Shown here in pieces: positions 1 to 64,000 of a stretch of DNA of 64,000 nt. The DNA lies in NCBI GenBank assembly GCA_037443265.1, contig JBBIOR010000003.1, positions 18,192 to 82,191 of the forward strand, given 5' to 3'. Position 1 is the first letter of the stretch. Each line of letters begins with the position of its first letter. Origin of the DNA: Candidatus Fraserbacteria bacterium (GTDB taxonomy: Bacteria; Bipolaricaulota; Bipolaricaulia; RBG-16-55-9). The notes beneath the pieces are model-generated. The model had not been told where the DNA came from. It was given only the letters and a program-made list of their open reading frames with translations, and made no database searches. A program made the translations under genes and the position numbers.

Positions 1-1730
1 ACAGAGTGCTTCTCCATGTACTCGCTCATATCGATTCTCAAGAGGGCATTCTCGTCGTTGAAGAGCACCCAGGCTAGCGCCTTGGAGAGCTCGGTCTTAC
101 CCACGCCCGTGGGCCCCAAGAACAAGAAGCTCCCGATGGGGCGCTTGGGGTCTTTGAGCCCCGCGCGCGCGCGCCGCACAGCAGCAGATATGGCCCGCAC
201 CGCCTCCTCTTGATCGACGACGCGCTGGTGCAGTTCCTCTTCCAGATGGGCGAGTTTTCGGCGCTCTTCCACAAACATTCTCTCGACAGGGATGCCCGTC
301 CAGAGCGAGACGACTTCCGCAATGTCTTCGGCCGTGACTTCCGTTCTCCGGCGCTTCTCCTCCCACTCCTTCTTTAGGCGCTCCCGTTCCGCTCGCAGCT
401 GTTCGAGTTTCTCGTCCAGGCGAGTCCTTTCCCGTTGGGGGACCCCCTCCCGCTCTTCCTCTAGGGCGCGGATGCGGACATTAAGCTCTTCCAGCTGGGG
501 CGCAAACGTCTTGTCGATCCGGATCTTCGAGGCCGCCTCGTCCATCAAATCTACGGCCTTATCGGGCAGGAAGCGATCTGTGATGTAGCGCTGCGCAAGA
601 AGAGCGGCCGCTCTTAGGGCCTCGTCCGTGATCTTGAGCTGATGGTGCTGCTCAAATTTGGGCCGCAGCCCCTTTAAGATCTCCAGCGTCTCCTCCAGGG
701 AGGGTTCTTCGATGAGGACTTTCTGGAAGCGGCGCTCCAGGGCCGGGTCCGTCTCGATGTACTCGCGATACTCGTCGAGCGTGGTGGCTCCTATGACTTG
801 AAAAGTCCCGCGGGCCAGCGCGGGCTTTAAGATATTCGAAGCGTCGATGGCTCCCTCGGCTCCGCCTGCTCCTACGATCGTGTGGATCTCATCGATGAAG
901 ACGATGAAGCGCCCCTTGGCCGCTTCGATCTCGTTCATGGCTGCCTTCAAGCGCTCTTCGAACTCGCCTCTGAACTTCGAGCCCGCCACCATCGCGGCCA
1001 GATCCAACTGGATGATCTCTTTCTCCTTAAGGGTCTCGGGCACGTCTCCTTTGACGATCCGCTGGGCTAGGCCCTCGACGATGGCCGTCTTGCCCACACC
1101 GGGATCTCCGATGAGCACCGGGTTGTTCTTCTTCCGTCGAGAGAGAATCTGTGCCACACGTCGGATCTCCCGGCCTCGGCCTATGACGGGGTCGAGCTTG
1201 CCGGTGCGGGCCAGCTGCGTGAGATTGACGCTGTAGCGTTCTAGAATCTGGTAGCGGCTCTCGGCCTCACGATCTGTCACCCGCTGGGCGCCTCTGACTT
1301 TCTGGAGCGCGGCATAGATGGCCTCGGGGGTGAGCCCGTACTTGTCGAGCACGCGGCGAAGCTGGGCGTTCGTGTCGCGGCTGATGGCAATCAGAAGATG
1401 CTCCACGCCGATGAACTCGTCTCTCAAGCGCTCGGCTTCCATCTCCGCCGACTTGACTAAGCTATCGAGCCTGGGGGTGAGATAGATCTGTTGCCCCACG
1501 GTGGTCGAGATCTGCGGCTTTCGCTCCAGCAGGATTTGAAGGTCTTTGAGCAAGCCGGGCAGAGGAAGGCCAATCTCTTGGAGGAGCTCGCGGCCCACGC
1601 CCTCCTTCTCAGCGAGGGCATAAAAAAGATGCTCCACATCGAGCTGATTGTGCTTGAATCTCTCAAGCAATTCCGCCGCATCGCGGAAGAGCTCTTGAGC
1701 CTTCTCCGTCATCTTATCGAAGCGAATCAT
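1..1730 (-). CDS. clpB: ClpB AAA+ disaggregase, N-terminal ~576 aa; the C-terminus lies beyond the window start (no stop in window, so absent from the ORF track)
   Basis: Own minus-strand translation from ATG at 1730: [16 protein letters not shown]. An in-frame second Walker [24 protein letters not shown], reads from the revcomp of ~75-140. The frame stays open to position 1. Confidence 0.88.
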
Positions 1731-1766
1731 CTTCTATTTCTATTCTAGTCTAGTTCTAGCCCCTCG

Positions 1767-1793
1767 TTAGCAGTCTCATCTTGAGATTGCTAA
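1767..1793 (-). promoter_or_regulatory. CIRCE-like inverted repeat (HrcA operator) in the clpB leader
   Basis: TTAGCAGTC-N9-GATTGCTAA versus CIRCE consensus TTAGCACTC-N9-GAGTGCTAA, one mismatch per arm. It sits 5 nt downstream of the predicted -10. Confidence 0.6.
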
Positions 1794-1798
1794 TCGGG

Positions 1799-1827
1799 AT
1801 TATAGAGGCTGTTGGCCCTCCTGTCAA
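1799..1827 (-). promoter_or_regulatory. sigma70-type promoter for clpB
   Basis: Minus strand reads TTGACA (1827-1822), a 17-nt spacer, then TATAAT (1804-1799). Both hexamers match consensus exactly. Confidence 0.55.
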
Positions 1828-1837
1828 GGCTTCGGGC

Positions 1838-2317
1838 TTAGGGGGCCAGCGCGTAGCGGGCCCCGAGGCTCAGCTGGAAGACGAGCGTAGGAGCGCTCCC
1901 GCTCATGAGCAGCGCACCGCTGCCCTCCAAGATGAGGGTGATGGGAAGCTGCGGCGAAGGGTACTCCACGCCGGCTAGGCCCACCAAGCCGGGGATCACC
2001 TCGCCTACGGCATACAGAAAGAGCGCGCCTCCTCCCACAAAGGGCCTCCCTGTTAGACCGTTGAGCTCTACGCTGCCTGGGTAGAGCTTGGCCGCCAGCC
2101 TCCCCTCAAAATCCACCAGAGGCGCACTGAAGCCGGGAATGGCCGCCGCCGCCTCCAATCGCAGTTGATCCATCACGCCCACGGACGCCAAGCCAGCTAA
2201 GGGAACTTTCACGCCTATCTCAAGAGGGATGGCCGTGGCTGGATCTGAAAACCCCATCAGCAGTCCCATCCCAAGACCGGCCACGATGAATAGAGCGGCA
2301 CACGCTTGCACTCTCAT
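1838..2317 (-). CDS. Hypothetical secreted Gly/Ala-rich protein, possibly a small beta-barrel or outer-membrane protein
   Basis: 159-aa ORF. N-terminal hydrophobic signal-like segment ending in ATA, then alternating hydrophobic, Gly-rich stretches. No recognisable catalytic motif. Confidence 0.4.
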   Translation of the reverse strand: MRVQACAALFIVAGLGMGLLMGFSDPATAIPLEIGVKVPLAGLASVGVMDQLRLEAAAAIPGFSAPLVDFEGRLAAKLYPGSVELNGLTGRPFVGGGALFLYAVGEVIPGLVGLAGVEYPSPQLPITLILEGSGALLMSGSAPTLVFQLSLGARYALAP

Positions 2318-2393
2318 GCAGAATCCTCCTTGGCCTCTCGCGCATCACCCGCGCGATTATAATATTATGAGAAGAGCGAAGGCAAAACGGAGA

Positions 2394-3134
2394 TCAGCCG
2401 ACTTGGGCGAGCAGTTCCTCCGGCACGTCGAAGTTGGCGAAGACTTCCTGGACGTCCTCTTGATCGTCCAGGCGCTCAATGAATTTTATGATTTTCTCAG
2501 CCTCATGGCCCGAGAGCGACACCGTCATCTTGGGCACGAGGGTGACTTGAGCGCGCTCGATCGTGATCCCGCTCTCCTCCAGGCCGCGCTTGACAGCGGA
2601 GAGCTTAGCGGGCGCACAGTAAATTTGAATCTCCTCTGGGCTCTCCTCCATGTCTTCGGCGCCCAAGTCGATGGCCTTCATCAGCAACTGCTCGCTCTCT
2701 TGGCCGGCAGCGGGCTTTACCGTGATCACTCCGCGCCGGTCGAAGAGCCAGGCCACCGAGCCTTGGAGGCTGCCTCCAAACTCCTCAAACGTCTTGCGGA
2801 TCTGGGAGACGGCTCGGTTCTTGTTGTCCGTGACCACGCGGACCATGACCGCCACGCCATAGGGCCCATAGCCCTCATAGATGATCTCTTCATACTGCAT
2901 GCCGGGCAGTTCGCCGGTGGCGCGCTTGATCGCCCGCTCTATGTTCTCCTTGGGCATATTCGCCGCGCGGGCCCTCTCAATCACGTCGGCCAAAGTCGCG
3001 TTCTTTGCCGGATCAGGACCATTCCGGGCCGCAATGGTGATCTCCTTGGAGAGCTTCGAAAAGAGCTTCCCCTTGAGAGCGTCCTGTCTCTCCTTGCGAT
3101 ATTTGATATTGGCCCATTTCGAATGGCCTGCCAT
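2394..3134 (-). CDS. yebC: YebC/PmpR family DNA-binding regulator
   Basis: MAGHSKWANIKYRKERQDALKGKLFSKLSKEI... is the hallmark YebC/TACO1 N-terminus. 246 aa. Confidence 0.9.
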   Translation of the reverse strand: MAGHSKWANIKYRKERQDALKGKLFSKLSKEITIAARNGPDPAKNATLADVIERARAANMPKENIERAIKRATGELPGMQYEEIIYEGYGPYGVAVMVRVVTDNKNRAVSQIRKTFEEFGGSLQGSVAWLFDRRGVITVKPAAGQESEQLLMKAIDLGAEDMEESPEEIQIYCAPAKLSAVKRGLEESGITIERAQVTLVPKMTVSLSGHEAEKIIKFIERLDDQEDVQEVFANFDVPEELLAQVG

Positions 3135-3203
3135 TTTGATCTCCTCCTCGAAGAGTTTAAAATATCCCGCTTACGGGTGCAAGCCCAGAAGGGGGGGGAA
3201 TCG

Positions 3204-4499
3204 ATGCGCTCTTTCCAGGAGCAGTATACGGAGCCTGAGATCGTCCGCTTGGCGGAAGGGCTTCAGAAGAAGCCCCTAGAAGAGGCCCTCCAGATACTCG
3301 AGGGGTTGCCGGCTGAGGTGGCCGGGGAAGTCTTGCGGCACATGACGCCGGAGATCTCCTCTGAGCTACTGGCTCGTCTCGAGCGCCGGGAGGCCGTGGA
3401 GATTCTCGAAGAGATGGCTCCCGACTCCGCCGTGGACATCATGGAAGAGCTCCCCCAAGCGGAGCGGGAGGAGCTCCTGCGTGAGATGGAGCCTCCCGAA
3501 GCGAAGATTCTCGAGGAGCTGATCTCCTATCCGCCTGATACCGCTGGCGGCCTCATGTCTCCCCAAGTCGTGGCCCTCGTCCAAGATCTCACCGTGGAGG
3601 AGGCCATCGCCGTGCTGCGGCGGGCTGCCAGCGAGGCCGAGACGATCTACTACGCCTACGTCGTCGATCGCGAGCGAAGGCTCTTGGGTGTGCTCTCCAT
3701 GCGCGATCTCATCATGAGCCACCCTAAAAAAACGATCGCAGAGATCATGCATCGCCAGGTCGTGGCCGTCACTGCCGACACCGATGCGGAAGAGGTCGCC
3801 AGCCTCTTCGATCGATATAACTTCCTGGCGCTGCCCGTGATCGATCGGGCGAATCACCTGTTGGGCATCGTCACCGTCGACGATGTCCTTGACGTGATCC
3901 GCCAGGAGACGACCGAGGACATGCACCGGCTGGTGGGCCTACCTAAGGAGGAGAGCGTGCTCAGCCCGCTGAGGGCGGCTCTAAAGCGCCGTATCCCCTG
4001 GCTGTTGGTCAATCTCATCACGGCGTTCCTCACGGCGCTGGTGGTGGCCCCGTTTGCGGAGACGATCAGCGCCGTGGCCATTCTGGCCGCCTTCATGCCC
4101 GTGATCGCCGGCCACGGCGGGAACACCGGCACTCAAGTGACGACTCTGGTGGTGCGCGGCCTGGCTGTGGGCGAGGTCGCGCTGGGAGATCTATGGCGGA
4201 TCGTGCGCAAAGAGCTTGCTTTCGGGCTCATTCACGGGGTGCTGGCCGGAGTCTTTACGGCCGCTTTGGCTCTTTTGCTCACGCAGAATCCGTGGCTGGC
4301 CTTGATCGTGTTTGTGGCCATGGTGGGCAACGTGCTCATTGCCGGCATCATGGGTAGCTTGATACCTTTGGCGTTAAAGCGGCTGGGGCAGGACCCGGCG
4401 CTGGCCAGCGCCATCTGGCTGACGACGTTTACGGACATCTGCGGCTTCTTGTTGCTCCTGGGCTTGGGGACTCTCCTCCTCGGCCGCATGATCCCATGA
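3204..4499 (+). CDS. mgtE: Magnesium transporter MgtE
   Basis: Internal ATG of the 2229..4499 ORF, preceded by AAGGGGGGGGAA. N-domain, tandem CBS region (VVDRERRLLGVLSMRDLI / VIDRANHLLGIVTVDDVL) and a C-terminal TM domain with GHGGNTG. Confidence 0.88.
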   Translation: MRSFQEQYTEPEIVRLAEGLQKKPLEEALQILEGLPAEVAGEVLRHMTPEISSELLARLERREAVEILEEMAPDSAVDIMEELPQAEREELLREMEPPEAKILEELISYPPDTAGGLMSPQVVALVQDLTVEEAIAVLRRAASEAETIYYAYVVDRERRLLGVLSMRDLIMSHPKKTIAEIMHRQVVAVTADTDAEEVASLFDRYNFLALPVIDRANHLLGIVTVDDVLDVIRQETTEDMHRLVGLPKEESVLSPLRAALKRRIPWLLVNLITAFLTALVVAPFAETISAVAILAAFMPVIAGHGGNTGTQVTTLVVRGLAVGEVALGDLWRIVRKELAFGLIHGVLAGVFTAALALLLTQNPWLALIVFVAMVGNVLIAGIMGSLIPLALKRLGQDPALASAIWLTTFTDICGFLLLLGLGTLLLGRMIP

Positions 4500-4517
4500 G
4501 AATCAAAGGGGGGAAGT

Positions 4518-5096
4518 ATGCTCAAGAACGATCGTTGGATTCGGGAGATGGCCCTCAAACACAAGATGATCGAGCCTTTTGTCGAGAGGCAGATCAGCCA
4601 GGGGGTGATCTCTTATGGGCTCTCCAGCTATGGCTACGACATCCGCGTGGCCGATGAGTTTAAGATCTTCAGCAGCGTCAACACCCGCTTGATCGCCGAG
4701 GGCAAGCCCATCGTTGTAGATCCTAAGAACTTCGATCCCGGCTCCTTCGTCGATCACAAAGGGGAGTTTTGCATCATCCCGCCCAGTTCCTTCGCCCTGG
4801 GCCGCTCCGTGGAATATTTCAGAATTCCGCGCAACGTGCTGGCACTGTGTCTGGGCAAGAGCACATACGCGCGTTGCGGCATCATCGTGAACATAACTCC
4901 CGCAGAGCCGGAGTGGGAGGGGCAGCTTGTCATCGAGATCTCTAACACTTCCCCCTTGCCCGCCAAGCTCTATGCCAATGAAGGCATCGCGCAGATGATC
5001 TTCCTTGAGGCTCCGGAAGAGTGTGAGGTCTCCTACGCCGACAAGAAGGGCAAATATCAGAGGCAGATCGGGATCGTCACTTCCAAAGTGAGCTAG
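4518..5096 (+). CDS. dcd: dCTP deaminase
   Basis: [11 protein letters not shown]...[15 protein letters not shown]...FCIIPP; typical Dcd length of 192 aa. Confidence 0.88.
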
Positions 5097-5104
5097 CGCT
5101 CCGC

Positions 5105-5133
5105 TTGGCGGCCTTCCGATTGCTGAGTATAAT
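5105..5133 (+). promoter_or_regulatory. Candidate promoter for yajC-secDF
   Basis: TTGGCG (5105-5110), 17-nt spacer, TATAAT (5128-5133). An RBS-like GGGGGGAAAGG precedes the ATG at 5170. Confidence 0.4.
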
Positions 5134-5169
5134 GGATGAACTACTCGCAGGGGGGAAAGGCGAGCTCAA

Positions 5170-5433
5170 ATGTACGACATCGTTACCACGTTGATCTTTT
5201 TGGCGCTGATGGTGGCCATCTTCTATTTTCTACTCATTCGGCCCGAACGCAAGAGGCGCCAGCAGCACAAGGAACTCATCGAGAGCTTAAAACGGGGAGA
5301 TAAAGTGATCACCATGGGCGGCATCTGTGGGGTGATTAAAAAAGTTGACAGAGATCGAGTCTGGCTGGAGGTTGAAGACAACGTGACCCTCAAACTCGTC
5401 AAGGACAGCGTCATCGAAAGGGAGCAGGCATGA
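5170..5433 (+). CDS. yajC: Preprotein translocase subunit YajC
   Basis: 87 aa. A single N-terminal TM, then RPERKRRQQHKELIESLKRGDKVITMGGICG. The stop overlaps the secD start. Confidence 0.85.
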   Translation: MYDIVTTLIFLALMVAIFYFLLIRPERKRRQQHKELIESLKRGDKVITMGGICGVIKKVDRDRVWLEVEDNVTLKLVKDSVIEREQA

Positions 5434-6800
5434 GCCAAGAAGTCATGCGCTGGGTGCGCGTGGGCCTGATCGCGCTGGCGCTCGTCGGGTCTTTGATCGT
5501 GCTCTATTTTGAAAAGCCCATCCTGGGGTTGGATCTGCGGGGTGGGGTGATGCTCCTGCTCCAGGCGGATCCGGCGGAGCTGAACAAGCTTCCTGCCGCG
5601 GAGCAGGCCCGAGCGGTCACTCAAGCGGTGGATACGATCCGATTTCGTGTGAACGCGACTGGCTTGGCTGAAACCGCCGTGACGCAGGCAGGGCCGGATC
5701 GCATCTGGGTGGAGATCCCTTGTCCGCCACTCCCTCCCTGCAGCCAGGCGGAGCAGGTTCGAGATCTGATCGAGCGGCGGGGGTTCTTGGAGTTGAAGAG
5801 AGTGATTCAGGCCGGGACCAGCCCCGATGAGGAGCTCTCCCCCAATCTCGACCAGGAAGTCGTGCGCGACCGGACGGGCATCCCGTATCTGGTGCCGGAG
5901 ATCCCGCTTCTTACAGGCAACGCGATTGAAAGCGCTCGTGCCGCGCCGGCCCCCCTCGGAACCCCAGGGCCCTATGTGGTCGTCCTCACGTTCACAGACA
6001 AAGGAGCTCAAGACTTCGCCCGGATGCTCACCGATGGGACCCTCAAGGGAGGAGATCGACTGGCGATCATCCTCGATGATCGGGTGGAGAGCGCACCGAC
6101 GATCACCGGGCCGGAGGAGCCCAATAGCATCATCACGGCTGCCCGTCAGGGGTGGCGGAACATCAAAGATGGCACCCAGATCACGGGCCTGCCCAGCCTG
6201 CCAGAAGCCTCCGATTTGGCCATTGTGTTGCGCTCGGGCAATTTGCCCGTCCCCGTCCGGACGATCTTTCAGGACGAGATCGGGCCCTCGCTGGGGGCGG
6301 ATTCCATCCGTCAGGGGCTTACAGCCACCGTGCTGGCCGGCATCCTCGTGCTGCTTTTTATGCTCTTCTACTACCGCCTAGCGGGCCTCATCGCAGATCT
6401 CACGATCTTGCTCAATCTCTTGATGCTGGTGGCCGCGATGATGCTCCTCGACGCCACCTGGACGCTCCCCGGCATTGCGGGGCTTATTCTCACCATGGGC
6501 ATGGGCCTAGACTCGAACGTCTTGATCTTCGAGCGCGTCCGAGAGGAACTACGCTCTGGAAAGACGGTGAGAGCGGCGATCGACTTCGGCTACGAGCGGG
6601 CGCTGCTCACCATTGTCGACTCGCACGTGACTACGCTCATTACGGCTCTCATTCTCTTCACGTTTGGGACCGGCCCGATCAAGGGCTTTGCCACTACGCT
6701 CAGCGTAGGTCTCATCATCAATCTCTTTACGGCCCTGGTGGGCACGCGCACGGCCTTTGAGCTCATCAAGGAGCGCGAGCCGAGGAGGCTCAGCATATGA
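5430..6800 (+). CDS. secD: Protein translocase subunit SecD
   Basis: 456 aa. Large periplasmic loop, then C-terminal TM bundle (GIAGLILTMGMGLDSNVLIFERVREE). ATGA overlaps with both yajC and secF. Confidence 0.9.
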   Translation: MSQEVMRWVRVGLIALALVGSLIVLYFEKPILGLDLRGGVMLLLQADPAELNKLPAAEQARAVTQAVDTIRFRVNATGLAETAVTQAGPDRIWVEIPCPPLPPCSQAEQVRDLIERRGFLELKRVIQAGTSPDEELSPNLDQEVVRDRTGIPYLVPEIPLLTGNAIESARAAPAPLGTPGPYVVVLTFTDKGAQDFARMLTDGTLKGGDRLAIILDDRVESAPTITGPEEPNSIITAARQGWRNIKDGTQITGLPSLPEASDLAIVLRSGNLPVPVRTIFQDEIGPSLGADSIRQGLTATVLAGILVLLFMLFYYRLAGLIADLTILLNLLMLVAAMMLLDATWTLPGIAGLILTMGMGLDSNVLIFERVREELRSGKTVRAAIDFGYERALLTIVDSHVTTLITALILFTFGTGPIKGFATTLSVGLIINLFTALVGTRTAFELIKEREPRRLSI

Positions 6801-7834
6801 AAAGATCTCCAGAGAAGGCCGCGAGCGATCACCAACCCCCTCGCTTTATCAGTCTGTTAAGGGACACGAAGATCGACTTCATGGGCAAGCGCTTCTTGGC
6901 TTTTGCCATCTCAGGCGTACTCGTGCTTTTGGGGCTTTTTGCGGCCTATCAAGTCTTCGTTAGCGGAGGGGCCAATCTGGGCATCGAGTTCACCGGGGGC
7001 ACAGCGGTCACCCTCGAGTTTAAAGAACGTATCCCCTTGGAGGAGGCGCGGGCACTCCTCATCCAAAACGGCTTTGCCAACCCCCAGATCACAGACTCCC
7101 GCGAAGCCGGAAAGTTCCGGCTCATCATCCGCGTCAAAGAGGCCACCGTCGAAGGGGAGGCCGTCCTTCTCAGCGATCGGATCAAGCAGCTCTTCCAAGA
7201 GGGTTTCCCCAACAACGCGCCCCTGGCCGAAGGCTCCAGCAGTACCTCCATCGGACCGGCCATCGGGGAAGAACTACGCCAGAAGGCCATCTGGGCCATT
7301 CTTTACGCCTTGATCGGCATCGTCGTCTATATTTGGGTTCGCTTCGATTTCAAGTTCGGGATCGCAGCGACGATCGCCACGTTTCATGATGTGCTGGCCG
7401 TGTTGGGGCTCGTCTGGCTGAAGAACTTCCTCTGGCCGACGGAGATTACGCTGCTCATCATGACGGCTATCCTCACCATCGCGGGCTATTCGCTGACGGA
7501 CACGGTCGTGGTCTTCGATCGGATCCGCGAGAATCTCAAAAAGCGCCAGCGGGCACCTCTGGAGCAGCTCCTCAATGACTCGATCAATCAAGTGCTGAGC
7601 CGGACGATCATCACGTCGCTGACGACTCTTCTGGTCGTGGTGGCGATCTTCGTCTTGGGGGGGGAAGTACTGCGCGACTTCGCCTTTGCCCTGATGATCG
7701 GGATTCTCACGGGAACCTACTCGTCTATTTTTGTGGCCAGCCCGCTCTTGCTCCTCTGGCGCGGCCGGCGGTGGGGGGGCAAGCTCCTCGGCCAGGCCGA
7801 AGCCATCAGGAAGCCTGCCAAGACTCGCTCCTAG
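6797..7834 (+). CDS. secF: Protein translocase subunit SecF
   Basis: 345 aa. IDFMGKRFLAFAIS..., GIEFTGG, and GYSLTDTVVVFDRIREN motifs. Confidence 0.9.
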   Translation: MKRSPEKAASDHQPPRFISLLRDTKIDFMGKRFLAFAISGVLVLLGLFAAYQVFVSGGANLGIEFTGGTAVTLEFKERIPLEEARALLIQNGFANPQITDSREAGKFRLIIRVKEATVEGEAVLLSDRIKQLFQEGFPNNAPLAEGSSSTSIGPAIGEELRQKAIWAILYALIGIVVYIWVRFDFKFGIAATIATFHDVLAVLGLVWLKNFLWPTEITLLIMTAILTIAGYSLTDTVVVFDRIRENLKKRQRAPLEQLLNDSINQVLSRTIITSLTTLLVVVAIFVLGGEVLRDFAFALMIGILTGTYSSIFVASPLLLLWRGRRWGGKLLGQAEAIRKPAKTRS

Positions 7835-8765
7835 AGAAGACCCACTTCAAGGCCAAGGCCCAGACGGCCTCCTCCGGATGGCGTGCTCCGCGCTTAATCT
7901 GAAGATCCTCCTGGTGCAGACGCTGGAGGAAGGCCCTGAGCTCTTGAGGGGTGAGGCGCTGGGCCGTCTTGATCCGCTTGGCCACCAGCCAGGGGTAGTC
8001 CCCGGTACGCTGGGCGATCTCGTGGGCCGAGAGGCCCTCCGCCATAAGAGAGCGCACTCGCAAGAGCGCTCGCACCTGCGAGGCCAAAAGGAAGAAGACC
8101 TTATTGGGCTCTGCCCCACGCTCCCATAGCGCCCTCAAGAGGCTAAGGGCCTCCAGGCGGCGCTCGATGAGGGCATCCAAGCACCTGAAGACGTCCCCTC
8201 CTCGATCGTGGAAGAGTATTCCATCCAGATCCGCGGGTGAGACCTCACCACGCCCCAAGTAAAGAGACAGCTTTTCCACTTCGCTCTCCAGGCGAAAGAG
8301 ATCCTCCTCGACGCTTTCGAGTAGATGCCGCAGGCCCTGAGGGGAGAGCCTCAGCCCACGTTCCTCAAGCAGCTCATGGACCAGAGATGGGAGCTGGCGG
8401 CGGTCGGGAGGCGGATGGTCGTGGACCTCCCCCAGCCTCAAGACGAGCTGAGGGAGCTTGCCCCGTCTGTCCAGCCTCTCCCCTTCGAGGATGATGCACC
8501 GCTCTGGGGGCAGGGGTCGCTCCAAGTAGGGGAGGAGGGCTTCAGGATCGCGCAGCTTATCCACACGTTTCACATGGACGAGCACGTTCTCACGAAAGAG
8601 CGGCGAGCTTTGGAGCGACTCGACAAACTGCTCAATCGGGAGGGCTTCGCCGTCGAAGCGGGCCTCGATCCATGGCCTTTGGCTTTGGGCGCGCAGCTTG
8701 CGCTTCAGTTGCGCAATGGCGCGCTCTCGTAGCCATGCATCGCCGGTGAAGAGATAGAGGCTCAT
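7806..8765 (-). CDS. holA: DNA polymerase III delta subunit
   Basis: 319 aa. MSLYLFTGDAWLRERAI... N-terminus and a HolA-like helical C-terminal half. Its 3' end overlaps the convergent secF by 29 nt. Confidence 0.7.
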   Translation of the reverse strand: MSLYLFTGDAWLRERAIAQLKRKLRAQSQRPWIEARFDGEALPIEQFVESLQSSPLFRENVLVHVKRVDKLRDPEALLPYLERPLPPERCIILEGERLDRRGKLPQLVLRLGEVHDHPPPDRRQLPSLVHELLEERGLRLSPQGLRHLLESVEEDLFRLESEVEKLSLYLGRGEVSPADLDGILFHDRGGDVFRCLDALIERRLEALSLLRALWERGAEPNKVFFLLASQVRALLRVRSLMAEGLSAHEIAQRTGDYPWLVAKRIKTAQRLTPQELRAFLQRLHQEDLQIKRGARHPEEAVWALALKWVFSRSESWQAS

Positions 8766-8883
8766 CCCAGCTCAGGGGGCATTATAGGGCCGCGGCCTGG
8801 AATGCCGCAAATAGACACGATACAATGGGAATCGAAGGGGCCGGGGCCTCGCCGTTTGACCTACGAATTCCCCTCTCACCACC

Positions 8884-8903
8884 GAAGGGGCCCCGGCCCC
8901 TTC
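8884..8903 (-). terminator. GC-rich hairpin at the stop codon of the 118-aa ORF (no U-tract)
   Basis: GAAGGGG-CCCCGG-CCCCTTC is self-complementary (7-bp stem). No T-run follows on either strand, so it is only terminator-like. Confidence 0.3.
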
Positions 8904-9258
8904 ATTGGGTACCCTGAGCACTCTTGCCGTTGCCAAACAAGGCGTTCAAGAAGAAGATCAACCCCATCCCGATCGCCGTGCCCAGCACAATGCCCTCACC
9001 AAATCTCTCCTTGCCTGCAAACCGCTGCTGGGTGTACCCACAATGGATGCAGCGAAGGTACTCGTTCTCCTTCTCCGTCTTAAACGGCTCCAGTTTGGAT
9101 TTGCAGATGGGACAGCTCTGGGGCTCCAAGATCTCCGAAGGGATCTTATCAATGCCCTTCTTGATCAAGGCCAGCTCGACCTCTTTGGCGTTCTCATACA
9201 CCCAGAGCGGCACCTTGATCGTCTTGTAGGCCTCGACATCTTTTGCCATCGCGTTCAT
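8902..9258 (-). CDS. Small zinc-ribbon protein with a C-terminal transmembrane helix (function unknown)
   Basis: 118 aa. CPIC...CIHC pair, then GIVLGTAIGMGLIFFLNALF. It has its own consensus promoter. The region looks less GC-rich than its neighbours by eye. Confidence 0.5.
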   Translation of the reverse strand: MNAMAKDVEAYKTIKVPLWVYENAKEVELALIKKGIDKIPSEILEPQSCPICKSKLEPFKTEKENEYLRCIHCGYTQQRFAGKERFGEGIVLGTAIGMGLIFFLNALFGNGKSAQGTQ

Positions 9259-9323
9259 GGTCGACCTTCTACCTTGCCACTTGGTAGAAAATTAAGCATA
9301 TATAACTTTAGCTTCTAAGTGGC

Positions 9324-9352
9324 ATTATATACTCTTTCTACCCAGCTGTCAA
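9324..9352 (-). promoter_or_regulatory. Consensus sigma70 promoter for the 118-aa ORF
   Basis: Minus strand: TTGACA (9352-9347), 17-nt spacer, TATAAT (9329-9324). Followed by an imperfect inverted repeat GCCACTTAGAAG / CTACCAAGTGGC (9323-9312 and 9287-9276). Confidence 0.5.
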
Positions 9353-9379
9353 GGGGGTCTCTCAGGGCGCGAAAGGGGG

Positions 9380-10864
9380 TTAGAAGCCCGCTTTCAGCTC
9401 TTGGAGGAAGCGTCGCACTTGACGGTGGTAGGAGTCGAAGGGATCATCGAAGATGAGGGAGCGCTTGGCCCCAACGGTGACCCCGTCCCACTCGATGAGA
9501 TAGTCGCTTATGGGCAGGGAGCGCAGCGCCTGGACGACTTGGGCGCGGGCCTGGCCTCGGGTCTCGGTGGGGCCCTCATGGAGGGCCTTTTCGATGTCGG
9601 AGTCCTCGATCAAGTGGCGGACCTCACCGGCCTCCGCTAGGGCATAGTAGAGGCCCTGGTCGGGATTGATGTTATGATACTCGAGATCCAGACTATGGAG
9701 CATGGGGTCATTCCAGTTGAGTCCTTCGGCTTGGCGATAGAGATCCAGCAGCCCTCTCTTGGCCACCCAATCCAGACGATCTACCAGGGTCATGGGGTTC
9801 CGCTCCAAGGCGTCGAGGGTGGCCTCCCACTCGTCTAGAATGAGATCCGTCTCCTCATCCCGGTCCCGGAAGCGTTGGGCGCTTTCCAGATAGTGCCGCT
9901 GGACGTCTACGGCTCGGATGGTCCGGCCGTCTTCTAATCGAACGATCCAGCGCCAGGTGGGATCGCGCGAGATCTCCTTGAGGGTAGGGATAGGCCTGGC
10001 CAATTCTAAATCTTGTGGGGAGGCGTGCTCTTCGATGGCGTCGAGCACGAGAGCCGTTGTGCCCACCTTCAGGAACGTGGCATACTCCGACATATTGGAC
10101 TCCCCAAAGAGGATGTGGAGACGCGGAGCGTGCGAGGTGTCCTGGAAGCTGTCCCACTTGGGGTTGATCAGCGCCCGGCTGAAGCGGACGCGCCCGGAGG
10201 CGACATAGAGAATATGATCTGCCCGCTGGGAGAGCTGAAAATCTACGGTAGGGTCAGGCTCCACGCCGTAGATCTGATCGGTGAAGGCGTAATCGACCCG
10301 ATGGCGGCTCAGAGCTCGGATCATGCGGCCGGGATCGCTGGTGAGTCGGTGTCCGCCTACCCGGCCTGCTCCGGCGAAGATCTGCCGCGTCACCAAGAAG
10401 GGAATAAGCGGGGCCAGATCCCTCCCATACGGGTGCGTTTCGGGATTGAGCGAGTAGTTCTCGTGGCACCCGAACGTATGGCCGCCGTAGTGATCGATGT
10501 TGTTGTTGTGGAAGCTGACCCGCTCTGTCCAATCTAGCTCTCGCAAGATTTGAAGGATGAGTCGCTGGCCCGCCTTCTCATAAGCCACTAGCTCCCGAAG
10601 GGAGCGGCACTCGGGGGTGGCATATTCTAAGTGGCTGCCGACCACGTCGATGTAGAGGCGGCCGCCGTTGATCAAAAAACCTCCGGCCTCGGCGGGCTCG
10701 AAGAAGGCGTCGCGCGCATGTCTATCTATTAAGCCCCAGCGACGGCCGCGGAACGCTTGCTCTTTGACGCGCTCGACGACCTCCTCAGGGTCGCAGAGCG
10801 CGGAGTCGCGCACCAGACAGCCGAACTCCGTCTCGATGCCGACAATTCTGTTCAACAGAGTCAT
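9380..10864 (-). CDS. pafA: Pup/UBact ligase family protein, PafA-like paralog (divergent)
   Basis: IVGIETEFG, GGRLYIDVVGSHLEYATPEC, FGCHENYS, FLVTRQIFAGAGRVG, LSQRADH. Last gene of the operon, as in actinobacterial loci. Confidence 0.8.
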   Translation of the reverse strand: MTLLNRIVGIETEFGCLVRDSALCDPEEVVERVKEQAFRGRRWGLIDRHARDAFFEPAEAGGFLINGGRLYIDVVGSHLEYATPECRSLRELVAYEKAGQRLILQILRELDWTERVSFHNNNIDHYGGHTFGCHENYSLNPETHPYGRDLAPLIPFLVTRQIFAGAGRVGGHRLTSDPGRMIRALSRHRVDYAFTDQIYGVEPDPTVDFQLSQRADHILYVASGRVRFSRALINPKWDSFQDTSHAPRLHILFGESNMSEYATFLKVGTTALVLDAIEEHASPQDLELARPIPTLKEISRDPTWRWIVRLEDGRTIRAVDVQRHYLESAQRFRDRDEETDLILDEWEATLDALERNPMTLVDRLDWVAKRGLLDLYRQAEGLNWNDPMLHSLDLEYHNINPDQGLYYALAEAGEVRHLIEDSDIEKALHEGPTETRGQARAQVVQALRSLPISDYLIEWDGVTVGAKRSLIFDDPFDSYHRQVRRFLQELKAGF

Positions 10865-10869
10865 CCTTC

Positions 10870-11631
10870 TTATAGGAGGAAAGGTTCGAGTTCCTCCTGG
10901 TTTAAGAGTCGAAGCCTCCGTTCTCGAGAAGGATCGCGCTCCAGCACCGCAGCTTCTATCTCCATGCCTTCCTTGAGCGACTCTGTGAGGATTTGCTGGA
11001 TCTGCTGGCGGGTCGGAAGCTTCTCTGCTCCCTCACCCTCCGCCTTAAGAGCCCACTGTCCGATGGCCCAGGCGGAGAGAGCCCTTTCGAGGCCCGCATC
11101 CAGCTTGATGGTCTTGCGCTTGGTCTCTAAAAAAGCGCGCTCCATCTGCCGCTCGGCGAATTCTGTGCCGGCGATGGCTGCCTGCTGGCGATGGAGCATG
11201 AATTCCCCATCATAGTTGAGCCTAAAGAACAGATCATCTTCCGGGCGATCGCCCACCTGAGCGAACAAGCCCTTCAGGACCAGGGGTGTGCGAAACGGAT
11301 CGGCAAACGAGCGCTTGAGCACCGGGCTGATGGCAAAGCTTAGGACCCGTTGAATGGAGACGTCCTCGGGGCTGCGCTGATACCCTTCGGCGTGGGCGAA
11401 GTCCACGGCCAGTTGCCGGACGGCTTCCAAATCCGAAGGATTTCCTAAGCCCGCGAAGGCCAAGCGATCGTAGATCTCGAAGATCTTGCGCTGGGTACGC
11501 CGTGTGCTGAGCAGCAGGACCCCCACATCGCAGCTGATCCCGACCACCGGGCTGCCTCCGCGGAGGCGATCTTCGACGTAGTCGGCTTTCTGTCGGAGTG
11601 TCTGCTGCCAGTCGTAGGGCGTGTAGGCCAT
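10870..11631 (-). CDS. prcA: 20S proteasome alpha subunit
   Basis: 253 aa. Ntn-hydrolase fold signature (GSPVVGISCDVGVLLLSTRR..., IFEIYDRLAFAGLGNPSD) without an N-terminal Thr nucleophile. Directly downstream of prcB. Confidence 0.82.
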   Translation of the reverse strand: MAYTPYDWQQTLRQKADYVEDRLRGGSPVVGISCDVGVLLLSTRRTQRKIFEIYDRLAFAGLGNPSDLEAVRQLAVDFAHAEGYQRSPEDVSIQRVLSFAISPVLKRSFADPFRTPLVLKGLFAQVGDRPEDDLFFRLNYDGEFMLHRQQAAIAGTEFAERQMERAFLETKRKTIKLDAGLERALSAWAIGQWALKAEGEGAEKLPTRQQIQQILTESLKEGMEIEAAVLERDPSRERRLRLLNQEELEPFLL

Positions 11632-11647
11632 ATTATATTATATTATA

Positions 11648-12445
11648 TTATTCTCGGCGGAGCTGGCGCTGGAGGCTCCGCAGCTTCTCTTCCGGGATGT
11701 CTATCACTCCTTGGGCGGTGATGGTCTTCGCCAGCGGGGGTGGCCCAATCAAGCCGGCCGTGGCCGGATCTAAGCTGGCCGCGATGTCCAGCAAGAGCAG
11801 CGATTCTTTGAGCACCTCCTCCAAAGGCATCTCATGGAAGGGCCCGCGGGTTCGGGCAATATACTCGAACGTGCCGCGGATCTTCTCCGCGCCCGAGCCG
11901 GCCGCTCCATATTCTCGGCTCTCGAAGCGCGCGCCCAGCATGTCATAGAAGAAGATTCGTCCCTGAGTGGCCGTGCGATCATAGGCGCTCACGATGGGCA
12001 AAAATCCCCCCAAGCCCTGCAGCGCGCCGGGGAGGCTCTGAGCCAGCACTCGAGAGACTTCCGCGAGCTTTCCCTCTAGGCTCATCTCCTGAAGCTGGCT
12101 GCGGGCGTAGTATTTGAACGAGTGCCTCAGGAAACGGGCCGCTTCCGCCGCTGGAGCGTAGGAGCCGGCTACGGCAATGAGTGTGTAATCATCCAGTTTG
12201 AGGATCTTCTCGGCCTCGTCGTAGAGGATGCCCCCCGCTGAGGTGGCCCGCCGATCGGCCACGTTGAGGACTCCCTCGCTGAATTTGAGCGCGATGACGG
12301 TGGTGCCCCAAGCGGCTGAGGCCCTTTCCGCTTCCTGCCCCCAGGCGAGGGTCTGTCTTGCCAGCGGCAGAGGAATCCCCGCGCGCTGGAGCAGACGCGA
12401 GAAATCCCCCCAAGTCCCATCGTGTTCCGGGCCCATGGGGTTCAC
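11648..12445 (-). CDS. prcB: 20S proteasome beta subunit with a 47-aa propeptide
   Basis: The ...AAWG|TTVIALKF junction gives Thr1 at residue 48. Asp17 (VADRR) and Lys33 (EAEKILK) are at the expected spacing. The GTG start overlaps the upstream stop (GTGA). Confidence 0.85.
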   Translation of the reverse strand: MNPMGPEHDGTWGDFSRLLQRAGIPLPLARQTLAWGQEAERASAAWGTTVIALKFSEGVLNVADRRATSAGGILYDEAEKILKLDDYTLIAVAGSYAPAAEAARFLRHSFKYYARSQLQEMSLEGKLAEVSRVLAQSLPGALQGLGGFLPIVSAYDRTATQGRIFFYDMLGARFESREYGAAGSGAEKIRGTFEYIARTRGPFHEMPLEEVLKESLLLLDIAASLDPATAGLIGPPPLAKTITAQGVIDIPEEKLRSLQRQLRRE

Positions 12446-12621
12446 TCTCCGCTGCGCTGGCGATAGCGACGGGCCTGTCTGGGGTCTACGCGCTTCATTC
12501 GCTCGAGCAGCTCGCGCGTGTTGGGCCTCTCCACCTCAGGCGCGCGCGGATGGCTCTCTTCGTCCTCATGGGGCTTCGTCCAGGGATCGTCCGTGACCGG
12601 CCGGGTCTTGCGCTCGGGCAT
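12442..12621 (-). CDS. Pup-like small protein modifier, UBact-type (59 aa)
   Basis: MPERKTRPVTDDPWTKPHEDEESHPRAPEVERPNTRELLERMKRVDPRQARRYRQRSGE. Low-complexity, charged, C-terminal Glu. GGAGGTGAACGG precedes the ATG at 12621. Sits between the dop-like gene and prcB. Confidence 0.68.
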   Translation of the reverse strand: MPERKTRPVTDDPWTKPHEDEESHPRAPEVERPNTRELLERMKRVDPRQARRYRQRSGE

Positions 12622-12626
12622 TCCGT

Positions 12627-14129
12627 TCACCTCCTCAGGCGTCGTTCGGAGTCTGCCACCCATTGTATCAAGTCTTCCAGCGTCGCATCATAGGGGACCT
12701 CGAGCGTTCCGCCCACGAGATTCTTCAGGTCGAGCTCTACAGTTCTGTTCCGGTGAGTCACCATCACTCGGCTCCAGCTGGCGGATCGCACCTCGAAGCG
12801 CTGCACGCACAGCCCGCGCAGGAAGGCTCGCGTATCCTGGGGTGCTCTTCGCATGGCCTCCTCGATCTCCGCCTCGTGAGTCCAGCGTCGCAGGGCTCCT
12901 GCTCTTTCCAGCGCCCGGGAGAGTCCACGCTCCGGATCGAGATTGTGATATTCCAGTTCGAGGCTGCATAAGAGATCGAGATCGCCCTTCACCGGGGCCC
13001 CTTCGCTCTCAATGAAAGATTCCAAAAGTTCGCGCTTGGCCACCCAGTCGAGGCGGTCCTTGAGCCGCCGCGGATCGGCCTCAAGATCATCCAGCACGCT
13101 CTCCCACTCGCGAAGCACCCAGTCTGTCTCCTCATCCCGACCGGCGAAGAGCTCTTGGGCCGCCCGTAGATAGGCCCGTTGGATGTCGATGGCCGGAATC
13201 GTCCTGCCAGAGATCTGTTCGACCAGCCAGTGTCGATCTTGATCGTGAGAGATCTGCTTTATCGCCCGCACCGGATCCTTGAGTTCGACGGGTGGGCCGT
13301 AACCGGCTTCGAGAGTGGCCAGCACCAGAGCGGTCGTGCCCATCTTGAGAGCCGTGGCATACTCGCTCAAATTCGCATCTCCACAGATGACGTGCAGGCG
13401 ACGCCACTTATGGCGATCCGCGTGGGGCTCATCGCGGGTGTTGATGAGCGGCCTGTGATGGAGCGTATCTATGCCCAAGATCTCATCGAAAAAGTCCGCG
13501 CGCTGTGAGAGCTGATAGATGACCCGCTCTCCCGCGGCTTGCGGGTCGGTGCCTACCTTGCCGGCTCCGGCATAGAGAATACGCGTGACGAGAAAGGGCA
13601 GAATCCCGTTCACCAACTGCTCCAGGGGAATCACGCGCGGCACCAGATAATTCTCATGGCAGCCGTAGCTCATGCCGTGGTAGTCCGTGTTATTTTTATA
13701 GACGGACACGGCCCGCCCCGTGCGCTGCTCATAGCGCTTGGCGCAGGCCCATACGATGCGCTCCCCGGCCCGATCCTGGGCGATGAGATCTTTCAAGCTG
13801 TGGCACTCCGGTGTGCTGTACTCTGGATGGCCGTGATCGTGATAGAGCCGAGCGCCGTTTGGGAGCACGCGATCCACGTGCTCTTCGTGAGCGGTGCGCG
13901 GCCTGGGAGCGTGAGAGATCCTTTCATAGCGATCGTCTTTGGGGTTGGTTCTTAGGCGAGGAGCGCGGAAGCCGCGCAGATCTTGCAAGGGGCTCTCGTC
14001 ACGATAGTCCCAGCGAGGCCCCGCCGGAAGAAAACTCACAAGCGCTCGGGCCTCCGAAGTGAGATCCCCTATATCCACGCCCTCGATATACAGGCCGTAT
14101 TCCGTCTCTAACCCGAGCAGGCGATCCAT
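12627..14129 (-). CDS. dop: Pup/UBact deamidase-depupylase family protein, Dop-like paralog
   Basis: LLGLETEYG, RWDYRDESPLQDLRGF plus a long loop before NGARLYHDHGHPEYSTPEC, YGCHENY, INTRDEPHAD, LHVICGDANLSE. Located immediately upstream of the modifier gene. Confidence 0.82.
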   Translation of the reverse strand: MDRLLGLETEYGLYIEGVDIGDLTSEARALVSFLPAGPRWDYRDESPLQDLRGFRAPRLRTNPKDDRYERISHAPRPRTAHEEHVDRVLPNGARLYHDHGHPEYSTPECHSLKDLIAQDRAGERIVWACAKRYEQRTGRAVSVYKNNTDYHGMSYGCHENYLVPRVIPLEQLVNGILPFLVTRILYAGAGKVGTDPQAAGERVIYQLSQRADFFDEILGIDTLHHRPLINTRDEPHADRHKWRRLHVICGDANLSEYATALKMGTTALVLATLEAGYGPPVELKDPVRAIKQISHDQDRHWLVEQISGRTIPAIDIQRAYLRAAQELFAGRDEETDWVLREWESVLDDLEADPRRLKDRLDWVAKRELLESFIESEGAPVKGDLDLLCSLELEYHNLDPERGLSRALERAGALRRWTHEAEIEEAMRRAPQDTRAFLRGLCVQRFEVRSASWSRVMVTHRNRTVELDLKNLVGGTLEVPYDATLEDLIQWVADSERRLRR

Positions 14130-14142
14130 GAGCGCAACGTCA

Positions 14143-15834
14143 TCATACCACGGAATCCGTGGAGAGTCTTCGGCTATCAGCCCGAATCGGACGGACCTCC
14201 ACGACTTCCTCTGGGTCGTAGTCGATGAGTTTCAGCCAGTCTTCCAGATAGTCCGTCTTGGGGAATATCTCATTTTCTTTATATTCGAGTCGGATCGCCT
14301 CTTTCAGGTCTTGGGGGCGGATGCCCTCGTGCTTGCTAGCCCGCTCGATGCTGCGCTGGATCGCGAAATCTTTGGCGCGCTCTACGGCGGACATGATGAG
14401 CGCGCCGCTCACCAGATCGCTCCAGTAGAGCGTCTCGCGTCGGCCACTCTTTAGCACCACTTCCAGAAACGCCGTCTCAGGGCCACGGCGGAAGAGGTAG
14501 TCTGCGGCCTGCTCCACCAGCTCGTCGCGGGAGGCCTTCACATCCCCATCGTGCTCCCTTATCCAGTCGGGATCGAGGGGGATACGCTCGTTCAGATAGA
14601 TTCTGAATATATCCGCCGAGGCCCGGCGATCCGGCCGGCCGATCTTCACTTTTCTATCGATGCGCTCCGGTCTTAAGATGGCCGGATCGATGTAATCCGG
14701 GCGGTTGGAGGTGAGCATGACGATGACGTTCTCCAGACCCACCAGGCCATCCATCTCCGCGGCGAACTGAGGCACAACCGTGTTGGCAATGTTGAGATAT
14801 CTTCCGCTGCTGCGCACGCGGAGCAAAGAGTCCGCTTCGTCGATGAACACAAACACGAGATGGCCCTCTTTGGCCCGCTCACGGGCCGCGGCGAAGATCT
14901 CGCGCACCATGCGCTCGGTCTCGCCCAGCCACATGTTCAACAATTGCGGCCCGTTGATGAACATGAAATACTCGCGCACATCTTTGCCGACGCGCTCCCT
15001 ATAGGCCTGCGTGAGATTATAGGCCGTGGCTTTGGCGATGAGCGTCTTGCCGCACCCCGGCGGTCCGTAAAGCAAGATACCCTTCAGCTGCTTCTTGTCA
15101 AATCTCTCATAGAGCTCGGGATAGAGCAGCGGCCGCTCGATCGTGTCCCGAATGAGCCGGATCGCTTCCTCCTGGCCGCCGATCTGGTCCCAAGCGATCT
15201 CCGGAATCTTCTCCAAATAATAGCCCCGCACTTCGGACTTTTGGAAGTGTTCGAGCGCCACGCGCAACGAGGGCTCCAGGCGGACCTCATCTCCGGGCTT
15301 GAGGGTGATCTTCTCCAGATCCGACGAGCGCAGGATGATCCGCCCCGCCAGATGCCCATCGCTCGAGACCCTCAGTCGCCCATCGGGCAGGATCTCTGAG
15401 ACTTTGACAATGGGACCCTCGGGGTGATAGCCCAGATCGCCAATGACCGTAAAAGCCTCATTGACCTTCACGCGGGTGCCGATCTTCAGAGCCTTGGGGT
15501 CGAGCTTGGGGTCCACGTTGCAGTAGTATTCCGCATCGCCTACGGCCAGATAGGCGATGCCCTCGGCTGGAGAGCCCAGATACGTGCCGATGCGGTTCGC
15601 CGGAGCAGTGAGTTTTCTATAGACCTCTTCAAATTGGGCGATGGCCTGTCGGGCCTCTTGTAGCTGCTGTTCATCGACCCCAAGCTGATAATCCAGAAGC
15701 TCTAGTAGCTCTAGGCGGGGATCGCTCTGGGACGTACGCGCGAGGATCTCAGCTAAGAGGGCGCGGGCCCGGATCTGGGTCTCGAATCTCTTCGGCTCAA
15801 ACGATCCCTCGTGGGGCTGCTTGCGCCCGGCCAT
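14143..15834 (-). CDS. mpa: Proteasome-associated AAA ATPase (Mpa/ARC family)
   Basis: Start moved to MAGRKQPHEG (GAGGTGAGACC-ATG). N-terminal coiled coil, OB-like region, Walker A GPPGCGKT, Walker B FVFIDEAD. First gene of the operon. Confidence 0.82.
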   Translation of the reverse strand: MAGRKQPHEGSFEPKRFETQIRARALLAEILARTSQSDPRLELLELLDYQLGVDEQQLQEARQAIAQFEEVYRKLTAPANRIGTYLGSPAEGIAYLAVGDAEYYCNVDPKLDPKALKIGTRVKVNEAFTVIGDLGYHPEGPIVKVSEILPDGRLRVSSDGHLAGRIILRSSDLEKITLKPGDEVRLEPSLRVALEHFQKSEVRGYYLEKIPEIAWDQIGGQEEAIRLIRDTIERPLLYPELYERFDKKQLKGILLYGPPGCGKTLIAKATAYNLTQAYRERVGKDVREYFMFINGPQLLNMWLGETERMVREIFAAARERAKEGHLVFVFIDEADSLLRVRSSGRYLNIANTVVPQFAAEMDGLVGLENVIVMLTSNRPDYIDPAILRPERIDRKVKIGRPDRRASADIFRIYLNERIPLDPDWIREHDGDVKASRDELVEQAADYLFRRGPETAFLEVVLKSGRRETLYWSDLVSGALIMSAVERAKDFAIQRSIERASKHEGIRPQDLKEAIRLEYKENEIFPKTDYLEDWLKLIDYDPEEVVEVRPIRADSRRLSTDSVV

Positions 15835-15952
15835 GGTCTCACCTCGAGACTTAACGTTAACGCGAATCCTGCGGGGATGCAAGGGTCACGTGGGATTCGC
15901 TTAGGTGACCCTACCGCTTGCTGTGTGTCTCCGTTCGAGATAAAAAGGAGCC

Positions 15953-17239
15953 ATGGCGCTTCAAAGAGGCTGGATTCTTCTGCTGGTGCTCATGGCGTGG
16001 ACCCCGGTCCCTGCGCAGGGAGTGTGGGCGTGGGAGTCCGTCCGGGCGCAGCTGGCACAGAGCCTTCCCCTCATCGGCGTGGATCGAGTCCATCAGCAGT
16101 TGGGCATCACGGGCTCCGGTGTGGATGTCCTTATCATCGATGACTGGACGATCAACGAGGAGGGCCTTGTCCATGGGCAAGCGGTGGCTGAAGCGGTGAG
16201 GGCGGTCGCCCCAGGGGCTCGACTCTCGTTTTGCAAGCTGGACTTTTCAACCACGAAAGAAGGGGATCTCACAAGGTGTTTGACGCAGATGTTGAGAGAG
16301 CGCCCGATTCGCGTGGTCAATCTGAGCTTCGCTGTGGGAGAGAATCTCTTCCGTCAGCCGTGCGCCTGGGTGGATGACGCGTTGGCTCGGGCCATCCGGC
16401 AGCTCTCTCGCCTGGGCGTCATCTTTGTGGCGGCGGCCGGCAACGACGGGATGAAGGGTGCTCTGCGCTACCCGGCGTGTCTGCCTGAAGTGATCTCTGT
16501 AGGGGCGACGTATGATCTGGCGGGTCCGGTCGAGTTTGACACAGATCAAGTCTTCTGTCGGGATCAGGCGGCTGTGGATCAAGTGGCGTGTTACTCGAAC
16601 GTCGCGGATTATTTGTCTCTGGTGGCACCGGGGACCGTGATCAGCACGCCTTCCGCCCGCAACTTTGGAGGTACCTCGGCTGCCGCTCCCCTCGTGAGTG
16701 GCATAATTGCCCTCCTGCTCGAGGCAGATCCATGGCTCTCGGAGCGGCAAATCCTCAGTAAACTCCGAAGCACCGCAGCCAGAGCGTTCGACCCGGCGAC
16801 GGATGAAGTCTATCCTCGAGTGGACGCCTATCGAGCGGTTCGCGCGGCCATCTCGGGCACTTCACGTGAGAGAGTGACGCGATTCGACGCCAACGGCAAC
16901 GGCGTGCTCGATGACTCTGAGTTCTTCGCCGCCGTGGACGAGTGGATTGCCCATCAAATCAGCGATGAACTCTTCTTTAGGGTAATGGATGCCTGGGCTA
17001 CGCAGAGACGGCTTCTGGCCGTGGCAGATCGTACGGAGCCTTCGGAGTTAGCAAGGGCTGAAAGGATTCAGCTCTTTGATCTTCAAGGAACGCCCATTGC
17101 CCAGCTGCCGGGAACGGCGTGGCAGGCACTTCGTCGCTCCTTGCCCACGTTGGCCAACGGGATCTACGTTTACGTGGCGGAGTTCTCGCAGGAGGGACGC
17201 AGGACCCAAAAGATGGGCAAGCTCGTGATTCTGAAATGA
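15953..17239 (+). CDS. Secreted subtilisin-like (S8) serine protease with an EF-hand/dockerin-like loop and a T9SS-type or FlgD-Ig-like C-terminal domain
   Basis: Signal peptide. Asp (VLIIDDW), His (HGQAVAE), Asn (AAGNDG), Ser (GGTSAAAP). DANGNGVLDDSE loop. C-terminus ...LANGIYVYVAEF...KMGKLVILK. Confidence 0.82.
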   Translation: MALQRGWILLLVLMAWTPVPAQGVWAWESVRAQLAQSLPLIGVDRVHQQLGITGSGVDVLIIDDWTINEEGLVHGQAVAEAVRAVAPGARLSFCKLDFSTTKEGDLTRCLTQMLRERPIRVVNLSFAVGENLFRQPCAWVDDALARAIRQLSRLGVIFVAAAGNDGMKGALRYPACLPEVISVGATYDLAGPVEFDTDQVFCRDQAAVDQVACYSNVADYLSLVAPGTVISTPSARNFGGTSAAAPLVSGIIALLLEADPWLSERQILSKLRSTAARAFDPATDEVYPRVDAYRAVRAAISGTSRERVTRFDANGNGVLDDSEFFAAVDEWIAHQISDELFFRVMDAWATQRRLLAVADRTEPSELARAERIQLFDLQGTPIAQLPGTAWQALRRSLPTLANGIYVYVAEFSQEGRRTQKMGKLVILK

Positions 17240-17243
17240 ACCC

Positions 17244-17319
<76 letters not shown>

Positions 17320-17329
17320 AAGCTCTTTA

Positions 17330-17358
17330 ATACTACCCTGTCCTAGCCCCCAGGTCAA
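17330..17358 (-). promoter_or_regulatory. Candidate promoter for tRNA-Ala
   Basis: Minus strand: TTGACC (17358-17353), 17-nt spacer, TAGTAT (17335-17330), then 10 nt to the tRNA 5' end. Confidence 0.45.
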
Positions 17359-17407
17359 GCAGCAGTCCTTGTGCTCACGCGCCAGGTCCACTACAATAGC
17401 TCAAGAG

Positions 17408-18103
17408 ATGAAGAAGGAACTGGAAGCCCTCTTAGCTCTTCAAGCGCAAGACAAACGCCTTAGGACTTTGCAGGACCAACTCCAGCGACTCTTCGAACAG
17501 CGCCAGCAGCTGCAAGCCACTCTGGACGCAGAAGAGCAGATCTTAGCCGAAGAGCGGAGGCGATTGGCTGAGCTCCAACGCCTCAGCTGGGAGAAGACAG
17601 CGGAAGTCGATGATCTGGATGTCCAGATTCGCAAATACGAGCACCAGCTGGAGGAAGGCCTCCTCAGCTTCAAGGAGATGGAGGCGCTGCGCGAGAAAGT
17701 CCAGCACAGCCGTCAGCGCATGGAGCAGCTGGAAGAGGAGGCCATTCCGCTCTTAGAACGAGTCGAGCAGGAGAGGGCCAAGATGGCCGAGCGCGAGGCG
17801 GCCTTTGCCCAGTGGAAGAGCCGCATGGCCGAGGAAGTCGCCGAAGTGAATCAGCAGTCGGAAGAGCAGCGTCGGAAGATCGAGGAGGAGCAAGCCAAGC
17901 GCCGGGAGCTGGCCCAGCACGTCGATGCGGCCCTTCTGGAGCGCTACGAGCGTCTCCGTGCCGAATATGAAGACCCCCTGGTCGCTGTGCGCGACGGGCG
18001 CTGCAACGGTTGCAAGCTTAACTTGAGCGAGACCACCATCGAGCGCGTCCGCGAGGGGTTAGACCTCGTGACCTGCGAGAACTGCTTGCGCATTCTATAT
18101 TAG
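17408..18103 (+). CDS. Coiled-coil protein with a C-terminal C4 zinc ribbon (COG1579/DUF164-like)
   Basis: Long heptad-rich region, then CNGCKLNLSE...VTCENCLRILY. The start at MKKELEAL is preferred over the upstream GTG (17369). Confidence 0.65.
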   Translation: MKKELEALLALQAQDKRLRTLQDQLQRLFEQRQQLQATLDAEEQILAEERRRLAELQRLSWEKTAEVDDLDVQIRKYEHQLEEGLLSFKEMEALREKVQHSRQRMEQLEEEAIPLLERVEQERAKMAEREAAFAQWKSRMAEEVAEVNQQSEEQRRKIEEEQAKRRELAQHVDAALLERYERLRAEYEDPLVAVRDGRCNGCKLNLSETTIERVREGLDLVTCENCLRILY

Positions 18104-18116
18104 TAGCTCTCAGCCT

Positions 18117-18869
18117 GTGATGTCCCGTAGGGCATTCTGGGTCATTGGGGGAATGATCTGCTTCGGGCTCTTTAAGGGTCTGGCAGCCGAAGAGCCTCCG
18201 CTCCCCCAGCCGATAGGGGAGCTCAACGACTACGCGGGCATCCTGGGACAAGAGAGCCGCCAGCAACTCCAACGCAGCATCGATGAGCTGAAGACCCAAG
18301 GCGTGAAGGTGTTTTTGCTGATCACTCTTCTTGATCCCTTCAGCGATCCTGCGCAGCTGGCAGAGAGGATCTGGCAGGCGTGGAAGCTTGCGCCTGAGCG
18401 AACGATCCTCATCGTGTTCGTGAGGGAGGCAGACCAGTGGGCTCTCTGGTGGAAGCTCACGCCGGATCTGGCCTCACAGTTGGACTACTCCTCCACTGGG
18501 GAGTATCGGAGCTCTCTGGAGCGGCTCCTCAAAGAGCGGCGGGTGGGACAGGCTGTTGTGCATTCCATTGAGTCGCTGCGAGGGTGGTTTGCCCCTCCCA
18601 AAGCGTCTGAGGAACTTCCGCCCAGAGCGGGTCCTTCTGCGGGCTCTCCGCTCTTCTGGTACCTGCTGGCAGGAGCAGGCGGAGTGGGGATGATTGCAGG
18701 CTTGATCTGGTTCGCTCTCGTCTGGCTCTGCCCCGAGTGCGGGGGGAGGCTGAGCCGGCGTTCTGCCTGGGCTTTCGGGCCCGGCCGTTGGGCTCGTAGC
18801 CGGAGGCGCGAGCGGGTATACTATTGTGCGCGATGTGGGTATCTCCGCATCCGACGGGGAGAGAGGTAG
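18117..18869 (+). CDS. TPM-domain (YgcG-like) membrane protein with a C-terminal zinc ribbon
   Basis: Signal/TM, LNDYAGILGQESRQQLQRSIDELKTQGVKVFLLI (TPM signature), a TM, then CPECGG...YYCARCGY. Confidence 0.65.
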   Translation: MMSRRAFWVIGGMICFGLFKGLAAEEPPLPQPIGELNDYAGILGQESRQQLQRSIDELKTQGVKVFLLITLLDPFSDPAQLAERIWQAWKLAPERTILIVFVREADQWALWWKLTPDLASQLDYSSTGEYRSSLERLLKERRVGQAVVHSIESLRGWFAPPKASEELPPRAGPSAGSPLFWYLLAGAGGVGMIAGLIWFALVWLCPECGGRLSRRSAWAFGPGRWARSRRRERVYYCARCGYLRIRRGER

Positions 18870-19215
18870 AGGGCCGCGGAAGCGTCAAAGCTTCTGAGGA
18901 AAGTCCGGGCTCCACAGGGCAGGCCGCTCGGTGAGAAGCCGAGAGGGAGCGATCCCTGGGTAAGGCCACAGAGACCAGACCGCCGACGTGTACTTCAGCC
19001 GACAGGCCCGAAGCGCACAGGCAAGGGTGAAAGGGTGGGGTAAGAGCCCACCGCCGGTCCTCGCGAGAGGGCCGTGGCTGGCAGCCCCCCGGCCGGAGCA
19101 AGGCCAAATAGGCAGGCGCTTGAGGGTGGCCCGCCCGAGCCTGTGGGTAGGCCGCTCAGATAGATGGCCCTCGCCCTTCATCAGGGAACAGAACCCGGCT
19201 TACGCCTCTCTCCCC
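18856..19215 (+). ncRNA. rnpB: RNase P RNA, bacterial type A
   Basis: GAGGAAAGTCCGGGCTCCACAGGGCAG, AGGGTGAAAGGGTGGGGTAAGAGCCCACC, GCAAGGCCAAATAGG and ACAGAACCCGGCTTA. P1 pairs GGGGAGAGAGG (18856-66) with CCTCTCTCCCC (19205-15). Confidence 0.9.
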
Positions 19216-19381
19216 GGCTTTGCTTTTCTGCCTGACAGCAACGCTTGGGTGCTCTTTGGGTCTTCGGTCCTCCGGAGCCCTGACTCCCATGCTGTGGCTC
19301 CTTGGCCCCTGCCTGCCGCGTCCCGACGAGCATCCTAGCACAAAGCGACGGAGGGGACAAATGCCCTCTCTTAAGTTCGGC

Positions 19382-19409
19382 TTGCATCCAGAGCGGGAAG
19401 TGCTATAAT
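19382..19409 (+). promoter_or_regulatory. Candidate promoter for ssrA
   Basis: TTGCAT (19382-87), 16-nt spacer, TATAAT (19404-09). About 22 nt upstream of the mature tmRNA 5' end. Confidence 0.4.
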
Positions 19410-19774
19410 AGCCTTGCGTTCTTTGACAATTGGGGGTGAATGGATTCGACGGGGATGCCGAAGGGCAGGCCGCAGGTGGAGTTGGCCGCTCACTCCTTAA
19501 TCAGGCGGCAAAGCACGATAAGTGCCAACGAATTTGCTTACGCTGCTCCTTCGCTAAACTAACGAAGGAGCCGTTCGCTTGAGCTTCCGCCTGCAGGGCT
19601 CAGGACGAACGTCGATGATGCGGGCTGGCTCTACTCTGCGCCCTCCGGAGTGGAGTGACACCTAGAGGGCTCGGACGCCCAGATCCTGTCTCGTGGGAGC
19701 TTAGCGTCTCAAAACAGAGCACGAGACTATGCCTGTAGAAGCCGATCGGAGGCATCTCCGGACGCGGGTTCGAT

Positions 19775-20350
19775 CAACTGCGTTATGGCAGTAAGGGTCG
19801 TCAAGGCGTTATCTCAAGCTGAGGCAGCCTATTTAGCTGGGCTTGTGGACGGCGAAGGTACTATCACCTTGACCCACATACATAAAGGAGCTAATAGGCA
19901 GCTGTCGGTTTCCATAGCCAACGCACAAGCTCTAGAGCTACTTCAGCAAATCGCGCCGTACCTCCGAACCTACAAGAGGTTACGCGCTGAGCTGGTGATA
20001 GAAAGATACAAAGCCTTGACGCCTAGAAACGGCAAATACTCCCCCGAGCTTCTGGCTGAACGGGAGAGATTCATAGCAGCTGTCCTTGCCATAACTCCGA
20101 AGGTCGCCCTGGGCAGTAATGCTCAGGTGAACACGGGGCTCACATCGGCGAAACCTGCTTGCCCACAAGGCAATGGCAACGCCGAGGGGTCGGAAGAGGG
20201 CTAACCTCAGGCCGGCCCTGTAGAGACTTATAGGCCCGCCGAAGCTCAAGCTGGGTGGGTACTAGGAGCACGTCAACGTGCTAAGACGCCCCGCATCCCA
20301 GGAGGGATGAAGGCATAGTCCAGCCCAGTCCGAAAGGATTGGAACCGCTG
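19775..20350 (+). mobile_element. Group I intron (IC3-like core) inserted in the tmRNA T-loop
   Basis: Preceded by U, ends in G. P4 CGGCG/CGCCG (20146-50 / 20180-84); P7 GACU(U)AU/AUAGUC (20225-31 / 20315-20); P8 hairpin 20267-82; P9 hairpin with GAAA loop 20325-42. Carries a LAGLIDADG ORF. Confidence 0.75.
19785..20204 (+). CDS. Single-motif LAGLIDADG homing endonuclease-like protein (short, possibly degenerate)
   Basis: 139 aa with AAYLAGLVDGEGTITL. The C-terminal ~30 codons (low complexity) overlap the ribozyme core. Confidence 0.72.
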   Translation: MAVRVVKALSQAEAAYLAGLVDGEGTITLTHIHKGANRQLSVSIANAQALELLQQIAPYLRTYKRLRAELVIERYKALTPRNGKYSPELLAERERFIAAVLAITPKVALGSNAQVNTGLTSAKPACPQGNGNAEGSEEG

Positions 20351-20394
20351 TCCCGCCACCTCCACCAGATGTCGGACGTGAGAAGGATACTGCG

Positions 20395-21753
20395 ATGAAG
20401 ACACTGAGTTGGGTTCCCATACTAGCTGTGGGATTTACTTTGGTCTTAAGCACTGCCCATCTCAGTCAGAGTCAAACCTCCCCAGGACCCATACATCTTC
20501 TCAGTGTCAAGGCCAGCATCAATCCCATCACCAAAGATTATTTGATCAGTCACATTCAGCGTGCCCAACAGGAGGGGGCCTCTCTGGTGATCATCCAGCT
20601 GGATACGCCCGGAGGACTCGTCTCCTCTACCAAAGACATCGTGGATGCCATTCTCAATGCGAGGGTGCCCATTGTAGTCTGGGTCGGTCCGGCGGGTGCC
20701 TGGGCGGCCTCCGCCGGGACGTTCATCACGATGTCGGCCCATGTGGCCGCGATGGCCCGCGGAGCCACCATCGGAGCGGCCCACCCTGTAAATATTGACG
20801 GCTCAGCCCCCAGCAAGGAGCGCCCCCCAGGGGAGCAGAGCAAAGACCAGCAAGAGCCCTCACAGGGGAGCGGAGATGCCGTCACGGAGAAGGTGACGAA
20901 TTTTACGGCCGAGTGGGCGCGGGAGATCGCCAAAGTCCGTGGCCGCGATCCCGACTGGGCCGAACAAGCTGTCCGCTCCAGTGTGACCGCTGGCTGGGAA
21001 GAGGCTCTCAATAAGAAGATCATCGATCTGGTGGCGGACAGCAGGGAAGAACTCCTTGAAAAGCTCAACGGCTATGCGCTCCAGGATGGCCGGACGCTCA
21101 CCACCGAGGGCTTGCCTGTCTTGAACATGCCCATGAGCTGGCGCGAGCAGCTCCTCAACTATCTGGCCGATCCCAATCTCGTGTATATTCTTCTGCTCAT
21201 TGGGATCTATGGCCTCATCTATGAGTTTTTGAGCCCCACGATCGGGCTCGGGTTCATCATCGGAGGCATCTCACTTCTTCTGGCGTTCTTGGGATTACAA
21301 GTCCTCCCCGTCAATCTTGTGGGGCTGGCCCTCATCTTCTTTGGCGTCCTGCTCATGATCCTAGATATCTTCACGCCGACTCACGGCATCCTGACGACCG
21401 GGGGAGTCGTTTCGCTCTTAGTGGGCTCCTTCACGCTCTTTGAGATTCCCGATCCCGCATGGCAGCTGTCGGTCTGGAACATTCTGGTGACGGTGGGGGC
21501 GGTGACGGGGCTCTTCCTCTTCTTCCTCAGCAAGGGGCTCTTGGCCCAGAGGCGCGTGCCGGTCACAGGCCTGGAGGGCATGATTGGGGCCCTAGGGATC
21601 GTCAAGGATGATTTGAACCCCAAAGGCCGGGTGCTGGTCAAGGGCGAGTACTGGTGGGCTCTTCCTGTGGACGGTCAGCCCATTTCTTCCGGAGCAGAAG
21701 TCATCGTCGAGCGGGTGGAGAACGGACGACTGCTCGTGCGCCGGCGCTCGTAG
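20395..21753 (+). CDS. nfeD: NfeD-family membrane-bound ClpP-class serine protease
   Basis: Signal peptide, LVIIQLDTPGGLV, WAASAGTFI, multi-TM middle region, and a C-terminal OB-like NfeD domain (GRVLVKGEYWWA...). Confidence 0.82.
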   Translation: MKTLSWVPILAVGFTLVLSTAHLSQSQTSPGPIHLLSVKASINPITKDYLISHIQRAQQEGASLVIIQLDTPGGLVSSTKDIVDAILNARVPIVVWVGPAGAWAASAGTFITMSAHVAAMARGATIGAAHPVNIDGSAPSKERPPGEQSKDQQEPSQGSGDAVTEKVTNFTAEWAREIAKVRGRDPDWAEQAVRSSVTAGWEEALNKKIIDLVADSREELLEKLNGYALQDGRTLTTEGLPVLNMPMSWREQLLNYLADPNLVYILLLIGIYGLIYEFLSPTIGLGFIIGGISLLLAFLGLQVLPVNLVGLALIFFGVLLMILDIFTPTHGILTTGGVVSLLVGSFTLFEIPDPAWQLSVWNILVTVGAVTGLFLFFLSKGLLAQRRVPVTGLEGMIGALGIVKDDLNPKGRVLVKGEYWWALPVDGQPISSGAEVIVERVENGRLLVRRRS

Positions 21754-21757
21754 GGCT

Positions 21758-22894
21758 CTACGCTTCAGCGACTCTTTCGGGTCGGATCTCTTCTGGGGCT
21801 ACGAGCAGGGCGCGCTCGCTCTGCCGGTCAAAGAGCTGCACTTTCTCGGCGTTGACCACCAGGGGCAGCTCCTCTCCCACAGAGATCTCCAGGCCGGGGT
21901 TGAGTCTGGCCACAAGCTCAAAGCTGCCCAGATTGCCATAGACGATCAGCTCTGAGCCCAGGGGCTCAATGACCCTAACCGTCAGGGTGAGGCGAGGGGA
22001 GGGCTTGGCATCAGGTGGCTGTGCCTGAAGGTGCTCAGGTCGGATGCCCACGATGACCGCGCGCCCGATGTGATCGGAGAGTTGAGCCGCCCGCTCGGAG
22101 GGGATCTCAATCTGAAAGCCCTCGCCTTCGGCCCGTAGGCCGCGGTCGTCCTCGACGAGTCTGGCCTCTAAGAAATTCATCGCTGGGCTGCCGATGAAGC
22201 CGGCCACGAACACATTGGCCGGATGATCATAGAGCCTCTGAGGGGTATCGACCTGCTGGAGCACGCCGTGATGGAGCACGGCCACCCGCTGGCCGAGCGT
22301 CATGGCCTCGACTTGATCATGGGTGACGTAGATGGTAGTGGTCTTGAGCTTCCGGTGGAGCTCTTGCAGTTCCGCGCGCATGTGCACGCGCAATTTGGCA
22401 TCGAGATTGGAGAGCGGCTCGTCAAATAGAAAGACTTTGGGCTCGCGGACTATGGCTCGTCCGACGGCCACCCTCTGCCTCTGGCCTCCGGAGAGCTCCT
22501 TCGGCTTGTTCTGTAATTTATCCGCGATTCCCAGTAGCTCCGCGGCTCTTCTGACCCGCCGATCAATCTCCCGACGGGGCACGCCTCGAAGCCTGAGCCC
22601 GAAGGCGATGTTGTCATAGACGTTCATGTGGGGATAGAGGGCATAATTCTGGAAGACCATCGCGATATCTCGATCCTTGGGGGCTACGTCGTTCACGAGC
22701 GTGCCGTCAATCCAGATCTCGCCGGAGGTGACCTCTTCCAGGCCGGCGACCATGCGCAAGATGGTGGTCTTGCCGCAGCCGGAGGGCCCCACGAGCACAA
22801 TAAGCTCTCCATCTTCGATCTCAAGACTGACGCGATCGACAGCCAAAAGATCCCCGAAGCGCTTGGTGACGTCCTTGAGCACAACCTTGGCCAT
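21758..22894 (-). CDS. Sugar ABC transporter ATP-binding protein (MalK/MsmX/UgpC type)
   Basis: [38 protein letters not shown], and a C-terminal regulatory (TOBE-like) domain. 378 aa. Confidence 0.9.
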
Positions 22895-22919
22895 GGCTCC
22901 TCCAGAGCAATATATGCGT

Positions 22920-24791
22920 TTAGCCCCATTCCGTCAAGAGGACCCTCGCCAGGACGAAGCCGCCTCCGGCGGCCCAGGCTTGAGGCCTACAAGCCCCTTC
23001 ATAGGGGATGGGGCCTCTCCCCGCCTGCCGAGGGAAGCCGGCGAAGAGCTCCGGAAGCTGCCCATGGAACGCGCTGGCCGCCTCCAATAAGCCCTCGGCG
23101 ATCCTTCGGGCCTCCCTGCGGAAGCCCCACTTAAGGAGCCCCAGCAGGATCAAGGCGTTGTCATGCGGCCAGATGCTGCCGTTATGATAGCTCTTGGGAT
23201 CGTAGGCCAGGCAAGAGGTGGACATCGTCCGGACCCCATAGCCGCTGAAGAGCTCCGGGGAGAGCAACCTCTGCACCACGGAGGCGATCTTCTCCTCGGC
23301 GATGATGCCCGTCAGCAGCCCGTGACCCGGGTTGGAGGTGATCGCATCCACGGGCTCCGGTCCCTGGGGCCCTCTGGCCAAGGCCAGAGCGAAATAGCCC
23401 TCTTCCTTAAGCCAGAAGGCTTGATTGAACCGGCGCTTAAGCCTGGTGGCTTCCCGCTCGAGCCGCTCGGCTTCCCTTTCGTCTCCCAGCCGCCTCTTCA
23501 GCCGGGCCCCCTCCACGAGTGCCGCATAGGCGTACCCCTGGACCTCTACTAGGGCTACGGGTCGGCCGCAGATCGGGCGACCGTCTTGGAAGCAGATGGC
23601 ATCGCGGGAGTCCTTCCAACCCTGATTCTCCAGGCCCCCTTCGGCTCTTCTCTGATAGTAGATGAAGCCCTCCCCTTCGCGCAGCGTCCGCTCTATCCAG
23701 CCTAAGGCCAAAGCCAGCTTCTGCTCCATGAGCTTAAGGAAGGCCCAATCGCCGGACTCTTTTAAGTATTGCCCGAGGAGGAAGACGAACAGGGGGGTGG
23801 TATCGACGCTGCCGTAGTAGGGATCGAAGGGGACTCTTCCCAGGTTGGCCAGCTCGCCCACCCTAAGCTCATGGGGGATCTTGCCCGCTTCGGCGTCGCG
23901 GGTGGGATCGTCCTGGGTGGCTTGCAGCCGGCCCAAGATCGCCAGAGTTCCGCGGGCCAGTTCCGGCAGGAAGGGCAGGATCTCCAGGGCCGTGATGAGG
24001 CTATCGCGGCCAAAGAGGGCCACAAACCAGGGCCGGCCCGCGGAAGCGATCGGCCCCGGCTTGAAGTGCCACATCAGCGATTCCAAATCCCGCCGGGCCT
24101 GCTCGATCAGCTGGGCCAGCCGGGGCTCTCTTACGGGCGGCAGCCGCCAGGGGAGCGGCTCTGGGTCCTGCTCCTCTTGGAGGAGCTCGAGGGTTTTCAC
24201 TGGGCGGCGCGGCTCAAACTCGACTGTGGCCTCGAGGAGCAACGGCAACCTCTCCCCCGGCTCAAGGGCCATCGGCAAGACGAGACAGCAGCCCCTTTCG
24301 TCGCCTTGGATGCGCAGGCCGGGACTAAAGCGGAGCCGGACCTCGCGCCGGATGCCGTCTTGCCCCTCATAACGGAAGAGGAGACCCCCCTCGAGCCTCT
24401 CCTGGGTGATCACCCGCCTTAGAGGCTCTATCCCCCGCACTTCGAAGACGTCCTCGAAGGAAGCCCCAAGTTCCACCTCCAACTCGTCCGAAAGCGGTCG
24501 CCCAGCGCGATTCTCCACGAGCAGAGAGACCCTCAGCTCACGCGCTCCAAGGGCCAGCTCCTTGCGTAAAAAGAGCCCACCGTCGGGGGATGCCACCCCC
24601 TCGTAGACGAGCTTGCCCTCTTCCGGCCGTCTGCTCACTATGACTATCGGGTGATGGCGCAGGCGCACCCGCAGGATGAACAGAACGCGGGTGTCCCAGA
24701 AGTAGAGTCCGCTGCCAGAAGAGCTCGTCCCGTCCAGATCACCCTGGGGGGTGAAGACGGCAAAGAGGCTGCCACGCTGGAGGCTATCCAT
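22920..24791 (-). CDS. Amylo-alpha-1,6-glucosidase / glycogen-debranching-type glycoside hydrolase (cytoplasmic)
   Basis: 623 aa. GDE N-terminal-like beta domain, then an (alpha/alpha)6 region ([13 protein letters not shown]..., [12 protein letters not shown]). Confidence 0.75.
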
Positions 24792-25806
24792 CGGGGCTTC
24801 GGGTGCTTTGGCGTACGATCAGCTGGGTGGGCAGGACGCTGCGGATGGGCTCGGAGTCGGGAGACTCCACCTGCCCGATGAGGGCCCGGGCCGCCTCCTG
24901 CCCGATCTGGAAGATGGGCTGGCGGACTGTGGTCAGGGGCGGGTCGAAGTACTGTGCCCATGGGACATCGTCGAAGCCTATTATTGAGGCTTCTCGTCCG
25001 ACCTCGAGCCCCAGCTGCTTGAGCGCACAGCTGGCCCCAAAGGCCTGCAGGTCGCTGGCGGCCAGCAGGCCGAAGTCGCTCCCTGCCCGCTTGAGGATCT
25101 CTTGGGCTGAGGCAAAGCCCGCTTCGACCGTGAACGGGCCGTAGACGATCCCGGCCGGGGAAAGGCCCGCCTCCTTAAGGGCCCGCCGGAAGCCCTGCTC
25201 GCGGCTCTGCGAGACCCAGTGCTCCTGGGGCCCATTCACCAGGAAGATCTCCTCATGGCCCAGCTCAATAAGATACTTCGTGGCTTGATAGGCTCCGCTC
25301 TCGTTGTCCGAATCGACGAAGCTGACCGAGGGTGCCTTGGGGTCTTGGCCCACCAGAGCGAAGGGGATCCCGGCCTCCTTAAGCCAGAGGACCCGCTCGT
25401 CGCCTACCCGCACATCCAGCACGAGTAGCCCATCGACGGCCCCGTAGAGCAGCCCGTGGTACACCTCGGAGGAGGAGCGCTCCTCACTAGTAGTGGAGAG
25501 GATCAGGCGATAGCTGCGCCTATTGGCATATTCTCCCATGCCGCGGATCAGCTCCGCAAAGTACGGCGAAGAGAAGAGATAATCGGCCGTATGGGGGATG
25601 ATCACGCCCAGGTTGTTCGTCTTCTTGAGGCTCAGCGAGCGGGCCAGCGCGTGCGGAGTGAAGCCATAGCGCTCGATGATCTGTTGGATTCGGCGGCGGG
25701 TCTGCTCGTTCACGTCCCTTTTGCCGTTGAGCACCCGCGAGACGGTGGCCGTGGATACCCCGGCTAACTCCGCGATCTCCACAATCGTCAGCCTCTGCAT
25801 GTGCAT
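24784..25806 (-). CDS. LacI-family transcriptional regulator
   Basis: Start set at MHMQRLTIVEIAELAGVSTATVSRVLNG (HTH). Periplasmic-binding-fold effector domain. Confidence 0.85.
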   Translation of the reverse strand: MHMQRLTIVEIAELAGVSTATVSRVLNGKRDVNEQTRRRIQQIIERYGFTPHALARSLSLKKTNNLGVIIPHTADYLFSSPYFAELIRGMGEYANRRSYRLILSTTSEERSSSEVYHGLLYGAVDGLLVLDVRVGDERVLWLKEAGIPFALVGQDPKAPSVSFVDSDNESGAYQATKYLIELGHEEIFLVNGPQEHWVSQSREQGFRRALKEAGLSPAGIVYGPFTVEAGFASAQEILKRAGSDFGLLAASDLQAFGASCALKQLGLEVGREASIIGFDDVPWAQYFDPPLTTVRQPIFQIGQEAARALIGQVESPDSEPIRSVLPTQLIVRQSTRSPDG

Positions 25807-25865
25807 GAGCCCCCTGTGGAAGCGATTACGATTGGGGCGTATTATAGAGCCCTTGATTCCCTCCT

Positions 25866-28037
25866 TCAACCCGCCAGCGGAAGCTCTCGGCTCTCAGAGG
25901 GCTCCAGCACGATCTCCCCCTCCGAAAGCTCCACGATGAGGGGTCCGGGCCCTTCCAGATGGGAGAGGCCTAGCAAAAGAGTCAACCCGCTCCTCCTCAG
26001 GCTCAAAGAGAGCTGGTGAGTTCCGATTCTAAGTCCTTCAAGGCCCATATGGGTCCACGACGGCGGTAGCTGGGGGGCCAGCCGCAGGCGATCGGGATGC
26101 GCGCTCGGCCGAAGGCCCCACAGCCCCTCGATGAGCCCACGCACGAATATCGCGCCAGACCAGAGCTGCATCAGGTCTCCGCCGTCGGGGATGAGTTCTG
26201 AATAAGCCCCGAGCAGCCCCTGCCGGAGCGTCGCACTTATGTTGCGCAAGAGGCGCAGGCCCATCTCCACTCTTCCGTAGTTGAACTCCGCGAGGGCCAA
26301 AATTCCGGTGGGCAGAGTCCAGACCCGCTCATCCCCTCCTCGGGTGTGCACTAAGCCCCACGGGCTGAGCCACTCTTGCTCGATGCGAGCGAGCGCCCGC
26401 CGGCCCTTCTCCGGGTCCGCGATGCCTACCTCCATGGGCACGGCCACCGTCCAATGGCCCGAAAGCCGCGGCGTATTATCTATTAAAAGCGAGTCGGCAA
26501 AGAGCCCTTCCTCTTCGAGCCACCAGTCGCGGCCCAGGCCCGCTCGCAGCCGCTGGGCCAGCTCTTGAGCCCGGGCGATCTCTTGGGGCGGGCGAGCTAA
26601 GGCCTCGGCCATCTCAGCTAGATCCAAGAGGGCTCGATAGAGATAGCAGGTGACGTCCAACTTCTCCGGGCCCATGCCCGCTCGCTCGACCATCCCCTCC
26701 CCCTCGGGATAGAGATCCCCATCGGCGTCCCAAAGCCCCAGCAAGAACTCGAAGATCCCCTGCTGCAAGAGGGGATAGATCTCTTCGAGAAAGGTGCGAT
26801 CTTTGCTCCAGCGGAAGTACTCGAAGCAGGCCATCACAAACTGGGCCGTCTCGTTGGCGTTGCCTGGATGGACGATCCAGCCGCCGGTGGAGATCTCATG
26901 AGGCACGCGTCCGCGCTGCTGCCGGACGAAGCGGGCCAGAAGGAGCAGGGCGTCGCGGGCCTCCGGCCACAGCCCCACGGCCATAAGACCCGGCACGGAA
27001 TAACAGAGATCGTTCCCGAAGAGCTGGACGTACTCGGGAACTCCGGCAAATAAATATCTTCCCAGGGTGGGGGGATGGGCGACGAGCGCTTTCAGATTGG
27101 CCTTGGCGCACCAGAAGGCCTCTGGCCAGAGGCCTTCGGAAGAGTGGAATTGTACTCCGCCGAAGACGTATTCCTCGAAGGTCTTGCGCCTTGCGGCGAG
27201 GCGCTCTTCGGCCACAGGCAGAAGGGCGGAGAAGCCTTCTGCGGCGGACTCCGAGGCGCCCTCATGGGCGGCCAGGATGAGGAAGCGCAGGGTCTTTGTC
27301 CCATGCGACTCCAGTGTGAGGTCATATTCGAGCGTGCCCAGAGCTTCCTCGATGTGGGCGCGCTGCGGCAGAAGCTCGGCTCCGGCAGCTAGGCCGAAGC
27401 GCTCGCGCGTGCTGCCCAGCGGGTGGGCCAACAAGAGCCCCTCTCGTAAGAGCAGCTCGTCTTTGCCGTCGGGCAGCTGCGAGCGCCACGCCGGCCTAAG
27501 ATCTACAGCCAGCCGCCAGCGCAGCGTAAGCCTCCTGGGCCGCGGGCTCAGGTTCTCTAGCATGATCTTCAAAAAGAGTGCGGGCTCTTCTTCGAAGACG
27601 GCCTCCTCTTTGGTGATGCGAAGAGCGCGCCGCTCGAACTGCCACCTGGCCCGCAGGAAGTCGTGCTCAAACGAGAGCGCGTCGAGAAGCGCCCAGACTT
27701 CCTGATCCTCCTCGACCTCAAAGGAGAAGCCGTCCAGGAACTTGAGGGGATGGGCCCAGACGCCTCCCATCTCCCCCGGGATGTGCCAGCCGATAGGCGA
27801 AGAATCTCCGCCCATCTCGGCGACTTCATAAAGCTTGGGCCCCCCTAGGAAGAAGAGGGTCTTCGGATCGCTCATCCTTTCCCAGTGGAGCCGTCCGAGC
27901 GACAGCCTCTGCGTCAGGTGCCTTTGTTCTGGCTGCGAGAGGGAGCCTCCTTTGCGAGACATCCAGGCGGCCGCGGCCGTCAGGCCCAGCCCATATAGAA
28001 AATTTCGACGAGTCATCGCGCACAGCCTCCTCTTCAA
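25866..28037 (-). CDS. Tat-exported six-hairpin glycoside hydrolase (GDE_C / GH15-63-like superfamily)
   Basis: Twin-arginine signal MTRRNFLYGLGLTAAAAW. The central region resembles amylo-1,6-glucosidase folds. The start may instead be Met8 at 28016. Confidence 0.6.
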   Translation of the reverse strand: MKRRLCAMTRRNFLYGLGLTAAAAWMSRKGGSLSQPEQRHLTQRLSLGRLHWERMSDPKTLFFLGGPKLYEVAEMGGDSSPIGWHIPGEMGGVWAHPLKFLDGFSFEVEEDQEVWALLDALSFEHDFLRARWQFERRALRITKEEAVFEEEPALFLKIMLENLSPRPRRLTLRWRLAVDLRPAWRSQLPDGKDELLLREGLLLAHPLGSTRERFGLAAGAELLPQRAHIEEALGTLEYDLTLESHGTKTLRFLILAAHEGASESAAEGFSALLPVAEERLAARRKTFEEYVFGGVQFHSSEGLWPEAFWCAKANLKALVAHPPTLGRYLFAGVPEYVQLFGNDLCYSVPGLMAVGLWPEARDALLLLARFVRQQRGRVPHEISTGGWIVHPGNANETAQFVMACFEYFRWSKDRTFLEEIYPLLQQGIFEFLLGLWDADGDLYPEGEGMVERAGMGPEKLDVTCYLYRALLDLAEMAEALARPPQEIARAQELAQRLRAGLGRDWWLEEEGLFADSLLIDNTPRLSGHWTVAVPMEVGIADPEKGRRALARIEQEWLSPWGLVHTRGGDERVWTLPTGILALAEFNYGRVEMGLRLLRNISATLRQGLLGAYSELIPDGGDLMQLWSGAIFVRGLIEGLWGLRPSAHPDRLRLAPQLPPSWTHMGLEGLRIGTHQLSLSLRRSGLTLLLGLSHLEGPGPLIVELSEGEIVLEPSESRELPLAG

Positions 28038-29431
28038 CCCCGGATACCGGTGAGTTTGATCCCCTCGATGAAGTAGCGCTGGAAGATGAGGAAGACGACC
28101 AGCACGGGGATGGCGGCCATAACCGCCCCGGCCAAGATGAGATTCCAGTTGGTGCCGGCCTGCGCGCCGTAGTACTGCAAAAGATTCATCAGGCCTATGG
28201 GCAGGGTGAACATCTCCTGACTGCGCAGCACGATCAGCGGCCAGAAGAGCTCGTTCCAGGCGCCGTGGAAGGTGAGGATCGCCAGAGCCCCGAAGGCCGG
28301 CAGCGACAAGGGCAAGACGATGCGGGCATAGATCTGGAAGGTGCTCGCCCCGTCTATGCGCGCTGCCTCTTCCAGCTCGCGCGGAATGGACTCGAAGAAC
28401 TGCTTGAGCAGAAAGACGGCGGAGATGCCTACCAAGCCCGGCAGGAAGACCCCGGCGTAAGTGTTAATGAGCGTCTCGGTCCCAAAGAGTCGGGAGATGC
28501 CAAAGAGCCCATCGCGCAGCAAGAGGAAGTTGGAGATCATCGTCACCTGGCCGGGCACCATCATGGTGAAGATGGAGGACAAAAACAAGAGGTTGCGGCC
28601 GGGGAAGCGCAGGCGGGCCAGGGCATATCCGGCCAGGCTCGCCAGAGCCAGCGTCAGGATCACCCTGAGGGCGGCGAGGAAGAAGGAGTTGGTCACCCAG
28701 CGGGCGAAGAGGGGCTTATCCCCCGGACCGCGGTAGGCCGTCCAGACTCTTAGATAGTTCTCGAAGAGGTAGCCGAGCACCCCAGGGGTGATGTCCTGCC
28801 AGGTGAGGACCGTCTCGGAGACGCGGGGGCTGATTAGAGCCGGCCAGAGGGTGGCCCCTGCCAGCTGCCAGCCGGCGGGGACTCGGACGGCCAGGCGGAC
28901 GCGGTCGTGGAAGAGCCGCCCGGCGTGGCTGAGCCGGACCTCGTAGACGCGCTCCTGAATGCTGCTCCGCTCCTCCAGTAGGGCGACGGAGGCCTGGATG
29001 TCCGGCCGCGGATCGGTGGTCATGCCGGCGGCCGGGGGCAGGAGCATCACCGTGGGGGCTTCCTCTGGGGCGCGGTTGTTGGCAGCATAAGAGGCCGTGC
29101 GGAAGACGAGTGTGAAGCGCACGGTGCGGCCGGCGGAGAAGCCGCCCAGCCAGCCATCTCCACTGCCCTGGCGCCCCAGCTGCCAGGCCCCCACCCAGTT
29201 GTGCGGCCGGAACTTCTGGGGATAGAACTCCGGCGGCCAGGTGAGCGCGTCCTCGCGAAACGAGGAGAGGAAGGCATATAGTAGCGGGCCGATCATCACG
29301 AGCGCCAAGGCACTCAGCAGGGCGTATATGAGCAGCAGGCGTGTGCGTCGCCGCCTCCTCACCCAGGCCGCACTCACAAGATAGATCCGGCTACGGAAGG
29401 GCACCCCTACCGGCTTCTCTCTGCTGCTCAT
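28034..29431 (-). CDS. Sugar ABC transporter permease (MalG-type) with a large extracytoplasmic insertion
   Basis: Start set at MSSREKPVG, with an ATGA overlap onto the upstream permease stop. EAA loop ...ESIPRELEEAARIDGAS. About 190 aa lie between TM1 and TM2. Confidence 0.8.
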   Translation of the reverse strand: MSSREKPVGVPFRSRIYLVSAAWVRRRRRTRLLLIYALLSALALVMIGPLLYAFLSSFREDALTWPPEFYPQKFRPHNWVGAWQLGRQGSGDGWLGGFSAGRTVRFTLVFRTASYAANNRAPEEAPTVMLLPPAAGMTTDPRPDIQASVALLEERSSIQERVYEVRLSHAGRLFHDRVRLAVRVPAGWQLAGATLWPALISPRVSETVLTWQDITPGVLGYLFENYLRVWTAYRGPGDKPLFARWVTNSFFLAALRVILTLALASLAGYALARLRFPGRNLLFLSSIFTMMVPGQVTMISNFLLLRDGLFGISRLFGTETLINTYAGVFLPGLVGISAVFLLKQFFESIPRELEEAARIDGASTFQIYARIVLPLSLPAFGALAILTFHGAWNELFWPLIVLRSQEMFTLPIGLMNLLQYYGAQAGTNWNLILAGAVMAAIPVLVVFLIFQRYFIEGIKLTGIRG

Positions 29432-30522
29432 AACACGCCCTTCTCCGAGATACCGAATCGGCGCTGCAAGAGCACTACCGCCAGGGTGAGGAGCGCCAGG
29501 AAGAGGGCCGCGGCTGAGGCCATTCCTACCCGTGGCAGGCCCCCGCCCCCAAACATGTTCCAGTAGATGTAGTAAGCGAGCGTGATGATGCTGTCCAGGG
29601 GGGCCAGTCCGGCCAGCACGGCCACCTGATCGAACATCTGGAGGGTGCCAATCAGCCCCAGGGTGATCACCAGAAAGAGCACGGGTCGCAGGGCTGGTAC
29701 GGTGACGTACCAGAGCTTCTGCCAGGATCCGGCCCCGTCCAGCTCCGCCGCTTCGTAGAGCTCCTTGGGGACGTCCTGCAGGCCGGCGAGGAAGATGACC
29801 ATGAACGTTGGAATCGTCGTCCAGATGTTGAGAGCCATGATCGACCAGAGGGGCAGGGGCACACCCAAGAACGTCCGCTCGGTGCTCACCCAAGCGATCT
29901 CCATAGGCGGCACCGCCCGCGGCCTAAGCACCCCCAGCTGGTGGAGCCCTATGGTCACCAAGGCTGCCCCCAGCAGGCTGGTGAGCAGCAGGAGGGGATC
30001 GAAGAACCGAGTCGGCGCCTTCCAGCGCCACCGCTCCCAAAGAAGCTGGAGGAGGTGCAAGAGGGCGACCGCACCCGCAAAGACGAGCAGATAGAGAGCA
30101 TATTGCTGCAGCGCCGTAAGCAGGAAGTTGGCCACCCCGCGCCGATGGACCAACCAGGCGAAGATCAGCGTAACCACGACGCTGGAGCTTATGCTGGGCA
30201 CGTAGTAGCCAGCGCGGAAAAGCGTGATCCCGCGCAGCTTCTGATTGACCACCACGGCCAAAAGCAGCGCCAGAATCGTCTGGACGCTCGTGACTATGGC
30301 GGAGAATACAAGCGTGTGGGAGAGGGCCAGCAGGAAGCGGCTGTCTTCGAGGAGGTGGTTGAAGTTCTTTAGCCCCACCCAGCTGGGGGGCTTGAAGAGA
30401 TCATATTCGGTGAAGCTGAAGTATACGGCGCGGATGAAGGCGTATCCGAAGGCCACAACCAAGGTCCAAAGCAGGGGCAGCAGGAACAGGAAGGCCCAGC
30501 CCAGCTCCTCGCGGGTGCGCAT
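29428..30522 (-). CDS. Sugar ABC transporter permease (MalF/UgpA-type)
   Basis: MRTREELGWAFLFLLP..., EAA loop LQDVPKELYEAAELDGAG. An alternative upstream start exists at 30570. Confidence 0.8.
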   Translation of the reverse strand: MRTREELGWAFLFLLPLLWTLVVAFGYAFIRAVYFSFTEYDLFKPPSWVGLKNFNHLLEDSRFLLALSHTLVFSAIVTSVQTILALLLAVVVNQKLRGITLFRAGYYVPSISSSVVVTLIFAWLVHRRGVANFLLTALQQYALYLLVFAGAVALLHLLQLLWERWRWKAPTRFFDPLLLLTSLLGAALVTIGLHQLGVLRPRAVPPMEIAWVSTERTFLGVPLPLWSIMALNIWTTIPTFMVIFLAGLQDVPKELYEAAELDGAGSWQKLWYVTVPALRPVLFLVITLGLIGTLQMFDQVAVLAGLAPLDSIITLAYYIYWNMFGGGGLPRVGMASAAALFLALLTLAVVLLQRRFGISEKGVL

Positions 30523-30591
30523 GCAAAGAGTGTAAGAGCAGAGGAGCCGGCGGACAAGCCGGCCCCCCACTCCTTCTCCTCTTCTTGATCT

Positions 30592-31914
30592 TTACGTGCC
30601 GGGACAGACGCCTCTTGGGACGAGCCCCTTATCGACCAGGAGCTTGTTGAGGTTTAAGGCGGCCTCCTCCATGGCCGCTCGGACGGTGGCCTCCTTGTTG
30701 AAGATCTTCGTCAGGGCGGCGCCCAGGGTGTCGAGGTAGGCCGGCCCACCGACCGCGCCGAAGGTGAAGGGGCGTGTGCCCGGCTGGCCGGTGGCCTCAA
30801 AGACCACGCGCGCGCCCGCTTGGAAGGGGTTCTGCGGGTTGGCCAGGGGAGATTTGGGATCGGCCAGAAGCTCCTTGCGCGGCGGGATGGCCAGCCGCTC
30901 CAGCACGAAGAGATTGGCCTCCTTGCTCACCAGGGCCTCGACCACCTGGAAGGCCGTCTGAGCTCGCGCTGAGGGTAAGCCTGCGGGGATGCCGTAGCCT
31001 ACGGTGAAGAGGTAGTTGGCCCTCTTGCCGTCTGGGGTCAGCGGCAGGAAGGCCGCGCCGAAGTCGAGGGTGGGGTTCTCGTTGAGGATGGGGCCGAGCA
31101 TCCAGCCGCCCTCGTTGACGATGAAGCCCTTCTCGGCCGTGAAGGCCGCCCCCGGCCAGCCGGCTCCCACGTCCGCCGAGGTCTTGCCAAAGCCAAAGCG
31201 ATTAGGGATGCTGAAGAACTCAGCTGCCGTGATGGCTTCCTCCGTCGCGAAGGGGGCGCAGAGCCCGAGCATGAAGGGCATCCCATTCGCGAAGGCAAAA
31301 GGCAGGAATCTTACCGGGTCCGGGTTGAGGTTGATCGCGGCCGTGCCTGCAGGGGCGGCTCGATTTACTGCCTGCGCCTTCTGCAAGAAGTCGAACCAGG
31401 TGTCGGTGTTGCTGGGGAAAGCCACGCCGGCTCGCCGGAAGGCATCCTTGTTGTACCAGATCACTAAGCTGTTGAAGTCCTTGGCGATGGCATAAATTTG
31501 CCCATCGAATTCGAAGGCGTCCACCAGGGGCTCCAGCCATTTATCCCGCAAGTTCGGCCCTAGGTCCGTGGACCGCGCGATGAAGTCGTTAAGAGACTGG
31601 AGCCTTCCGGTCGCTGCCACCTCCGGAGCCCAGAAGACATCGATGTAGTAGATGTCCGCCAGAGCTGCTCCTCCGGCCGCCAGATCATTTAGGACCCGCT
31701 GGCGCATGTCCACGGCCTCGGGCTGCCAGACGACGTTCACACCTGCAGGCAGCTTGCCTATCCGCTGTAGCTCCGTAAGAAGCGCCTGCACTACGGGGGT
31801 GTCCCCGCTGAAGCCGACCAGGGTGATGCTCGTGGGCTGCTGGCTAGAAGAGGCGGTGCCCAGCCCCAATACCAGAAGCCCGGCCAGTCCCAAGATGAGC
31901 CACTTCCTGTACAT
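30592..31914 (-). CDS. Extracellular solute-binding protein (sugar ABC)
   Basis: 440 aa. Signal peptide, family-1 SBP pattern. First gene of the minus-strand transporter operon. Confidence 0.82.
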   Translation of the reverse strand: MYRKWLILGLAGLLVLGLGTASSSQQPTSITLVGFSGDTPVVQALLTELQRIGKLPAGVNVVWQPEAVDMRQRVLNDLAAGGAALADIYYIDVFWAPEVAATGRLQSLNDFIARSTDLGPNLRDKWLEPLVDAFEFDGQIYAIAKDFNSLVIWYNKDAFRRAGVAFPSNTDTWFDFLQKAQAVNRAAPAGTAAINLNPDPVRFLPFAFANGMPFMLGLCAPFATEEAITAAEFFSIPNRFGFGKTSADVGAGWPGAAFTAEKGFIVNEGGWMLGPILNENPTLDFGAAFLPLTPDGKRANYLFTVGYGIPAGLPSARAQTAFQVVEALVSKEANLFVLERLAIPPRKELLADPKSPLANPQNPFQAGARVVFEATGQPGTRPFTFGAVGGPAYLDTLGAALTKIFNKEATVRAAMEEAALNLNKLLVDKGLVPRGVCPGT

Positions 31915-31995
31915 TTTTGTACCTCCTTCGGTTCAATCGATTTGTGGGCGAGAAGGGAGCTTGTGAGGCTGGAGGTTCACTCATCCATCCCCTTT

Positions 31996-32009
31996 CGTAA
32001 TCGATTACG
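31996..32009. promoter_or_regulatory. LacI-type operator, perfect 14-bp palindrome
   Basis: CGTAATCGATTACG, 5 nt downstream of the predicted -10 of the SBP operon. A related site, CAATCGATTT, lies at 31934-31943. Confidence 0.5.
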
Positions 32010-32013
32010 GAGT

Positions 32014-32042
32014 AAGCTAGCATAAAAGGCCTCTTCTGTCAA
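32014..32042 (-). promoter_or_regulatory. Candidate promoter of the SBP-permease-GH operon
   Basis: Minus strand: TTGACA (32042-32037), 17-nt spacer, TAGCTT (32019-32014). Confidence 0.45.
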
Positions 32043-33004
32043 GATGAGCGAAGAAGCCTCAAGCGCTGCGCGGCCTCCTCGGGCGGGACGGAATTGACAT
32101 AGAAGCCCGTGCCCCACTCCAGCCCTGCCAGCTGGCCCAGACGGGGCAAGATCTCAAAGTGCCAGTGATAGCTGTACTCCAGCGTGGGAGCGGGCTTCTT
32201 GCGCCCGGAGGGCGGCAACGGCGCCGTATGGAGATAGTAATTGTACGCTGTGGAGCGGAGCGCGTGGGCGAGTCGAGCCAGGGTGCGTGGGAGCAGGCAG
32301 GCCAGCGAGCTGAGCTCTTCCGCAGAGATCATGAGAAAGTCATGGGCGTGTCTTCGGGGCAAGACCCAGCACTCAAAAGGGACGCGCGCGGCATAGGGGG
32401 ACCAGACGAGAAAGTATCCATCCACATCGATGACGCGCTCTTTGAGGGCCAGTTCGCGCTCGATCATCTCGCAATAGGGGCAGCGGCGCCGCGGGCGATA
32501 GGATCGCTCAGCCATTTGAAGCTCTTCTCGGATCAGAGGAGGGATGAGTGGGAATCCCACGAGCTGGGCGTGGGGGTGGGCGCGCGTCGCTCCGGCAGCT
32601 CGGCCGTAGTTCTTAAAGAGGGCCAGATAGCGCCAACGCCCCTGCTGGGCGAGGGCCTCCAGGCGCGTCTTGTACGCAGATATCACTTGCTGGACGTGAT
32701 CTTGGGGTAGAGCGGGAAGGTCCTTCCCATGGGCTGGGGTCTCGATGATGAGCTCATGGGCGTCGCTGATGGGGTATTTATTGGGGATGGCGCGGATCTG
32801 CCAGCTGGGGCTGTTGGGCGGACCCTCCCGGAGGGCCCATGTCTCCGCCGGGGTCTCCTTCTCATGGCCCGGGCAGAAGGGGCAGTCCTCTTCGCTTAAG
32901 AGAGGCTCGTGGGCGGGCCAATCCGAGGGGCGAGCTCCCCGGCCGTGGACTATCAACACCCGGCGCCGTGTGAACGTGTCTACGCGGACCTCCAACATCT
33001 CCAT
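32039..33004 (-). CDS. galT: Galactose-1-phosphate uridylyltransferase family (HIT superfamily) nucleotidyltransferase
   Basis: CPFCPGHE zinc motif, NKYP, and HPHAQ active-site motif. 321 aa. Confidence 0.78.
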   Translation of the reverse strand: MEMLEVRVDTFTRRRVLIVHGRGARPSDWPAHEPLLSEEDCPFCPGHEKETPAETWALREGPPNSPSWQIRAIPNKYPISDAHELIIETPAHGKDLPALPQDHVQQVISAYKTRLEALAQQGRWRYLALFKNYGRAAGATRAHPHAQLVGFPLIPPLIREELQMAERSYRPRRRCPYCEMIERELALKERVIDVDGYFLVWSPYAARVPFECWVLPRRHAHDFLMISAEELSSLACLLPRTLARLAHALRSTAYNYYLHTAPLPPSGRKKPAPTLEYSYHWHFEILPRLGQLAGLEWGTGFYVNSVPPEEAAQRLRLLRSS

Positions 33005-33015
33005 AGCTCAAGCTC

Positions 33016-33045
33016 TTGACAACCCACTCTTAAATCGATTATACT
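33016..33045 (+). promoter_or_regulatory. Candidate promoter with an overlapping AATCGATT operator
   Basis: TTGACA (33016-21), 18-nt spacer containing TAAATCGATTAT (AATCGATT at 33033-40), then TATACT (33040-45). Confidence 0.45.
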
Positions 33046-33262
33046 GCTCTTGCCGTAATGTGCTACTGCCAAGATCACCCAGCGCAAGACACAAAGGAGG
33101 CGAGAATCGGTGCAAATAAGCTGTACACCTTCAAGGCCACCTGCCCGCTTGACCTACCGTTATGATCTTCTCTCTTGCCAGCCAAAGATCCCTAGCCTCA
33201 TAGGGGGTGGGAGATGAAATCAAGTCCATCGCTAAATATATAATAATACAGGAGGGATAAAA

Positions 33263-34585
33263 ATGTTCAAGCGGAGTTTACTGTTCCTGCTCATTGCGGC
33301 CATGACGGTAGGCGCGTTGTTCTTGTTCACATCTTCGAATGCGGTGACGGCTGCCCAGGGAGGGCAGGTCGAGATCGTCGTTGTCTGGTCCGGCGGGGAG
33401 CTGGATGCCTTCAATCAAGTCATCGCCCGCTTTGAGCAGAATACGGGCATAGACGCAGTGGTAAACAGTGCTGGCAGGGATCTGCCCTCGGTGCTGGTCA
33501 GCCGGGTGGCGGCGGGCAATCCACCCGACGTGGCCGCCCTGCCCAACCCGGGGCAGATGGCGGAGTTCGTCCGCCAGGGTGCGCTCGTGGCGCTCGACCC
33601 GGCGATCGTGGCGGATCACCCCAAGGCCTTTGTGGATCTGGGCTCCGTGGACGGGACGCTCTACGGTGTCTTCCTCTCCGCGGATCTTAAGAGCCTGGTG
33701 TGGTACAACACGAAGCAATTGGGTCCTAATGCGGGCCTTCCAAGCTGGGATCAGCTGATGGCCTTCACGGAAGGGCTGGCCGCCCGTGGCCAGACCGCCT
33801 GGTGCATCGGCTTGGAGAGCGGAGCAGCCTCTGGGTGGCCCGGCACGGACTGGGTCGAGGACATTATGCTGCGGACCGCCGGGCCTGAGGCCTACGACCA
33901 GTGGGTCAACCACGACATCCCCTGGACGGACGCGCGGGTGAAGTACGCCTTCGAGCTCTTCGGCCAGATCGCCCGCAACCCAAAGTTCGTGCTGGGCGGA
34001 CCACAGGGAGCCTTGAGCACCAACTTCGGCGAATCGCCCAATGGGCTCTTCACCAGCCCGCCGGGCTGCTATCTTCACCGCCAAGCGACCTTCATTCAGA
34101 GCTTCATTCTGAGCGCCAACCCTGGGTTGCAGCCGAGGGTGGACTTCAACATCTTCCTCTTCCCGCCCATCGACCCGCAGTTCGGCAATCCCTTGCTGGG
34201 CGCTGGAGACTTAATTAGCGTCTTTCGCAACACCCCTCAGGCCCGAGAGCTCATTAAGTTCTTGGCCTCTGCCGAAGCCCAAGAGATCTGGGTCGGCACG
34301 CTCAAGAAGCTACCGATTAACACCCGAGTCAACGTCTCCGTCTTGGCGAACCCGATCGCCGAACGGGCCGCCCAGCTGCTCTTTACGGCAGCAGCCTTCC
34401 GCTTCGACGGATCTGATCTGATGCCCGCAGCGGTGGGCTCCGGCGAGTTCTGGACGGCGGTGCTCGACTACGTCGGCGGCGCGGACGTCTGCAGCGTCCT
34501 AAGGCGCCTGGAGGCCGCAGCCGACAGAGCGTACACCCGCGGCGCAGCGACCAACAACGTGGTGGAGCCGGGGGCCTGCCCATAA
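33263..34585 (+). CDS. Extracellular solute-binding protein (sugar ABC)
   Basis: 440 aa. Signal peptide, family-1 SBP. Followed by two permease genes. Confidence 0.82.
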   Translation: MFKRSLLFLLIAAMTVGALFLFTSSNAVTAAQGGQVEIVVVWSGGELDAFNQVIARFEQNTGIDAVVNSAGRDLPSVLVSRVAAGNPPDVAALPNPGQMAEFVRQGALVALDPAIVADHPKAFVDLGSVDGTLYGVFLSADLKSLVWYNTKQLGPNAGLPSWDQLMAFTEGLAARGQTAWCIGLESGAASGWPGTDWVEDIMLRTAGPEAYDQWVNHDIPWTDARVKYAFELFGQIARNPKFVLGGPQGALSTNFGESPNGLFTSPPGCYLHRQATFIQSFILSANPGLQPRVDFNIFLFPPIDPQFGNPLLGAGDLISVFRNTPQARELIKFLASAEAQEIWVGTLKKLPINTRVNVSVLANPIAERAAQLLFTAAAFRFDGSDLMPAAVGSGEFWTAVLDYVGGADVCSVLRRLEAAADRAYTRGAATNNVVEPGACP

Positions 34586-34678
34586 CGCGAGGCTCTCACC
34601 CATCAAAGACGAGGAAGGAGTGGGGTACGGCTTGCCCACTCCTTCCTCTCTTGATAGATAGAAAGAGAGCGATTCGCG

Positions 34679-35560
34679 ATGAAGACCCGCGGGCTCATCC
34701 CCTGGCTGTATATCGCTCCTGCCCTGCTCATCTTGAGCTTCTATCTGGTGTATCCGGCGATTGAGACCCTCTATAATAGCTTTTTTAAGTTAAGCAGCTT
34801 GCGAGCTCCAGGCCAGTTCGTCGGACTGGAAAACTATGTTCGCATCTTCCTCCAGCAGGATACTCTTATAGCTTTGCGCAACAACGCCCTCTGGTTCCTC
34901 ATTGTCACGGCTGTGGCTGTCGGCTTGGGATTGCTGCTGGCCGTGCTCCTCGATCGGGTGCGCTATGAGTCCTTCGCCAAATCTCTAATATTCATGCCCA
35001 TGGCCATCTCATTTGTGGGGGCCGGGGTCATCTGGAAATTCGTCTATGCCTTTCGTCCCGAGATCTATCCCCAAATTGGCGTTTTAAACGCGGCCCGCGT
35101 GGCTTGGGGCTCCGATCCCATCGCGTGGCTCACCCAGAGCCCCTGGATCAACAATCTGGCCCTGATGGCCGTCTTCATCTGGATCTGGACGGGCTATTGC
35201 CTGGTCATTCTTTCCGCCGCCTATAAGGGCATCGATCGGGATCTTTTGGATGCCGCCCGCACAGATGGGGCCAACGAGTGGCAGGTCTTCTGGCATGTCA
35301 TTCTGCCTACCCTGCGCTCCACCATCGTGGTGGTGGCCACCACCATGACCGTCTTCACTCTAAAGGTCTTCGACATCGTCTACGTGATGACGAACGGGAA
35401 TTTTGGCACGGAGGTGCTGGCCAACGCCATGTACAAAGAGATGTATCTCTTTCAGAGATACGGCTTTGCCAGCGCCATCGCCGTGGTCATCTTTCTGGCC
35501 GTGCTGCCGTTCATCGTGATCAACATTCGCAGATTTCTGGAGCAGGAGGCCGTGCGATGA
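34679..35560 (+). CDS. Sugar ABC transporter permease (MalF/UgpA-type)
   Basis: 293 aa, six TM segments, EAA loop GIDRDLLDAARTDGAN. Confidence 0.85.
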   Translation: MKTRGLIPWLYIAPALLILSFYLVYPAIETLYNSFFKLSSLRAPGQFVGLENYVRIFLQQDTLIALRNNALWFLIVTAVAVGLGLLLAVLLDRVRYESFAKSLIFMPMAISFVGAGVIWKFVYAFRPEIYPQIGVLNAARVAWGSDPIAWLTQSPWINNLALMAVFIWIWTGYCLVILSAAYKGIDRDLLDAARTDGANEWQVFWHVILPTLRSTIVVVATTMTVFTLKVFDIVYVMTNGNFGTEVLANAMYKEMYLFQRYGFASAIAVVIFLAVLPFIVINIRRFLEQEAVR

Positions 35561-36423
35561 GCGCCTACGGAAGGCTGAGGAAGTGCATGGGCAGAATCCC
35601 CTTGCATGTGACGGTGCTTCTCATTGTGGCTCTCTGGCTCATCCCCACCTTGGGGCTCTTGGTGACGTCGTTCCGGCCCTACCCTGAGATCTTAAGTTCC
35701 GGCTGGTGGAATGTGCTTCTGCACCCAGCGGAGTGGACGAAGTTCACCGCCCAAAACTATCTAGAGGTGCTGACCAAGCAGGGACTGGATCGCTCCTTTG
35801 TGAACAGTCTCATCATCACCATCCCGTCGACCTTGATCCCCTTAAGCATCGCGGCCTTTGCGGCGTATGCCTTCGCCTGGATGACCTTCCCTGGGCGGCA
35901 GCTATTGCTCATCCTCGTGATTGCTCTCATCGTCATTCCGCTACAGATGACGTTCATCCCCATTTTGAGGGTCTACAACTGGATGGGATTATCCGGATCA
36001 TTCTTGGGACTGTGGCTGGCCCATGCAGGCTACGGCCTGCCCCTGATGATCTATCTTCTGCGCAATTTCTTAGGGGCCTTGCCCAAAGAGCTCTTCGAGT
36101 CGGCCTTCATCGACGGGGCCTCGTATTGGACGGCCTTCTGGAGGATCGCGCTCCCTTTAAGCGTGCCTGCCTTGGCCTCCATCGTGATCTTCCAGTTCTT
36201 GTGGGTGTGGAATGACCTCTTGGTAGCCCTCATCTACGTCGGAGGAAAGCAAGACGTGGCCCCGATCACCTGGCAGCTGGCCCAACTGGTGGGCTCCCGC
36301 GGACAGGACTGGCACCTGCTCACGGCAGGCGCGTTCATCTCTATGATCCTGCCGGTGAGCGTCTTCTTCGCGCTGCAGCGTCACTTCGTGCGCGGCCTCT
36401 TGGCCGGCTCCATCAAAGGGTAG
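35557..36423 (+). CDS. Sugar ABC transporter permease (MalG-type)
   Basis: Start at MSAYGRLRKC with an ATGA overlap onto the upstream stop. EAA loop LPKELFESAFIDGAS. Confidence 0.85.
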   Translation: MSAYGRLRKCMGRIPLHVTVLLIVALWLIPTLGLLVTSFRPYPEILSSGWWNVLLHPAEWTKFTAQNYLEVLTKQGLDRSFVNSLIITIPSTLIPLSIAAFAAYAFAWMTFPGRQLLLILVIALIVIPLQMTFIPILRVYNWMGLSGSFLGLWLAHAGYGLPLMIYLLRNFLGALPKELFESAFIDGASYWTAFWRIALPLSVPALASIVIFQFLWVWNDLLVALIYVGGKQDVAPITWQLAQLVGSRGQDWHLLTAGAFISMILPVSVFFALQRHFVRGLLAGSIKG

Positions 36424-36485
36424 AAGTTGCAAAGCACATTCGGTTCTGTGACAATCCTGTGACGGGAAGAGGTGGGTAGAACGCG

Positions 36486-37601
36486 ATGGCTCAACTTTCA
36501 GAGTTGGCCGCCTGGCTTGTGCCACTGGGCCTCTTCTTCGCCATGCTTGTGGCTGGATATCTTGTGCGGGCCGTGCTCTATCGTGGGCTCATGGGTTGGG
36601 CCCAAAGAAGCGCCACGCCGCTGGATGACCTTATCATCGAGATCACCAAGCTGCCTTCGCTCTTGTGGCTTCTCCTCCTCGCAGCGCTGATCACCCTGCC
36701 GATGGTGGAAATCCCTGCAGGGCTCAGAGAGTTGATCGATAAGCTTCTGGTGGCTCTTTTGATTTTGTCTTTGACTTTGGTGGCCGCGCGTCTTCTGGTG
36801 GCCTTTATTCAGCGCTTTTTGAAAGCTCTCCCTGCAGAAAAAGCTCTGCCCATGACGGGCCTGACCCAGACCCTCACGCAACTCGCCGTGATCCTCATGG
36901 GCGTGCTCATCATCTTAAGCACCTTGGGCATCAATATTACGCCTTTGCTTACGGCTTTGGGCATTGGAGGCCTGGCCGTAGCTTTAGCTCTGCAAGACAC
37001 TCTCTCCAATCTCTTTGCCGGGTTGCATATCTTGCTGGCGCGGCAGATCCAGCCCGGCCAGCGCATCAAGCTCGACTCCGGTGAGGAGGGCTATGTCGCC
37101 GACATCGGATGGAGAAACACCACGCTGCGCGCTCCTCCAAATCATCTGATCATCATCCCTAACGCCAGGCTGGCTCAAAGCATCGTCACGAACTACAATC
37201 TACCCGATGACCCTGTCAACATCGTCATCCCCGTGGGGGTCAGCTACGACTCCGATCCCGAGCAGGTCGAGCGGGTCCTCAAAGATGAGGCCCTGAAGAT
37301 GATTCGCGCCTTGCCCGGCTTCATAAGAGATTTTGAGCCCATTGTGCGCTTCCAATCGTTCGGAGATTTCTCGCTCAATTTTCTGGTGATCCTGAGAGTA
37401 GAGAACTTCGACGCGCAATTTGCCGTGTGGGGAGAGATTCACAAGCGGATCTTCAAACGGCTCAAACAGGAAGGGATTGAGATCCCCTTCCCGGTCCGGA
37501 CCATCTATCTCAGGGACCAGCAGGCCGTGCACCTCAACCCTAAGCGGAGCCCCAAGGATAAGCCTCCAAAGAGCCTGGGCACTCTGTATCATAATAAATA
37601 A
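36486..37601 (+). CDS. Mechanosensitive ion channel, MscS family
   Basis: TM helices, then LSNLFAGLHILLARQIQPGQRIKL...GYVADIGWRNTTL (MscS beta-domain signature). Confidence 0.85.
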   Translation: MAQLSELAAWLVPLGLFFAMLVAGYLVRAVLYRGLMGWAQRSATPLDDLIIEITKLPSLLWLLLLAALITLPMVEIPAGLRELIDKLLVALLILSLTLVAARLLVAFIQRFLKALPAEKALPMTGLTQTLTQLAVILMGVLIILSTLGINITPLLTALGIGGLAVALALQDTLSNLFAGLHILLARQIQPGQRIKLDSGEEGYVADIGWRNTTLRAPPNHLIIIPNARLAQSIVTNYNLPDDPVNIVIPVGVSYDSDPEQVERVLKDEALKMIRALPGFIRDFEPIVRFQSFGDFSLNFLVILRVENFDAQFAVWGEIHKRIFKRLKQEGIEIPFPVRTIYLRDQQAVHLNPKRSPKDKPPKSLGTLYHNK

Positions 37602-37632
37602 ATAAGGAGTAAGGGAGGAAGATGGCTCGTCC

Positions 37633-38889
37633 ATGCAAGCGCAAGTGAACGCTATTAGAAGGCTTTCAGATTACGAAGGGATCGTTGACCCCGAGATCTT
37701 GGATGAGGCAGCCCGGCTGGGGAAACGCCTCCAGGGTCTGACCGTCACCCACATCAACTCCACCCGCCAAGGAGGCGGAGTGGCTGAGCTTCTCAGTAGC
37801 CTCATCCCGCTCTTCAACGACCTGGGACTGAAGACCAGCTGGCAGGTCATCGAAGGCCCCTCGGAGTTTTTCAAGGTGACCAAGATGTTTCATAATGCGC
37901 TTCAAGGCTTGCCGGCGCATGTCACTTCCGAGATGTTTGAGCTGTATCGGCGCGTCACCCAAGAGAACGCCCGGCGGCTGGACCTGTCGGCGGATGTGGT
38001 CTTCGTGCATGACTATCAGCCATTAGCCCTGGTGGAGCAGCGGGCCAAAGATTCAATCTGGATCTGGCGCTGCCATGTGGATCTATCGCGCTCCATCCCC
38101 AAGGTCTGGCTGTCGCGCCCGGAGAAGAGCGTCTGGGAGATGCTCTCTCCCTATGTGGAGCAGTACGAGGGGGCCATCTTCTCCATGGCGGAGTTTGCGC
38201 AGAACCTTCCCATTCCGCAGCACATCATCCCGCCGGCGATCGACCCTCTAAGCGAGAAGAACTGCGCATTATCTTCTGAAGAGATCGAGCGCGTCTTATG
38301 TCAGCTGGGCATCCCGCGCGATCGGAAGGTCTTCTTGCAGGTATCCCGCTTCGATCGCTTCAAAGATCCCGTGGGGGTCATTCAAGCGTATCAGATCTTC
38401 AAGCGCCGGACGCGGCTTCTGCAGAAGACGTGTCTGGTGCTGGCCGGGGGCGGGGCGGATGATGATCCCGAGGGGGCGGAAGTGCTCGCCGAAGTGAGAG
38501 CTCGGGCCGCCCGTGACCCCGATATCTTCATCCTCGAGCGCCCACCTACGTCTCATCACGAGATCAACGCCTTGCAACGGGGAGCGGATATCGTCCTTCA
38601 AAAATCGATTCGAGAGGGCTTTGGGCTCGTCGTCGCAGAAGCTCTCTGGAAGAAGAAGCCTGTGGTGGCCTCGGCGGCGGGGGGCATCAAGCTCCAGATC
38701 CTCGATGGACTGACCGGCTTGCTGGCCAACTCCGTCGAGGAGCTGGCCGATCGCTTGGAATATCTGCTGGAACACCCGAAAGTGGGCGAGCGCCTGGGCC
38801 AGACGGGATACAAGCATGTGAAGCAGAATTTTCTCATTCCGCGCCAGCTCAGGGATTATCTTCGGGTGCTCGCGGATCGCCTAACCTGA
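37633..38889 (+). CDS. treT: GT4 glycosyltransferase, TreT-like trehalose synthase
   Basis: INSTRQGGGVAELLSSLIPL...FFKVTKMFHNALQG resembles archaeal/thermophile TreT N-termini. C-terminal GT-B motif EGFGLVVAEALWK. Confidence 0.65.
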   Translation: MQAQVNAIRRLSDYEGIVDPEILDEAARLGKRLQGLTVTHINSTRQGGGVAELLSSLIPLFNDLGLKTSWQVIEGPSEFFKVTKMFHNALQGLPAHVTSEMFELYRRVTQENARRLDLSADVVFVHDYQPLALVEQRAKDSIWIWRCHVDLSRSIPKVWLSRPEKSVWEMLSPYVEQYEGAIFSMAEFAQNLPIPQHIIPPAIDPLSEKNCALSSEEIERVLCQLGIPRDRKVFLQVSRFDRFKDPVGVIQAYQIFKRRTRLLQKTCLVLAGGGADDDPEGAEVLAEVRARAARDPDIFILERPPTSHHEINALQRGADIVLQKSIREGFGLVVAEALWKKKPVVASAAGGIKLQILDGLTGLLANSVEELADRLEYLLEHPKVGERLGQTGYKHVKQNFLIPRQLRDYLRVLADRLT

Positions 38890-38893
38890 GCTC

Positions 38894-39904
38894 CTACTTT
38901 CTTAGGGGAGCGGTCGATTGTCGCACGACCAGGGTCGTGTCCAGAATGATCCTGCGGGGTCTTTTGTTGGGCCGTTCGATCCTCTCGAAGAGGAGGCGGG
39001 CCGCTATATCTCCCATCTGATAGGGTTGCTGGGCCACCACCGTCAGCTGAGGAGCAAAGGCCACCGCCCAATCGGGATCGTCGAAGCCCACTACCGAGAT
39101 CTCTTCCGGGCACCTTCGGTCTTCATCCCTGAGGCGGTGCAGGAGGCCTAAGGTCATCAGGCTGTTGGTGCTGAAGATGGCTGAGACTCCTTGCTTTAGG
39201 AGCTTTCCGGCCGCTTGGTAACCGTCCTCGATCCGTAAGCCTCCCTCGGCCATCAGACCCTCCTCGAGGCTAATCTTGTGGTCTTTCAGGGCCTGCTCGT
39301 ATCCGGCCAGACGGTCGGCGATGCTGCTGATCCTCGAGGGCCCCAAGAGGATGCCGATTCTACGATGGCCCAGCTCGATCAGATGTTGGGTCGCTAGATA
39401 GGCCCCGCGGATGTTATCGGAATAGACTTGATCCACCGGCAGATCCACGCGGCGATCGATGATCACCAAGGGGAGGCGCTGCTCCACGAGAGGGCGCAGG
39501 TTTCTTCCGCCCTCCCGCGTGGGGGCCACAATCAGCCCATCCATGCGCCTGGAGAAGAGCAGATCGAGATATTGGGCCTCTTCTTGGGGGTCCTCGTCCG
39601 TGCCGCAGAAGACGACGCTATAGCCCCGCTCGAACGCCTTGTCCTTGACGCCGCGGGCCACTTGAGGAAAGAAGGGATTGATGATATTTGAGATGAGCAG
39701 AGCAATAGAGTGGCTTCGGCCGATCCGCAGGCTGCGGCCCACGAAGTTGGGGCGGTAGCCCAACTGCTCGATGGCCCTGGCTACGCGTTGGCGCAGCTTT
39801 TCGCTGACAAAGCGGGTGCCGTTGATGACATGGGAGACTGTGGTCACTGAGACCTTGGCTTGCTTGGCCACATCCTTGATCGTGGGCGTGTGTGACCTTC
39901 GCAT
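38894..39904 (-). CDS. LacI-family transcriptional regulator
   Basis: Start set at MRRSHTPTIKDVAKQAKVSVTTVSHVING (HTH). Divergent from the pfkA operon. Confidence 0.85.
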   Translation of the reverse strand: MRRSHTPTIKDVAKQAKVSVTTVSHVINGTRFVSEKLRQRVARAIEQLGYRPNFVGRSLRIGRSHSIALLISNIINPFFPQVARGVKDKAFERGYSVVFCGTDEDPQEEAQYLDLLFSRRMDGLIVAPTREGGRNLRPLVEQRLPLVIIDRRVDLPVDQVYSDNIRGAYLATQHLIELGHRRIGILLGPSRISSIADRLAGYEQALKDHKISLEEGLMAEGGLRIEDGYQAAGKLLKQGVSAIFSTNSLMTLGLLHRLRDEDRRCPEEISVVGFDDPDWAVAFAPQLTVVAQQPYQMGDIAARLLFERIERPNKRPRRIILDTTLVVRQSTAPLRK

Positions 39905-39963
39905 GGGCCCTATATTGTAGGTCGAAACCGCCCTCTCTGTCAAGGGAATCCTCAGAGAACCTC

Positions 39964-40026
39964 TTGACAAAGTCTGGGAACCGTTGTAGCATACGGGTGC
40001 TTAAGAAATCGTTTGCGCAAACGTTT
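39964..40026 (+). promoter_or_regulatory. pfkA-operon promoter plus LacI-type operator palindromes
   Basis: TTGACA (39964-69), 17-nt spacer, TAGCAT (39987-92). Then CGTTTGCGCAAACG (40010-23, perfect 14-bp palindrome) overlapping AAACGTTT (40019-26). Confidence 0.5.
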
Positions 40027-40117
40027 AACGGCCGGAAGATCTGGGGATTCCGATGGAGCCGTATCAAGTCCAGGTGGACCTCGGCGCCCTGATAAGAGCG
40101 GCGCTCCAGGAGAGGCC

Positions 40118-41107
40118 ATGAGACGCATTGGGATCGTGACCAGCGGTGGAGACTCTCCCGGGATGAACGCAGCGATCCGGGCCGTCACACGGCAGGGGAT
40201 TATGCTTGGCCTGGAGGTCTGGGGCGTAAGACGTGGGCTCAAGGGGTTGATGGAGTGCGACTTGATTCCCTTAAGCTCACGGGAGGTGGGCGGCATCCTG
40301 CAGCGGGGCGGGACGATCTTGGGCACGGCCCGCGCAGAAGAATTCAAGACTCCCGCGGGCCAGAGGCGTGCCCTAGAGAGCCTTCAACAATATCGCCTGG
40401 ATGGGCTCGTGATCATCGGTGGCGATGGATCGCTGCGCGCGGCTAAGGTGCTCGCCGAGCAGGGTGTTCCCACCATCGGCATCCCGGCCAGCATCGACAA
40501 CGACATCTGGGGCACGGACATGGCCATCGGCGTGGACACGGCGCTCAACACCGTGACGGAAGCGATCAACAAACTCAGAGACACCGCCACGTCCCACGAG
40601 CGCACCTTCGTCATCGAGACCATGGGGCGCCACTGTGGCTATCTCGCTCTGATGGCCGGGTTGGCCGGAGGGGCCGAGGCGATCCTCATCCCGGAAGTGC
40701 CCTTGGATTTGAAGAGAGTCGTGCAGCAGGTGCTCAAGGGCTATCAAGCGGGCAAACGACACTCCTTCATCGTCGCCTCCGAGGGAATCCGTGATAAGCT
40801 TGCGCTTCGGCCGTTTCAATCTGTGGCCGAGCACATTGGGGCCTATCTCAGGGAGGAGACCGGGCTCGAGGTGCGGGTGACGGTCTTAGGGCACGTCCAG
40901 CGGGGCGGAGCTCCTACGGCGTTTGATCGGGTGCTGGCCACGCGCCTGGGTGCGGCCGCGATTGAGCACCTCAAGCAGGGTGAGAGCGGCACGATGATCG
41001 CCCTTCAGCGCGGCCAGATCGTAAGCGTCCCCTTGGCAGCGTGCCTCGACAAGGCGAAAGAGCTGGAGTTGAGTCTGCTTAAGCTCGCTCATACTCTAGC
41101 GGGGTAG
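40118..41107 (+). CDS. pfkA: ATP-dependent 6-phosphofructokinase
   Basis: MRRIGIVTSGGDSPGMNAAIRAV..., IGGDGS, PASIDND, TMGRHCGYLA, LGHVQRGG. RBS CAGGAGAGG precedes the start. Confidence 0.9.
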   Translation: MRRIGIVTSGGDSPGMNAAIRAVTRQGIMLGLEVWGVRRGLKGLMECDLIPLSSREVGGILQRGGTILGTARAEEFKTPAGQRRALESLQQYRLDGLVIIGGDGSLRAAKVLAEQGVPTIGIPASIDNDIWGTDMAIGVDTALNTVTEAINKLRDTATSHERTFVIETMGRHCGYLALMAGLAGGAEAILIPEVPLDLKRVVQQVLKGYQAGKRHSFIVASEGIRDKLALRPFQSVAEHIGAYLREETGLEVRVTVLGHVQRGGAPTAFDRVLATRLGAAAIEHLKQGESGTMIALQRGQIVSVPLAACLDKAKELELSLLKLAHTLAG

Positions 41108-41130
41108 GGGTAAGAGAGGAGCACAGGGTC

Positions 41131-43174
<2,044 letters not shown>

Positions 43175-44020
43175 ATGAGCGAAGATCGCTGGCTCAATCT
43201 GGAGGGCCTGCGCGTCCATTATCTGGCCGCGGGCGAAAAGGGACCTCCGGTGGTGCTATTACACGGCGGCAGCGTCGACTGTGCCCGTCTTTCGTGGGGG
43301 CAGGCCATGGGGCCGCTGGCGCAGCGCTTTCGGGTGTATGCACCCGATTGGCCCGGCTACGGCCAGAGCGATGAGCCAAAGATTCAATATACAACGCAAT
43401 ATTTTGTGGGCTTTCTGGGGCGTCTTCTGGATGCCCTCTCTCTTGAGAGGGTCAGTCTAGTCGGGCTGTCCATGGGCGGAGCCATCTCGCTGAGCTTTGC
43501 GCTTCAATTTCCTGGCCGGGTCGAGAAGCTCGTCTTGGTGAACAGCTACGGCTTCCAAGATAAGGCCCCGTGGCACAAGCTCTCCTATATTCTCACGCGC
43601 TTATCGTTCCTGAGTGAGCCGCTCTTGAGGCTGCTGGTCAAAAGTCGCACTCTCGTGCAGTGGAGCCTGCGCTGGGTAGCCTCGAACCCCGAGGCCATCT
43701 CGGAGGAGTTGTTGAATGAGATTTATGAGCAGGCCCGCAAAGAGGGAATCCGGAAGGCTTTTGCCTGCTGGGCGAGGAGCGAGCTCTTTTGGGACGGCGT
43801 GCATACGAACTTGACGGATCAACTCTCTCTTCTGAACGTGCCCACGCTGATCGTCCACGGCGGGCGGGATCGAATCGTGCCCGTTTGCTATGCCCGAAGG
43901 GCTCATGAGAGAATAAAAGATTCGCGATTGTACGTCTTTTCTGACGGCGGGCATTGGACTCCCCGGGAGAAGCCGGAGGAGTTCAATCAGCTCATCATGC
44001 AATTTCTGGCGGACTGCTGA
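43175..44020 (+). CDS. Alpha/beta-fold hydrolase
   Basis: VVLLHGG, GLSMGG nucleophile elbow, and a C-terminal ...DGGHW motif. Starts directly after the gap stop codon. Confidence 0.78.
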   Translation: MSEDRWLNLEGLRVHYLAAGEKGPPVVLLHGGSVDCARLSWGQAMGPLAQRFRVYAPDWPGYGQSDEPKIQYTTQYFVGFLGRLLDALSLERVSLVGLSMGGAISLSFALQFPGRVEKLVLVNSYGFQDKAPWHKLSYILTRLSFLSEPLLRLLVKSRTLVQWSLRWVASNPEAISEELLNEIYEQARKEGIRKAFACWARSELFWDGVHTNLTDQLSLLNVPTLIVHGGRDRIVPVCYARRAHERIKDSRLYVFSDGGHWTPREKPEEFNQLIMQFLADC

Positions 44021-44033
44021 GCGGCGCTCAGAC

Positions 44034-44927
44034 TCAGAGCACGAGGGCCGCAGCGCCCAGCAGTCCCACATCATCGCCAAGTCTCGTGAGACGAATAGGC
44101 GTCTCCCAGCGAGAATATTCTCGAAATGCCTGAAGCGTCTTCTCCTGCAATTGATTCCAAGACTGCATGACTCCGCCTCCCAGAAAGATCGCCTCGGGAT
44201 CGAAAATTTCAGACAGATTGGCCAGTCCGATCCCCAGATAGAAGGCTGCCTCTTCTACGATCTTTTGGCTTGCGCGCTCTCCCTGAGCAGCGCGCTTGAA
44301 GACTTCTTCGGCTGAAGCATTCTGAAGATGCAAGCGCTCTCTGGCTCTACGGGCGATGGCCGTCCCCGAGCTTAGAGCCTCCCAGCAGCCCCGCTTGCCA
44401 CACTGGCACAAGGGGCCCTCAGACTGCAAGATCATGTGCCCCACTTCCCCGGCATTGCCACTTCGGCCACGATGGATCTTCTTGTCTATAACAATGCCGC
44501 CTCCTATGCCCGTGCTGATGGTCACATAGATGAGATGCTTAAGCTCTGGAGCCTCGAAGCGTGCAATACCCCAAGCGGCCGCGTTGGCATCATTGTCTAC
44601 AACTACGGGGAGCGCGAGCACCCTCTTTAGCTCGTTAAGCAACGAAAAGCCCTGCCAGTGGGGCAGATTGGGTGCTCTCCCCACTACGCCCCGGCTTGTG
44701 TCCACAGTTCCGGCCAGTGCGCAGCCCACACCCAAAAGATCTTGCCATTTGACCCCTTGGGCAGTACAGCAGGCCCGCAGCTCTTGATTGAGCTTCACCA
44801 GCAGGACTTGTGGCTCCGGCGGCGTGGGCAACTCCCGACGCTCAAAGAGATTCCCTGGCCTATCGCAGAGTCCCAGGCGGGTGCGCGTGCTGCCGATATC
44901 TATTCCCACCGCCAGCTCTTTGGGCAT
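44034..44927 (-). CDS. ROK-family glucokinase
   Basis: GIDIGSTRTRLG, VVVDNDANAAAWG, GIGGGIV, CQCGKRGCWEA zinc motif. Confidence 0.8.
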   Translation of the reverse strand: MPKELAVGIDIGSTRTRLGLCDRPGNLFERRELPTPPEPQVLLVKLNQELRACCTAQGVKWQDLLGVGCALAGTVDTSRGVVGRAPNLPHWQGFSLLNELKRVLALPVVVDNDANAAAWGIARFEAPELKHLIYVTISTGIGGGIVIDKKIHRGRSGNAGEVGHMILQSEGPLCQCGKRGCWEALSSGTAIARRARERLHLQNASAEEVFKRAAQGERASQKIVEEAAFYLGIGLANLSEIFDPEAIFLGGGVMQSWNQLQEKTLQAFREYSRWETPIRLTRLGDDVGLLGAAALVL

Positions 44928-44929
44928 CT

Positions 44930-46660
44930 TCAGTGCTTGACCACGCAGAAGTCGAGCCCGCGAATCTCCAGCGGACGGCTGTTGTCGGGCGAGTGCACGA
45001 TCATCCGGCCCTTCTCAAAGTATGGCAATGCTTTTTGATAGTGCTTAGGGGCTCCGGCCCGCTCGGCCATCCCCTGCTCCATGCCCAAGAGAACCCTGGT
45101 GCTGATCTGCGAGAGCACCGCTTCATTGACATCTTGAGGGTTCTGGGTGATGAGCACAAGCCCTAATCTATTCTTGCGCCCCTGCTTGGCGGCTGTGACA
45201 AACTTTTCGACGATGAGGCGATCCTGCTGCGTCTTTTCTTGAGTGAGATAGCTATGGGCCTCGTCCACGGCTAATATGACGGGGTATTTTGCGAGGCGCC
45301 GGCCCCAAGGGGTCTCGATGGCTTTCGTCTTGGCATCGGCGATCATCGACATGACGGTGAGCACCACCACGCGCTCGCCCTCCGCACTCAAGTGATTGGT
45401 GGGAAAGACGCTCACTCGATCTTCATCGAAGATGCTCTCATAAAGTTGCGTAATGGGGTTAGCGCCCTGGTCGAAGATGTGGGCAAATTGGGGGAGAAGC
45501 ACCCGGCGGCGGATGGCTCCTAGCGTGGCCTCGTGAATGAAGCCGCTCTCCAGATAGGGCCGCATGCGCCCGTCGTCTTCGAGGAAGCGCTTGAAGGCCT
45601 TATAGCTCTTCTCTGTAGAGTCTCTAAAGAAATCTCGGATGAGCCGCTCCAGAGCTGCGTATTGGGCCTCGTTGAGTTCTCCTCCGGCGATGAGATACGG
45701 GAAGTCCCTCACAAGCTCAAAGGGAATGGTAAAGTCTGTGTGGGCATCGCAGCCGTGATAAGAACAGCCGGCTTCGACGGCCGAAAAGACCGTGAGCTTC
45801 TTGCCTACACCTCCTAGTTTGCCGCCGACACCCACGAGATTGTTCAACTCCTCTTTGGGGACGCTGGCGATGTGGGGATTATCATCGCGCAGGCCCCAAT
45901 ATTCGTTCTCCGGATCTATGATCACTATACAGGGCTTGCGGCGTTCTCCGCCTCGGCGCTCTAGAGTGTACTCTGAGTCCACGATCTGCCTCAGGAAATT
46001 CTTTGCGGTGTGGGTCTTGCCTCGCCCGCTCATGCCCGCGATCAGCACGTGCGTGAAGATGAGCGGATCGCCCGTCTTCTCAGCAGAATTTATCAGATAG
46101 TACGGGATCTTGAAGCCGCCCCTAAGCGTGATGGGCTCGCCGTTTACGGCCACATAGCCCAGGAAGAGTCCGTCTTCAGGCAGATCCAGTCCCAGCACGA
46201 CCTCCTCTTTGCTGGTCACGCGGCGCACGATGGCATTAGGCTTTGGCAGATAGCGCACTTCCGTGGCTCTTCCGGTGGGACTGATCATAGAGAGGGGCTC
46301 CAGCTGGGCCAGTTGGATGTATTCTCCTTCGCCCACTTCGTCGGCGCTGATGAGCACGTGGACTTCACTCATGTCATCAAGGGCATCGCGCTTGCGATAC
46401 GAGAGTTTTTTGATATACGCGAAGAATTTTTCGTCGCGGTAGCCTAAGGGGATGACGACATACTGGCCGACGGCGATGTCATTACGCTTCTCTTCGGGGA
46501 TGTAGACTTCAACACAGTGCTCTGTAGTGCTGATGAAGAGCTCTTCGGAGATGGCCACGCGTCCGATCTCCTCGGGCTTGAGCGGCTTAACTTCCGGCTG
46601 TGAGGAGATCCGTAGCTGCTGCAACGCTCGTTCCAGATCAAATTCTTCAGATTTTGTCAT
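44930..46660 (-). CDS. herA: HerA-like FtsK/HerA-superfamily hexameric ATPase/helicase
   Basis: 576 aa. N-terminal barrel-like region, Walker A IAGMSGRGKTHT, Walker B VILAVDEAHSY, LITQNPQDV. Confidence 0.78.
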   Translation of the reverse strand: MTKSEEFDLERALQQLRISSQPEVKPLKPEEIGRVAISEELFISTTEHCVEVYIPEEKRNDIAVGQYVVIPLGYRDEKFFAYIKKLSYRKRDALDDMSEVHVLISADEVGEGEYIQLAQLEPLSMISPTGRATEVRYLPKPNAIVRRVTSKEEVVLGLDLPEDGLFLGYVAVNGEPITLRGGFKIPYYLINSAEKTGDPLIFTHVLIAGMSGRGKTHTAKNFLRQIVDSEYTLERRGGERRKPCIVIIDPENEYWGLRDDNPHIASVPKEELNNLVGVGGKLGGVGKKLTVFSAVEAGCSYHGCDAHTDFTIPFELVRDFPYLIAGGELNEAQYAALERLIRDFFRDSTEKSYKAFKRFLEDDGRMRPYLESGFIHEATLGAIRRRVLLPQFAHIFDQGANPITQLYESIFDEDRVSVFPTNHLSAEGERVVVLTVMSMIADAKTKAIETPWGRRLAKYPVILAVDEAHSYLTQEKTQQDRLIVEKFVTAAKQGRKNRLGLVLITQNPQDVNEAVLSQISTRVLLGMEQGMAERAGAPKHYQKALPYFEKGRMIVHSPDNSRPLEIRGLDFCVVKH

Positions 46661-46674
46661 CGCGTCTCCACAAG

Positions 46675-47931
46675 CTAAATCAGCTCTCCCCGGCTCTGAT
46701 TATAACTCAAATCGAGTTCGAGGCCGCAGGCGCGGATCAAGCTCAGGCTCTCCTCGTCTGTGATGCGCGCCCGGCTGTCCGCCTTGCGAATCGCCGGGGG
46801 AACCCCCTTGCCCCGCGCGATCTCTGAAAGGATCTTCGCGCGCAACTGCTCTGGGTCATGCCTCTCAAAGATGATTCGCGGTGCCTCTATCTTCAAGACC
46901 GCCTTCACCCGCGGATCATAAACATAAAAGAAACAGACATGATAAGCCCGAGCAGCAAGCTTTAGATCAAATGACTTTAAGCGCTTGAAGATGTCAAAGC
47001 CGACAGGGGCTTCCCCTTGCCGCTCGGGGAGCGAGTACTCCTGCTGGACGAACCAGTTGGTAAATCCCAGCGCATCTTTAGGAGTATCGCTCAAGACGGC
47101 TTTTATGAATTGCGCGTCGCTCGACCAGTTCTGAGAGGCGCGATCTAGCGTGAACTCAATGAGCCACGACGTTCCAGGGTTCTTGTTGAGGCTCACGAGC
47201 GCAAGTCCACGTTGCGCAAACTCCTCCACGACTCGGAGGGGCTGGGCTAGGATCTCGATGGCCGGTGGCCACTCCGTCCAGCGCGTCTCAGAGCTCCAAA
47301 GAGAATCGGCCTCATCGCCGGCAAAATAGTAATAAAGCCCGATGGGATAGAGATTCCCGTCCAAGATGAAGAGCCCTTGCGAGGGCTGGAGCTCTCCCAG
47401 CATGCGCAGGGCGTGATAGGACTCGGCAGCCCAGCGGGCCAGACCCGTGATGACCCGCTCGACCTCATGTTCCAGATAGCGCCGCAAGATGTGAATCCGC
47501 CAGAAATGTATGTACTCATCCCGCGATTGCTCCGATCGGGCTCCTCCCAGATCCGTCCTTTGCGAATGGGAGACCAGCGAGAGCGAGCGAAAGGCTTCCA
47601 AGGGCAGCTCTTTGAAGCGCACCTCAGGGTCGCTGGCAAGCAGGGCCTGATAGGCACAGAGCACGGTGCCGTTCTCGAGATATTTCAGCCGTGTGCTTCC
47701 GCCGTCGAGAGCGTACACCGGCTCGTAGTGGTTCAGCTTGCGTGCGGCCAGCTCTAAGAGGCTCTCGTGGCGATGTTCTAATGGAGTCAGGGCTTCGATG
47801 GCTCCGCTAAGTTGGAGCTCTTCGAAGAGCCGGCGGGCTTCCTCGCGATGATCGGGGCTCAGACGCCAGACCTGTTCGCCGAAGAACTTCAGCTGAGCGC
47901 GTAGCGTTTGCTTGGCCTCATTTGAGAGCAT
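46675..47931 (-). CDS. nurA: NurA-like 5'-3' nuclease
   Basis: 418 aa. VYALDGGST and LFILDGNLYP acidic motifs typical of NurA (RNase H-like fold). Sits between rad50 and herA. Confidence 0.68.
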   Translation of the reverse strand: MLSNEAKQTLRAQLKFFGEQVWRLSPDHREEARRLFEELQLSGAIEALTPLEHRHESLLELAARKLNHYEPVYALDGGSTRLKYLENGTVLCAYQALLASDPEVRFKELPLEAFRSLSLVSHSQRTDLGGARSEQSRDEYIHFWRIHILRRYLEHEVERVITGLARWAAESYHALRMLGELQPSQGLFILDGNLYPIGLYYYFAGDEADSLWSSETRWTEWPPAIEILAQPLRVVEEFAQRGLALVSLNKNPGTSWLIEFTLDRASQNWSSDAQFIKAVLSDTPKDALGFTNWFVQQEYSLPERQGEAPVGFDIFKRLKSFDLKLAARAYHVCFFYVYDPRVKAVLKIEAPRIIFERHDPEQLRAKILSEIARGKGVPPAIRKADSRARITDEESLSLIRACGLELDLSYNQSRGELI

Positions 47932-47932
47932 C

Positions 47933-50341
47933 TCATCTCACTCGATAGACCCGACTCGTGTTGTCGGCTGTCTTCTCCGTGCGATATTCATGATCCGCCC
48001 CTTCCACAAGTCCCACTTCATGGGAGACGACGATCACTTGGCCGATGCGCCTGCCAAGCTCTTCGAGTAGAAATTGCAGGCGATTCACCCGGTCGCGATC
48101 CAGATAGATCGTGGGCTCATCGAGGATGAGTGGCATACGACTTGCCGCCTGCGAGAGCACTTGGTGGATCGCGGAGCGGAGCGCGATGTTGATGAGCGCC
48201 CGCTCGCCGCCGGAAAGCAATTCCGGACGGATCGTACTGCCGTTTTTGAGTTCCACGAAGATCTCGTAGTCCTCCGTAATGCGCACCCCGCGATAGCTGG
48301 CTCCAGAGTCCATGAGCCCAAAGAGCTGATTGAAATATAGTTCAATGGCCCTGATGTTCCGCTTGCGCAAGTCCTTCTTGATCGTCTCGTAAAACTCGCG
48401 AAGCTGCTCTAATTCTGCTTGGAGCTGTTCGATCTTTTTGAGTTCCTCCTCCGTCTCGGCTTGCGCCTGTTGGAATCTCTTCAGTTGTTCGAGTTGCTCC
48501 TCAATCCGACCGCGCTCTGAAAGCAGGCTTTCCCGTTCCCTTTCCCGTTCTCCCTTTTGAGCCAGAAGCTGCTGTAGGATCTCTTGCACCTGCTGTGATC
48601 TCTCTTGAAGCTGCGGAGCATCGCCTAGCCTCTGCTCTAGTTCGGCGATCTTGGCCTTGAGGCGGGCGATCTCATCCCGAAGCGCTTCCATGTCCTCCAC
48701 GATCGACTTCCGTCCGCTTCTCTTCTCCAGCCCCTGCTCTTTGATTTGAAGGAGCCTTAGGGCTTGTTCTTTGAGTTCTTCGAGCTTGTGGCGTCGGGCT
48801 TCGAGGGCCTTAAATTCATCATCCAGCTTCTGGATGGATCTCTCTCCCTCCTGCTTGAGCGTATGGATTTGAGCCTCCAAGGCCTCCAGCCTCGCGCGCC
48901 CAGTTTTGATCTCTAAGGCCAGCTTCTGGATGGCCATCTCTTTTTCTTTGAGAGTCGGCCGGAAGGTCTCTGCACGCACGGGCTGTTGGCAGAGGGGGCA
49001 TCTGCCCTGCTGGGCGAGAGAGCACATCTCCTCCAGCTCGCGTCGGAGATTCTGCTCTTGCGCCTCTGCCTGCACGATGTTCTTGAGAAGCGATTCTCGC
49101 TCTGTGGCCAGCTTTTCGAGTTGTTGAGTGATTTGAGTCTGTCGCTCTTGGATCTGAATATATAGAGCCTCTTGCCGGCTCTTCGTCTGAGAGAGCTCTT
49201 GCGGGAGAACTTCGATCTCCTCCCAGCGGCCCGCGTCGTTGAATGAGCGAGTGATTTGCTCTTTGGGCAGGTTCAGTTGGGTCAATCCCTTGCCCAGTTG
49301 AGTTTCGAGCTGCTTGTAGCGCTGCTTGAGAGCTTCTAGTTCAGCACCCAGTTGCTGCTCCCTGGTCTCGTGTTGCTTGAGCTGTTTCTCCTTTTGAGAG
49401 AGCTCTCTTTGGCGTTCTTCGACCTCGCGGGTGAGTTCTTCCAGGCGCTGGAGCCTCTCGCGCAAGCCGTGCTGTAATCTCTCAGCCTCGGAGATCTTCT
49501 TTTCGAGATTCTTTAATTCTGACTGTTTTTCTTGGATCTTTTCTTCAATCTCCAGGCGTCGTTTGTCGAGATTCTCAGCTTGGAGAACCTCAATCGCTCG
49601 CTTGAGATCCTGATAGCGGTGGCTGAGCCCATCGAATCGGCGATTGAGGGCCCGTCGGGCCCCTTCGCGTGCGCGTTGGGCATAGCGATCGAGCTTCTCT
49701 AATCTCAATAAGCGATCGATCATCCGCCGGCGCTCTTCTTCTCCAGCACGAATCAAACGATCGATTTCGCCCTGGCGCACGTAGAGGCAATTCGTAAAGT
49801 CATCGCGGTTCATGCCGAAGAGCTCTTCGACGGCAGAAGCGGCGTTCTCGACCCCGACCCATTCAGTCCCATCATCCCGCAGCAAGCGACAGTCTTCCCT
49901 TTCGCTCACGACAGAATCACCGCGGCAACGCAGGGCCATCTGAGCTGTGTACTGATTTGAGCCGTAGCGGAACTTCAGCTGGACGGAGCCCGCCTCGGCC
50001 CCGAGGCGCAAGATGTCGGCCAGCGAGCGATCCATGGCTGGGCCAGCCTTGCTGCCGTACAGAGCGAAAAAGATGCTCTCCAGGAGCGAAGATTTCCCGC
50101 TGCCGTTGGGGCCGGCAATCACCGTGATGCCGTCATCGAACGCGATCTCAGCCTGCTCGTAGCACCAAAGATTCTTGATCTCGAGAGAGTCCAGCCGCAT
50201 GGCTGGAGCTTGAGAGGCGGGCGGAGCAAGTCTCTTCTTTAGAGGCCGGCTTAGGCGTGGAAGGTCTCGCTCCTCTCCCTCCACGTCTCTCTCGGCTTGG
50301 GTGAATAAATCGAGCAGGCTCGGTTCCTTCTTCTTGGGCAT
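47933..50341 (-). CDS. rad50: Rad50/SbcC-family SMC-like ATPase with a zinc hook
   Basis: Walker A GPNGSGKSS, very long coiled coil, CPLC hook (48989-49000), signature LSGGE, Walker B LILDEP. The start is uncertain (TTG at 50383, ATG at 50341 or 50200). Confidence 0.8.
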   Translation of the reverse strand: MPKKKEPSLLDLFTQAERDVEGEERDLPRLSRPLKKRLAPPASQAPAMRLDSLEIKNLWCYEQAEIAFDDGITVIAGPNGSGKSSLLESIFFALYGSKAGPAMDRSLADILRLGAEAGSVQLKFRYGSNQYTAQMALRCRGDSVVSEREDCRLLRDDGTEWVGVENAASAVEELFGMNRDDFTNCLYVRQGEIDRLIRAGEEERRRMIDRLLRLEKLDRYAQRAREGARRALNRRFDGLSHRYQDLKRAIEVLQAENLDKRRLEIEEKIQEKQSELKNLEKKISEAERLQHGLRERLQRLEELTREVEERQRELSQKEKQLKQHETREQQLGAELEALKQRYKQLETQLGKGLTQLNLPKEQITRSFNDAGRWEEIEVLPQELSQTKSRQEALYIQIQERQTQITQQLEKLATERESLLKNIVQAEAQEQNLRRELEEMCSLAQQGRCPLCQQPVRAETFRPTLKEKEMAIQKLALEIKTGRARLEALEAQIHTLKQEGERSIQKLDDEFKALEARRHKLEELKEQALRLLQIKEQGLEKRSGRKSIVEDMEALRDEIARLKAKIAELEQRLGDAPQLQERSQQVQEILQQLLAQKGERERERESLLSERGRIEEQLEQLKRFQQAQAETEEELKKIEQLQAELEQLREFYETIKKDLRKRNIRAIELYFNQLFGLMDSGASYRGVRITEDYEIFVELKNGSTIRPELLSGGERALINIALRSAIHQVLSQAASRMPLILDEPTIYLDRDRVNRLQFLLEELGRRIGQVIVVSHEVGLVEGADHEYRTEKTADNTSRVYRVR

Positions 50342-50395
50342 GATCTCTAAGAGGAGTATAGTGGAACGAGCCGGGGAGGGCAATTGAATTTTGAA

Positions 50396-51427
50396 TTAAG
50401 GCTTAGCTTCCAGCAAGCGCGTCACGAAAGCATCCACGTTGGAGTCGGCGATCTTCGGATCACGAATGATCGCATCGATCTCCAGAAGCGTCTTTGAGCA
50501 GTTCCTCTGGGCCAGCCGCTCGGAGATGAGCGCATCCAGGTTTCCAAATTCGAGCTGTACGTCAATTCGCTGCTCCTCTTGTGCCTCTCGGCGGTCGATG
50601 AGGCGCACGGCCAGCGCTCCTCGCGAGCGCGCGTGCTCCTCAATCTCTGGGATGCTCAGCCCATCGCGCCCCAGATACACGCAGACGACAGCCCCCTTTA
50701 GCTGCTCGCGATGCGCGTCAATACTCCTGATCGGATCTTCATCTGCGCTGATGTAGAGAAACTTTCTGGTGGGAAGCTCACGGCGATCTAGGCGACCCGT
50801 CTCAAGATCGATCAGGCTCACGCCCCGCGGCTCGCGCTCATCGAGATTCCAGCGCTCCGTGCTCCCCGGATACGTGACGAGCAGCTCTCCCTCGCGCCAG
50901 AGCTGATGCTCGTGATAATCCCCCAAGAGCACATACTGTGCCCCACTCTTCCGTAGATCTTCAAAGCGGAGTTCGCCGTTCCCCACACGATCGAGCAGCT
51001 GGTGGCAGACGAGCACTCCCCCCTTAAGGCGAGGAGGCTTCACTACGCGGCGGCCTGCATAGTCCATCCCATAGAAGCGAATGCCTCCCAGCTCATAGGG
51101 CTCTTGATGGAGGTGCACGGCCAGTCCCAGCTGCGCAAAGAGATCGAGCCATTGGACACCGCGGCGCTGCTCGTGATTGCCTACAACGCCTAGAAACGGA
51201 ATCCTGGCCTCTTTCAGCTGGAAGAGCACCTGAAGGGTATCGTGCAGATCTTCGGCCGTGGGGAAGCGATCATCGAAGAGATCTCCGGAGTGCACCACGG
51301 CATCGACTCTTTCGGCCAGCGCGATCTCCATGGCCCCTCGAAAGGCCCGCGCAAAATCTGTGCGGCGCTCTTCGAGCCCGTACTGGCAGGCCCCAAGGTG
51401 CGTGTCCGCCGTATGGAGAACCCTCAT
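50396..51427 (-). CDS. mre11: Mre11/SbcD-family nuclease (calcineurin-like phosphoesterase)
   Basis: MRVLHTADTHLG, HSGDLFD, VVGNHE, and GDYHE motifs. 343 aa. The ATG overlaps the upstream stop (ATGA). Confidence 0.82.
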   Translation of the reverse strand: MRVLHTADTHLGACQYGLEERRTDFARAFRGAMEIALAERVDAVVHSGDLFDDRFPTAEDLHDTLQVLFQLKEARIPFLGVVGNHEQRRGVQWLDLFAQLGLAVHLHQEPYELGGIRFYGMDYAGRRVVKPPRLKGGVLVCHQLLDRVGNGELRFEDLRKSGAQYVLLGDYHEHQLWREGELLVTYPGSTERWNLDEREPRGVSLIDLETGRLDRRELPTRKFLYISADEDPIRSIDAHREQLKGAVVCVYLGRDGLSIPEIEEHARSRGALAVRLIDRREAQEEQRIDVQLEFGNLDALISERLAQRNCSKTLLEIDAIIRDPKIADSNVDAFVTRLLEAKP

Positions 51428-52695
51428 GACAGGGCTTTATCCAGCGACTTCAGCTGCCTCTCCGGCCCAATGACGGTGAGCGTAAACGAATTCTTCCCAA
51501 AGAGCTCCTGAGCTACTGTGCGCACGTCCTCCGGAGTCACCATCTCCAGGTGGGCGATCACATCCTCCAGGGGCATGTGTATGTTGTAGATTTCAGAGAT
51601 CCCCAGGCGATTCATGCGCGCATGGCTGCTCTCCAGCCCCAAGAGCAGGTTGCCCTTGAGTTTCTCCTTGGCCAGCTGGATCGTCTCCTCGGGCACGAGT
51701 TCTTCTTGGAGTCGCTCGAGCTCTTCCCGACAGATCTCAAGCGCCTGCGCGGCGTTCTTCGGCTCTGTGCCCAGGTAGATCGTAAAGAGTCCGCTATCGC
51801 TGAAGTAGCTGGGGCTGCTGAAGACGACATAGGCGAGACCCAGCTCTTCGCGGATTCTCTTGAAGAGCCTTGAACTCATCCCGCCGCCCAGCACCGTGTT
51901 TAAAATCTCTAAGGCGTAGCGACGAGGGTCCGTCTTGGCTATCCCAACGGTTCCCAGGCAGATGTGGGCCTGTTGCAGATCTCGACGTTCTTCTAGATGG
52001 AAGCCGCCCTTCTTCTTCGGAGAGGAGCGCGGCGGCTCTGAGCACTCCGCACTTTCAATCTCTCCCAGCTTGGCCTCCGCTACGCGCAAGAGGTCCTCGG
52101 CGGAGACCTCTCCCACCGCGGCTAAGAAGAGGTGGCGCGCATCATAGAGGGCAAAGTGCTCCAGCAGATCTTCCCGAGAGAGTCGGCTGACTGTCTCTTC
52201 CGTGCCGGCAATCGGACGGGCCAAGGGATGCTGAGAGTCCCAGAGATGTTGCGTGAATAATTCAAAAATCTTCTCTTGGGGCGTGTCCTCCTGCATGCGG
52301 ATCTCTTCGAGGATGACCCCTTTCTCCTTGGTGAGATCCTCCGACTTAAAGAGCGGATTTTTTATCAAATCCGCCAGCACATCGAGCGCGCTCTCCAGAT
52401 GCTGCGGCAGCACATCGACATAATAGGCCGTGTACTCTTTGGAAGTCATCGCGTTGATAAAGCCGCCGATGGCATCGATCTCTTCCGAGATTTGGAATGC
52501 CGTGCGATGAGTCGTGCCTTTGAAGACCATGTGTTCGAGGAGATGGCAGATGCCCGCCTGGGAAGCGGGCTCGTCTCGGCTGCCCAGCCTCACCCAGATG
52601 CCCAAAGAGAGCGGACGGCCCGGGCGGGGCTCAAAGAGCACCTTCACCTCATTCGAGAGCCTGAACTCGTAGCAGCTGGGGTACAGCTCGATCAT
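51424..52695 (-). CDS. M16-family zinc peptidase (insulinase/pitrilysin-like)
   Basis: HLLEHMVFKGT (inverted HxxEH motif). Start set at MIELYPS, 1 nt after the pnp stop. Confidence 0.82.
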   Translation of the reverse strand: MIELYPSCYEFRLSNEVKVLFEPRPGRPLSLGIWVRLGSRDEPASQAGICHLLEHMVFKGTTHRTAFQISEEIDAIGGFINAMTSKEYTAYYVDVLPQHLESALDVLADLIKNPLFKSEDLTKEKGVILEEIRMQEDTPQEKIFELFTQHLWDSQHPLARPIAGTEETVSRLSREDLLEHFALYDARHLFLAAVGEVSAEDLLRVAEAKLGEIESAECSEPPRSSPKKKGGFHLEERRDLQQAHICLGTVGIAKTDPRRYALEILNTVLGGGMSSRLFKRIREELGLAYVVFSSPSYFSDSGLFTIYLGTEPKNAAQALEICREELERLQEELVPEETIQLAKEKLKGNLLLGLESSHARMNRLGISEIYNIHMPLEDVIAHLEMVTPEDVRTVAQELFGKNSFTLTVIGPERQLKSLDKALS

Positions 52696-52696
52696 C

Positions 52697-55084
52697 TCAT
52701 TTCTTTCGGCCGTTCGATGGCTCTTCGCCCGGGCCGACTTTGATGAGCTTGAGCGCATAGCGACCCTTTTCATCAATGCGGATCAACTCCACCGTCACAG
52801 GATCTCCGACTTTGACCACGTCCTCGACGCGCTGGACGCGCCCTCGGTCCGAGAGGGCCGAGATGTGGATCAGCCCCGACTCTCCTTCGTTGAACTCCAC
52901 GAAGGCCCCATAGTCGGCGATGCCCTTCACTCTCCCAAAGTAGCGCTGGCCCACTTGGATGGGCTTCTTCTCGATGTGGCGCTTGAGGTTCACCCGGCCC
53001 ATCGGGTCGAGTTCTGTGACTTCGACTTCGATCTCGTCTCCGAGCTTGACGACATCTTCCACGCGCTTGACGTATTTATCCGACAGATCGGAGACGTGGA
53101 TGAGGCCCAAGACTCCGGGCTTGATCTCCACAAAGGCCCCGAAGCGCTCAATTCGGACGACTTTGCCGCGGTAGTGATCGCCGACTTGGATCTCTTTAGC
53201 GAGTTCTTCAATTTGAGTGCGCGCGGCTTTGACGGCCTCGGCGTTCTCGCCGGAGATCTTCACCGTGCCGTCGTCTTCGATGTCGATCTCGGTGCCCGTC
53301 TCATTGAGGATCTTACGGATGGTCTTACCTCCGGGGCCGATGACCGCGCCGATCTTCTCCGGGCTGATCTTGATAATTTCAAGCAATGGCGCGTACTTAG
53401 ACAGCTGCGGCCGAGGCGCCGGCAGCGTCTGTTCCATGATCTTTAGAATCTCCAGGCGGGCCCGGCGGGCCTGGGCCATGGCTTGAGCCATAAGCTCTTC
53501 CGAGAGGCCGCTCGTCTTCACATCCAGCTGGAAGGCTGTTAATCCATCGCGCGTGCCAGCCACCTTGAAGTCCATATCGCCAAAGCCGTCCTCGAAGCCG
53601 GCGATGTCCGTGAGAATTACAGCCTCGCCGGCCTCTTCAATGAGGCCCATGGCGATGCCCGCCACCGGCTTTTTGATGGGCACGCCCGCGTCCATCAGGG
53701 CCAGCGTCCCGCTGCACACCGAGGCCATCGAGCTTGATCCGTTCGACTCGACGATCTCAGATACCACTCGGATGATATATGGGAACTCCTCTTCGCTGGG
53801 CAGCACAGGCTGGAGGGCCGTCTCCGCCAGGTGCCCGTGGCCGATCTCGCGGCGCTTCGGCGGGCCCATCCGACCGGGCTCGCCCACGCTGTAGGGCGGG
53901 AAGTTGTAGTGCAGCATGAAGCGCTTTCGGCCCTCTTCCAGCATAAGATCAATGATCTGTTCATCTTGGCGGGTGGTGCCTAAGGTGCACGTCCCCAAGC
54001 TCTGAGTCTCACCGCGGGTAAAGAGCGCCGAGCCATGTACTCTGGGAAGCACGCCCACTTCGCAGGCGACCGGGCGCAGCTCATCGGCCTTGCGGCCATC
54101 CATGCGAATCTTGCGCCTAAGAGTCTCCTTGCGGACATGCTCTTTGAGCAGCTCTTTGAAGAGCGCTAAGAGCGTCTTTCGGAGAGAGGCCAGCTCGGAC
54201 TCCTTCATCTCTGGGTTCTGCTCCAGTCTTCTGGCGAGAAGCTTCTCGATGGCCTCTTCACAGATGGCCTCTGCCCGCGCCTCGCGCTCCAGCTTCCTCA
54301 GCGGGCCCCAGAGTTCTTCAAAGCGATCCCCGATCAGGGCCGCGAGCTCGGCTTTGAGCTCATCGAGTCCTTCGGCCGGGGAGACCTGAATCTTGGGCTT
54401 GGGACTGGGGATCTTCGCCATGAATTCCCTCTGCAGGCGCACCAGGTGCCGGATCTCCTCATGGGCGATCTTGATGGCCTCAAGCACCCGCTCCTCCGGA
54501 ATCTCCTTCATCTCGCCCTCGACCATGGTGACCGCCTGTTCAGTTCCGGCCACTACAATGTCCATGGAGCTCTTCTCGAGCTGCTCGAACGTCGGATTGA
54601 GGACGAACCCATCGTCGAGGAGTCCGACCCGCACGCCCGCCACCGGACCCAAGAAGGGCACCGAGCTGATCAGGAGGGCCGCGGAGGCCCCCAAAAGCCC
54701 TGCAATCTCGGGCGGATGATCTTTGTCGGCGGAGAGCACGGTCACGACCACATGGACCGTCTCTCTATAGCCGTCGGGGAAGAGCGGGCGGATCGGCCGA
54801 TCGATCATGCGCGCATGGAGCACGGCCGCATCCGAGGGCTTGCCCTCCCGCTTGAAAAACCCTCCGGGGATCTTGCCTCCCGCGTAGAATCGCTCTTCGT
54901 AATCGACCGTGAGCGGGAAGTAATCCAGTTCTTCTTCGGCTTCAGAGCGATTGACGGTGGCGAGGATCATCGTCTCGCCGAAGGTCACTACCACAGCCCC
55001 ATCAGACTGGCGGGCGATCCGGCCCGTCTCCAGCGTAAAGGGGCCATCGCTGTGTCGAACGATCGAAAGATCTCCCATCTTCAC
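52697..55084 (-). CDS. pnp: Polynucleotide phosphorylase with two tandem C-terminal S1 domains
   Basis: 795 aa. Two RNase PH domains, a KH domain ([15 protein letters not shown]), then two S1 repeats (residues ~633-709 and 710-785). Confidence 0.92.
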
Positions 55085-55110
55085 TACCTCACTCCGTTTC
55101 TGAGGGTGAC

Positions 55111-55380
55111 CTAGCCGCGAATCCCGAGCTGTTCAATCAATTGTTGGTAGCGCGTGGGGTCCTTGCGCCTAAGATACGCCATCAAGCGCTTGCGCCGGCC
55201 GACCTTCTGCATGAGCCCCCGCTGCGAATGGAAATCATGCTGGTGGGTCTTTAGGTGCTCCGTGAGCCTTTCGATCTCTTTCGTCAGCACGGCGATCTGG
55301 ACCTCAGGGGACCCCGTGTCCTGCTCTGTTCGGCGATACGCTCGCATGATCTCGGCCTTCTCTTGCTTCAAAAGAGCCAT
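55111..55380 (-). CDS. rpsO: 30S ribosomal protein S15
   Basis: 89 aa. DTGSPEVQIAVLTKEIERLTEHLKTHQHDFHSQRGL. Confidence 0.93.
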   Translation of the reverse strand: MALLKQEKAEIMRAYRRTEQDTGSPEVQIAVLTKEIERLTEHLKTHQHDFHSQRGLMQKVGRRKRLMAYLRRKDPTRYQQLIEQLGIRG

Positions 55381-56681
55381 TATCTTCTCCTCCCATGTCG
55401 CTTCTGAAAGGCATAGACGTGGGCTTTGGCGGCTTCCTCATCGAACGTCTGGATCTCATGATCCTCCATGACGATCCTCCCATCGATGATGACGGTTCTC
55501 ACGTCCGCCGCTTGGGCCGAATAGACGAGGTTCGAGATGACCTCATACTGGGGCACCCAGTGAGGCCGTCCCATATCGAGAATCGCAAGATCCGCTCGCT
55601 TGCCCACTTCAATGCGCCCAATCTCGTTCCAGCCTAAAGCCCAAGCCCCGCGCTCGGTCCCGAGTTTGAGGGCCTCAGGGGCCGCAAGCGCGCTGGCCTC
55701 CTCTAGTATACCCTTCTGGAGGAGGGCTGCCAAGCGAATCTCTTCCAATAGATCCAGATTGTTGTTGGAAGACGCTCCGTCCGTCCCAAGCGCCACGTTC
55801 ACCCCTGAATCTAAGAGTCTTTTGACCGGGGCCACGCCCGAGGCCAGTTTGAGGTTGCTCGTCGGATTGTGAACGACGTTCACGTCATGCTCGGCCAGAA
55901 GGCGAATGTCGCCATCGGCCAGATGCACACAATGGGCCGCCAGCACCGGAGCCTCAAACACACCCAGACTCTCTAGATACGCCACGGGCGTCTTGCCCCA
56001 TCTCTGAAGGGCCTCCTGCACTTCGCCCCTCGTCTCCGAAAGGTGCGTGTGAATGATGAGTTGGTGTTGCTGAGCCAGCTCGATCGCGCGCTGCCACACC
56101 GCGGGATGGCAGGTGTAGGGCGCATGAGGGGCCACAGCCGTTCGGATGCGCCCCTCGGCCGTACCGTGATGGCGCTCGACGAACTCTTCCGTGACGCGCA
56201 GTTCTTGCGCTAATTTATCACCCAGCTCCGGAGCGATGATCCCATAGGCCAGAAGCGCCCGTATTCCGCTCTCTTTCACGGCCTGCGCCACGACGTCCAT
56301 GTGGAAATACATATCGGCAAAACACGTCGTGCCCGAGCGGATCATCTCCGCAATGCCCAGAAGGGAGGCCCAATAGACGTCCTCGTCTGTGAGTTGGGCC
56401 TCCAGTGGCCAGATCTCTTCCGCAAGCCAGCGCCTGAGCGGAAGGTCATCCGCGTAGCCGCGCATCAGCACCATGGCCAGATGCGTGTGGGCATTGATGA
56501 AGCCAGGGATGACCAGCTGATCCTTTCCGGAGATCACCCGATCGAAGTCCTTCTCGCAAAGCGATGGGGGATCGTCCATGAGCTTGGAGATCACGCCGTC
56601 CTCGATCGCGATGGAGAGGTGCTCACGCACCGGAGGCTCTCCCAAGGTGATGGCCGTGAAATCTTTCAGCAGGATCTTCAT
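55380..56681 (-). CDS. mtaD: Amidohydrolase, MTA/SAH deaminase (MtaD)-like
   Basis: Start set at MKILLKDF. PGFINAHTHLAM metal motif, HLSET, and GTDGASSNN. Confidence 0.78.
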   Translation of the reverse strand: MKILLKDFTAITLGEPPVREHLSIAIEDGVISKLMDDPPSLCEKDFDRVISGKDQLVIPGFINAHTHLAMVLMRGYADDLPLRRWLAEEIWPLEAQLTDEDVYWASLLGIAEMIRSGTTCFADMYFHMDVVAQAVKESGIRALLAYGIIAPELGDKLAQELRVTEEFVERHHGTAEGRIRTAVAPHAPYTCHPAVWQRAIELAQQHQLIIHTHLSETRGEVQEALQRWGKTPVAYLESLGVFEAPVLAAHCVHLADGDIRLLAEHDVNVVHNPTSNLKLASGVAPVKRLLDSGVNVALGTDGASSNNNLDLLEEIRLAALLQKGILEEASALAAPEALKLGTERGAWALGWNEIGRIEVGKRADLAILDMGRPHWVPQYEVISNLVYSAQAADVRTVIIDGRIVMEDHEIQTFDEEAAKAHVYAFQKRHGRRR

Positions 56682-56777
56682 AGACCCGGCTCCGAGGGGT
56701 TCATGTGATGTGAGGCGATTATAGCGACTTGATGGGCGATGTTGCAATGCAAAAGCCTTGCGGATACTCTAATCATT

Positions 56778-57785
56778 ATGACGATGACGCAAAGGACGCG
56801 CGCGCGGGTGGTCTCTGGTTTCAAGCCCACCGGGGAACTCCATCTCGGGAACTATTTCGGCACGATCGCCAATGCGCTCAAATTGCAAGAGCGCTACGAG
56901 TGCTTCTATTTTATTGCGGATTATCACGCGATTACGATCGATTGGGAGCCGGAGGAGCTTCAGCGCAACACGCTGGAGATGGCGCTAGGTCTTCTAGCCT
57001 GCGGGATCGATCCGGAGCGTTCCGTGCTGTTTGTGCAATCTCAGATTCCAGAGCATACGGAGCTCTGCTGGATTTTCAATAATCTTGCGAGTTTTGGGGA
57101 TCTAATGCGCATGACGCAATTCAAAGAATGCCGCGAGGAAGCCGAGAAATCTCAAGAGTTCGTGAGCGTCGGACTCTTTGATTATCCCGCCCTGCAGGCG
57201 GCGGACATTCTCATCTATCACGGCGCAAAAGTGCCCGTAGGGGCGGATCAGCTGCAGCACTTGGAGCTCACGCGGCGTATCGCCCGGCGCTTCAACAGCC
57301 GCTTTGGCCCCTACTTTCCTGAGCCGGAGGGCATCTTAAGCGAAGCTCCTCGGATCATGTCCCCGGCGGATCCTTTGAAGAAAATGAGCAAGAGCTACGG
57401 GGAGAAGCACGTCATTCGCCTGACGGAGCCGGAGGACTCCATCTGGGAGAAGATTAAAACAGCTGTCACAGACCCGGGTCCTCGCGGGGTGGAGATGAGC
57501 CCCGGCGTGGCCAATCTCTTTCAGTTGCTCAAGCTCTCTGCCCCAGCGGACACTTATGAGAAATTCAGATCCGAGTACGATCGGGGCACGCTCCAGTATG
57601 AATCATTAAAAAGGGCGCTCTTTGAGCATCTGATGGAGGCGCTTGGGCCCATTCGCGCGCGGCGCAAGAAGCTTCGAGAGAGCGATGCGCGCGCGGCCCT
57701 TAAGCTGGGGGCCCAGCGGGCGAGCCGGATCGCCCAGCAGACCCTCCAAGAGGTCAAGCGCCGCATCGGCGTTGGGCCCTTCTGA
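56778..57785 (+). CDS. trpS: Tryptophanyl-tRNA synthetase
   Basis: SGFKPTGELHLGNYFG (HIGH-type), FIADYHA, VPVGADQLQHLELTR, KMSKS. Confidence 0.9.
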   Translation: MTMTQRTRARVVSGFKPTGELHLGNYFGTIANALKLQERYECFYFIADYHAITIDWEPEELQRNTLEMALGLLACGIDPERSVLFVQSQIPEHTELCWIFNNLASFGDLMRMTQFKECREEAEKSQEFVSVGLFDYPALQAADILIYHGAKVPVGADQLQHLELTRRIARRFNSRFGPYFPEPEGILSEAPRIMSPADPLKKMSKSYGEKHVIRLTEPEDSIWEKIKTAVTDPGPRGVEMSPGVANLFQLLKLSAPADTYEKFRSEYDRGTLQYESLKRALFEHLMEALGPIRARRKKLRESDARAALKLGAQRASRIAQQTLQEVKRRIGVGPF

Positions 57786-57868
57786 AGAGGGTTTTCGTCC
57801 TCTTCCGCTCACGTCATTTAACGTTTTTTAACGATACTGCTGGGCCTCTGCTCTTCTTCGGCCTTAAG

Positions 57869-59428
57869 CTAGGGGCAACTGAGGGGCAGAAGCCTCTTTA
57901 GCTGCGCTAGGCTCTCCGGGCGGAAGCTAGGGAGCACGTTGGGCGGTATGACTTCCACTTGGGCCGACATGATGTCCCGCGGATCGTTCTGGGAAGTGTG
58001 CCCCAATCCCAGAAGATGCCCCAGCTCATGAGAGGCCACCGTGGCCAAGGCTAGCAGTAATTGAGCGAGCGGCACCCCCCGCAGCCTGAGGAAGCCTCCC
58101 AAGAAGACTTGAGCCTGTCCAAAGCGCACGAAAAGCGGGGCAACCCCCAAGATCGCCCCGCGACTCTCCGGCTTAAACACGATGGTCGCCTTGGCTCCCC
58201 TAGGCGATACGAGCGTGAAGCGGATATTGACCCCCTGATACTGCTGCTCCATGATGCTTTTCATCTGCGGCAGGAAGGACTCCATAAGCTCCTTCGGGCT
58301 CAGGCCTGTCAAGTCCATGAGCACCGGCAGGGCGCCCTCTTCCAGCTGGAGGAGGGCAAATTGGCCACAATTGTTCAGCGGTGGGCCAATATCTACCCGC
58401 AGAGCTGCCGCGTTGTCTTCTTCGTCTGGTTCGGGGATGATGGCGGCCACATCGGCTTTGACGCGCAGCCAGTGCTCCCCGCTCTGTGCCTGCCAGCTGG
58501 TTTGGAGCTCAATGGTCGCGCCAGCGGCCAAAGGAGGCACGCTTATAAGCTGCAGCGTCTGGCCATCGGCTTGAAAGGCCACCTGGAAGCCCACAGCCGG
58601 TCCGCGGCCGGCGTTGACGATGGTGGCCTTCAAGCGGACGGTCTGACCCGGCTCGGCTGCCTGAGGCTCCAATACGAGGGCTTGGACCTTAAGATCCGCC
58701 CCCGTGGGCTCCTGAGAAGACACATTTAGAGTGCGAACGAGGATGTTGTTCGCCTCATCGGCTTCGGACACGCTTTGGAAGGGATCTACGACCACGCGCA
58801 GGGCTATTTCGCCCGCTTGGGCGAGCCAGTTGATTTCGGCCGTGCGCTCCTCTCCGCTGGGGAGGCCTCCCGGCAGAAACTGTGTGGCGAGCAATCGGCG
58901 TCCGGCGAAGAACTGCACGGCAAAGTTGCCTCCAGGAACCGCTTGAACACCACCGTTGCGAATGAGGGCCTTAAGCCGGGTGAGCTCGCCGGGTTTGGGA
59001 AACTCTGGCTCAAGGCTCAACCGCAAGATTTGCAGATCTGCCCCGAAGTTCAGCTCTAGGGCCAAAGTGTTATTGTTCTCATCGGCTTCGGTGATCCGCG
59101 GGGGATGGTCTACCAGGAGGCGCACGGTATGTCGTCCAGGGGTGACCACCCATGGGGCTTCGAGGGTGATCTGCCCCCTGGCGGGCAGCTCGAGCACAAA
59201 GCGGGAGAAGAGCGGCTTGTCATCGAGCTGCAGGAGCACCCAGAAGGCTGCGGCATCCGCCTCGCCGCGGTTGACCACCGTGGCCTCGAAGCGCACAGCA
59301 ACCCCCGGCTGGGCTTGCGGTGGGGCCATCTCCAGGCGCGTGGGAACAAGATCGGGCAGCGGCCCGGGCTCAGCCGGGGCCGCCTGAGTCCAAAGAACCA
59401 GAACACTCAGCAAGAGCAGAAGCGTCAT
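57869..59428 (-). CDS. Secreted metzincin-type zinc metalloprotease with N-terminal CARDB-like repeats
   Basis: Signal peptide. About four repeats of P..G..V.....V.N.G...A (CARDB-like). HELGHLLGLGH (57998-58030) followed by DIM (Met-turn-like). Confidence 0.72.
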   Translation of the reverse strand: MTLLLLLSVLVLWTQAAPAEPGPLPDLVPTRLEMAPPQAQPGVAVRFEATVVNRGEADAAAFWVLLQLDDKPLFSRFVLELPARGQITLEAPWVVTPGRHTVRLLVDHPPRITEADENNNTLALELNFGADLQILRLSLEPEFPKPGELTRLKALIRNGGVQAVPGGNFAVQFFAGRRLLATQFLPGGLPSGEERTAEINWLAQAGEIALRVVVDPFQSVSEADEANNILVRTLNVSSQEPTGADLKVQALVLEPQAAEPGQTVRLKATIVNAGRGPAVGFQVAFQADGQTLQLISVPPLAAGATIELQTSWQAQSGEHWLRVKADVAAIIPEPDEEDNAAALRVDIGPPLNNCGQFALLQLEEGALPVLMDLTGLSPKELMESFLPQMKSIMEQQYQGVNIRFTLVSPRGAKATIVFKPESRGAILGVAPLFVRFGQAQVFLGGFLRLRGVPLAQLLLALATVASHELGHLLGLGHTSQNDPRDIMSAQVEVIPPNVLPSFRPESLAQLKRLLPLSCP

Positions 59429-60702
59429 GGCCGAATCACCTCTAGGCCCATATAATCTCTTAGGGCTTCCGGAATGATCACGGAGCCGTCGGGTCGTTGA
59501 TTGTTCTCTAAGAGAGCGATCATCAAGCGGGAAGTCGCCAGGCCGCTCCCGTTGAGCGTGTGGACGAATTCGGGCTTGGCTTTGGGCGATGGCCTATAGC
59601 GAATGTTCCCGCGTCTGGCTTGAAAGTCTTCACAGTTGCTACAGGAGGAGACTTCGTAGTAGCGCCCCTGGCCGGGCAACCAGACCTCAATGTCAATCGT
59701 CTTGGCGGCGGCAAACCCCAAATCCCCCGTGGGCAGAAGCGCCAAGCGGTAGTGTAAATCGAGCGCTTTCAAGATATCCTCTGCGTCCTCGACCATCTTG
59801 TCGAGTTCGGCGTAAGAGTCTTCCGGCCTCGTAAATTTGAAAAGCTCGACTTTGTTGAATTGATGGAGGCGAATGAGCCCGCGCTCCTCCTCACCCGCCG
59901 CTCCGGCCTCCCGACGGAAACAGGCCGTATACGCGCAGTACTTGAGGGGAAGCTGCTCTGCTTCCAAGATCTCATCCCGATGGAGATTGCACAGCATCAC
60001 TTCCGCCGTGGGGTTGAGATACAGCTCGTCCCGCTCCATGAAGTATTGCTCGTCTTTGAATTTGGGCAGATGCGATGACGTATAGAACGTCGTGGGGTTG
60101 CCCAGAAAGGGCGGCCAGATGGGCGTATAGCCGTTCTCTTCGATCTGATATTTGAACATGAATTGCACCAGCGCCATCTCCAGTTTGGCTCCCAGGCCCT
60201 TGTAGAGCGCAAAGCGCGCCCCGGCGATCCTGGCCGCGCGCTCAAAATCGAATAAATCGAGGGTCTTTCCCAGCTCGATGTGGGTCTTGCAGGGGAAATC
60301 AAACTCGGGCCTCTCTTTGTGCTCTTTTAGGATGACTTTCGCGCCCTTGTCGTAGCTGATGGGCACAGATTCGTGCGGCAGGTTGGGCAGATGGGAGAGC
60401 AGCTGGTGGAGTTCTTCTTCGATCGTGCCCAGCTGGACGTCTAGGGCTTTGATGCGCTCGGCCATCGCACGCATCTCGAGGATGAGCTCCTGGGCCTGCT
60501 CTGCTCGCTTGGCGGCTTTAAGGCGCGCGATCTGCTCAGAAGCTTGGTTGCGCTGATATTTGAGAGCCTCTACCTCTTGGATCAAGTGGCGGCGGCGCGC
60601 ATCCAGCTTAAGAAGGGGGGCCAGGCTCAAGGAGGGGTCGCGCATCTTGAGCTTCTGCTCGATCTGCTGGGGTTGCGCGCGGATGGCTTTTAAGTCAAGC
60701 AT
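59425..60702 (-). CDS. serS: Seryl-tRNA synthetase
   Basis: Start set at MLDLKAIRAQPQ. N-terminal coiled coil, class II motifs (FRREAG..., TLNGSGLATSR). Confidence 0.9.
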   Translation of the reverse strand: MLDLKAIRAQPQQIEQKLKMRDPSLSLAPLLKLDARRRHLIQEVEALKYQRNQASEQIARLKAAKRAEQAQELILEMRAMAERIKALDVQLGTIEEELHQLLSHLPNLPHESVPISYDKGAKVILKEHKERPEFDFPCKTHIELGKTLDLFDFERAARIAGARFALYKGLGAKLEMALVQFMFKYQIEENGYTPIWPPFLGNPTTFYTSSHLPKFKDEQYFMERDELYLNPTAEVMLCNLHRDEILEAEQLPLKYCAYTACFRREAGAAGEEERGLIRLHQFNKVELFKFTRPEDSYAELDKMVEDAEDILKALDLHYRLALLPTGDLGFAAAKTIDIEVWLPGQGRYYEVSSCSNCEDFQARRGNIRYRPSPKAKPEFVHTLNGSGLATSRLMIALLENNQRPDGSVIIPEALRDYMGLEVIRP

Positions 60703-60779
60703 GGCACATCCCTTGGGCATTGTAGCCGCAGGAGCTGCTCCCGGCAAGCCCCTTGCCATCCGCGGACAGATGCCCCAAG

Positions 60780-61148
60780 ATGAAAGTCATGCGGAAATCG
60801 CAGCCCTATGGCTTCCGGAAGACCCACCGACTCACGAAGGGCTCAGATTTTCAGAGGGTCTATCAAGGGGGAAAGCTCATCAAGAACGAGCACTTTCGCC
60901 TCTACGTGCTCCCCAGGGAGGGCGAGTCCACTCCGCGGCTGGGGCTTTCGGTGTCGAAGAAGATGGGCAAGGCCGTGGTGAGGAACCGCCTGAAGCGCTG
61001 GATCCGCGAGTGGTTTCGCACGCGCAAGGACGAGCTTACGGGGTTGGATATCGTCGTCCAACCCAAGCCGCCTGCGGTGGCCCTGGATCATGAGGCTCTC
61101 GAAGAGAGCTTAGAGGGTCTGGTCGTCTCCCTCAAAGCGCCCGACTGA
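60780..61148 (+). CDS. rnpA: RNase P protein component
   Basis: FRKTHRLTKGSDFQRVY..., LGLSVSKKMGKAVVRNRLKRWIRE (RNR motif). Confidence 0.8.
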   Translation: MKVMRKSQPYGFRKTHRLTKGSDFQRVYQGGKLIKNEHFRLYVLPREGESTPRLGLSVSKKMGKAVVRNRLKRWIREWFRTRKDELTGLDIVVQPKPPAVALDHEALEESLEGLVVSLKAPD

Positions 61149-61161
61149 TGCGCCCACCCTC

Positions 61162-61190
61162 TTGCACCTCTGAGGGGCCTCTGCTATACT
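61162..61190 (+). promoter_or_regulatory. Candidate greA promoter
   Basis: TTGCAC (61162-67), 17-nt spacer, TATACT (61185-90). This leaves a leader of about 105 nt. Confidence 0.4.
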
Positions 61191-61301
61191 CTGGGCGCTT
61201 CAATCCATTTCGAAAGATCAGCCCGGAAGGGTTACCCCTCGGCCTTCTTCGCCACTGGGCATAGCGAATATGGGAGGGCTATCGGGGCAGAAGGAGAACG
61301 C

Positions 61302-61787
61302 ATGGAGGACCTGGAAGAGATCATCTTGACCAAAGAGGGGTACGAGCTCAAGAAGAAGGAGCTCGAGGAGTACCGTCGTATTCTCCATGAGGAGATCCCC
61401 AAGCGGCTGAAGGTCGCCAAGGAGCACGGGGGTGAGCTTAGGGAGAACAAAGAATTTCTTGACATCCAGGCCGAGAAAGAGTTCTACGAGGCGGAGGTCC
61501 GCCGGCTGGAAGAGCTGTTAGATCGAGCTAAGATCGTCGATGAGGCCGCCATCAGCACGAAGACCGTAGGCATCGGCACCCGCGTCATCCTCAAAGACCT
61601 CAAGAAGAACGAGCAGGTGACCTTCCATCTGGTGAGCCAGGCCGAGGTGGATCTGGAGGCCAACAAGATCTCTGTGGCCTCGCCTCTGGGGAAGCTCTTG
61701 GTGGGGCATAAGAGAGGCGAAGTGATCGAGATGGAGACCCCTGCCGGCAGAGTGCGCTACAAGATCGTCGGCATCCAGAGGGGATAA
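61302..61787 (+). CDS. greA: Transcription elongation factor GreA
   Basis: 161 aa. LTKEGYELKKKELEEY..., GELRENKEF (acidic coiled-coil tip), and a C-terminal FKBP-like domain. Confidence 0.9.
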   Translation: MEDLEEIILTKEGYELKKKELEEYRRILHEEIPKRLKVAKEHGGELRENKEFLDIQAEKEFYEAEVRRLEELLDRAKIVDEAAISTKTVGIGTRVILKDLKKNEQVTFHLVSQAEVDLEANKISVASPLGKLLVGHKRGEVIEMETPAGRVRYKIVGIQRG

Positions 61788-63248
61788 ATGTCCGAGAGGC
61801 TGCGAGGGGAGCGCTTAAGAAAACGGGCGGAGCTAAAAGCCCGCGGGATTGATCCCTATCCCCCCAAGTACGCGCGCACCCACCAGGCCGCGCAGCTTCA
61901 TCAGCAATTCCAAGCTCTGGCAGCCGGAGCAGAGACTCAGACGCGCGTTCGCGTGGCCGGACGGATTGTGGCTCGCCGAGTCATGGGCGGCGCTGCTTTT
62001 TATGATCTGCGTGACCAGAGCGACCGCCTCCAGCTCCACGCAACCCGAGATCTTTTGGGATCTAAATATAAAATCTTCACAGATCTGGAGATTGGAGATC
62101 TTCTAGGCGTCTCGGGAAGGATCTTCCGCACCAAGCGCGGCGAACTCTCCGTCCATGTCGAGGATTTTCAGATTTTGGCGAAAGCGCTGCGCTCTCTGCC
62201 TGAGAAATGGCATGGCCTAGTAGATCTCGAAACCCGCTATCGCCAGCGGTATCTCGATCTCATCGCCAATGAAGAGTCCCGTCAGACGTTTCTCACCCGC
62301 ACGAAACTCATCACGGCCATGAGAAGATTTTTAGATGAGCAAGGCTTTCTGGAAGTGGAGACACCCATCTTGCAGCCGCTGTACGGCGGGGCCTTCGCCC
62401 GGCCTTTTACGACCTTCCACAACGAGCTCAAGAGGACTTTCTATTTGAGGATCTCCAATGAGCTCTATTTGAAGAGACTCATCATTGGCGGCTTCGAGAA
62501 GGTCTACGAGATCGGCAGAGACTTTCGCAATGAAGGGGTCTCCTCCCAACACAATCCGGAATTCACCATGATGGAGTGCTATCAAGCCTATGCAGACTAC
62601 AACGACATGATGGCCCTGACCGAACAGCTGATTCTCTTCATCGCAGGGGAGCTGGAGAAGACCCAGCTCGTCTATCAGGGCCATGAGATCGACCTGACTC
62701 CCCCCTGGCCCAGGATGACGCTTCGTGAGGCCATCCAGCAACACACCGGCATTGACATCGGAGAGCACCCAACACTTGAGGGCTTAAGAAGAGTCATCGC
62801 CCAGAAGAAGCTTCATGTGGATGAAAAACCCACCTGGGGCCAGCTCGTGGATGAGCTTTTGAGTGAGTACGTCGAGCCCAAGCTCATCCACCCCACGTTT
62901 GTGATCGACTATCCCGTGGAGATCTCCCCTCTGGCCAAGAGGAAGTCAGATCAGCTGGTCGAGCGCTTCGAGGTCTTCATCGGGGGCCTGGAGTTGGGCA
63001 ACGCCTTCTCGGAGCTCAATGACCCCATCGAACAGCGTGAGCGCTTCTTGCAGCAAGAAGAGCGACGCCGCAAGGGAGACGAAGAAGCCCAAGTCCTCGA
63101 TGAAGATTTCTTGATGGCGATGGAGTACGGCATGCCGCCCACCGGTGGGCTGGGCATCGGCATCGACAGACTCACCATGCTCTTTACAGACTCGGCCTCC
63201 ATTCGCGATGTGATTCTGTTCCCAGCGCTTCGGCCGAGACCTGATTGA
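61788..63248 (+). CDS. lysS: Lysyl-tRNA synthetase, class II
   Basis: 486 aa. OB anticodon-binding domain, FRNEG, MMECYQAYADY, and GGLGIGIDRL motifs. Confidence 0.92.
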   Translation: MSERLRGERLRKRAELKARGIDPYPPKYARTHQAAQLHQQFQALAAGAETQTRVRVAGRIVARRVMGGAAFYDLRDQSDRLQLHATRDLLGSKYKIFTDLEIGDLLGVSGRIFRTKRGELSVHVEDFQILAKALRSLPEKWHGLVDLETRYRQRYLDLIANEESRQTFLTRTKLITAMRRFLDEQGFLEVETPILQPLYGGAFARPFTTFHNELKRTFYLRISNELYLKRLIIGGFEKVYEIGRDFRNEGVSSQHNPEFTMMECYQAYADYNDMMALTEQLILFIAGELEKTQLVYQGHEIDLTPPWPRMTLREAIQQHTGIDIGEHPTLEGLRRVIAQKKLHVDEKPTWGQLVDELLSEYVEPKLIHPTFVIDYPVEISPLAKRKSDQLVERFEVFIGGLELGNAFSELNDPIEQRERFLQQEERRRKGDEEAQVLDEDFLMAMEYGMPPTGGLGIGIDRLTMLFTDSASIRDVILFPALRPRPD

Positions 63249-63272
63249 GAGATGAGATGAAAGGAGCACTCC

Positions 63273-64000
63273 ATGAGCAAACGGGATGTCGCCGTCATCG
63301 GGGTTGGCTATACGAGCTTCAACAGTCTCACGCCCGAAGTCAATTGGAAGGAGCTGATGTTCGAAGCAGCTCAAAAAGCCTATCAAGACGCGGGCATAGA
63401 TCCGCGTAAAGACGTAGATAGCTTCATCACCTGTGCCGAAGATTTCTGGGAGGGCTTTTCGATCTTCGATGAATTTACGCCCGATCAATTGGGTGCGGTG
63501 CTCCGGCCTATGCACACGGTGACGGGCGATGGGCTCTTGGGCCTGGCTAACGCGTATATGCAAATCAAGACTGGGCTCTTTGACATCGTCGTGGTCGAGG
63601 CCCACAGCAAGATCTCAGAGCTTCTCACCTACGAGGACGTCGTGCAGCTGGCTTTTGATCCCATCTATGAGGCGCCGCTATCGGGCGATGTTCATCCCTA
63701 TTATGTAGCGGGCCTGGAGATGCGGGCATATCTCGAAGCCACAGGCACCACAGAAGAGCAGTGCGCCGCGGTCGTCGTGCAGCACAAGAGAGCTGCGTTC
63801 TTCAACCCCGTGGCTGAATTTGAGGCCCAGCTGGAGATAGATGACGTCATGGGCTCAGGCTACGCTTTTGATCCCTTAAAGAGATTGGAGATCGCGCCGC
63901 GGGCGGACGGCTCGATCGTCTTCGTGCTGGCGGGGGGCGAGATCGCCCGACGCTTGAGGGGCTGCCCCGTCTATCTCGAAGGGATTGGTTGGTCCTCAGA
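63273..64000 (+). CDS. Thiolase-domain protein (SCP-x / archaeal-type acetyl-CoA acetyltransferase family), partial; runs off the window end
   Basis: Own translation from ATG at 63273: MSKRDVAVIGVGYTSFNS...FITCAEDFWEG...DIVVVEAHSK. RBS AAAGGAG. No stop before 64000. Confidence 0.72.
   Translation, partial: MSKRDVAVIGVGYTSFNSLTPEVNWKELMFEAAQKAYQDAGIDPRKDVDSFITCAEDFWEGFSIFDEFTPDQLGAVLRPMHTVTGDGLLGLANAYMQIKTGLFDIVVVEAHSKISELLTYEDVVQLAFDPIYEAPLSGDVHPYYVAGLEMRAYLEATGTTEEQCAAVVVQHKRAAFFNPVAEFEAQLEIDDVMGSGYAFDPLKRLEIAPRADGSIVFVLAGGEIARRLRGCPVYLEGIGWSS

Follow-up and report, generated by a model that had tools for sequence, protein, structure and literature searches.

The window, the whole 64,000-nucleotide stretch of DNA analysed here, carries six co-directional genes on its minus strand, in the order ATPase, Dop-like enzyme, UBact, PrcB, PrcA and PafA-like enzyme. 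The features of this locus are as follows:

14143..15834, minus strand: Mpa/ARC-like proteasomal AAA ATPase, 563 aa (ATG start, the same as that of the gene callers); PF17758, PF16450 and PF00004
12627..14129, minus strand: Dop-like enzyme, 500 aa; PF03136, 518.1 bits
12442..12621, minus strand: UBact modifier, 59 aa, C-terminal Glu; PF20513 and NF033388
11648..12436, minus strand: PrcB, 20S proteasome beta subunit with propeptide, 262 aa from ATG; PF00227, 73.3 bits
10870..11631, minus strand: PrcA, 20S proteasome alpha subunit, 253 aa; PF00227, 24.9 bits
9380..10864, minus strand: PafA-like enzyme, 494 aa, predicted UBact-protein ligase; PF03136, 425.9 bits

The intergenic gaps measure 13, 5, 5, 16 and 5 nt in operon order, with the UBact-PrcB gap changing to -4 nt if PrcB starts at the alternative GTG at 12445 (265 aa). 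An earlier reading of the sequence alone (hereafter the sequence-only reading) had reported six co-directional genes with gaps of -4 to +16 nt in the mpa-dop-pup-prcB-prcA-pafA order of actinobacteria; ORF coordinates, gap lengths and gene order all agree with it. Curated family models in Pfam or NCBIfam are matched by all six products, and the Pfam profile search returned the PF03136 and proteasome (PF00227) matches that had been proposed as a check. Tag aside, all five enzyme and proteasome proteins miss the NCBIfam equivalog cut-offs for the actinobacterial families.

Within the proteasome operon, the tag gene is flanked by the Dop-like gene and prcB. Its product scores 71.5 bits against the UBact model PF20513 (cut-off 27.8) and 80.2 bits against the equivalog model NF033388 (cut-off 35), which bears out the earlier suggestion that the C-terminus, RYRQRSGE directly followed by the stop codon, fits the UBact family. 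The protein is highly charged and, by composition, predicted to be disordered. The C-terminal motif RYRQR[ST]G[EQ] is invariant across UBact relatives, as are Y53, R54, Q55, R56 and G58 in an alignment of 24 of them. The last residue is Glu in 45 and Gln in 29 of 74 related UBact sequences, and Pup alternates likewise. The match extends to the last residue in all except about 16 of the 119 UBact-like cluster representatives, as expected for a tag that is joined through its C-terminus. Among the non-terminal matches, the 13 that were inspected look like gene-calling artefacts or truncated products.

The relation of this modifier to Pup was examined with several methods. The Pup model PF05639 did not match the small ORF at E<=10, whereas M. 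tuberculosis Pup reached 79.7 bits. None of the Pup chains in the PDB was matched by the UBact sequence or the UBact profile, and hhalign of UBact against a single Pup sequence gave a probability of 0.8%, with no significant Pup-UBact match. The C-terminal half of UBact is basic and that of Pup acidic, the net charge of the last 27 residues being +5 and -7, respectively. The SGE end lacks the GG[EQ] of Pup, but has the less strict G[EQ] of Iyer et al. (2008; PMC2588565). By iterative profile searches, Iyer, Burroughs and Aravind had arrived at a set of Pup orthologs (PMC2588565) that includes G[EQ]-ending modifiers of nitrospirae, verrucomicrobia and planctomycetes, among other lineages. These resemble the present tag in their 50-90 aa, their C-terminal G[EQ] and the neighbouring PafA-family and proteasome genes, whereas Pfam and NCBIfam now model such modifiers as a family separate from Pup. 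UBact-type tags are also present in the Leptospirillum and Nitrospira loci examined. The claim of the sequence-only reading that the modifier is not Pup holds insofar as the UBact models match and the Pup model does not; beyond that it is a matter of family boundaries, as the ORF ends in GE and G[EQ] modifiers had earlier been called Pup orthologs. Since UBact has no significant similarity to Pup, recognition of the tag by ATPase and ligase is not transferable residue by residue.

The Dop-like and PafA-like enzymes each cover positions 1-440 of the 441 of PF03136, and presence or absence of the Dop-loop cleanly splits these two paralogs in all related loci. The Dop-like enzyme scores 429.7 bits with TIGR03688 (Dop) and 363.6 bits with TIGR03686 (PafA); the former is its best-scoring model, even below the equivalog cut-off of 492.3. 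Over its whole length it aligns with Acidothermus Dop (4b0r), Dop-loop included (alignment across residues 40-96), and keeps catalytic Asp98 (LYHDHGHPEY), Arg (NTRDEPH) and His (RLHV), corresponding to D94, R227 and H241 of Acidothermus Dop. The spacer from ETEY to GxRxYxD is about 80 aa long in the Dop-like group. This enzyme is predicted to remove UBact from substrates, and would also deamidate the tag in relatives with a Gln-ending UBact.

The PafA-like enzyme has no Dop-loop, with 52 aa between ETEF and GGRLYID. It matches TIGR03686 end to end with 321.1 bits (under the equivalog cut-off of 551.3) and the Dop model in two pieces with 303.5 bits, while its whole-protein score is 262 bits with solved Dop structures versus 214 bits with solved PafA. 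Positions discriminating PafA from Dop were taken from PMC7947786. The enzyme carries DVVGSH at the catalytic Asp73, where IDVVGSHLEY aligns with LDVGSHPEY of C. glutamicum PafA, and it keeps ETEF, Asp73, CHENY and the RLH histidine. Arg227, highly conserved and phosphate-binding in Dop (PMC8599861) and present as Arg in C. glutamicum PafA, is replaced by Lys (NTRDEPH to NPKWDS), and an insertion of about 27 aa follows GAGRVG. Both NPKWDS and the insertion are common to the ligase paralogs of Fraserbacteria, Bipolaricaulia and Armatimonadota; the branch of Nitrospira, Latescibacterota and Leptospirillum retains NTRDEP in this paralog.

Both proteasome subunits align with their counterparts in Rhodococcus and M. 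tuberculosis. PrcB scores 109.5 bits with TIGR03690 (below the cut-off of 191.9) and reads TTVIALKFSEGVLNVAD(17)RRATSAGGILYDEAEK(33) after the cleavage site between G and T. The alignment, in which Thr1, Asp17 and Lys33 correspond residue for residue, confirms that these residues are intact, as had been claimed, behind a propeptide of 47 aa if counted from GTG, and of 44 aa from ATG. PrcA passes PF00227 just over the cut-off (24.9 vs 22.4 bits) and stays below that of TIGR03691 (74.8 vs 139.05 bits). Its Lys49 (RKIFEIYDR) aligns with the activator-pocket lysine (HKVSELYDR), which is thought to form salt bridges with the C-terminal motifs of activators (PMC12288473).

The ATPase combines a helical region at its N-terminus with two OB domains and an AAA module (PF17758, PF16450, PF00004), with Walker A (GPPGCGKT), Walker B (FIDEAD) and a W-L-G pore loop readable from the sequence. 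It reaches 443.6 bits with TIGR03689 (Mpa/ARC), under the cut-off of 504.75, and 343 bits with the M. tuberculosis Mpa structures 5kwa and 7px9. To dock on the 20S particle, mycobacterial Mpa needs a GQYL motif, in which Tyr is the penultimate residue (PMC12288473, PMC8755798). The present protein ends in STDSVV, without GQYL or the penultimate Tyr. This Tyr occurs in none of 43 complete C-termini of UBact-linked ATPases, the one in the window included, and all but one of the 43 end in two aliphatic residues.

We interpret the locus as a chromosomal operon for a UBact tagging and degradation pathway, which in all likelihood works like the actinobacterial Pup-proteasome system. Gene content, family membership, catalytic residues, gene order and selection on the tag are observed, and from homology we infer each biochemical step. 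The disordered 59-aa UBact would be ready for ligation because its C-terminus is already Glu. With ATP, the PafA-like enzyme would phosphorylate the gamma-carboxylate of this Glu and join the tag to the epsilon-amine of a target lysine by an isopeptide bond. A hexameric Mpa-like ATPase would bind UBact, probably via its N-terminal helices, and thread tag and substrate through the OB rings and past the W-L-G pore loops into the 20S particle of PrcA and PrcB, where Thr1 of processed PrcB would cut the substrate. The Dop-like enzyme would reverse the tagging, Gln-ending UBact of relatives presumably being deamidated first. In the literature searched, the coverage of which is incomplete and no proof of absence, we found no experimental or biochemical study of UBact (conjugate, activity or complex), in keeping with the earlier statement that conjugation by this variant has not been characterized biochemically.

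A Pup-like mode of working may be questioned on account of the missed equivalog cut-offs, the absent GQYL, the Lys in place of Arg227 and the closeness of the ligase to Dop structures. Tagging could be real but mechanistically divergent: its coupling to the 20S particle might be non-canonical because docking of the ATPase is different, weak or adaptor-dependent, or the PafA-like paralog, with its phosphate-binding Arg lost, might have altered chemistry or another role, such as transfer or regulation. The uniform lack of the penultimate Tyr among the 43 ATPases, set against the GQYL requirement in mycobacteria, is consistent with such divergence, and so are the change to NPKWDS with its insertion in the Fraserbacteria, Bipolaricaulia and Armatimonadota ligase paralog and the failure to reach any cut-off of the actinobacterial families. 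We nevertheless consider it rather improbable: the Lys retains the positive charge and ETEF, Asp73, CHENY and RLH are intact, the pocket lysine of the alpha subunit is kept, proteasome and tagging genes are tightly linked across phyla, and Nitrospira-type systems carry the same UBact yet keep NTRDEP. There is a small chance that the Fraserbacteria, Bipolaricaulia and Armatimonadota branch of UBact systems differs from Pup systems in two steps, namely the ligase (NPKWDS and the insertion of about 27 aa) and the docking of the ATPase. If so, an ATPase end of two aliphatic residues instead of a penultimate Tyr would mean that the ATPase docks on the 20S particle in a hitherto undescribed way.

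A Pup-like UBact pathway, our preferred reading, is also in line with the phylogenetic context. The six-gene order Mpa-Dop-UBact-PrcB-PrcA-PafA recurs in 38 of 80 related loci from at least six phylum-level groups; related loci occur in Fraserbacteria, Bipolaricaulia, Armatimonadota, Nitrospira, Latescibacterota and others. The closest relatives of all six proteins belong to Fraserbacteria (66-83% identity), followed by Bipolaricaulia and Armatimonadota. Candidatus Fraserbacteria contigs show synteny with both flanks (secDF, holA, S8 peptidase, CT398-like protein, RNase P RNA), where amino-acid identity is 57-85%, and this housekeeping synteny spans more than 20 kb. Because of it, the host is a bacterium related to Candidatus Fraserbacteria and not an actinobacterium, so that the sequence-only reading had rightly placed the locus outside an obvious actinobacterial context. 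A canonical actinobacterial Pup-proteasome locus (on an actinobacterial contig, by recent horizontal transfer or as a binning contaminant, the ORF being ordinary Pup) would share the gene order, and an actinobacterial origin of the pathway with later horizontal spread has been argued for (Hecht et al., 2020, PMC7947786). Such an origin is extremely improbable here and was rejected on the Fraserbacteria relatives, the flank synteny and the absent PF05639 match; moreover, GC content in the window stays between 0.56 and 0.65 and does not jump at the locus.

The small ORF is a real gene: a Shine-Dalgarno sequence (GGAGG, 12634-12630) lies 8 nt 5' of its ATG, 74 of the 80 related loci have a homologous ORF directly behind Dop (the conservation of position that had been suggested as a check) and codon differences are mostly silent. 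UBact is 78-82% identical to Fraserbacteria UBact, and its last 33 codons differ from those of one Fraserbacteria locus (L003) by 18 synonymous and two non-synonymous changes. Of the 21 base changes, 18 fall on third positions, and the gene is under clear purifying selection. That a short, low-complexity ORF for which structural and experimental data are lacking arose by chance in an intergenic spacer, leaving only a proteasome and two PF03136 enzymes, is hardly conceivable and was rejected given its conserved position and the 18:2 ratio, along with the curated UBact HMM matches and the Shine-Dalgarno sequence.

The nearest UBact system is that of Candidatus Fraserbacteria bacterium RBG_16_55_9 (MFGX01000092.1, locus L004), which has the same six genes, order and flanking genes. 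The UBact proteins are 82% identical, with identical C-terminal 22 residues (LLERMKRVDPRQARRYRQRSGE), and identities amount to 82% for the ATPase, 69% for the Dop-like enzyme, 75% each for PrcB and PrcA and 78% for the PafA-like enzyme. The two do not differ in kind; the window comes from another species-level genome of this lineage. It falls into the NPKWDS ligase branch of the UBact family, unlike the NTRDEP branch of Nitrospira, Latescibacterota and Leptospirillum. As a UBact system the locus is ordinary: Pfam and NCBIfam already list the family, and precomputed Pfam matches of the public assembly already label its UBact gene. Its novelty had been overstated, because such modifiers were reported from beyond Actinobacteria in 2008, were named UBact in 2017 (Lehmann, Udasin, Livneh and Ciechanover, BBRC 483:946, pmid 28087277) and are covered by curated models, and because annotation pipelines call the present gene automatically.

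With the Pup-proteasome system of M. tuberculosis, the locus shares gene order, enzyme superfamilies, catalytic residues and a short, G[EQ]-ending tag that is encoded between dop and prcB and, by composition, predicted to be disordered. As in actinobacteria, the Dop-loop is confined to the Dop paralog and the DVGSH insertion to the ligase paralog. Unlike the actinobacterial system, the locus belongs to a candidate-phylum bacterium, its enzyme and proteasome proteins stay below the NCBIfam equivalog cut-offs, and its tag, which is not detectably similar to Pup in sequence, ends in SGE rather than GGE or GGQ. The ATPase ends in two aliphatic residues where mycobacterial Mpa has GQYL, and the ligase carries Lys for Arg227 and about 27 additional aa. 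Three differences from the mycobacterial system may matter, which are the ATPase end, the Lys and insertion of the ligase, and the basic C-terminal half of the tag, which in Pup is acidic.

Intact and unremarkable, the locus at 9380-15834 belongs to a family that has already been catalogued. It consists of six open reading frames on the minus strand of the window, in the order ATPase, Dop-like enzyme (gene 2), UBact tag, PrcB, PrcA and PafA-like enzyme (gene 6), separated by 13, 5, 5, 16 and 5 nt. The gap between UBact and PrcB is -4 nt if PrcB begins at GTG 12445 instead of ATG 12436, the start chosen by the gene callers for the public assembly. The compact operon with gaps of -4 to +16 nt observed in the sequence-only reading is thus confirmed, and its interpretation as a UBact-type tagging and proteasome system is supported. 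In Pfam, the ATPase matched two proteasomal-ATPase OB domains and an AAA module, both ~500-aa proteins matched PF03136 (518 bits for the Dop-like, 426 bits for the PafA-like protein) and both ~260-aa proteins, PrcB and PrcA, matched PF00227, in agreement with the assignments made from sequence. The best NCBIfam models of these five products are the actinobacterial equivalogs pup_AAA, Dop, 20S beta, 20S alpha and PafA. All five score below the cut-offs of those models and are therefore best described as relatives of the mycobacterial proteins that fall short of NCBI's equivalog thresholds. A promoter and terminator scan detected no operon boundary upstream of the ATPase gene; its sole strong match, a perfect sigma-70 consensus past the pafA-like stop codon, belongs to the next gene. 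Genes for PAC2, PafBC or Bpa-like proteins were not found among the 35 other predicted window proteins scanned.

Membership of the 59-aa ORF in the UBact family, as proposed, is supported by two models: PF20513 ('Prokaryotic ubiquitin-like protein UBact'; cut-off 27.8) gave 71.5 bits, and NF033388 of NCBIfam ('ubiquitin-like protein UBact'; cut-off 35) gave 80.2 bits. Its ATG is preceded at a distance of 8 nt by a GGAGG (12634-12630) that overlaps the Dop stop codon. Using the Dop-like protein as query, 80 related loci were fetched from one-genome-per-species contigs, and a homologous small ORF lies directly 3' of the Dop gene in 74 of them (BLASTP), which bears out its expected conservation at this position; the remaining six are contig ends or loci matched via the other PF03136 paralog. 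These ORFs hardly vary in their C-terminal half (...LLKRMKRVDPxQARRYRQR[ST]G[EQ]), and the last residue is Glu in 45 tags and Gln in 29. Between the window and Fraserbacteria locus L003, the last 33 UBact codons display 18 synonymous and 2 non-synonymous differences, and third positions hold 18 of the 21 base differences. A phmmer search over 1.84 billion cluster representatives returned 119 UBact-like clusters, all matching to the last residue except about 16, of which the 13 inspected look like artefacts of read-through, frameshift or truncation. Database 'UBact' entries P0143, P0156, P0190, P0216 and P0221 run on beyond ...RTGQ (GQW..., GQY..., GQS...) or form a fusion with PrcB. The C-terminally extended cluster members were considered as precursors and rejected, as they resemble gene-caller read-through of the stop codon or frameshift fusions with PrcB.

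A protein identical to the Dop-like enzyme is encoded on contig CAZXMQ010000002.1 (102 kb) of GCA_964641905.1 and in the Logan assembly of SRR11582147. Its closest named relatives are from two Candidatus Fraserbacteria MAGs (68-69% identity); identity falls to 57-63% in Bipolaricaulia/Acetothermia, ~54% in Armatimonadota and ~52% in Nitrospira. Both operon flanks are collinear with Fraserbacteria contigs at 57-85% amino-acid identity, and GC is 0.56-0.65 throughout the window with no step at the locus. On the basis of these closest relatives, collinear flanks and steady GC, the host is placed as a relative of Candidatus Fraseribacteriota and not as an actinobacterium, consistent with the non-actinobacterial context originally suggested, and the operon is resident in the host's chromosome.

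Features of the window outside the operon
Conserved flanking genes, collinear in Fraserbacteria contigs: secD, secF, holA, 118-aa zinc-ribbon membrane protein, S8 peptidase
Conserved flanking genes, continued, collinear in Fraserbacteria contigs: CT398-like coiled-coil protein, TPM-domain protein, RNase P RNA
8902-9258, minus strand: 118-aa protein, zinc-ribbon motif CPIC...CIHC, hydrophobic segment at the C-terminus, just downstream of pafA-like
9352-9324, minus strand: promoter-like site, perfect TTGACA-17-TATAAT, within the 121-nt gap before the 118-aa gene
17244-17319, minus strand: tRNA-Ala(GGC), near the tmRNA
18858-19217, plus strand: RNase P RNA class A, near the tmRNA
19439-19776, plus strand: tmRNA (Rfam, 131.7 bits; absent from ARAGORN output)
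44930-46660, minus strand: HerA (PF01935)
46675-47931, minus strand: NurA (PF09376)
47933-50383, minus strand: Rad50/SbcC-like ATPase, 816 aa
50396-51427, minus strand: Mre11/SbcD-like phosphoesterase

The 118-aa protein has no Pfam match. It is 81-85% identical in two Fraserbacteria contigs, more conserved than Dop, and was not found in lineages other than Fraserbacteria. Because a perfect TTGACA-17-TATAAT lies in the preceding gap, its gene is probably transcribed separately from the operon. The remainder of the window is of housekeeping character (PNPase, three aminoacyl-tRNA synthetases, glycolysis genes and sugar transporters), with a ClpB/ClpC-like ATPase gene cut off at the window start. 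The adjacent HerA, NurA, Rad50/SbcC-like and Mre11/SbcD-like genes at 44930-51427 (minus strand) resemble an archaeal-type DNA end-resection cluster.

The six-gene order recurs in 38 of the 80 fetched loci, spanning at least six groups of phylum rank. Of published genomes, Fraserbacteria RBG_16_55_9 is the nearest; its operon is the same, and its tag is 82% identical to that of the window. Another 18 loci (within L057-L080, mostly Fimbriimonadia/Armatimonadota) display Dop-UBact-PrcB only (BLASTP, 1e-5), although many come with as much as 8 kb of flank; in these loci the genes for PrcA, the PafA-like enzyme and the ATPase either lie elsewhere or are too divergent to detect. A Dop-UBact-PrcB locus is also present on contig L058 (JADZEW010000030.1), which is labelled as a Methanoregulaceae archaeon, a methanogen, and is identical in layout and tag sequence to Fimbriimonadaceae contig L057; L058 is probably bacterial and mis-binned.

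PrcB contains T1, D17 and K33 behind a Gly|Thr site and aligns with PrcB of Rhodococcus and M. tuberculosis. PrcA retains Lys49, aligned with the alpha-ring pocket lysine that, according to PMC12288473, is thought to salt-bridge the C-terminal motifs of activators. The ATPase aligns with Mpa structures over 445-496 residues (343 bits) and carries Walker A, Walker B and a W-L-G pore loop. Mycobacterial Mpa has a GQYL/penultimate-Tyr motif, required for docking according to PMC12288473 and PMC8755798, whereas the window ATPase lacks GQYL and ends in Val-Val (14143-14160). The motif is absent from all 43 UBact-linked ATPases whose C-terminus is complete (that of the window among them; loci L003-L075); in 42 the last two residues are aliphatic ([IV][IV]), the lone exception being Leptospirillum (QIE). 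The N-terminal helix of the ATPase has a charge of -5 in the window and is acidic in most close relatives. Charge complementarity between an acidic helix and a basic UBact was rejected as a general rule, the Nitrospira helix being neutral to positive.

The two PF03136 paralogs can be told apart by the same features as Dop and PafA (PMC7947786). The alignment of gene 2 with Acidothermus Dop runs the full length and takes in the Dop-loop; gene 2 also retains equivalents of D94, R227 and H241 as well as the Dop-type DHGHPEYSTPE. In gene 6 the Dop-loop is missing (52 aa from ETE[YF] to GxRxYxD versus about 80 aa), a split between paralogs that holds in all related loci. Gene 6 aligns from the N-terminus with C. 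glutamicum PafA and has, at its catalytic Asp, an insertion of the PafA type (IDVVGSHLEYATPE versus LDVGSHPEYATAE in C. glutamicum PafA); by whole-protein score it is as near solved Dop as solved PafA. The assignment draws on motifs, HMM scores and gene position: given the Dop/PafA motif features and the location of gene 6 after prcA, the ligase is predicted to be gene 6 and the enzyme that removes the tag gene 2. Within residues 171-237 of gene 6, NTRDEPH reads NPKWDS and ~27 extra aa follow GAGRVG. This replaces a phosphate-binding Arg by Lys, R227 of Dop being described in PMC8599861 as holding the catalytic phosphate. The NPKW-type change is common to loci of Fraserbacteria, Bipolaricaulia, Armatimonadota and 'Thermosaccharophagus', and NTRDEP is retained in the Nitrospira, Latescibacterota and Leptospirillum systems.

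We infer all biochemical steps, namely ligation, removal and deamidation, from homology. Since the window tag is encoded with a terminal Glu, gene 6 would ligate it without prior deamidation. The Dop-like enzyme would remove the tag, and the Gln-ending tags of relatives imply that it may deamidate as well. The divergent tag, the ATPase C-terminus and the altered ligase weaken the view that these are equivalogs of the mycobacterial proteins, and weaken much less the view that the locus works like that system.

The finding is already known. The modifier family was reportedly named UBact in a 2017 paper, which is said to have already listed Fraserbacteria and Acetothermia among the UBact-carrying lineages. 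Loci with a proteasome and a Pup-like gene outside Actinobacteria have been on record since 2007 for Leptospirillum and since 2008 for a wider range of lineages (PMC2588565). As family, operon layout and spread over several non-actinobacterial phyla are all published, and the window UBact gene already bears its label among the Pfam hits precomputed for the public assembly, the locus carries little weight as a discovery. Full-text literature searches of incomplete coverage turned up neither biochemical nor structural studies of any UBact system, and a term search for UBact-carrying lineages in a recent minireview on bacterial proteasomes (PMC12288473) gave no match; the earlier statement that the system is biochemically unexplored stands so far as this literature shows. 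The locus is of modest value as an experimental candidate, being compact, apparently intact and already equipped with a Glu-ended tag. Reconstitution could show how a basic tag replaces acidic Pup, if a ligase with Lys for the phosphate-binding Arg works, and how an ATPase without GQYL engages the 20S particle. Only the ATPase C-terminus and the Arg-to-Lys change might surprise specialists.

Compared at the level of sequence, the tag is not recognisably Pup. UBact did not match PF05639 (Pup) at E<=10, with M. tuberculosis Pup scoring 79.7 bits as positive control, and PDB searches with the UBact sequence and a 24-sequence profile gave no matches even at E<=10. In hhalign, the UBact profile aligned with one Pup sequence at a probability of 0.8%, lining up the LL..helix and the terminal G[EQ]; as this match is not significant, we claim no homology from the alignment. 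The earlier assertion that the modifier is not Pup holds for profile matching and depends on where the family is delimited: such modifiers in nitrospirae and verrucomicrobia have been counted as Pup orthologs (Iyer et al., 2008; PMC2588565). The C-terminal 27 residues differ in net charge, with -7 in Pup versus +5 in the window UBact, whereas the two systems agree in gene position, in the G[EQ] end and in a C-terminal half predicted to form two helices.

Follow-up and report, generated by a model that had tools for sequence, protein, structure and literature searches.

The stretch of DNA analyzed in this work (64,000 nt, hereafter the window) carries a small open reading frame on its minus strand, placed between a gene for a Dop-like enzyme and the proteasome gene prcB. 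This raises the question of whether the frame encodes a protein modifier, from which codon it is translated, and what its terminal Glu means for the Dop-like enzyme next to it. Our analyses showed that the small ORF is the gene for UBact, a Pup-like modifier. It belongs to a known system, of which it is an ordinary Glu-ending member, with nothing new about it. The 59-aa product (MPERKTRPVTDDPWTKPHEDEESHPRAPEVERPNTRELLERMKRVDPRQARRYRQRSGE) matched the NCBIfam equivalog NF033388 with 79.5 bits (cutoff 35) and Pfam PF20513 with 71.5 bits (cutoff 27.8), and the E-values of the ORF against the family HMMs were 1.6e-22 and 4.9e-20. A chance ORF is hence not a sensible explanation, given these E-values, the presence of the ORF in 74 of 80 related loci, and codon differences from L001 that are synonymous only in the C-terminal 25 codons.

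In a protein search we recovered 43 homologs, mostly of 56 to 60 aa, and the closest database members were 80 to 83% identical to UBact of the window. Some homologs, from Candidatus Acetothermia and Candidatus Fraserbacteria, carry the NCBI name 'ubiquitin-like protein UBact'. UBact was reportedly described bioinformatically by Lehmann, Udasin, Livneh and Ciechanover in 2017. An exhaustive search with the UBact profile yielded 183 cluster representatives among 1.84 billion, in which the match nearly always reached the last residue; in the window, a six-frame search gave a single UBact match and no second copy. With the UBact family, the gene shares the HMM match, the size, the R-Y-R-Q-R-S-G-E terminus, a non-actinobacterial host, and the immediate vicinity of Dop/PafA homologs, proteasome subunits and an ARC ATPase, and we found no difference of substance. 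Earlier, Iyer et al. 2008 (PMC2588565) had pointed to G[EQ]-ending Pup-like tags outside Actinobacteria, and a passage in PMC12751074 cites Lehmann et al. 2017 (BBRC 483:946) for UBact.

The gene is part of a group of six tightly packed genes on the minus strand in the order arc/mpa, dop, ubact, prcB, prcA and pafA (Table 1). The intergenic gaps along this row are 13, 5, 5 (or a 4-nt overlap at ubact/prcB), 16 and 5 nt, and the six genes are probably translated from a single mRNA as one operon. A promoter and terminator scan gave no signal inside the operon, be it promoter or terminator, that exceeded chance and would divide it. On the operon strand, the scan found no terminator-like site beyond arc, and its site counts were at chance level. 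The ARC, Dop, PafA and proteasome-subunit matches each stayed below the respective NCBIfam equivalog cutoff.

Table 1. The ubact operon of the window: positions, strands and bases of assignment.
Feature	Position	Strand	Basis or remark
PafA-type paralog, presumed UBact ligase, 494 aa	9380..10864	-	PafA-type motifs, no Dop-loop
prcA, proteasome alpha subunit, 253 aa	10870..11631	-	TIGR03691 74.8 bits; PF00227; 16 nt after prcB
prcB, proteasome beta subunit, 262 aa	11648..12436	-	PF00227, TIGR03690; public call ATG 12436
ubact CDS, 59 aa + TGA	12442..12621	-	NF033388, PF20513; ends ...RYRQRSGE
GGAGG Shine-Dalgarno (SD) of ubact	12630..12634	-	inside last dop codons, 8 nt before ATG
Dop-type (depupylase/deamidase-like) carboxylate-amine ligase-fold enzyme, 500 aa	12627..14129	-	TIGR03688, Dop structures, Dop-loop
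ARC/Mpa-like proteasomal AAA+ ATPase	14143..15834	-	TIGR03689 443.5 bits; Pfam: two OB domains + AAA domain

The arrangement is widely kept. With the Dop protein as query we recovered 80 loci, and 74 of them had UBact directly downstream of the Dop-type gene on the same strand, so that the expectation of the first-pass annotation that a genuine gene would persist in homologous loci was borne out; the six others include at least four (L069, L075, L079, L080) that had been retrieved via the PafA-type paralog instead. PrcB was the next gene after UBact in 63 loci, the window counted. The host, an uncultured bacterium sampled in a subsurface metagenome, has its nearest relatives in Candidatus Fraserbacteria: the Dop-type protein of the window is 68 to 69% identical to its counterparts in two Candidatus Fraserbacteria genomes, and the nearest genomes are from Candidatus Fraserbacteria, Bipolaricaulia and Armatimonadota. 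For comparison we used the public gene calls on the same contig in the subsurface-metagenome assembly GCA_964641905.1. Among the sequencing runs searched, the sequence occurred in DNA runs of one subsurface-metagenome study only, and in no RNA run. One locus (L056, JADZEW010000030.1) bears the label 'Methanoregulaceae archaeon'. Its Dop-UBact region hardly differs from the one in a Fimbriimonadaceae MAG (L055), and the locus is probably no archaeal UBact but part of a mis-binned bacterial contig.

Where does translation of ubact start? The longest frame, 73 aa at 12663..12442, overlaps the 3' end of dop by 37 nt, dop stop codon included; the first-pass annotation noted the overlap and moved the start inward to ATG 12621. 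The dop gene ends with TGA at 12629..12627, and the internal ATG (12621..12619) follows after a gap of 5 nt (ACGGA), exactly as described there. The GGAGG motif named as its SD is likewise present, but the spacer to the ATG measures 8 nt (TGAACGGA) and not 7. In the four closest loci (the window, L001, L002 and L005), GAGGAGGTGA is followed by 3 to 5 nt and then the start codon, which is a GTG at the same position in L001; more widely, an SD-like motif lies 3 to 12 nt upstream of the start in 53 of 75 loci. The N-terminus MPER(K) is conserved as well, with M1, P2, E3 and R4 each present in at least 90% of homologs. Start codon, SD and C-terminal motif, the elements whose conservation across orthologous loci had been proposed as a check, are all conserved, the SD pattern among the nearest relatives.

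It is hardly credible, in contrast, that the real product is the 73-aa form read from ATG 12663, with a 14-residue N-terminal extension that runs over the dop end. This form is the longest ORF, and a few homologs are also called long, e.g., P0023 (68 aa), P0037 to P0039 (72 to 74 aa) and many 50%-identity representatives, but in the long representatives the extensions differ among themselves and the UBact match is always C-terminal. The extension itself is not conserved. The ATG of L002 comes immediately after a stop codon, and in L005 such a codon is found a single codon upstream, which makes a 14-codon extension impossible in both, and L001 has only GTG candidates in the corresponding stretch. 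Moreover, the 54 positions of the NF033388 profile align only from residue 21 of the 73-aa ORF onward, no GGAGG-type SD was seen before ATG 12663 on inspection by eye, and it is at 12621 that the pattern of SD, spacer and start is conserved. The public gene call on the contig is 59 aa as well. The comparison of loci hence gives good support to ATG 12621 as the true start and to 59 aa as the length of the real product. The value of this result lies mainly in annotation, where the correct product has 59 aa and the correct name is UBact. Over-long calls are common in the family.

These over-long calls deserve a remark of their own. Many of the 50%-identity UBact representatives (P0045 to P0193) are 80 to 160 aa long, with the match at the extreme C-terminus and with N-terminal extensions that are not conserved; they look like gene-calling artifacts caused by over-long starts, stop read-through or frameshifts. 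Other calls (P0078, P0085, P0097, P0099, P0133 and others) continue past the terminal E/Q, for example with ...RTGQ followed by W or Y. We considered these residues as parts of processed precursors and rejected this reading, given their appearance of read-through or frameshift.

The 59-aa protein has the composition that had been ascribed to it: 47% of its residues are D, E, K or R, it contains 8 Pro (14%), and only 9 residues are hydrophobic. Its C-terminal half is strongly basic (net +5), whereas Pup is acidic. AlphaFold2 with the family alignment gave a model of low confidence (pLDDT 62.8, pTM 0.20), in which residues 1 to 34 are predicted without secondary structure and two short helices (35 to 42 and 47 to 57) are separated at V-D-P. 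A 'bihelical unit' together with a G[EQ] terminus was described for Pup-like tags (PMC2588565). The predicted shape of UBact fits a disordered tag that would fold on binding, as the same work predicts for Pup-like proteins.

Conservation is concentrated at the C-terminus. UBact of the window ends in VDPRQARRYRQRSGE, and the TGA follows directly, so that the terminal Glu previously called ligation-ready (...RQRSGE) is indeed the last residue encoded. R-Y-R-Q-R-S-G is invariant in the 43 homologs, the -3 position (S or T) is invariant in the UBact family, and the last 15 residues, with the ending R-Y-R-Q-R-[ST]-G-[EQ]-stop, are almost invariant across Fraserbacteria, Bipolaricaulia, Armatimonadota, Nitrospira and Latescibacterota. 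Between the window and L001, the C-terminal 25 codons contain 14 synonymous-only codon differences and no amino-acid change; pairs among the window, L001, L002, L005 and L003 differ by 8 to 16 synonymous-only codons vs 0 to 4 amino-acid changes. Judged from these codon counts, the C-terminal 25 codons of UBact are under strong purifying selection.

The operon contains two paralogous ligase-fold enzymes, upstream and downstream of the tag, which we assigned with the Dop/PafA discriminating positions of PMC7947786 (Table 1 there) and further Dop criteria from PMC8599861. These signatures separate the paralogs cleanly into 77 of Dop type and 44 of PafA type. The upstream enzyme of the window belongs to the Dop type. 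It scored 429.7 bits with TIGR03688 (not reaching the cutoff of 492.3) and 363.6 bits with TIGR03686, and its best PDB matches, in full-length alignment, were Dop (4b0r/5lrt, 352 bits) ahead of PafA (249 bits). It aligns end to end with Dop of Acidothermus cellulolyticus/Corynebacterium glutamicum (4B0R, 5LRT) and contains the Dop-loop of about 40 aa, as residues about 40 to 88 align with Dop only and RWDYRDE aligns to the W47 region. In addition to this W-D-[FY]-x-[DE]-E signature, equivalents of R227, H231, H241 and W453 of Dop are found, and the sequence features D-H-G-H-P-E-Y-S-T-P without insertion, NTRDEPH, and S-A-S-W near the C-terminus.

The downstream enzyme presents a more mixed picture. 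It lacks the Dop-loop, has a PafA-type insertion and carries G-S beside the catalytic Asp (D-V-V-G-S-H-x-E-Y-A-T), all in likeness to PafA (4B0T, 4BJR set), and an acidic residue precedes the W near its C-terminus (E-W). TIGR03686 scored higher (321 bits) than TIGR03688 (303 bits), whereas pairwise search gave more bits with Dop structures (262) than with PafA structures (214). It differs from PafA in that the alpha-loop signature is only partly kept (H, S, S), and from the Dop and PafA structures alike in having INPKWDSFQD in place of INTRDEPHAD, i.e., K-W-D-S for R-D-E-P-H, and an insertion of about 37 aa after AGAGRVG (residues 171 to 207). Furthermore, a Lys occupies the position of Dop R227, an Arg that contacts the gamma-phosphate/Pi (PMC8599861). 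The exchange is not peculiar to the window, as the 44 PafA-type paralogs form two conserved subtypes, one with NTR-DEPLAD (Nitrospira and Latescibacterota types) and one with NPK-WDSYY (Armatimonadota, Fraserbacteria, Bipolaricaulia). By these sequence features, the enzyme is a divergent PafA subtype.

What does a Glu-ending tag need a Dop-type enzyme for? Among 75 loci the terminal residue of the tag was Glu in 46 and Gln in 29, all of them beside a Dop-type gene, and both endings occur within the same phyla. Actinobacteria with a Glu-ending Pup also retain dop, which was explained by the depupylase activity of Dop (PMC3511204). By analogy with these Pup-E organisms, the retention of dop beside the Glu-ending tag suggests that the Dop-type enzyme acts as a de-conjugase. 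This is the standard Pup argument transferred to UBact, and a depupylase-like role is a reasonable assumption. In the window, too, a UBact with terminal Glu is accompanied by an intact Dop-type gene, which fits the established view of Dop-type enzymes as retained for de-conjugation.

The best explanation of the locus, and one in which we have considerable confidence, is that UBact is encoded here in a non-actinobacterial operon of the Pup-proteasome type and is expressed as 59 aa from ATG 12621 via the GGAGG in the dop end, presumably to work as a tag in the manner of Pup. By homology to the Pup system, most of UBact would be disordered, its conserved C-terminal region would form two helices, and it would be synthesized with a free C-terminal Glu. 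The PafA-type ligase would activate the gamma-carboxylate of this Glu with ATP and join UBact to lysine side chains of target proteins. The ARC/Mpa-type ATPase would then recognize and unfold the tagged proteins and pass them on to the PrcA/PrcB 20S proteasome. With the Glu already in place, no deamidase step would be needed from the Dop-type enzyme, which may instead serve as the isopeptidase that removes UBact. Since UBact has no detectable similarity to Pup, this mechanism rests on the genomic context and the enzymes, not on the tag.

In another conceivable reading, UBact would not be attached to targets but would regulate the ARC-proteasome complex or serve it as a non-covalent adaptor, or else the two ligase-fold enzymes would take it as a substrate or peptide precursor; we regard this as very improbable. 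Such a role would be in agreement with the absence of sequence similarity to Pup and with the literature on UBact conjugation, in which we found only citations of the 2017 bioinformatic description and no experimental demonstration. An origin of Pup-like tags from ribosomally made peptides was also put forward as a speculation in PMC2588565, as quoted in a passage of PMC3511204. The almost invariant last 15 residues across phyla argue against a non-covalent role, and so does the restriction of the terminal residue to E and Q, the very two to be expected if a tag is ligated via its gamma-carboxylate and deamidation is optional. Moreover, the operon retains a PafA-type as well as a Dop-type enzyme, and each of them shows the active-site signature that sets it apart from the other; we hence prefer the reading of UBact as a covalent tag.

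As to its relation to Pup, the likeness lies in organization and predicted shape. The operon order arc-dop-tag-prcB-prcA...pafA is that of actinobacterial Pup, especially the Pup-E of Corynebacterium glutamicum, and Pup is also a small disordered tag with a two-helix C-terminal part and a Glu/Gln end (PMC2588565). In contrast, sequence similarity was not detectable: 37 UBact members gave no match to Pup in Pfam (PF05639) at E<=10, where only UBact was matched, and a search of NCBIfam at E<=0.01 likewise gave no match to Pup. The UBact profile matched no Pup chain in the PDB at E<=10, where only chance matches appeared, and a remote link of UBact to Pup or to a solved structure was rejected on these PDB and Pfam searches. 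The enzymes of the UBact operon furthermore fall below the actinobacterial equivalog cutoffs. The gene is filed under UBact and not as Pup proper because sequence similarity to Pup is absent and because it ends in S-G-E, where Pup has G-G-E/Q.

The remaining claim of the first-pass annotation concerned the junction with prcB, where the tag's stop codon was said to overlap a GTG start, which was taken to suggest coupled translation of tag and protease. The overlap is there, as the ubact TGA (12444..12442) overlaps a GTG (12445..12443) in frame with prcB, from which PrcB would have 265 aa and its gene would share 4 nt with ubact. Use of this GTG as the prcB start is uncertain, since TGA after a last codon GAR or CAR (here GAG+TGA) yields RTGA in any case, so that the GTGA overlap is only weakly informative. 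The public call, with 262 aa, instead uses ATG 12436. This codon lies 5 nt after the ubact stop and has a GGAG (12450..12447), part of the Gly-Glu codons of the tag, 10 nt upstream. The same GGAG ends 1 nt before GTG 12445, which is thus left without an SD at usable distance.

We consider it doubtful that prcB starts at GTG 12445 by termination-reinitiation at the GTGA overlap. The GTG is the first start codon of the prcB frame, and L001 and L002 have an ATGA at the same place. Among the 63 loci with PrcB directly downstream, the window counted, 22 have a -4 start in the PrcB frame, six of them with no other start within -4..+12; some prcB start lies in this range in 44 of the 63. All 22 cases, however, belong to the 27 loci with a TGA stop, where RTGA arises by itself, and in L001 and L002 a further ATG has a GGAG 7 nt before it. 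The choice hardly touches the mature protein, because the three disputed residues sit in the cleaved propeptide, which is 44 to 47 aa long depending on the start, 44 aa from ATG 12436; the active-site Thr is kept after it (G/TTVIALKF). ATG 12436 is about as likely a start as GTG 12445, or likelier. Under either start, ubact and prcB are tightly packed, and hence a coupling of their translation is possible.

One may speculate further and join these observations in a single reading: in this clade, the near-invariant Gly-Glu codons of the tag (GGA GAG/GAA) would also serve as the prcB ribosome-binding site, which together with the stop/start overlap or a gap of 2 to 5 nt would tie proteasome synthesis to tag synthesis, and the PafA-type ligase of Fraserbacteria, Armatimonadota and Bipolaricaulia, with its K-W-D-S and its insertion of about 37 aa, would be a variant in nucleotide handling or target recognition. 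We regard this combined proposal as improbable. Of 23 Glu-type loci with a nearby downstream start, 14 have GGA or GGG, vs a background of about 40%, and these loci are not independent of each other. This enrichment is weak, and we rejected the Gly-codon bias as evidence that the tag-end codons form the SD of prcB.

Some minor features of the region may be added. The prcB-prcA spacer (11632..11647, minus strand, 16 nt) reads TATAATATAATATAAT and consists of three TATAA units in GC-rich surroundings; L001, L002 and L005 have short unrelated spacers instead. No SD was found ahead of the prcA ATG. The public call of the ARC/Mpa-type ATPase starts at ATG 15834 and yields 563 aa, whereas the longest ORF, from TTG 15882, yields 579 aa. 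In mycobacterial Mpa the C-terminal docking motif is presumably different from the ...STDSVV with which this protein ends. Shortly after pafA, and ahead of a 118-aa ORF (8902..9258), the minus strand carries a perfect sigma-70 consensus (9324..9352, TTGACA + 17 nt + TATAAT, 12 of 12 matches). Finally, a tRNA-Ala(GGC) at 17244..17319 on the minus strand, a class A RNase P RNA at 18858..19217 (214.9 bits) and a tmRNA at 19439..19776 (131.7 bits), both on the plus strand, all lie within 2.6 kb.

Follow-up and report, generated by a model that had tools for sequence, protein, structure and literature searches.

A tmRNA (ssrA) gene in two pieces lies on the forward strand of the window, by which we mean the whole 64-kb stretch of DNA that was analysed. 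The 576 nt between the two pieces carry the pairing pattern of a group I intron along with a reading frame of the LAGLIDADG homing endonuclease type. The features and the evidence for each are as follows.

19432-19774, plus strand: ssrA exon 1, with the acceptor 5' strand, tag ORF, pseudoknots, T-stem 5' strand and first six T-loop nucleotides (…GCGGGUUCGAU); from RF00023 and ARAGORN.
19524-19562, plus strand: tmRNA tag frame ANEFAYAAPSLN followed by a stop, with resume codon GCC; from ARAGORN.
19771-19775, plus strand: predicted 5' strand of P1, CGAU-C, the 5' splice site following U19774; its partner strand is GGUCG (20102-20106).
19775-20350, plus strand: group I intron of 576 nt at T-loop internucleotide position 7, with U19774 at -1 and G20350 as omega-G; from alignment, covariation, and profile and covariance models.
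19782-19791, plus strand: 5' strand of P1a, GUUAUGGCAG, holding the endonuclease AUG (19785-19787); pairs with 20086-20095.
19785-20204, plus strand: degenerate single-motif LAGLIDADG homing-endonuclease ORF of 139 aa in the P1 loop; from the ORF, Pfam and alignments.
20086-20095, plus strand: 3' strand of P1a, UUGCCAUAAC, coding for …AIT, where the real endonuclease domain ends; from pairing and compensatory changes.
20102-20106, plus strand: internal guide sequence (P1 3' strand) GGUCG; invariant in 25 homologues, with P1 from RNAalifold.
20108-20127, plus strand: P2 hairpin CCUGGGC/GCUCAGG; compensatory changes in 7/7 pairs.
20134-20139, plus strand: P3 5' strand CGGGGC, pairing with 20288-20293 in a pseudoknot with P7; 100% paired, two pairs compensatory.
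20145-20219, plus strand: P4-P5-P6-P6a domain, with P4 at 20145-50/20180-85, P5 at 20154-55/20175-76 and 20159-63/20169-73, P6 at 20186-93/20212-19, P6a at 20196-99/20205-08 and the ORF stop codon in L6a; from the 25-intron helix model.
20225-20231, plus strand: P7 5' strand GACU(U)AU ('R' element, one nucleotide bulged), pairing with AUAGUC at 20315-20320; invariant and paired in 25/25.
20234-20282, plus strand: P7.1 (20234-40/20254-60) and P7.2 (20267-72/20277-82), between P7 and P3'; compensatory changes in 5/7 and 5/6 pairs.
20288-20320, plus strand: P3' (20288-93), P8 (20294-99/20304-09), J8/7 AAGGC and the P7 3' strand AUAGUC (20315-20, 'S' element).
20325-20350, plus strand: P9 hairpin with a GAAA loop (20325-31/20336-42) and the tail AACCGCUG to omega-G20350; from the 25-intron helix model.
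20351-20367, plus strand: ssrA exon 2, with the last T-loop nucleotide, T-stem 3' strand, acceptor 3' strand and encoded ACCA; from ARAGORN and the 17-mer search.

Joined in silico, exon 1 (19432-19774) and exon 2 (20351-20367) gave a complete 360-nt tmRNA by ARAGORN, and the reconstituted tRNA-like domain has a 7-bp acceptor stem GGGGGUG/CACCUCC including the G3:U pair, a T-arm and a 3' ACCA. An earlier note on this DNA had described a tmRNA gene cut in its T-loop by a 576-nt insert, with the missing 17 nt at 20351-20367 supplying the T-stem and acceptor 3' strands and ACCA; its coordinates were right, the ARAGORN result bears out its account of the 17 nt, and all of its statements about the sequence could be verified. 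On the unspliced window ARAGORN called no tmRNA, as expected for an interrupted gene. RF00023 (Rfam tmRNA) matched 19439-19776 with 131.7 bits, the sole tmRNA match in the 64-kb window, and the alignment ends at GGGUUCGAU in the T-loop with the last 15 model positions absent. The mRNA-like domain is present with resume codon, tag ORF and pseudoknot region (RF00023; ARAGORN), and the tag pattern AN.FAYA..(S/A)LN is kept in eight intron-bearing relatives. At eight related loci ARAGORN likewise found a full tmRNA only once they were spliced in silico. The 17-mer TCCCGCCACCTCCACCA of exon 2 occurs once in the window, against a chance expectation of about 0.04 matches with <=2 mismatches.

As tmRNA genes are frequent integration sites for islands (PMC11915505), we considered that the locus might be what is left of a mobile element or island integrated at the ssrA 3' end, with 20351-20367 as a displaced copy of the attachment site; at one compared locus (L134) a partial duplicate of the tmRNA 3' end does lie beside a homologous endonuclease gene. 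Integration, however, rebuilds a complete gene at one junction, and the gene of the window stops short at 19774. There is no second copy of the 3' end in the window and no integrase adjacent, and the insert has the -1 U, the omega-G and the covarying group I fold described below. We give this explanation next to no credence and regard it as effectively refuted by the covariation, the 17-mer search and the covariance-model match.

The intron borders, GGGUUCGAU-C…CUG-UCCCGC, correspond to internucleotide position 7 in the numbering of the 2025 census of intron-form tmRNAs (PMC11915505). The insert is preceded by U (U19774) and ends in G (G20350), as had been noted before; the -1 U, the omega-G and the U·G wobble of P1 are kept in 25/25 sequences, and the CUG before exon 2 is invariant in the same number. 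The core had been assigned to the last ~210 nt, which is too short, as the ribozyme part spans ~250 nt (20102-20350).

P1 and the internal guide sequence were absent from the helix list of the earlier note. We assign the guide to GGUCG, as it is fixed by the ORF-less relatives, 12 of which have P1 predicted by RNAalifold as a simple hairpin; in the window the wobble pair at the 5' splice site is U19774·G20103. Three other guide candidates, GUCGUC in the N-terminus of the ORF (19807 onward), GGUGAAC (20127 onward) and AUCGG (20144 onward), were dropped as being unconserved, having mismatches adjacent to the splice site, or forming part of J2/3 or P4. It should be noted that P1 shows no covariation among the 25 homologues except C/U at +1. 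Its shortness (5 bp) and a P10 of <=2 bp by inspection count against our main reading, as do the ~330 nt of degenerate ORF left in L1, which may impair folding. The P1a stem above it was found in 9/9 endonuclease-bearing relatives with compensatory changes, and its lower part is weaker in the window than in these relatives.

The remaining fold was evaluated on an alignment of 25 homologous tmRNA introns (A3), using a 12-helix model with 70 pairs from P2 to P9 including the P3/P7 pseudoknot. In A3, 96.0% of the cells are paired as against 34-41% when the partners are slid, and the covariation score of 0.445 compares with <=0.092 for slid partners and was reached by 0/500 shuffles. Compensatory changes occur in 40 of the 70 pairs; P7 and most of P4 give no covariation signal because they are invariant. 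Among the helices proposed earlier by eye, P4 (CGGCG/CGCCG) and the P9 GAAA hairpin fall within the derived fold with support from pairing and covariation, while P7 (GACU(U)AU/AUAGUC) pairs in 25/25 sequences but never varies, and so gains no covariation support. Judged from its sequence, P7 with its bulge, the R/S-like elements and the terminal omega-G would provide the guanosine-binding site expected of a group I intron. RNAalifold, given the 12 ORF-less proteobacterial introns alone, returned P1, P2, P3, P4, P5, P6, P6a, P7.1, P7.2, P8 and P9, and an nhmmer profile of the same 12 introns matched the window at 20100-20367 with E=6e-56.

Further we built a covariance model (R1) from the trimmed cores of these 12 introns only. 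R1 matched 20128-20344 over the full model length with 200.1 bits, the sole match in 64 kb, and no broken core-helix pair was flagged in the window except one in P7.2. The Rfam group I model RF00028 (Intron_gpI), on the other hand, gave no match on 19700-20420 even at E<=10, and none of 12 related loci was matched by it at the gathering threshold. The earlier note had held that its reading would fall if no group I covariance model matched; formally this is what RF00028 returned, while the intron-specific R1 gave a strong hit. We judge the RF00028 blank to be a false negative, a failure of sensitivity and not evidence against the intron, since none of the RF00028 seeds is bacterial (bioRxiv 10.1101/2020.01.27.920355) and since R1 connects the window with loci recognised by RF00028 itself: R1 matches overlap RF00028 calls above the gathering score at L013, L061, L075, L097, L111 and L116.

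A genome-wide scan with the 15-mer GAAGGCATAGTCCAG returned at least 120 loci. The matches listed comprise one close relative (L045), 15 ORF-less tmRNA introns (L022, L027, L046, L055, L062, L064, L079, L082, L086, L092, L095, L096, L101, L109 and L127) and about 30 distant group I introns; the remaining listed loci, being without similarity, are probably due to chance. The ORF-less tmRNA introns come from Steroidobacteraceae, Woeseiaceae and other Gamma- and Betaproteobacteria MAGs. In nine relatives the gene is interrupted likewise and has the same genomic surroundings, a pattern that fits a functional gene.

These relatives bear on the question of whether the window holds a decaying ssrA pseudogene or a splicing-dead intron, with an intact ssrA elsewhere in the genome. 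The degenerate endonuclease and the weakened P1a would suit such decay, and the single tmRNA match comes from an inspection limited to 64 kb. Against it, the tmRNA exons score on par with those of the relatives (103-140 bits by RF00023), the tag frame is intact and kept across the lineage, the R1 match is full-length with sound core pairs bar the one in P7.2, and the nine relatives that share gene and context are independent. We find decay very improbable, and a second ssrA is probably absent from the genome, of which 64 kb were inspected. We are confident that this locus is the ssrA gene of this Bipolaricaulota-like bacterium in intron form, its T-loop split by a group I intron of the self-splicing type. 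The central reading of the earlier note (a T-loop-split ssrA, a group I intron and a LAGLIDADG ORF) is in this way supported by the exon reconstitution, the covariation in 25 homologues and R1.

The intron encodes a LAGLIDADG protein as had been reported, in the ORF at 19785-20204, with the LAGLIDADG helix and its terminal acidic residue in YLAGLVDGEG at residues 16-25. The final ~35 codons of the ORF run across the internal guide, P2, P3, P4, P5 and P6 as far as the UAA in L6a. A search for the endonuclease family found 343 homologues, of which the closest (45-65% identity) all sit at the same tmRNA-intron position upstream of an NfeD gene. The profile of the family has matches to I-MsoI (E 2.5e-10) and I-CreI that extend over the alpha-beta-beta-alpha-beta-beta-alpha core. 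The window copy lacks the complete core. Alignments A1 and A4 place an in-frame deletion of 114 nt (38 aa) with its junction at ~19913-19916, and the 38-aa gap, seen against all 11 aligned homologues in A1, equals alpha2-beta3-beta4 in the I-MsoI alignment. This deletion had gone unnoticed in the earlier note. The scores for Pfam LAGLIDADG_1 and LAGLIDADG_3 are 17.9 and 17.4 bits, below the cut-offs of 23.1 and 22.5. The Shine-Dalgarno-like purine run found before the AUG in relatives is missing from the window, and in relatives the site of the deletion is flanked by an imperfect direct repeat, as would be typical of a slippage accident. Given the loss of the 114 nt for alpha2-beta3-beta4, the endonuclease of the window is probably dead. 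A candidate intron-less target site, in the DNA of the tmRNA T-arm, reads CGGACGCGGGTTCGATTCCCGCCACCTCC.

Could the shortened protein still function, either as a maturase for folding or as a minimal endonuclease? This would account for the frame having stayed open after a deletion that is exactly in frame, and the rest of the ORF is ~82% identical to the nearest relative over the aligned positions with the LAGLIDADG helix and acidic residue (GLVDGEG) retained. We find it quite unlikely, as the lost elements amount to one half of the sheet by which the I-CreI/I-MsoI fold binds DNA, the Pfam scores lie under curated cut-offs, the purine run is gone, the direct repeat of the relatives points to slippage, and the ORF-less relatives show that the ribozyme occurs with no protein at all.

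From the above we propose how the tmRNA would mature. The precursor would be transcribed with the 576-nt IA-type intron between T-loop nucleotides 6 and 7. Exon bases CGAU and the first intron base C would pair with the guide GGUCG to form P1, with the U·G wobble at the splice site, while the P3-P8 and P4-P6 domains with the P3/P7 pseudoknot would form the guanosine-binding core. An external guanosine would cut after U19774, and the freed 3'-OH would attack after omega-G20350 and join the exons as GGGUUCGAU-UCCCGCC; the predicted spliced junction is …GGUUCGAU-UCCCGCC, i.e. …GGGUUCGAU-UCCCGCCACC…. Ligation would restore the T-arm and acceptor stem of the 360-nt tmRNA with tag ANEFAYAAPSLN. As exon joining restores the tmRNA, trans-translation in this organism presumably depends on splicing. 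The long P1 loop carries an I-CreI/I-MsoI-like single-motif gene with its AUG locked in P1a against the codons that end the domain; with the endonuclease most likely dead, the intron would now be a vertically inherited passenger.

We also speculate that the tmRNA intron of the Bipolaricaulota type may house its endonuclease gene in a third, undescribed way, with the ORF lodged in the P1 loop, the ribosome binding site and AUG sequestered in P1a, and maturation subject to translation. We rate this as unlikely. If true, an RNA could either have its ORF translated or fold its ribozyme, but not both at once, the frame crossing the guide and P2-P6; maturation of the tmRNA would be linked to translation or gated by it; and the in-frame half-domain protein could persist as a maturase-like cofactor and not as junk.

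For annotation the consequence is that ARAGORN, Rfam tmRNA and Intron_gpI miss this ssrA or report a truncation, so genomes of the lineage appear to be without a complete tmRNA. For biology the window offers a well-resolved case, from a phylum that branches deeply and is mostly uncultured, of an essential quality-control RNA that would rely on ribozyme splicing. Several stages are seen at one target site, namely the full-length endonuclease in L1, the deleted copy of the window, the ORF-less introns and free-standing endonuclease genes beside intron-form tmRNA. The last are seen at two proteobacterial loci (L133 and L136), where an endonuclease homologue stands just downstream of the tmRNA gene. 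The relatives are therefore a handy natural series for the homing cycle and for partnerships of endonuclease and intron. The window intron does not overturn current understanding.

The predicted fold is IA-like, with P2, P7.1 and P7.2 and the order P7-P7.1-P7.2-P3'-P8-P7'. Extra hairpins P7.1 and P7.2 between P7 and P3' are the mark of subgroup IA in the Michel-Westhof classification, and to our knowledge they are absent from IC3 introns. The resemblance to IC3 introns of the Azoarcus type that had been suggested by eye is unsupported, P2, P7.1 and P7.2 all being present, and we dropped it on account of P7.1 and P7.2. Like that of Azoarcus tRNA-Ile, the window intron is a group I intron of a bacterium, lies in a tRNA-like setting and has a P9 GAAA tetraloop and a compact P4-P6; it differs in having P7.1 and P7.2 and in lying in the T-loop, not the anticodon loop. 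A T-loop group I intron in tmRNA is said to have been described first in Clostridium botulinum, by Williams in 2002, and the C. botulinum intron reportedly bears the label 'IA3'. This intron is described as earlier shown to self-splice (PMC11915505, PMC2729099), and its folding assay uses the oligonucleotide 5'-CGAU-3' (PMC2729099), the same four exon bases that we place in P1.

The view of the T-loop intron as rare, with one precedent, is outdated. The 2025 census counts 883 unique intron-form tmRNAs from 21 phyla, mostly with the intron at loop position 7, of which 159 are in Pseudomonadota and one in Bipolaricaulota (PMC11915505). Intron-form tmRNA at T-loop position 7 is thus an established class found in hundreds of bacteria, and the intron of the window belongs to it. 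It has the same host gene, the same site (after loop nucleotide 6), the -1 U and the omega-G as the catalogued members, and the P7.1 region, which the census mentions for tmRNA introns (PMC11915505), is found in both; a LAGLIDADG gene occurs in a minority of catalogued members. The census puts four endonuclease genes after P9 and 19 in the P7.1 region (PMC11915505), whereas in the window and nine relatives the gene lies in the P1 loop, unlike either position. In the window its start codon is paired in P1a, and its tail runs through the guide to P6. The full-length relatives, at 695-710 nt, are at or slightly over the census maximum intron length of 700 nt (PMC11915505). The ORF-less proteobacterial introns have a homologous core (nhmmer E 1e-36 to 1e-54), the same site and the same GGUCG guide, but are only 278-350 nt long, with an L1 of 3-8 nt or a small hairpin and no ORF. 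Compared with the homodimeric, single-motif I-CreI and I-MsoI, the family matches by profile and has a single LAGLIDADG motif, while the window copy is without alpha2-beta3-beta4 and its host is a bacterial RNA gene rather than an organellar rRNA gene.

The Rfam tmRNA model (RF00023) matched 19439-19776 with 131.7 bits, in an alignment that reaches GGACGCGGGUUCGAU and has the final 15 model positions deleted. ARAGORN found no tmRNA in the native, unspliced window, and reported a complete 360-nt tmRNA once 19432-19774 and 20351-20367 were joined in silico. The reconstituted molecule has the acceptor stem GGGGGUG/CACCUCC, G3·U included, the T-arm GCGGG-UUCGAUU-CCCGC, an encoded ACCA and the tag ANEFAYAAPSLN* (19524-19562). 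The 17-nt exon 2 occurs once in the window, with about 0.04 matches expected by chance, and the insert of 576 nt is preceded by U19774 and has G20350 as its last nucleotide. Re-reading of the region matched the sequence description of the earlier note exactly, and the T-loop split of ssrA that it claimed is confirmed by the end point of the model match and by ARAGORN calling a full tmRNA only after exon joining. ARAGORN labelled the window tag 'Tag not identified'; tags in the window and in the related loci L001-L012 end in -SLN or -ALN (ANEFAYAAPSLN, ANTFAYATASLN, ANNFAYAAALN…), as against the usual -LAA.

A search of the isolated region with Rfam Intron_gpI (RF00028), which the earlier note had proposed as a check, gave no match even at E<=10, and the fold was therefore tested comparatively. 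The miss fits a published remark that none of the RF00028 seeds is bacterial (bioRxiv 10.1101/2020.01.27.920355). P2, P3, P4, P5, P6, P6a, P7, P7.1, P7.2, P8 and P9, with P3 as a pseudoknot with P7, were written on an alignment of 25 tmRNA introns. In this alignment 96.0% of the cells were paired, against 34-41% when the 3' partners were slid 1-3 columns, and the covariation score was 0.445 against at most 0.092 with slid partners. Compensatory double changes were seen in 40 of the 70 pairs, and none of 500 shuffles matched any observed measure. P7 and most of P4 are invariant here and thus count as neutral evidence.

The same helices were recovered by RNAalifold from 12 ORF-less proteobacterial introns alone, where P1 forms a plain hairpin, CGAU(C/U)-loop-GGUCG, whose U·G wobble falls at the splice site. 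An nhmmer profile of these 12 had its sole window match at 20100-20367 (E=6e-56). The covariance-model check, negative with RF00028, was positive with the family-specific model R1, built from the cores of the same 12 introns: a single match, 20128-20344, 200.1 bits, over the full model length. In the scanned loci R1 further detected at least about 30 introns that are more distant; Rfam calls six of these Intron_gpI as well, above the gathering score and at the same coordinates, an overlap that links the tmRNA introns to the curated group I class. The distant matches are shorter group I-like cores (140-200 nt; L013, L061, L070, L071, L075, L097, L105, L111, L116 and at least about 20 other loci), in taxa including Polynucleobacter, Methylotenera, Neisseriaceae, Oligoflexia, Saccharibacteria, Akkermansia and Burkholderia.

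Elements of the intron (window positions)
19771-75 with 20102-06: P1, U19774·G20103 wobble
19782-91 with 20086-95: P1a, contains the AUG
20108-14 with 20121-27: P2
20134-39 with 20288-93: P3, pseudoknot with P7
20145-50 with 20180-85: P4
20154-55 with 20175-76, and 20159-63 with 20169-73: P5
20186-93 with 20212-19: P6
20196-99 with 20205-08: P6a, ORF stop in L6a
20225-31 (U20229 bulged) with 20315-20: P7
20234-40 with 20254-60: P7.1
20267-72 with 20277-82: P7.2
20294-99 with 20304-09: P8
20325-31 with 20336-42: P9, GAAA loop
20350: omega-G

By inspection P10 would not exceed about 2 bp. The helix order P7-P7.1-P7.2-P3'-P8-P7' together with P2 is what we take to be the IA layout of the Michel-Westhof scheme, instead of the IC3/Azoarcus type to which the intron had been likened. 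A 'P7.1 region' is also named for tmRNA introns in the 2025 tmRNA database paper (PMC11915505; hereafter the census).

Close homologues of the intron ORF (45-65% identity) each sit between a tmRNA 5' part and a 17-nt tmRNA 3' end, with an NfeD gene downstream, as in the window. One genome per species was then scanned for the conserved 'S' element and the matches filtered by the family profile. Among the matches listed there was one additional close relative (L045, a Candidatus Bipolaricaulia MAG), and the nearest relative of the intron in the genome collection was a Bipolaricaulia MAG. The scan also gave at least 15 ORF-less tmRNA introns of 278-350 nt, all in the same T-loop site, with hosts among the matches listed in Steroidobacteraceae, Woeseiaceae and other Gamma- and Betaproteobacteria. 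The supposed rarity of T-loop ssrA introns is contradicted by the census, which counts 159 intron-form cases in Pseudomonadota and, for 119 Bipolaricaulota genomes, 87 standard tmRNAs and one intron form at position 7, the T-loop site (PMC11915505, Supplementary Table 2).

The closest proteins to the window PNPase carry the names Candidatus Fraserbacteria (69%) and Candidatus Bipolaricaulota, Bipolaricaulia or Acetothermia (60-65%). RNase P RNA lies about 215 nt upstream of ssrA, an adjacency also seen in the relative L002 (RNase P 1828-2180, tmRNA from 2678). The neighbouring features, including a UBact-proteasome cluster (9380-15882, - strand) and the sole tRNA in the window, are as follows.

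Features near ssrA
9380-10864 and 12627-14129, - strand: two Pup-ligase-family genes
10870-11631 and 11648-12445, - strand: two proteasome subunit genes
12442-12663, - strand: UBact gene, 73 aa (Pfam PF20513, 71.5 bits; C-terminus …RQRSGE)
14143-15882, - strand: proteasomal AAA ATPase with OB domains
17244-17319, - strand: tRNA-Ala (GGC)
18858-19217, same strand as ssrA: RNase P RNA (bacterial class A, 214.9 bits)

By profile, the endonuclease family matches the single-motif homodimeric LAGLIDADG enzymes I-MsoI and I-CreI. The LAGLIDADG gene reported in the insert is present, but damaged: an in-frame loss of 38 residues leaves the window ORF at 139 aa, against 172-225 aa in relatives, and its Pfam scores fall below the cut-offs. 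The missing residues correspond to alpha2-beta3-beta4 in the I-MsoI alignment, and at the DNA level 114 nt have been lost cleanly, the junction falling at about 19913-19916. Relatives carry an imperfect direct repeat, ATCACCAACAC / ATAGCCAACAC, on either side of this segment, which suggests that the deletion arose by slippage. The window lacks the purine-rich run that precedes the AUG by 5-10 nt in relatives. From these sequence features we infer that the endonuclease is dead and the intron immobile in this genome.

L1, which holds 3-8 nt or a small hairpin in ORF-less introns, is occupied by the ORF in the window. A small extra hairpin in L1 is found in some of the ORF-less proteobacterial tmRNA introns (L095, L101, L127 and L064; e.g. 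UGAUGCGAAGGAAUCGCAAU), and marks L1 as a site where expansion is tolerated even when no ORF is present. The AUG-bearing segment, which in relatives also includes the Shine-Dalgarno-like run, pairs with the codons …(L)AIT closing the endonuclease domain in all nine ORF-bearing sequences, with compensatory changes at five positions. The frame then reads on through the guide sequence, P2, P3, P4, P5 and P6, ending at a UAA in L6a in the window and farther on in some relatives; this accounts for the odd conservation of the C-terminal tails in the protein alignment. The founding set of the census has endonuclease genes only 'after P9' (n=4) or 'in the P7.1 region' (n=19), and the census reports no intron above 700 bp (PMC11915505); the ORF-bearing relatives have introns of 695-710 nt. 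Given those positions and that maximum, the L1 arrangement is a variant undescribed there.

Free-standing homologues were also seen. P0030 (L136 1119-1992, Steroidobacteraceae MAG) and P0062 (L133 1173-1947, Parahaliea mediterranea) are 43-48% identical to the intron endonuclease over an aligned 63-71% of the query, and each of their genes starts about 50-60 nt after a tmRNA gene whose own intron is of the same family and lacks an ORF, a layout reminiscent of 'collaborative homing'. P0026 is encoded on a Candidatus Lloydbacteria-type contig (L134 1390-2562), in antisense orientation and some 200 nt downstream from a standard tmRNA gene that has no interruption. Part of the tmRNA 3' end is duplicated (CTCCCCACCTCCAC) between the two, and a Bro-N gene is nearby; the arrangement resembles an element that has integrated at ssrA. 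For Patescibacteria the census has no intron-form tmRNA (PMC11915505).

The region is best explained as a functional intron-form ssrA with a group I intron and a degenerate homing endonuclease. This identity is very probable, and that the intron is splicing-competent in vivo seems likely, if with somewhat less assurance. The core of the earlier interpretation stands on exon reconstitution, covariation and the R1 match, with corrections to the subgroup, the rarity and the integrity of the endonuclease. Mature tmRNA would require group I self-splicing of the ssrA precursor. We read the gene as functional because the exons score normally, the tag is conserved in nine intron-bearing lineages, the window fits R1 over its full length, and one member of the class, the Clostridium botulinum tmRNA intron, is described as having earlier been shown to self-splice; the oligonucleotide CGAU was used in folding it (PMC2729099). 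The T-arm DNA (GCGGG…CCCGC) forms a natural pseudo-palindrome; such a site would suit a LAGLIDADG enzyme that acts as a homodimer, which may explain its repeated invasion. The feature belongs to a well-catalogued kind, and its endonuclease placement is modestly unusual.
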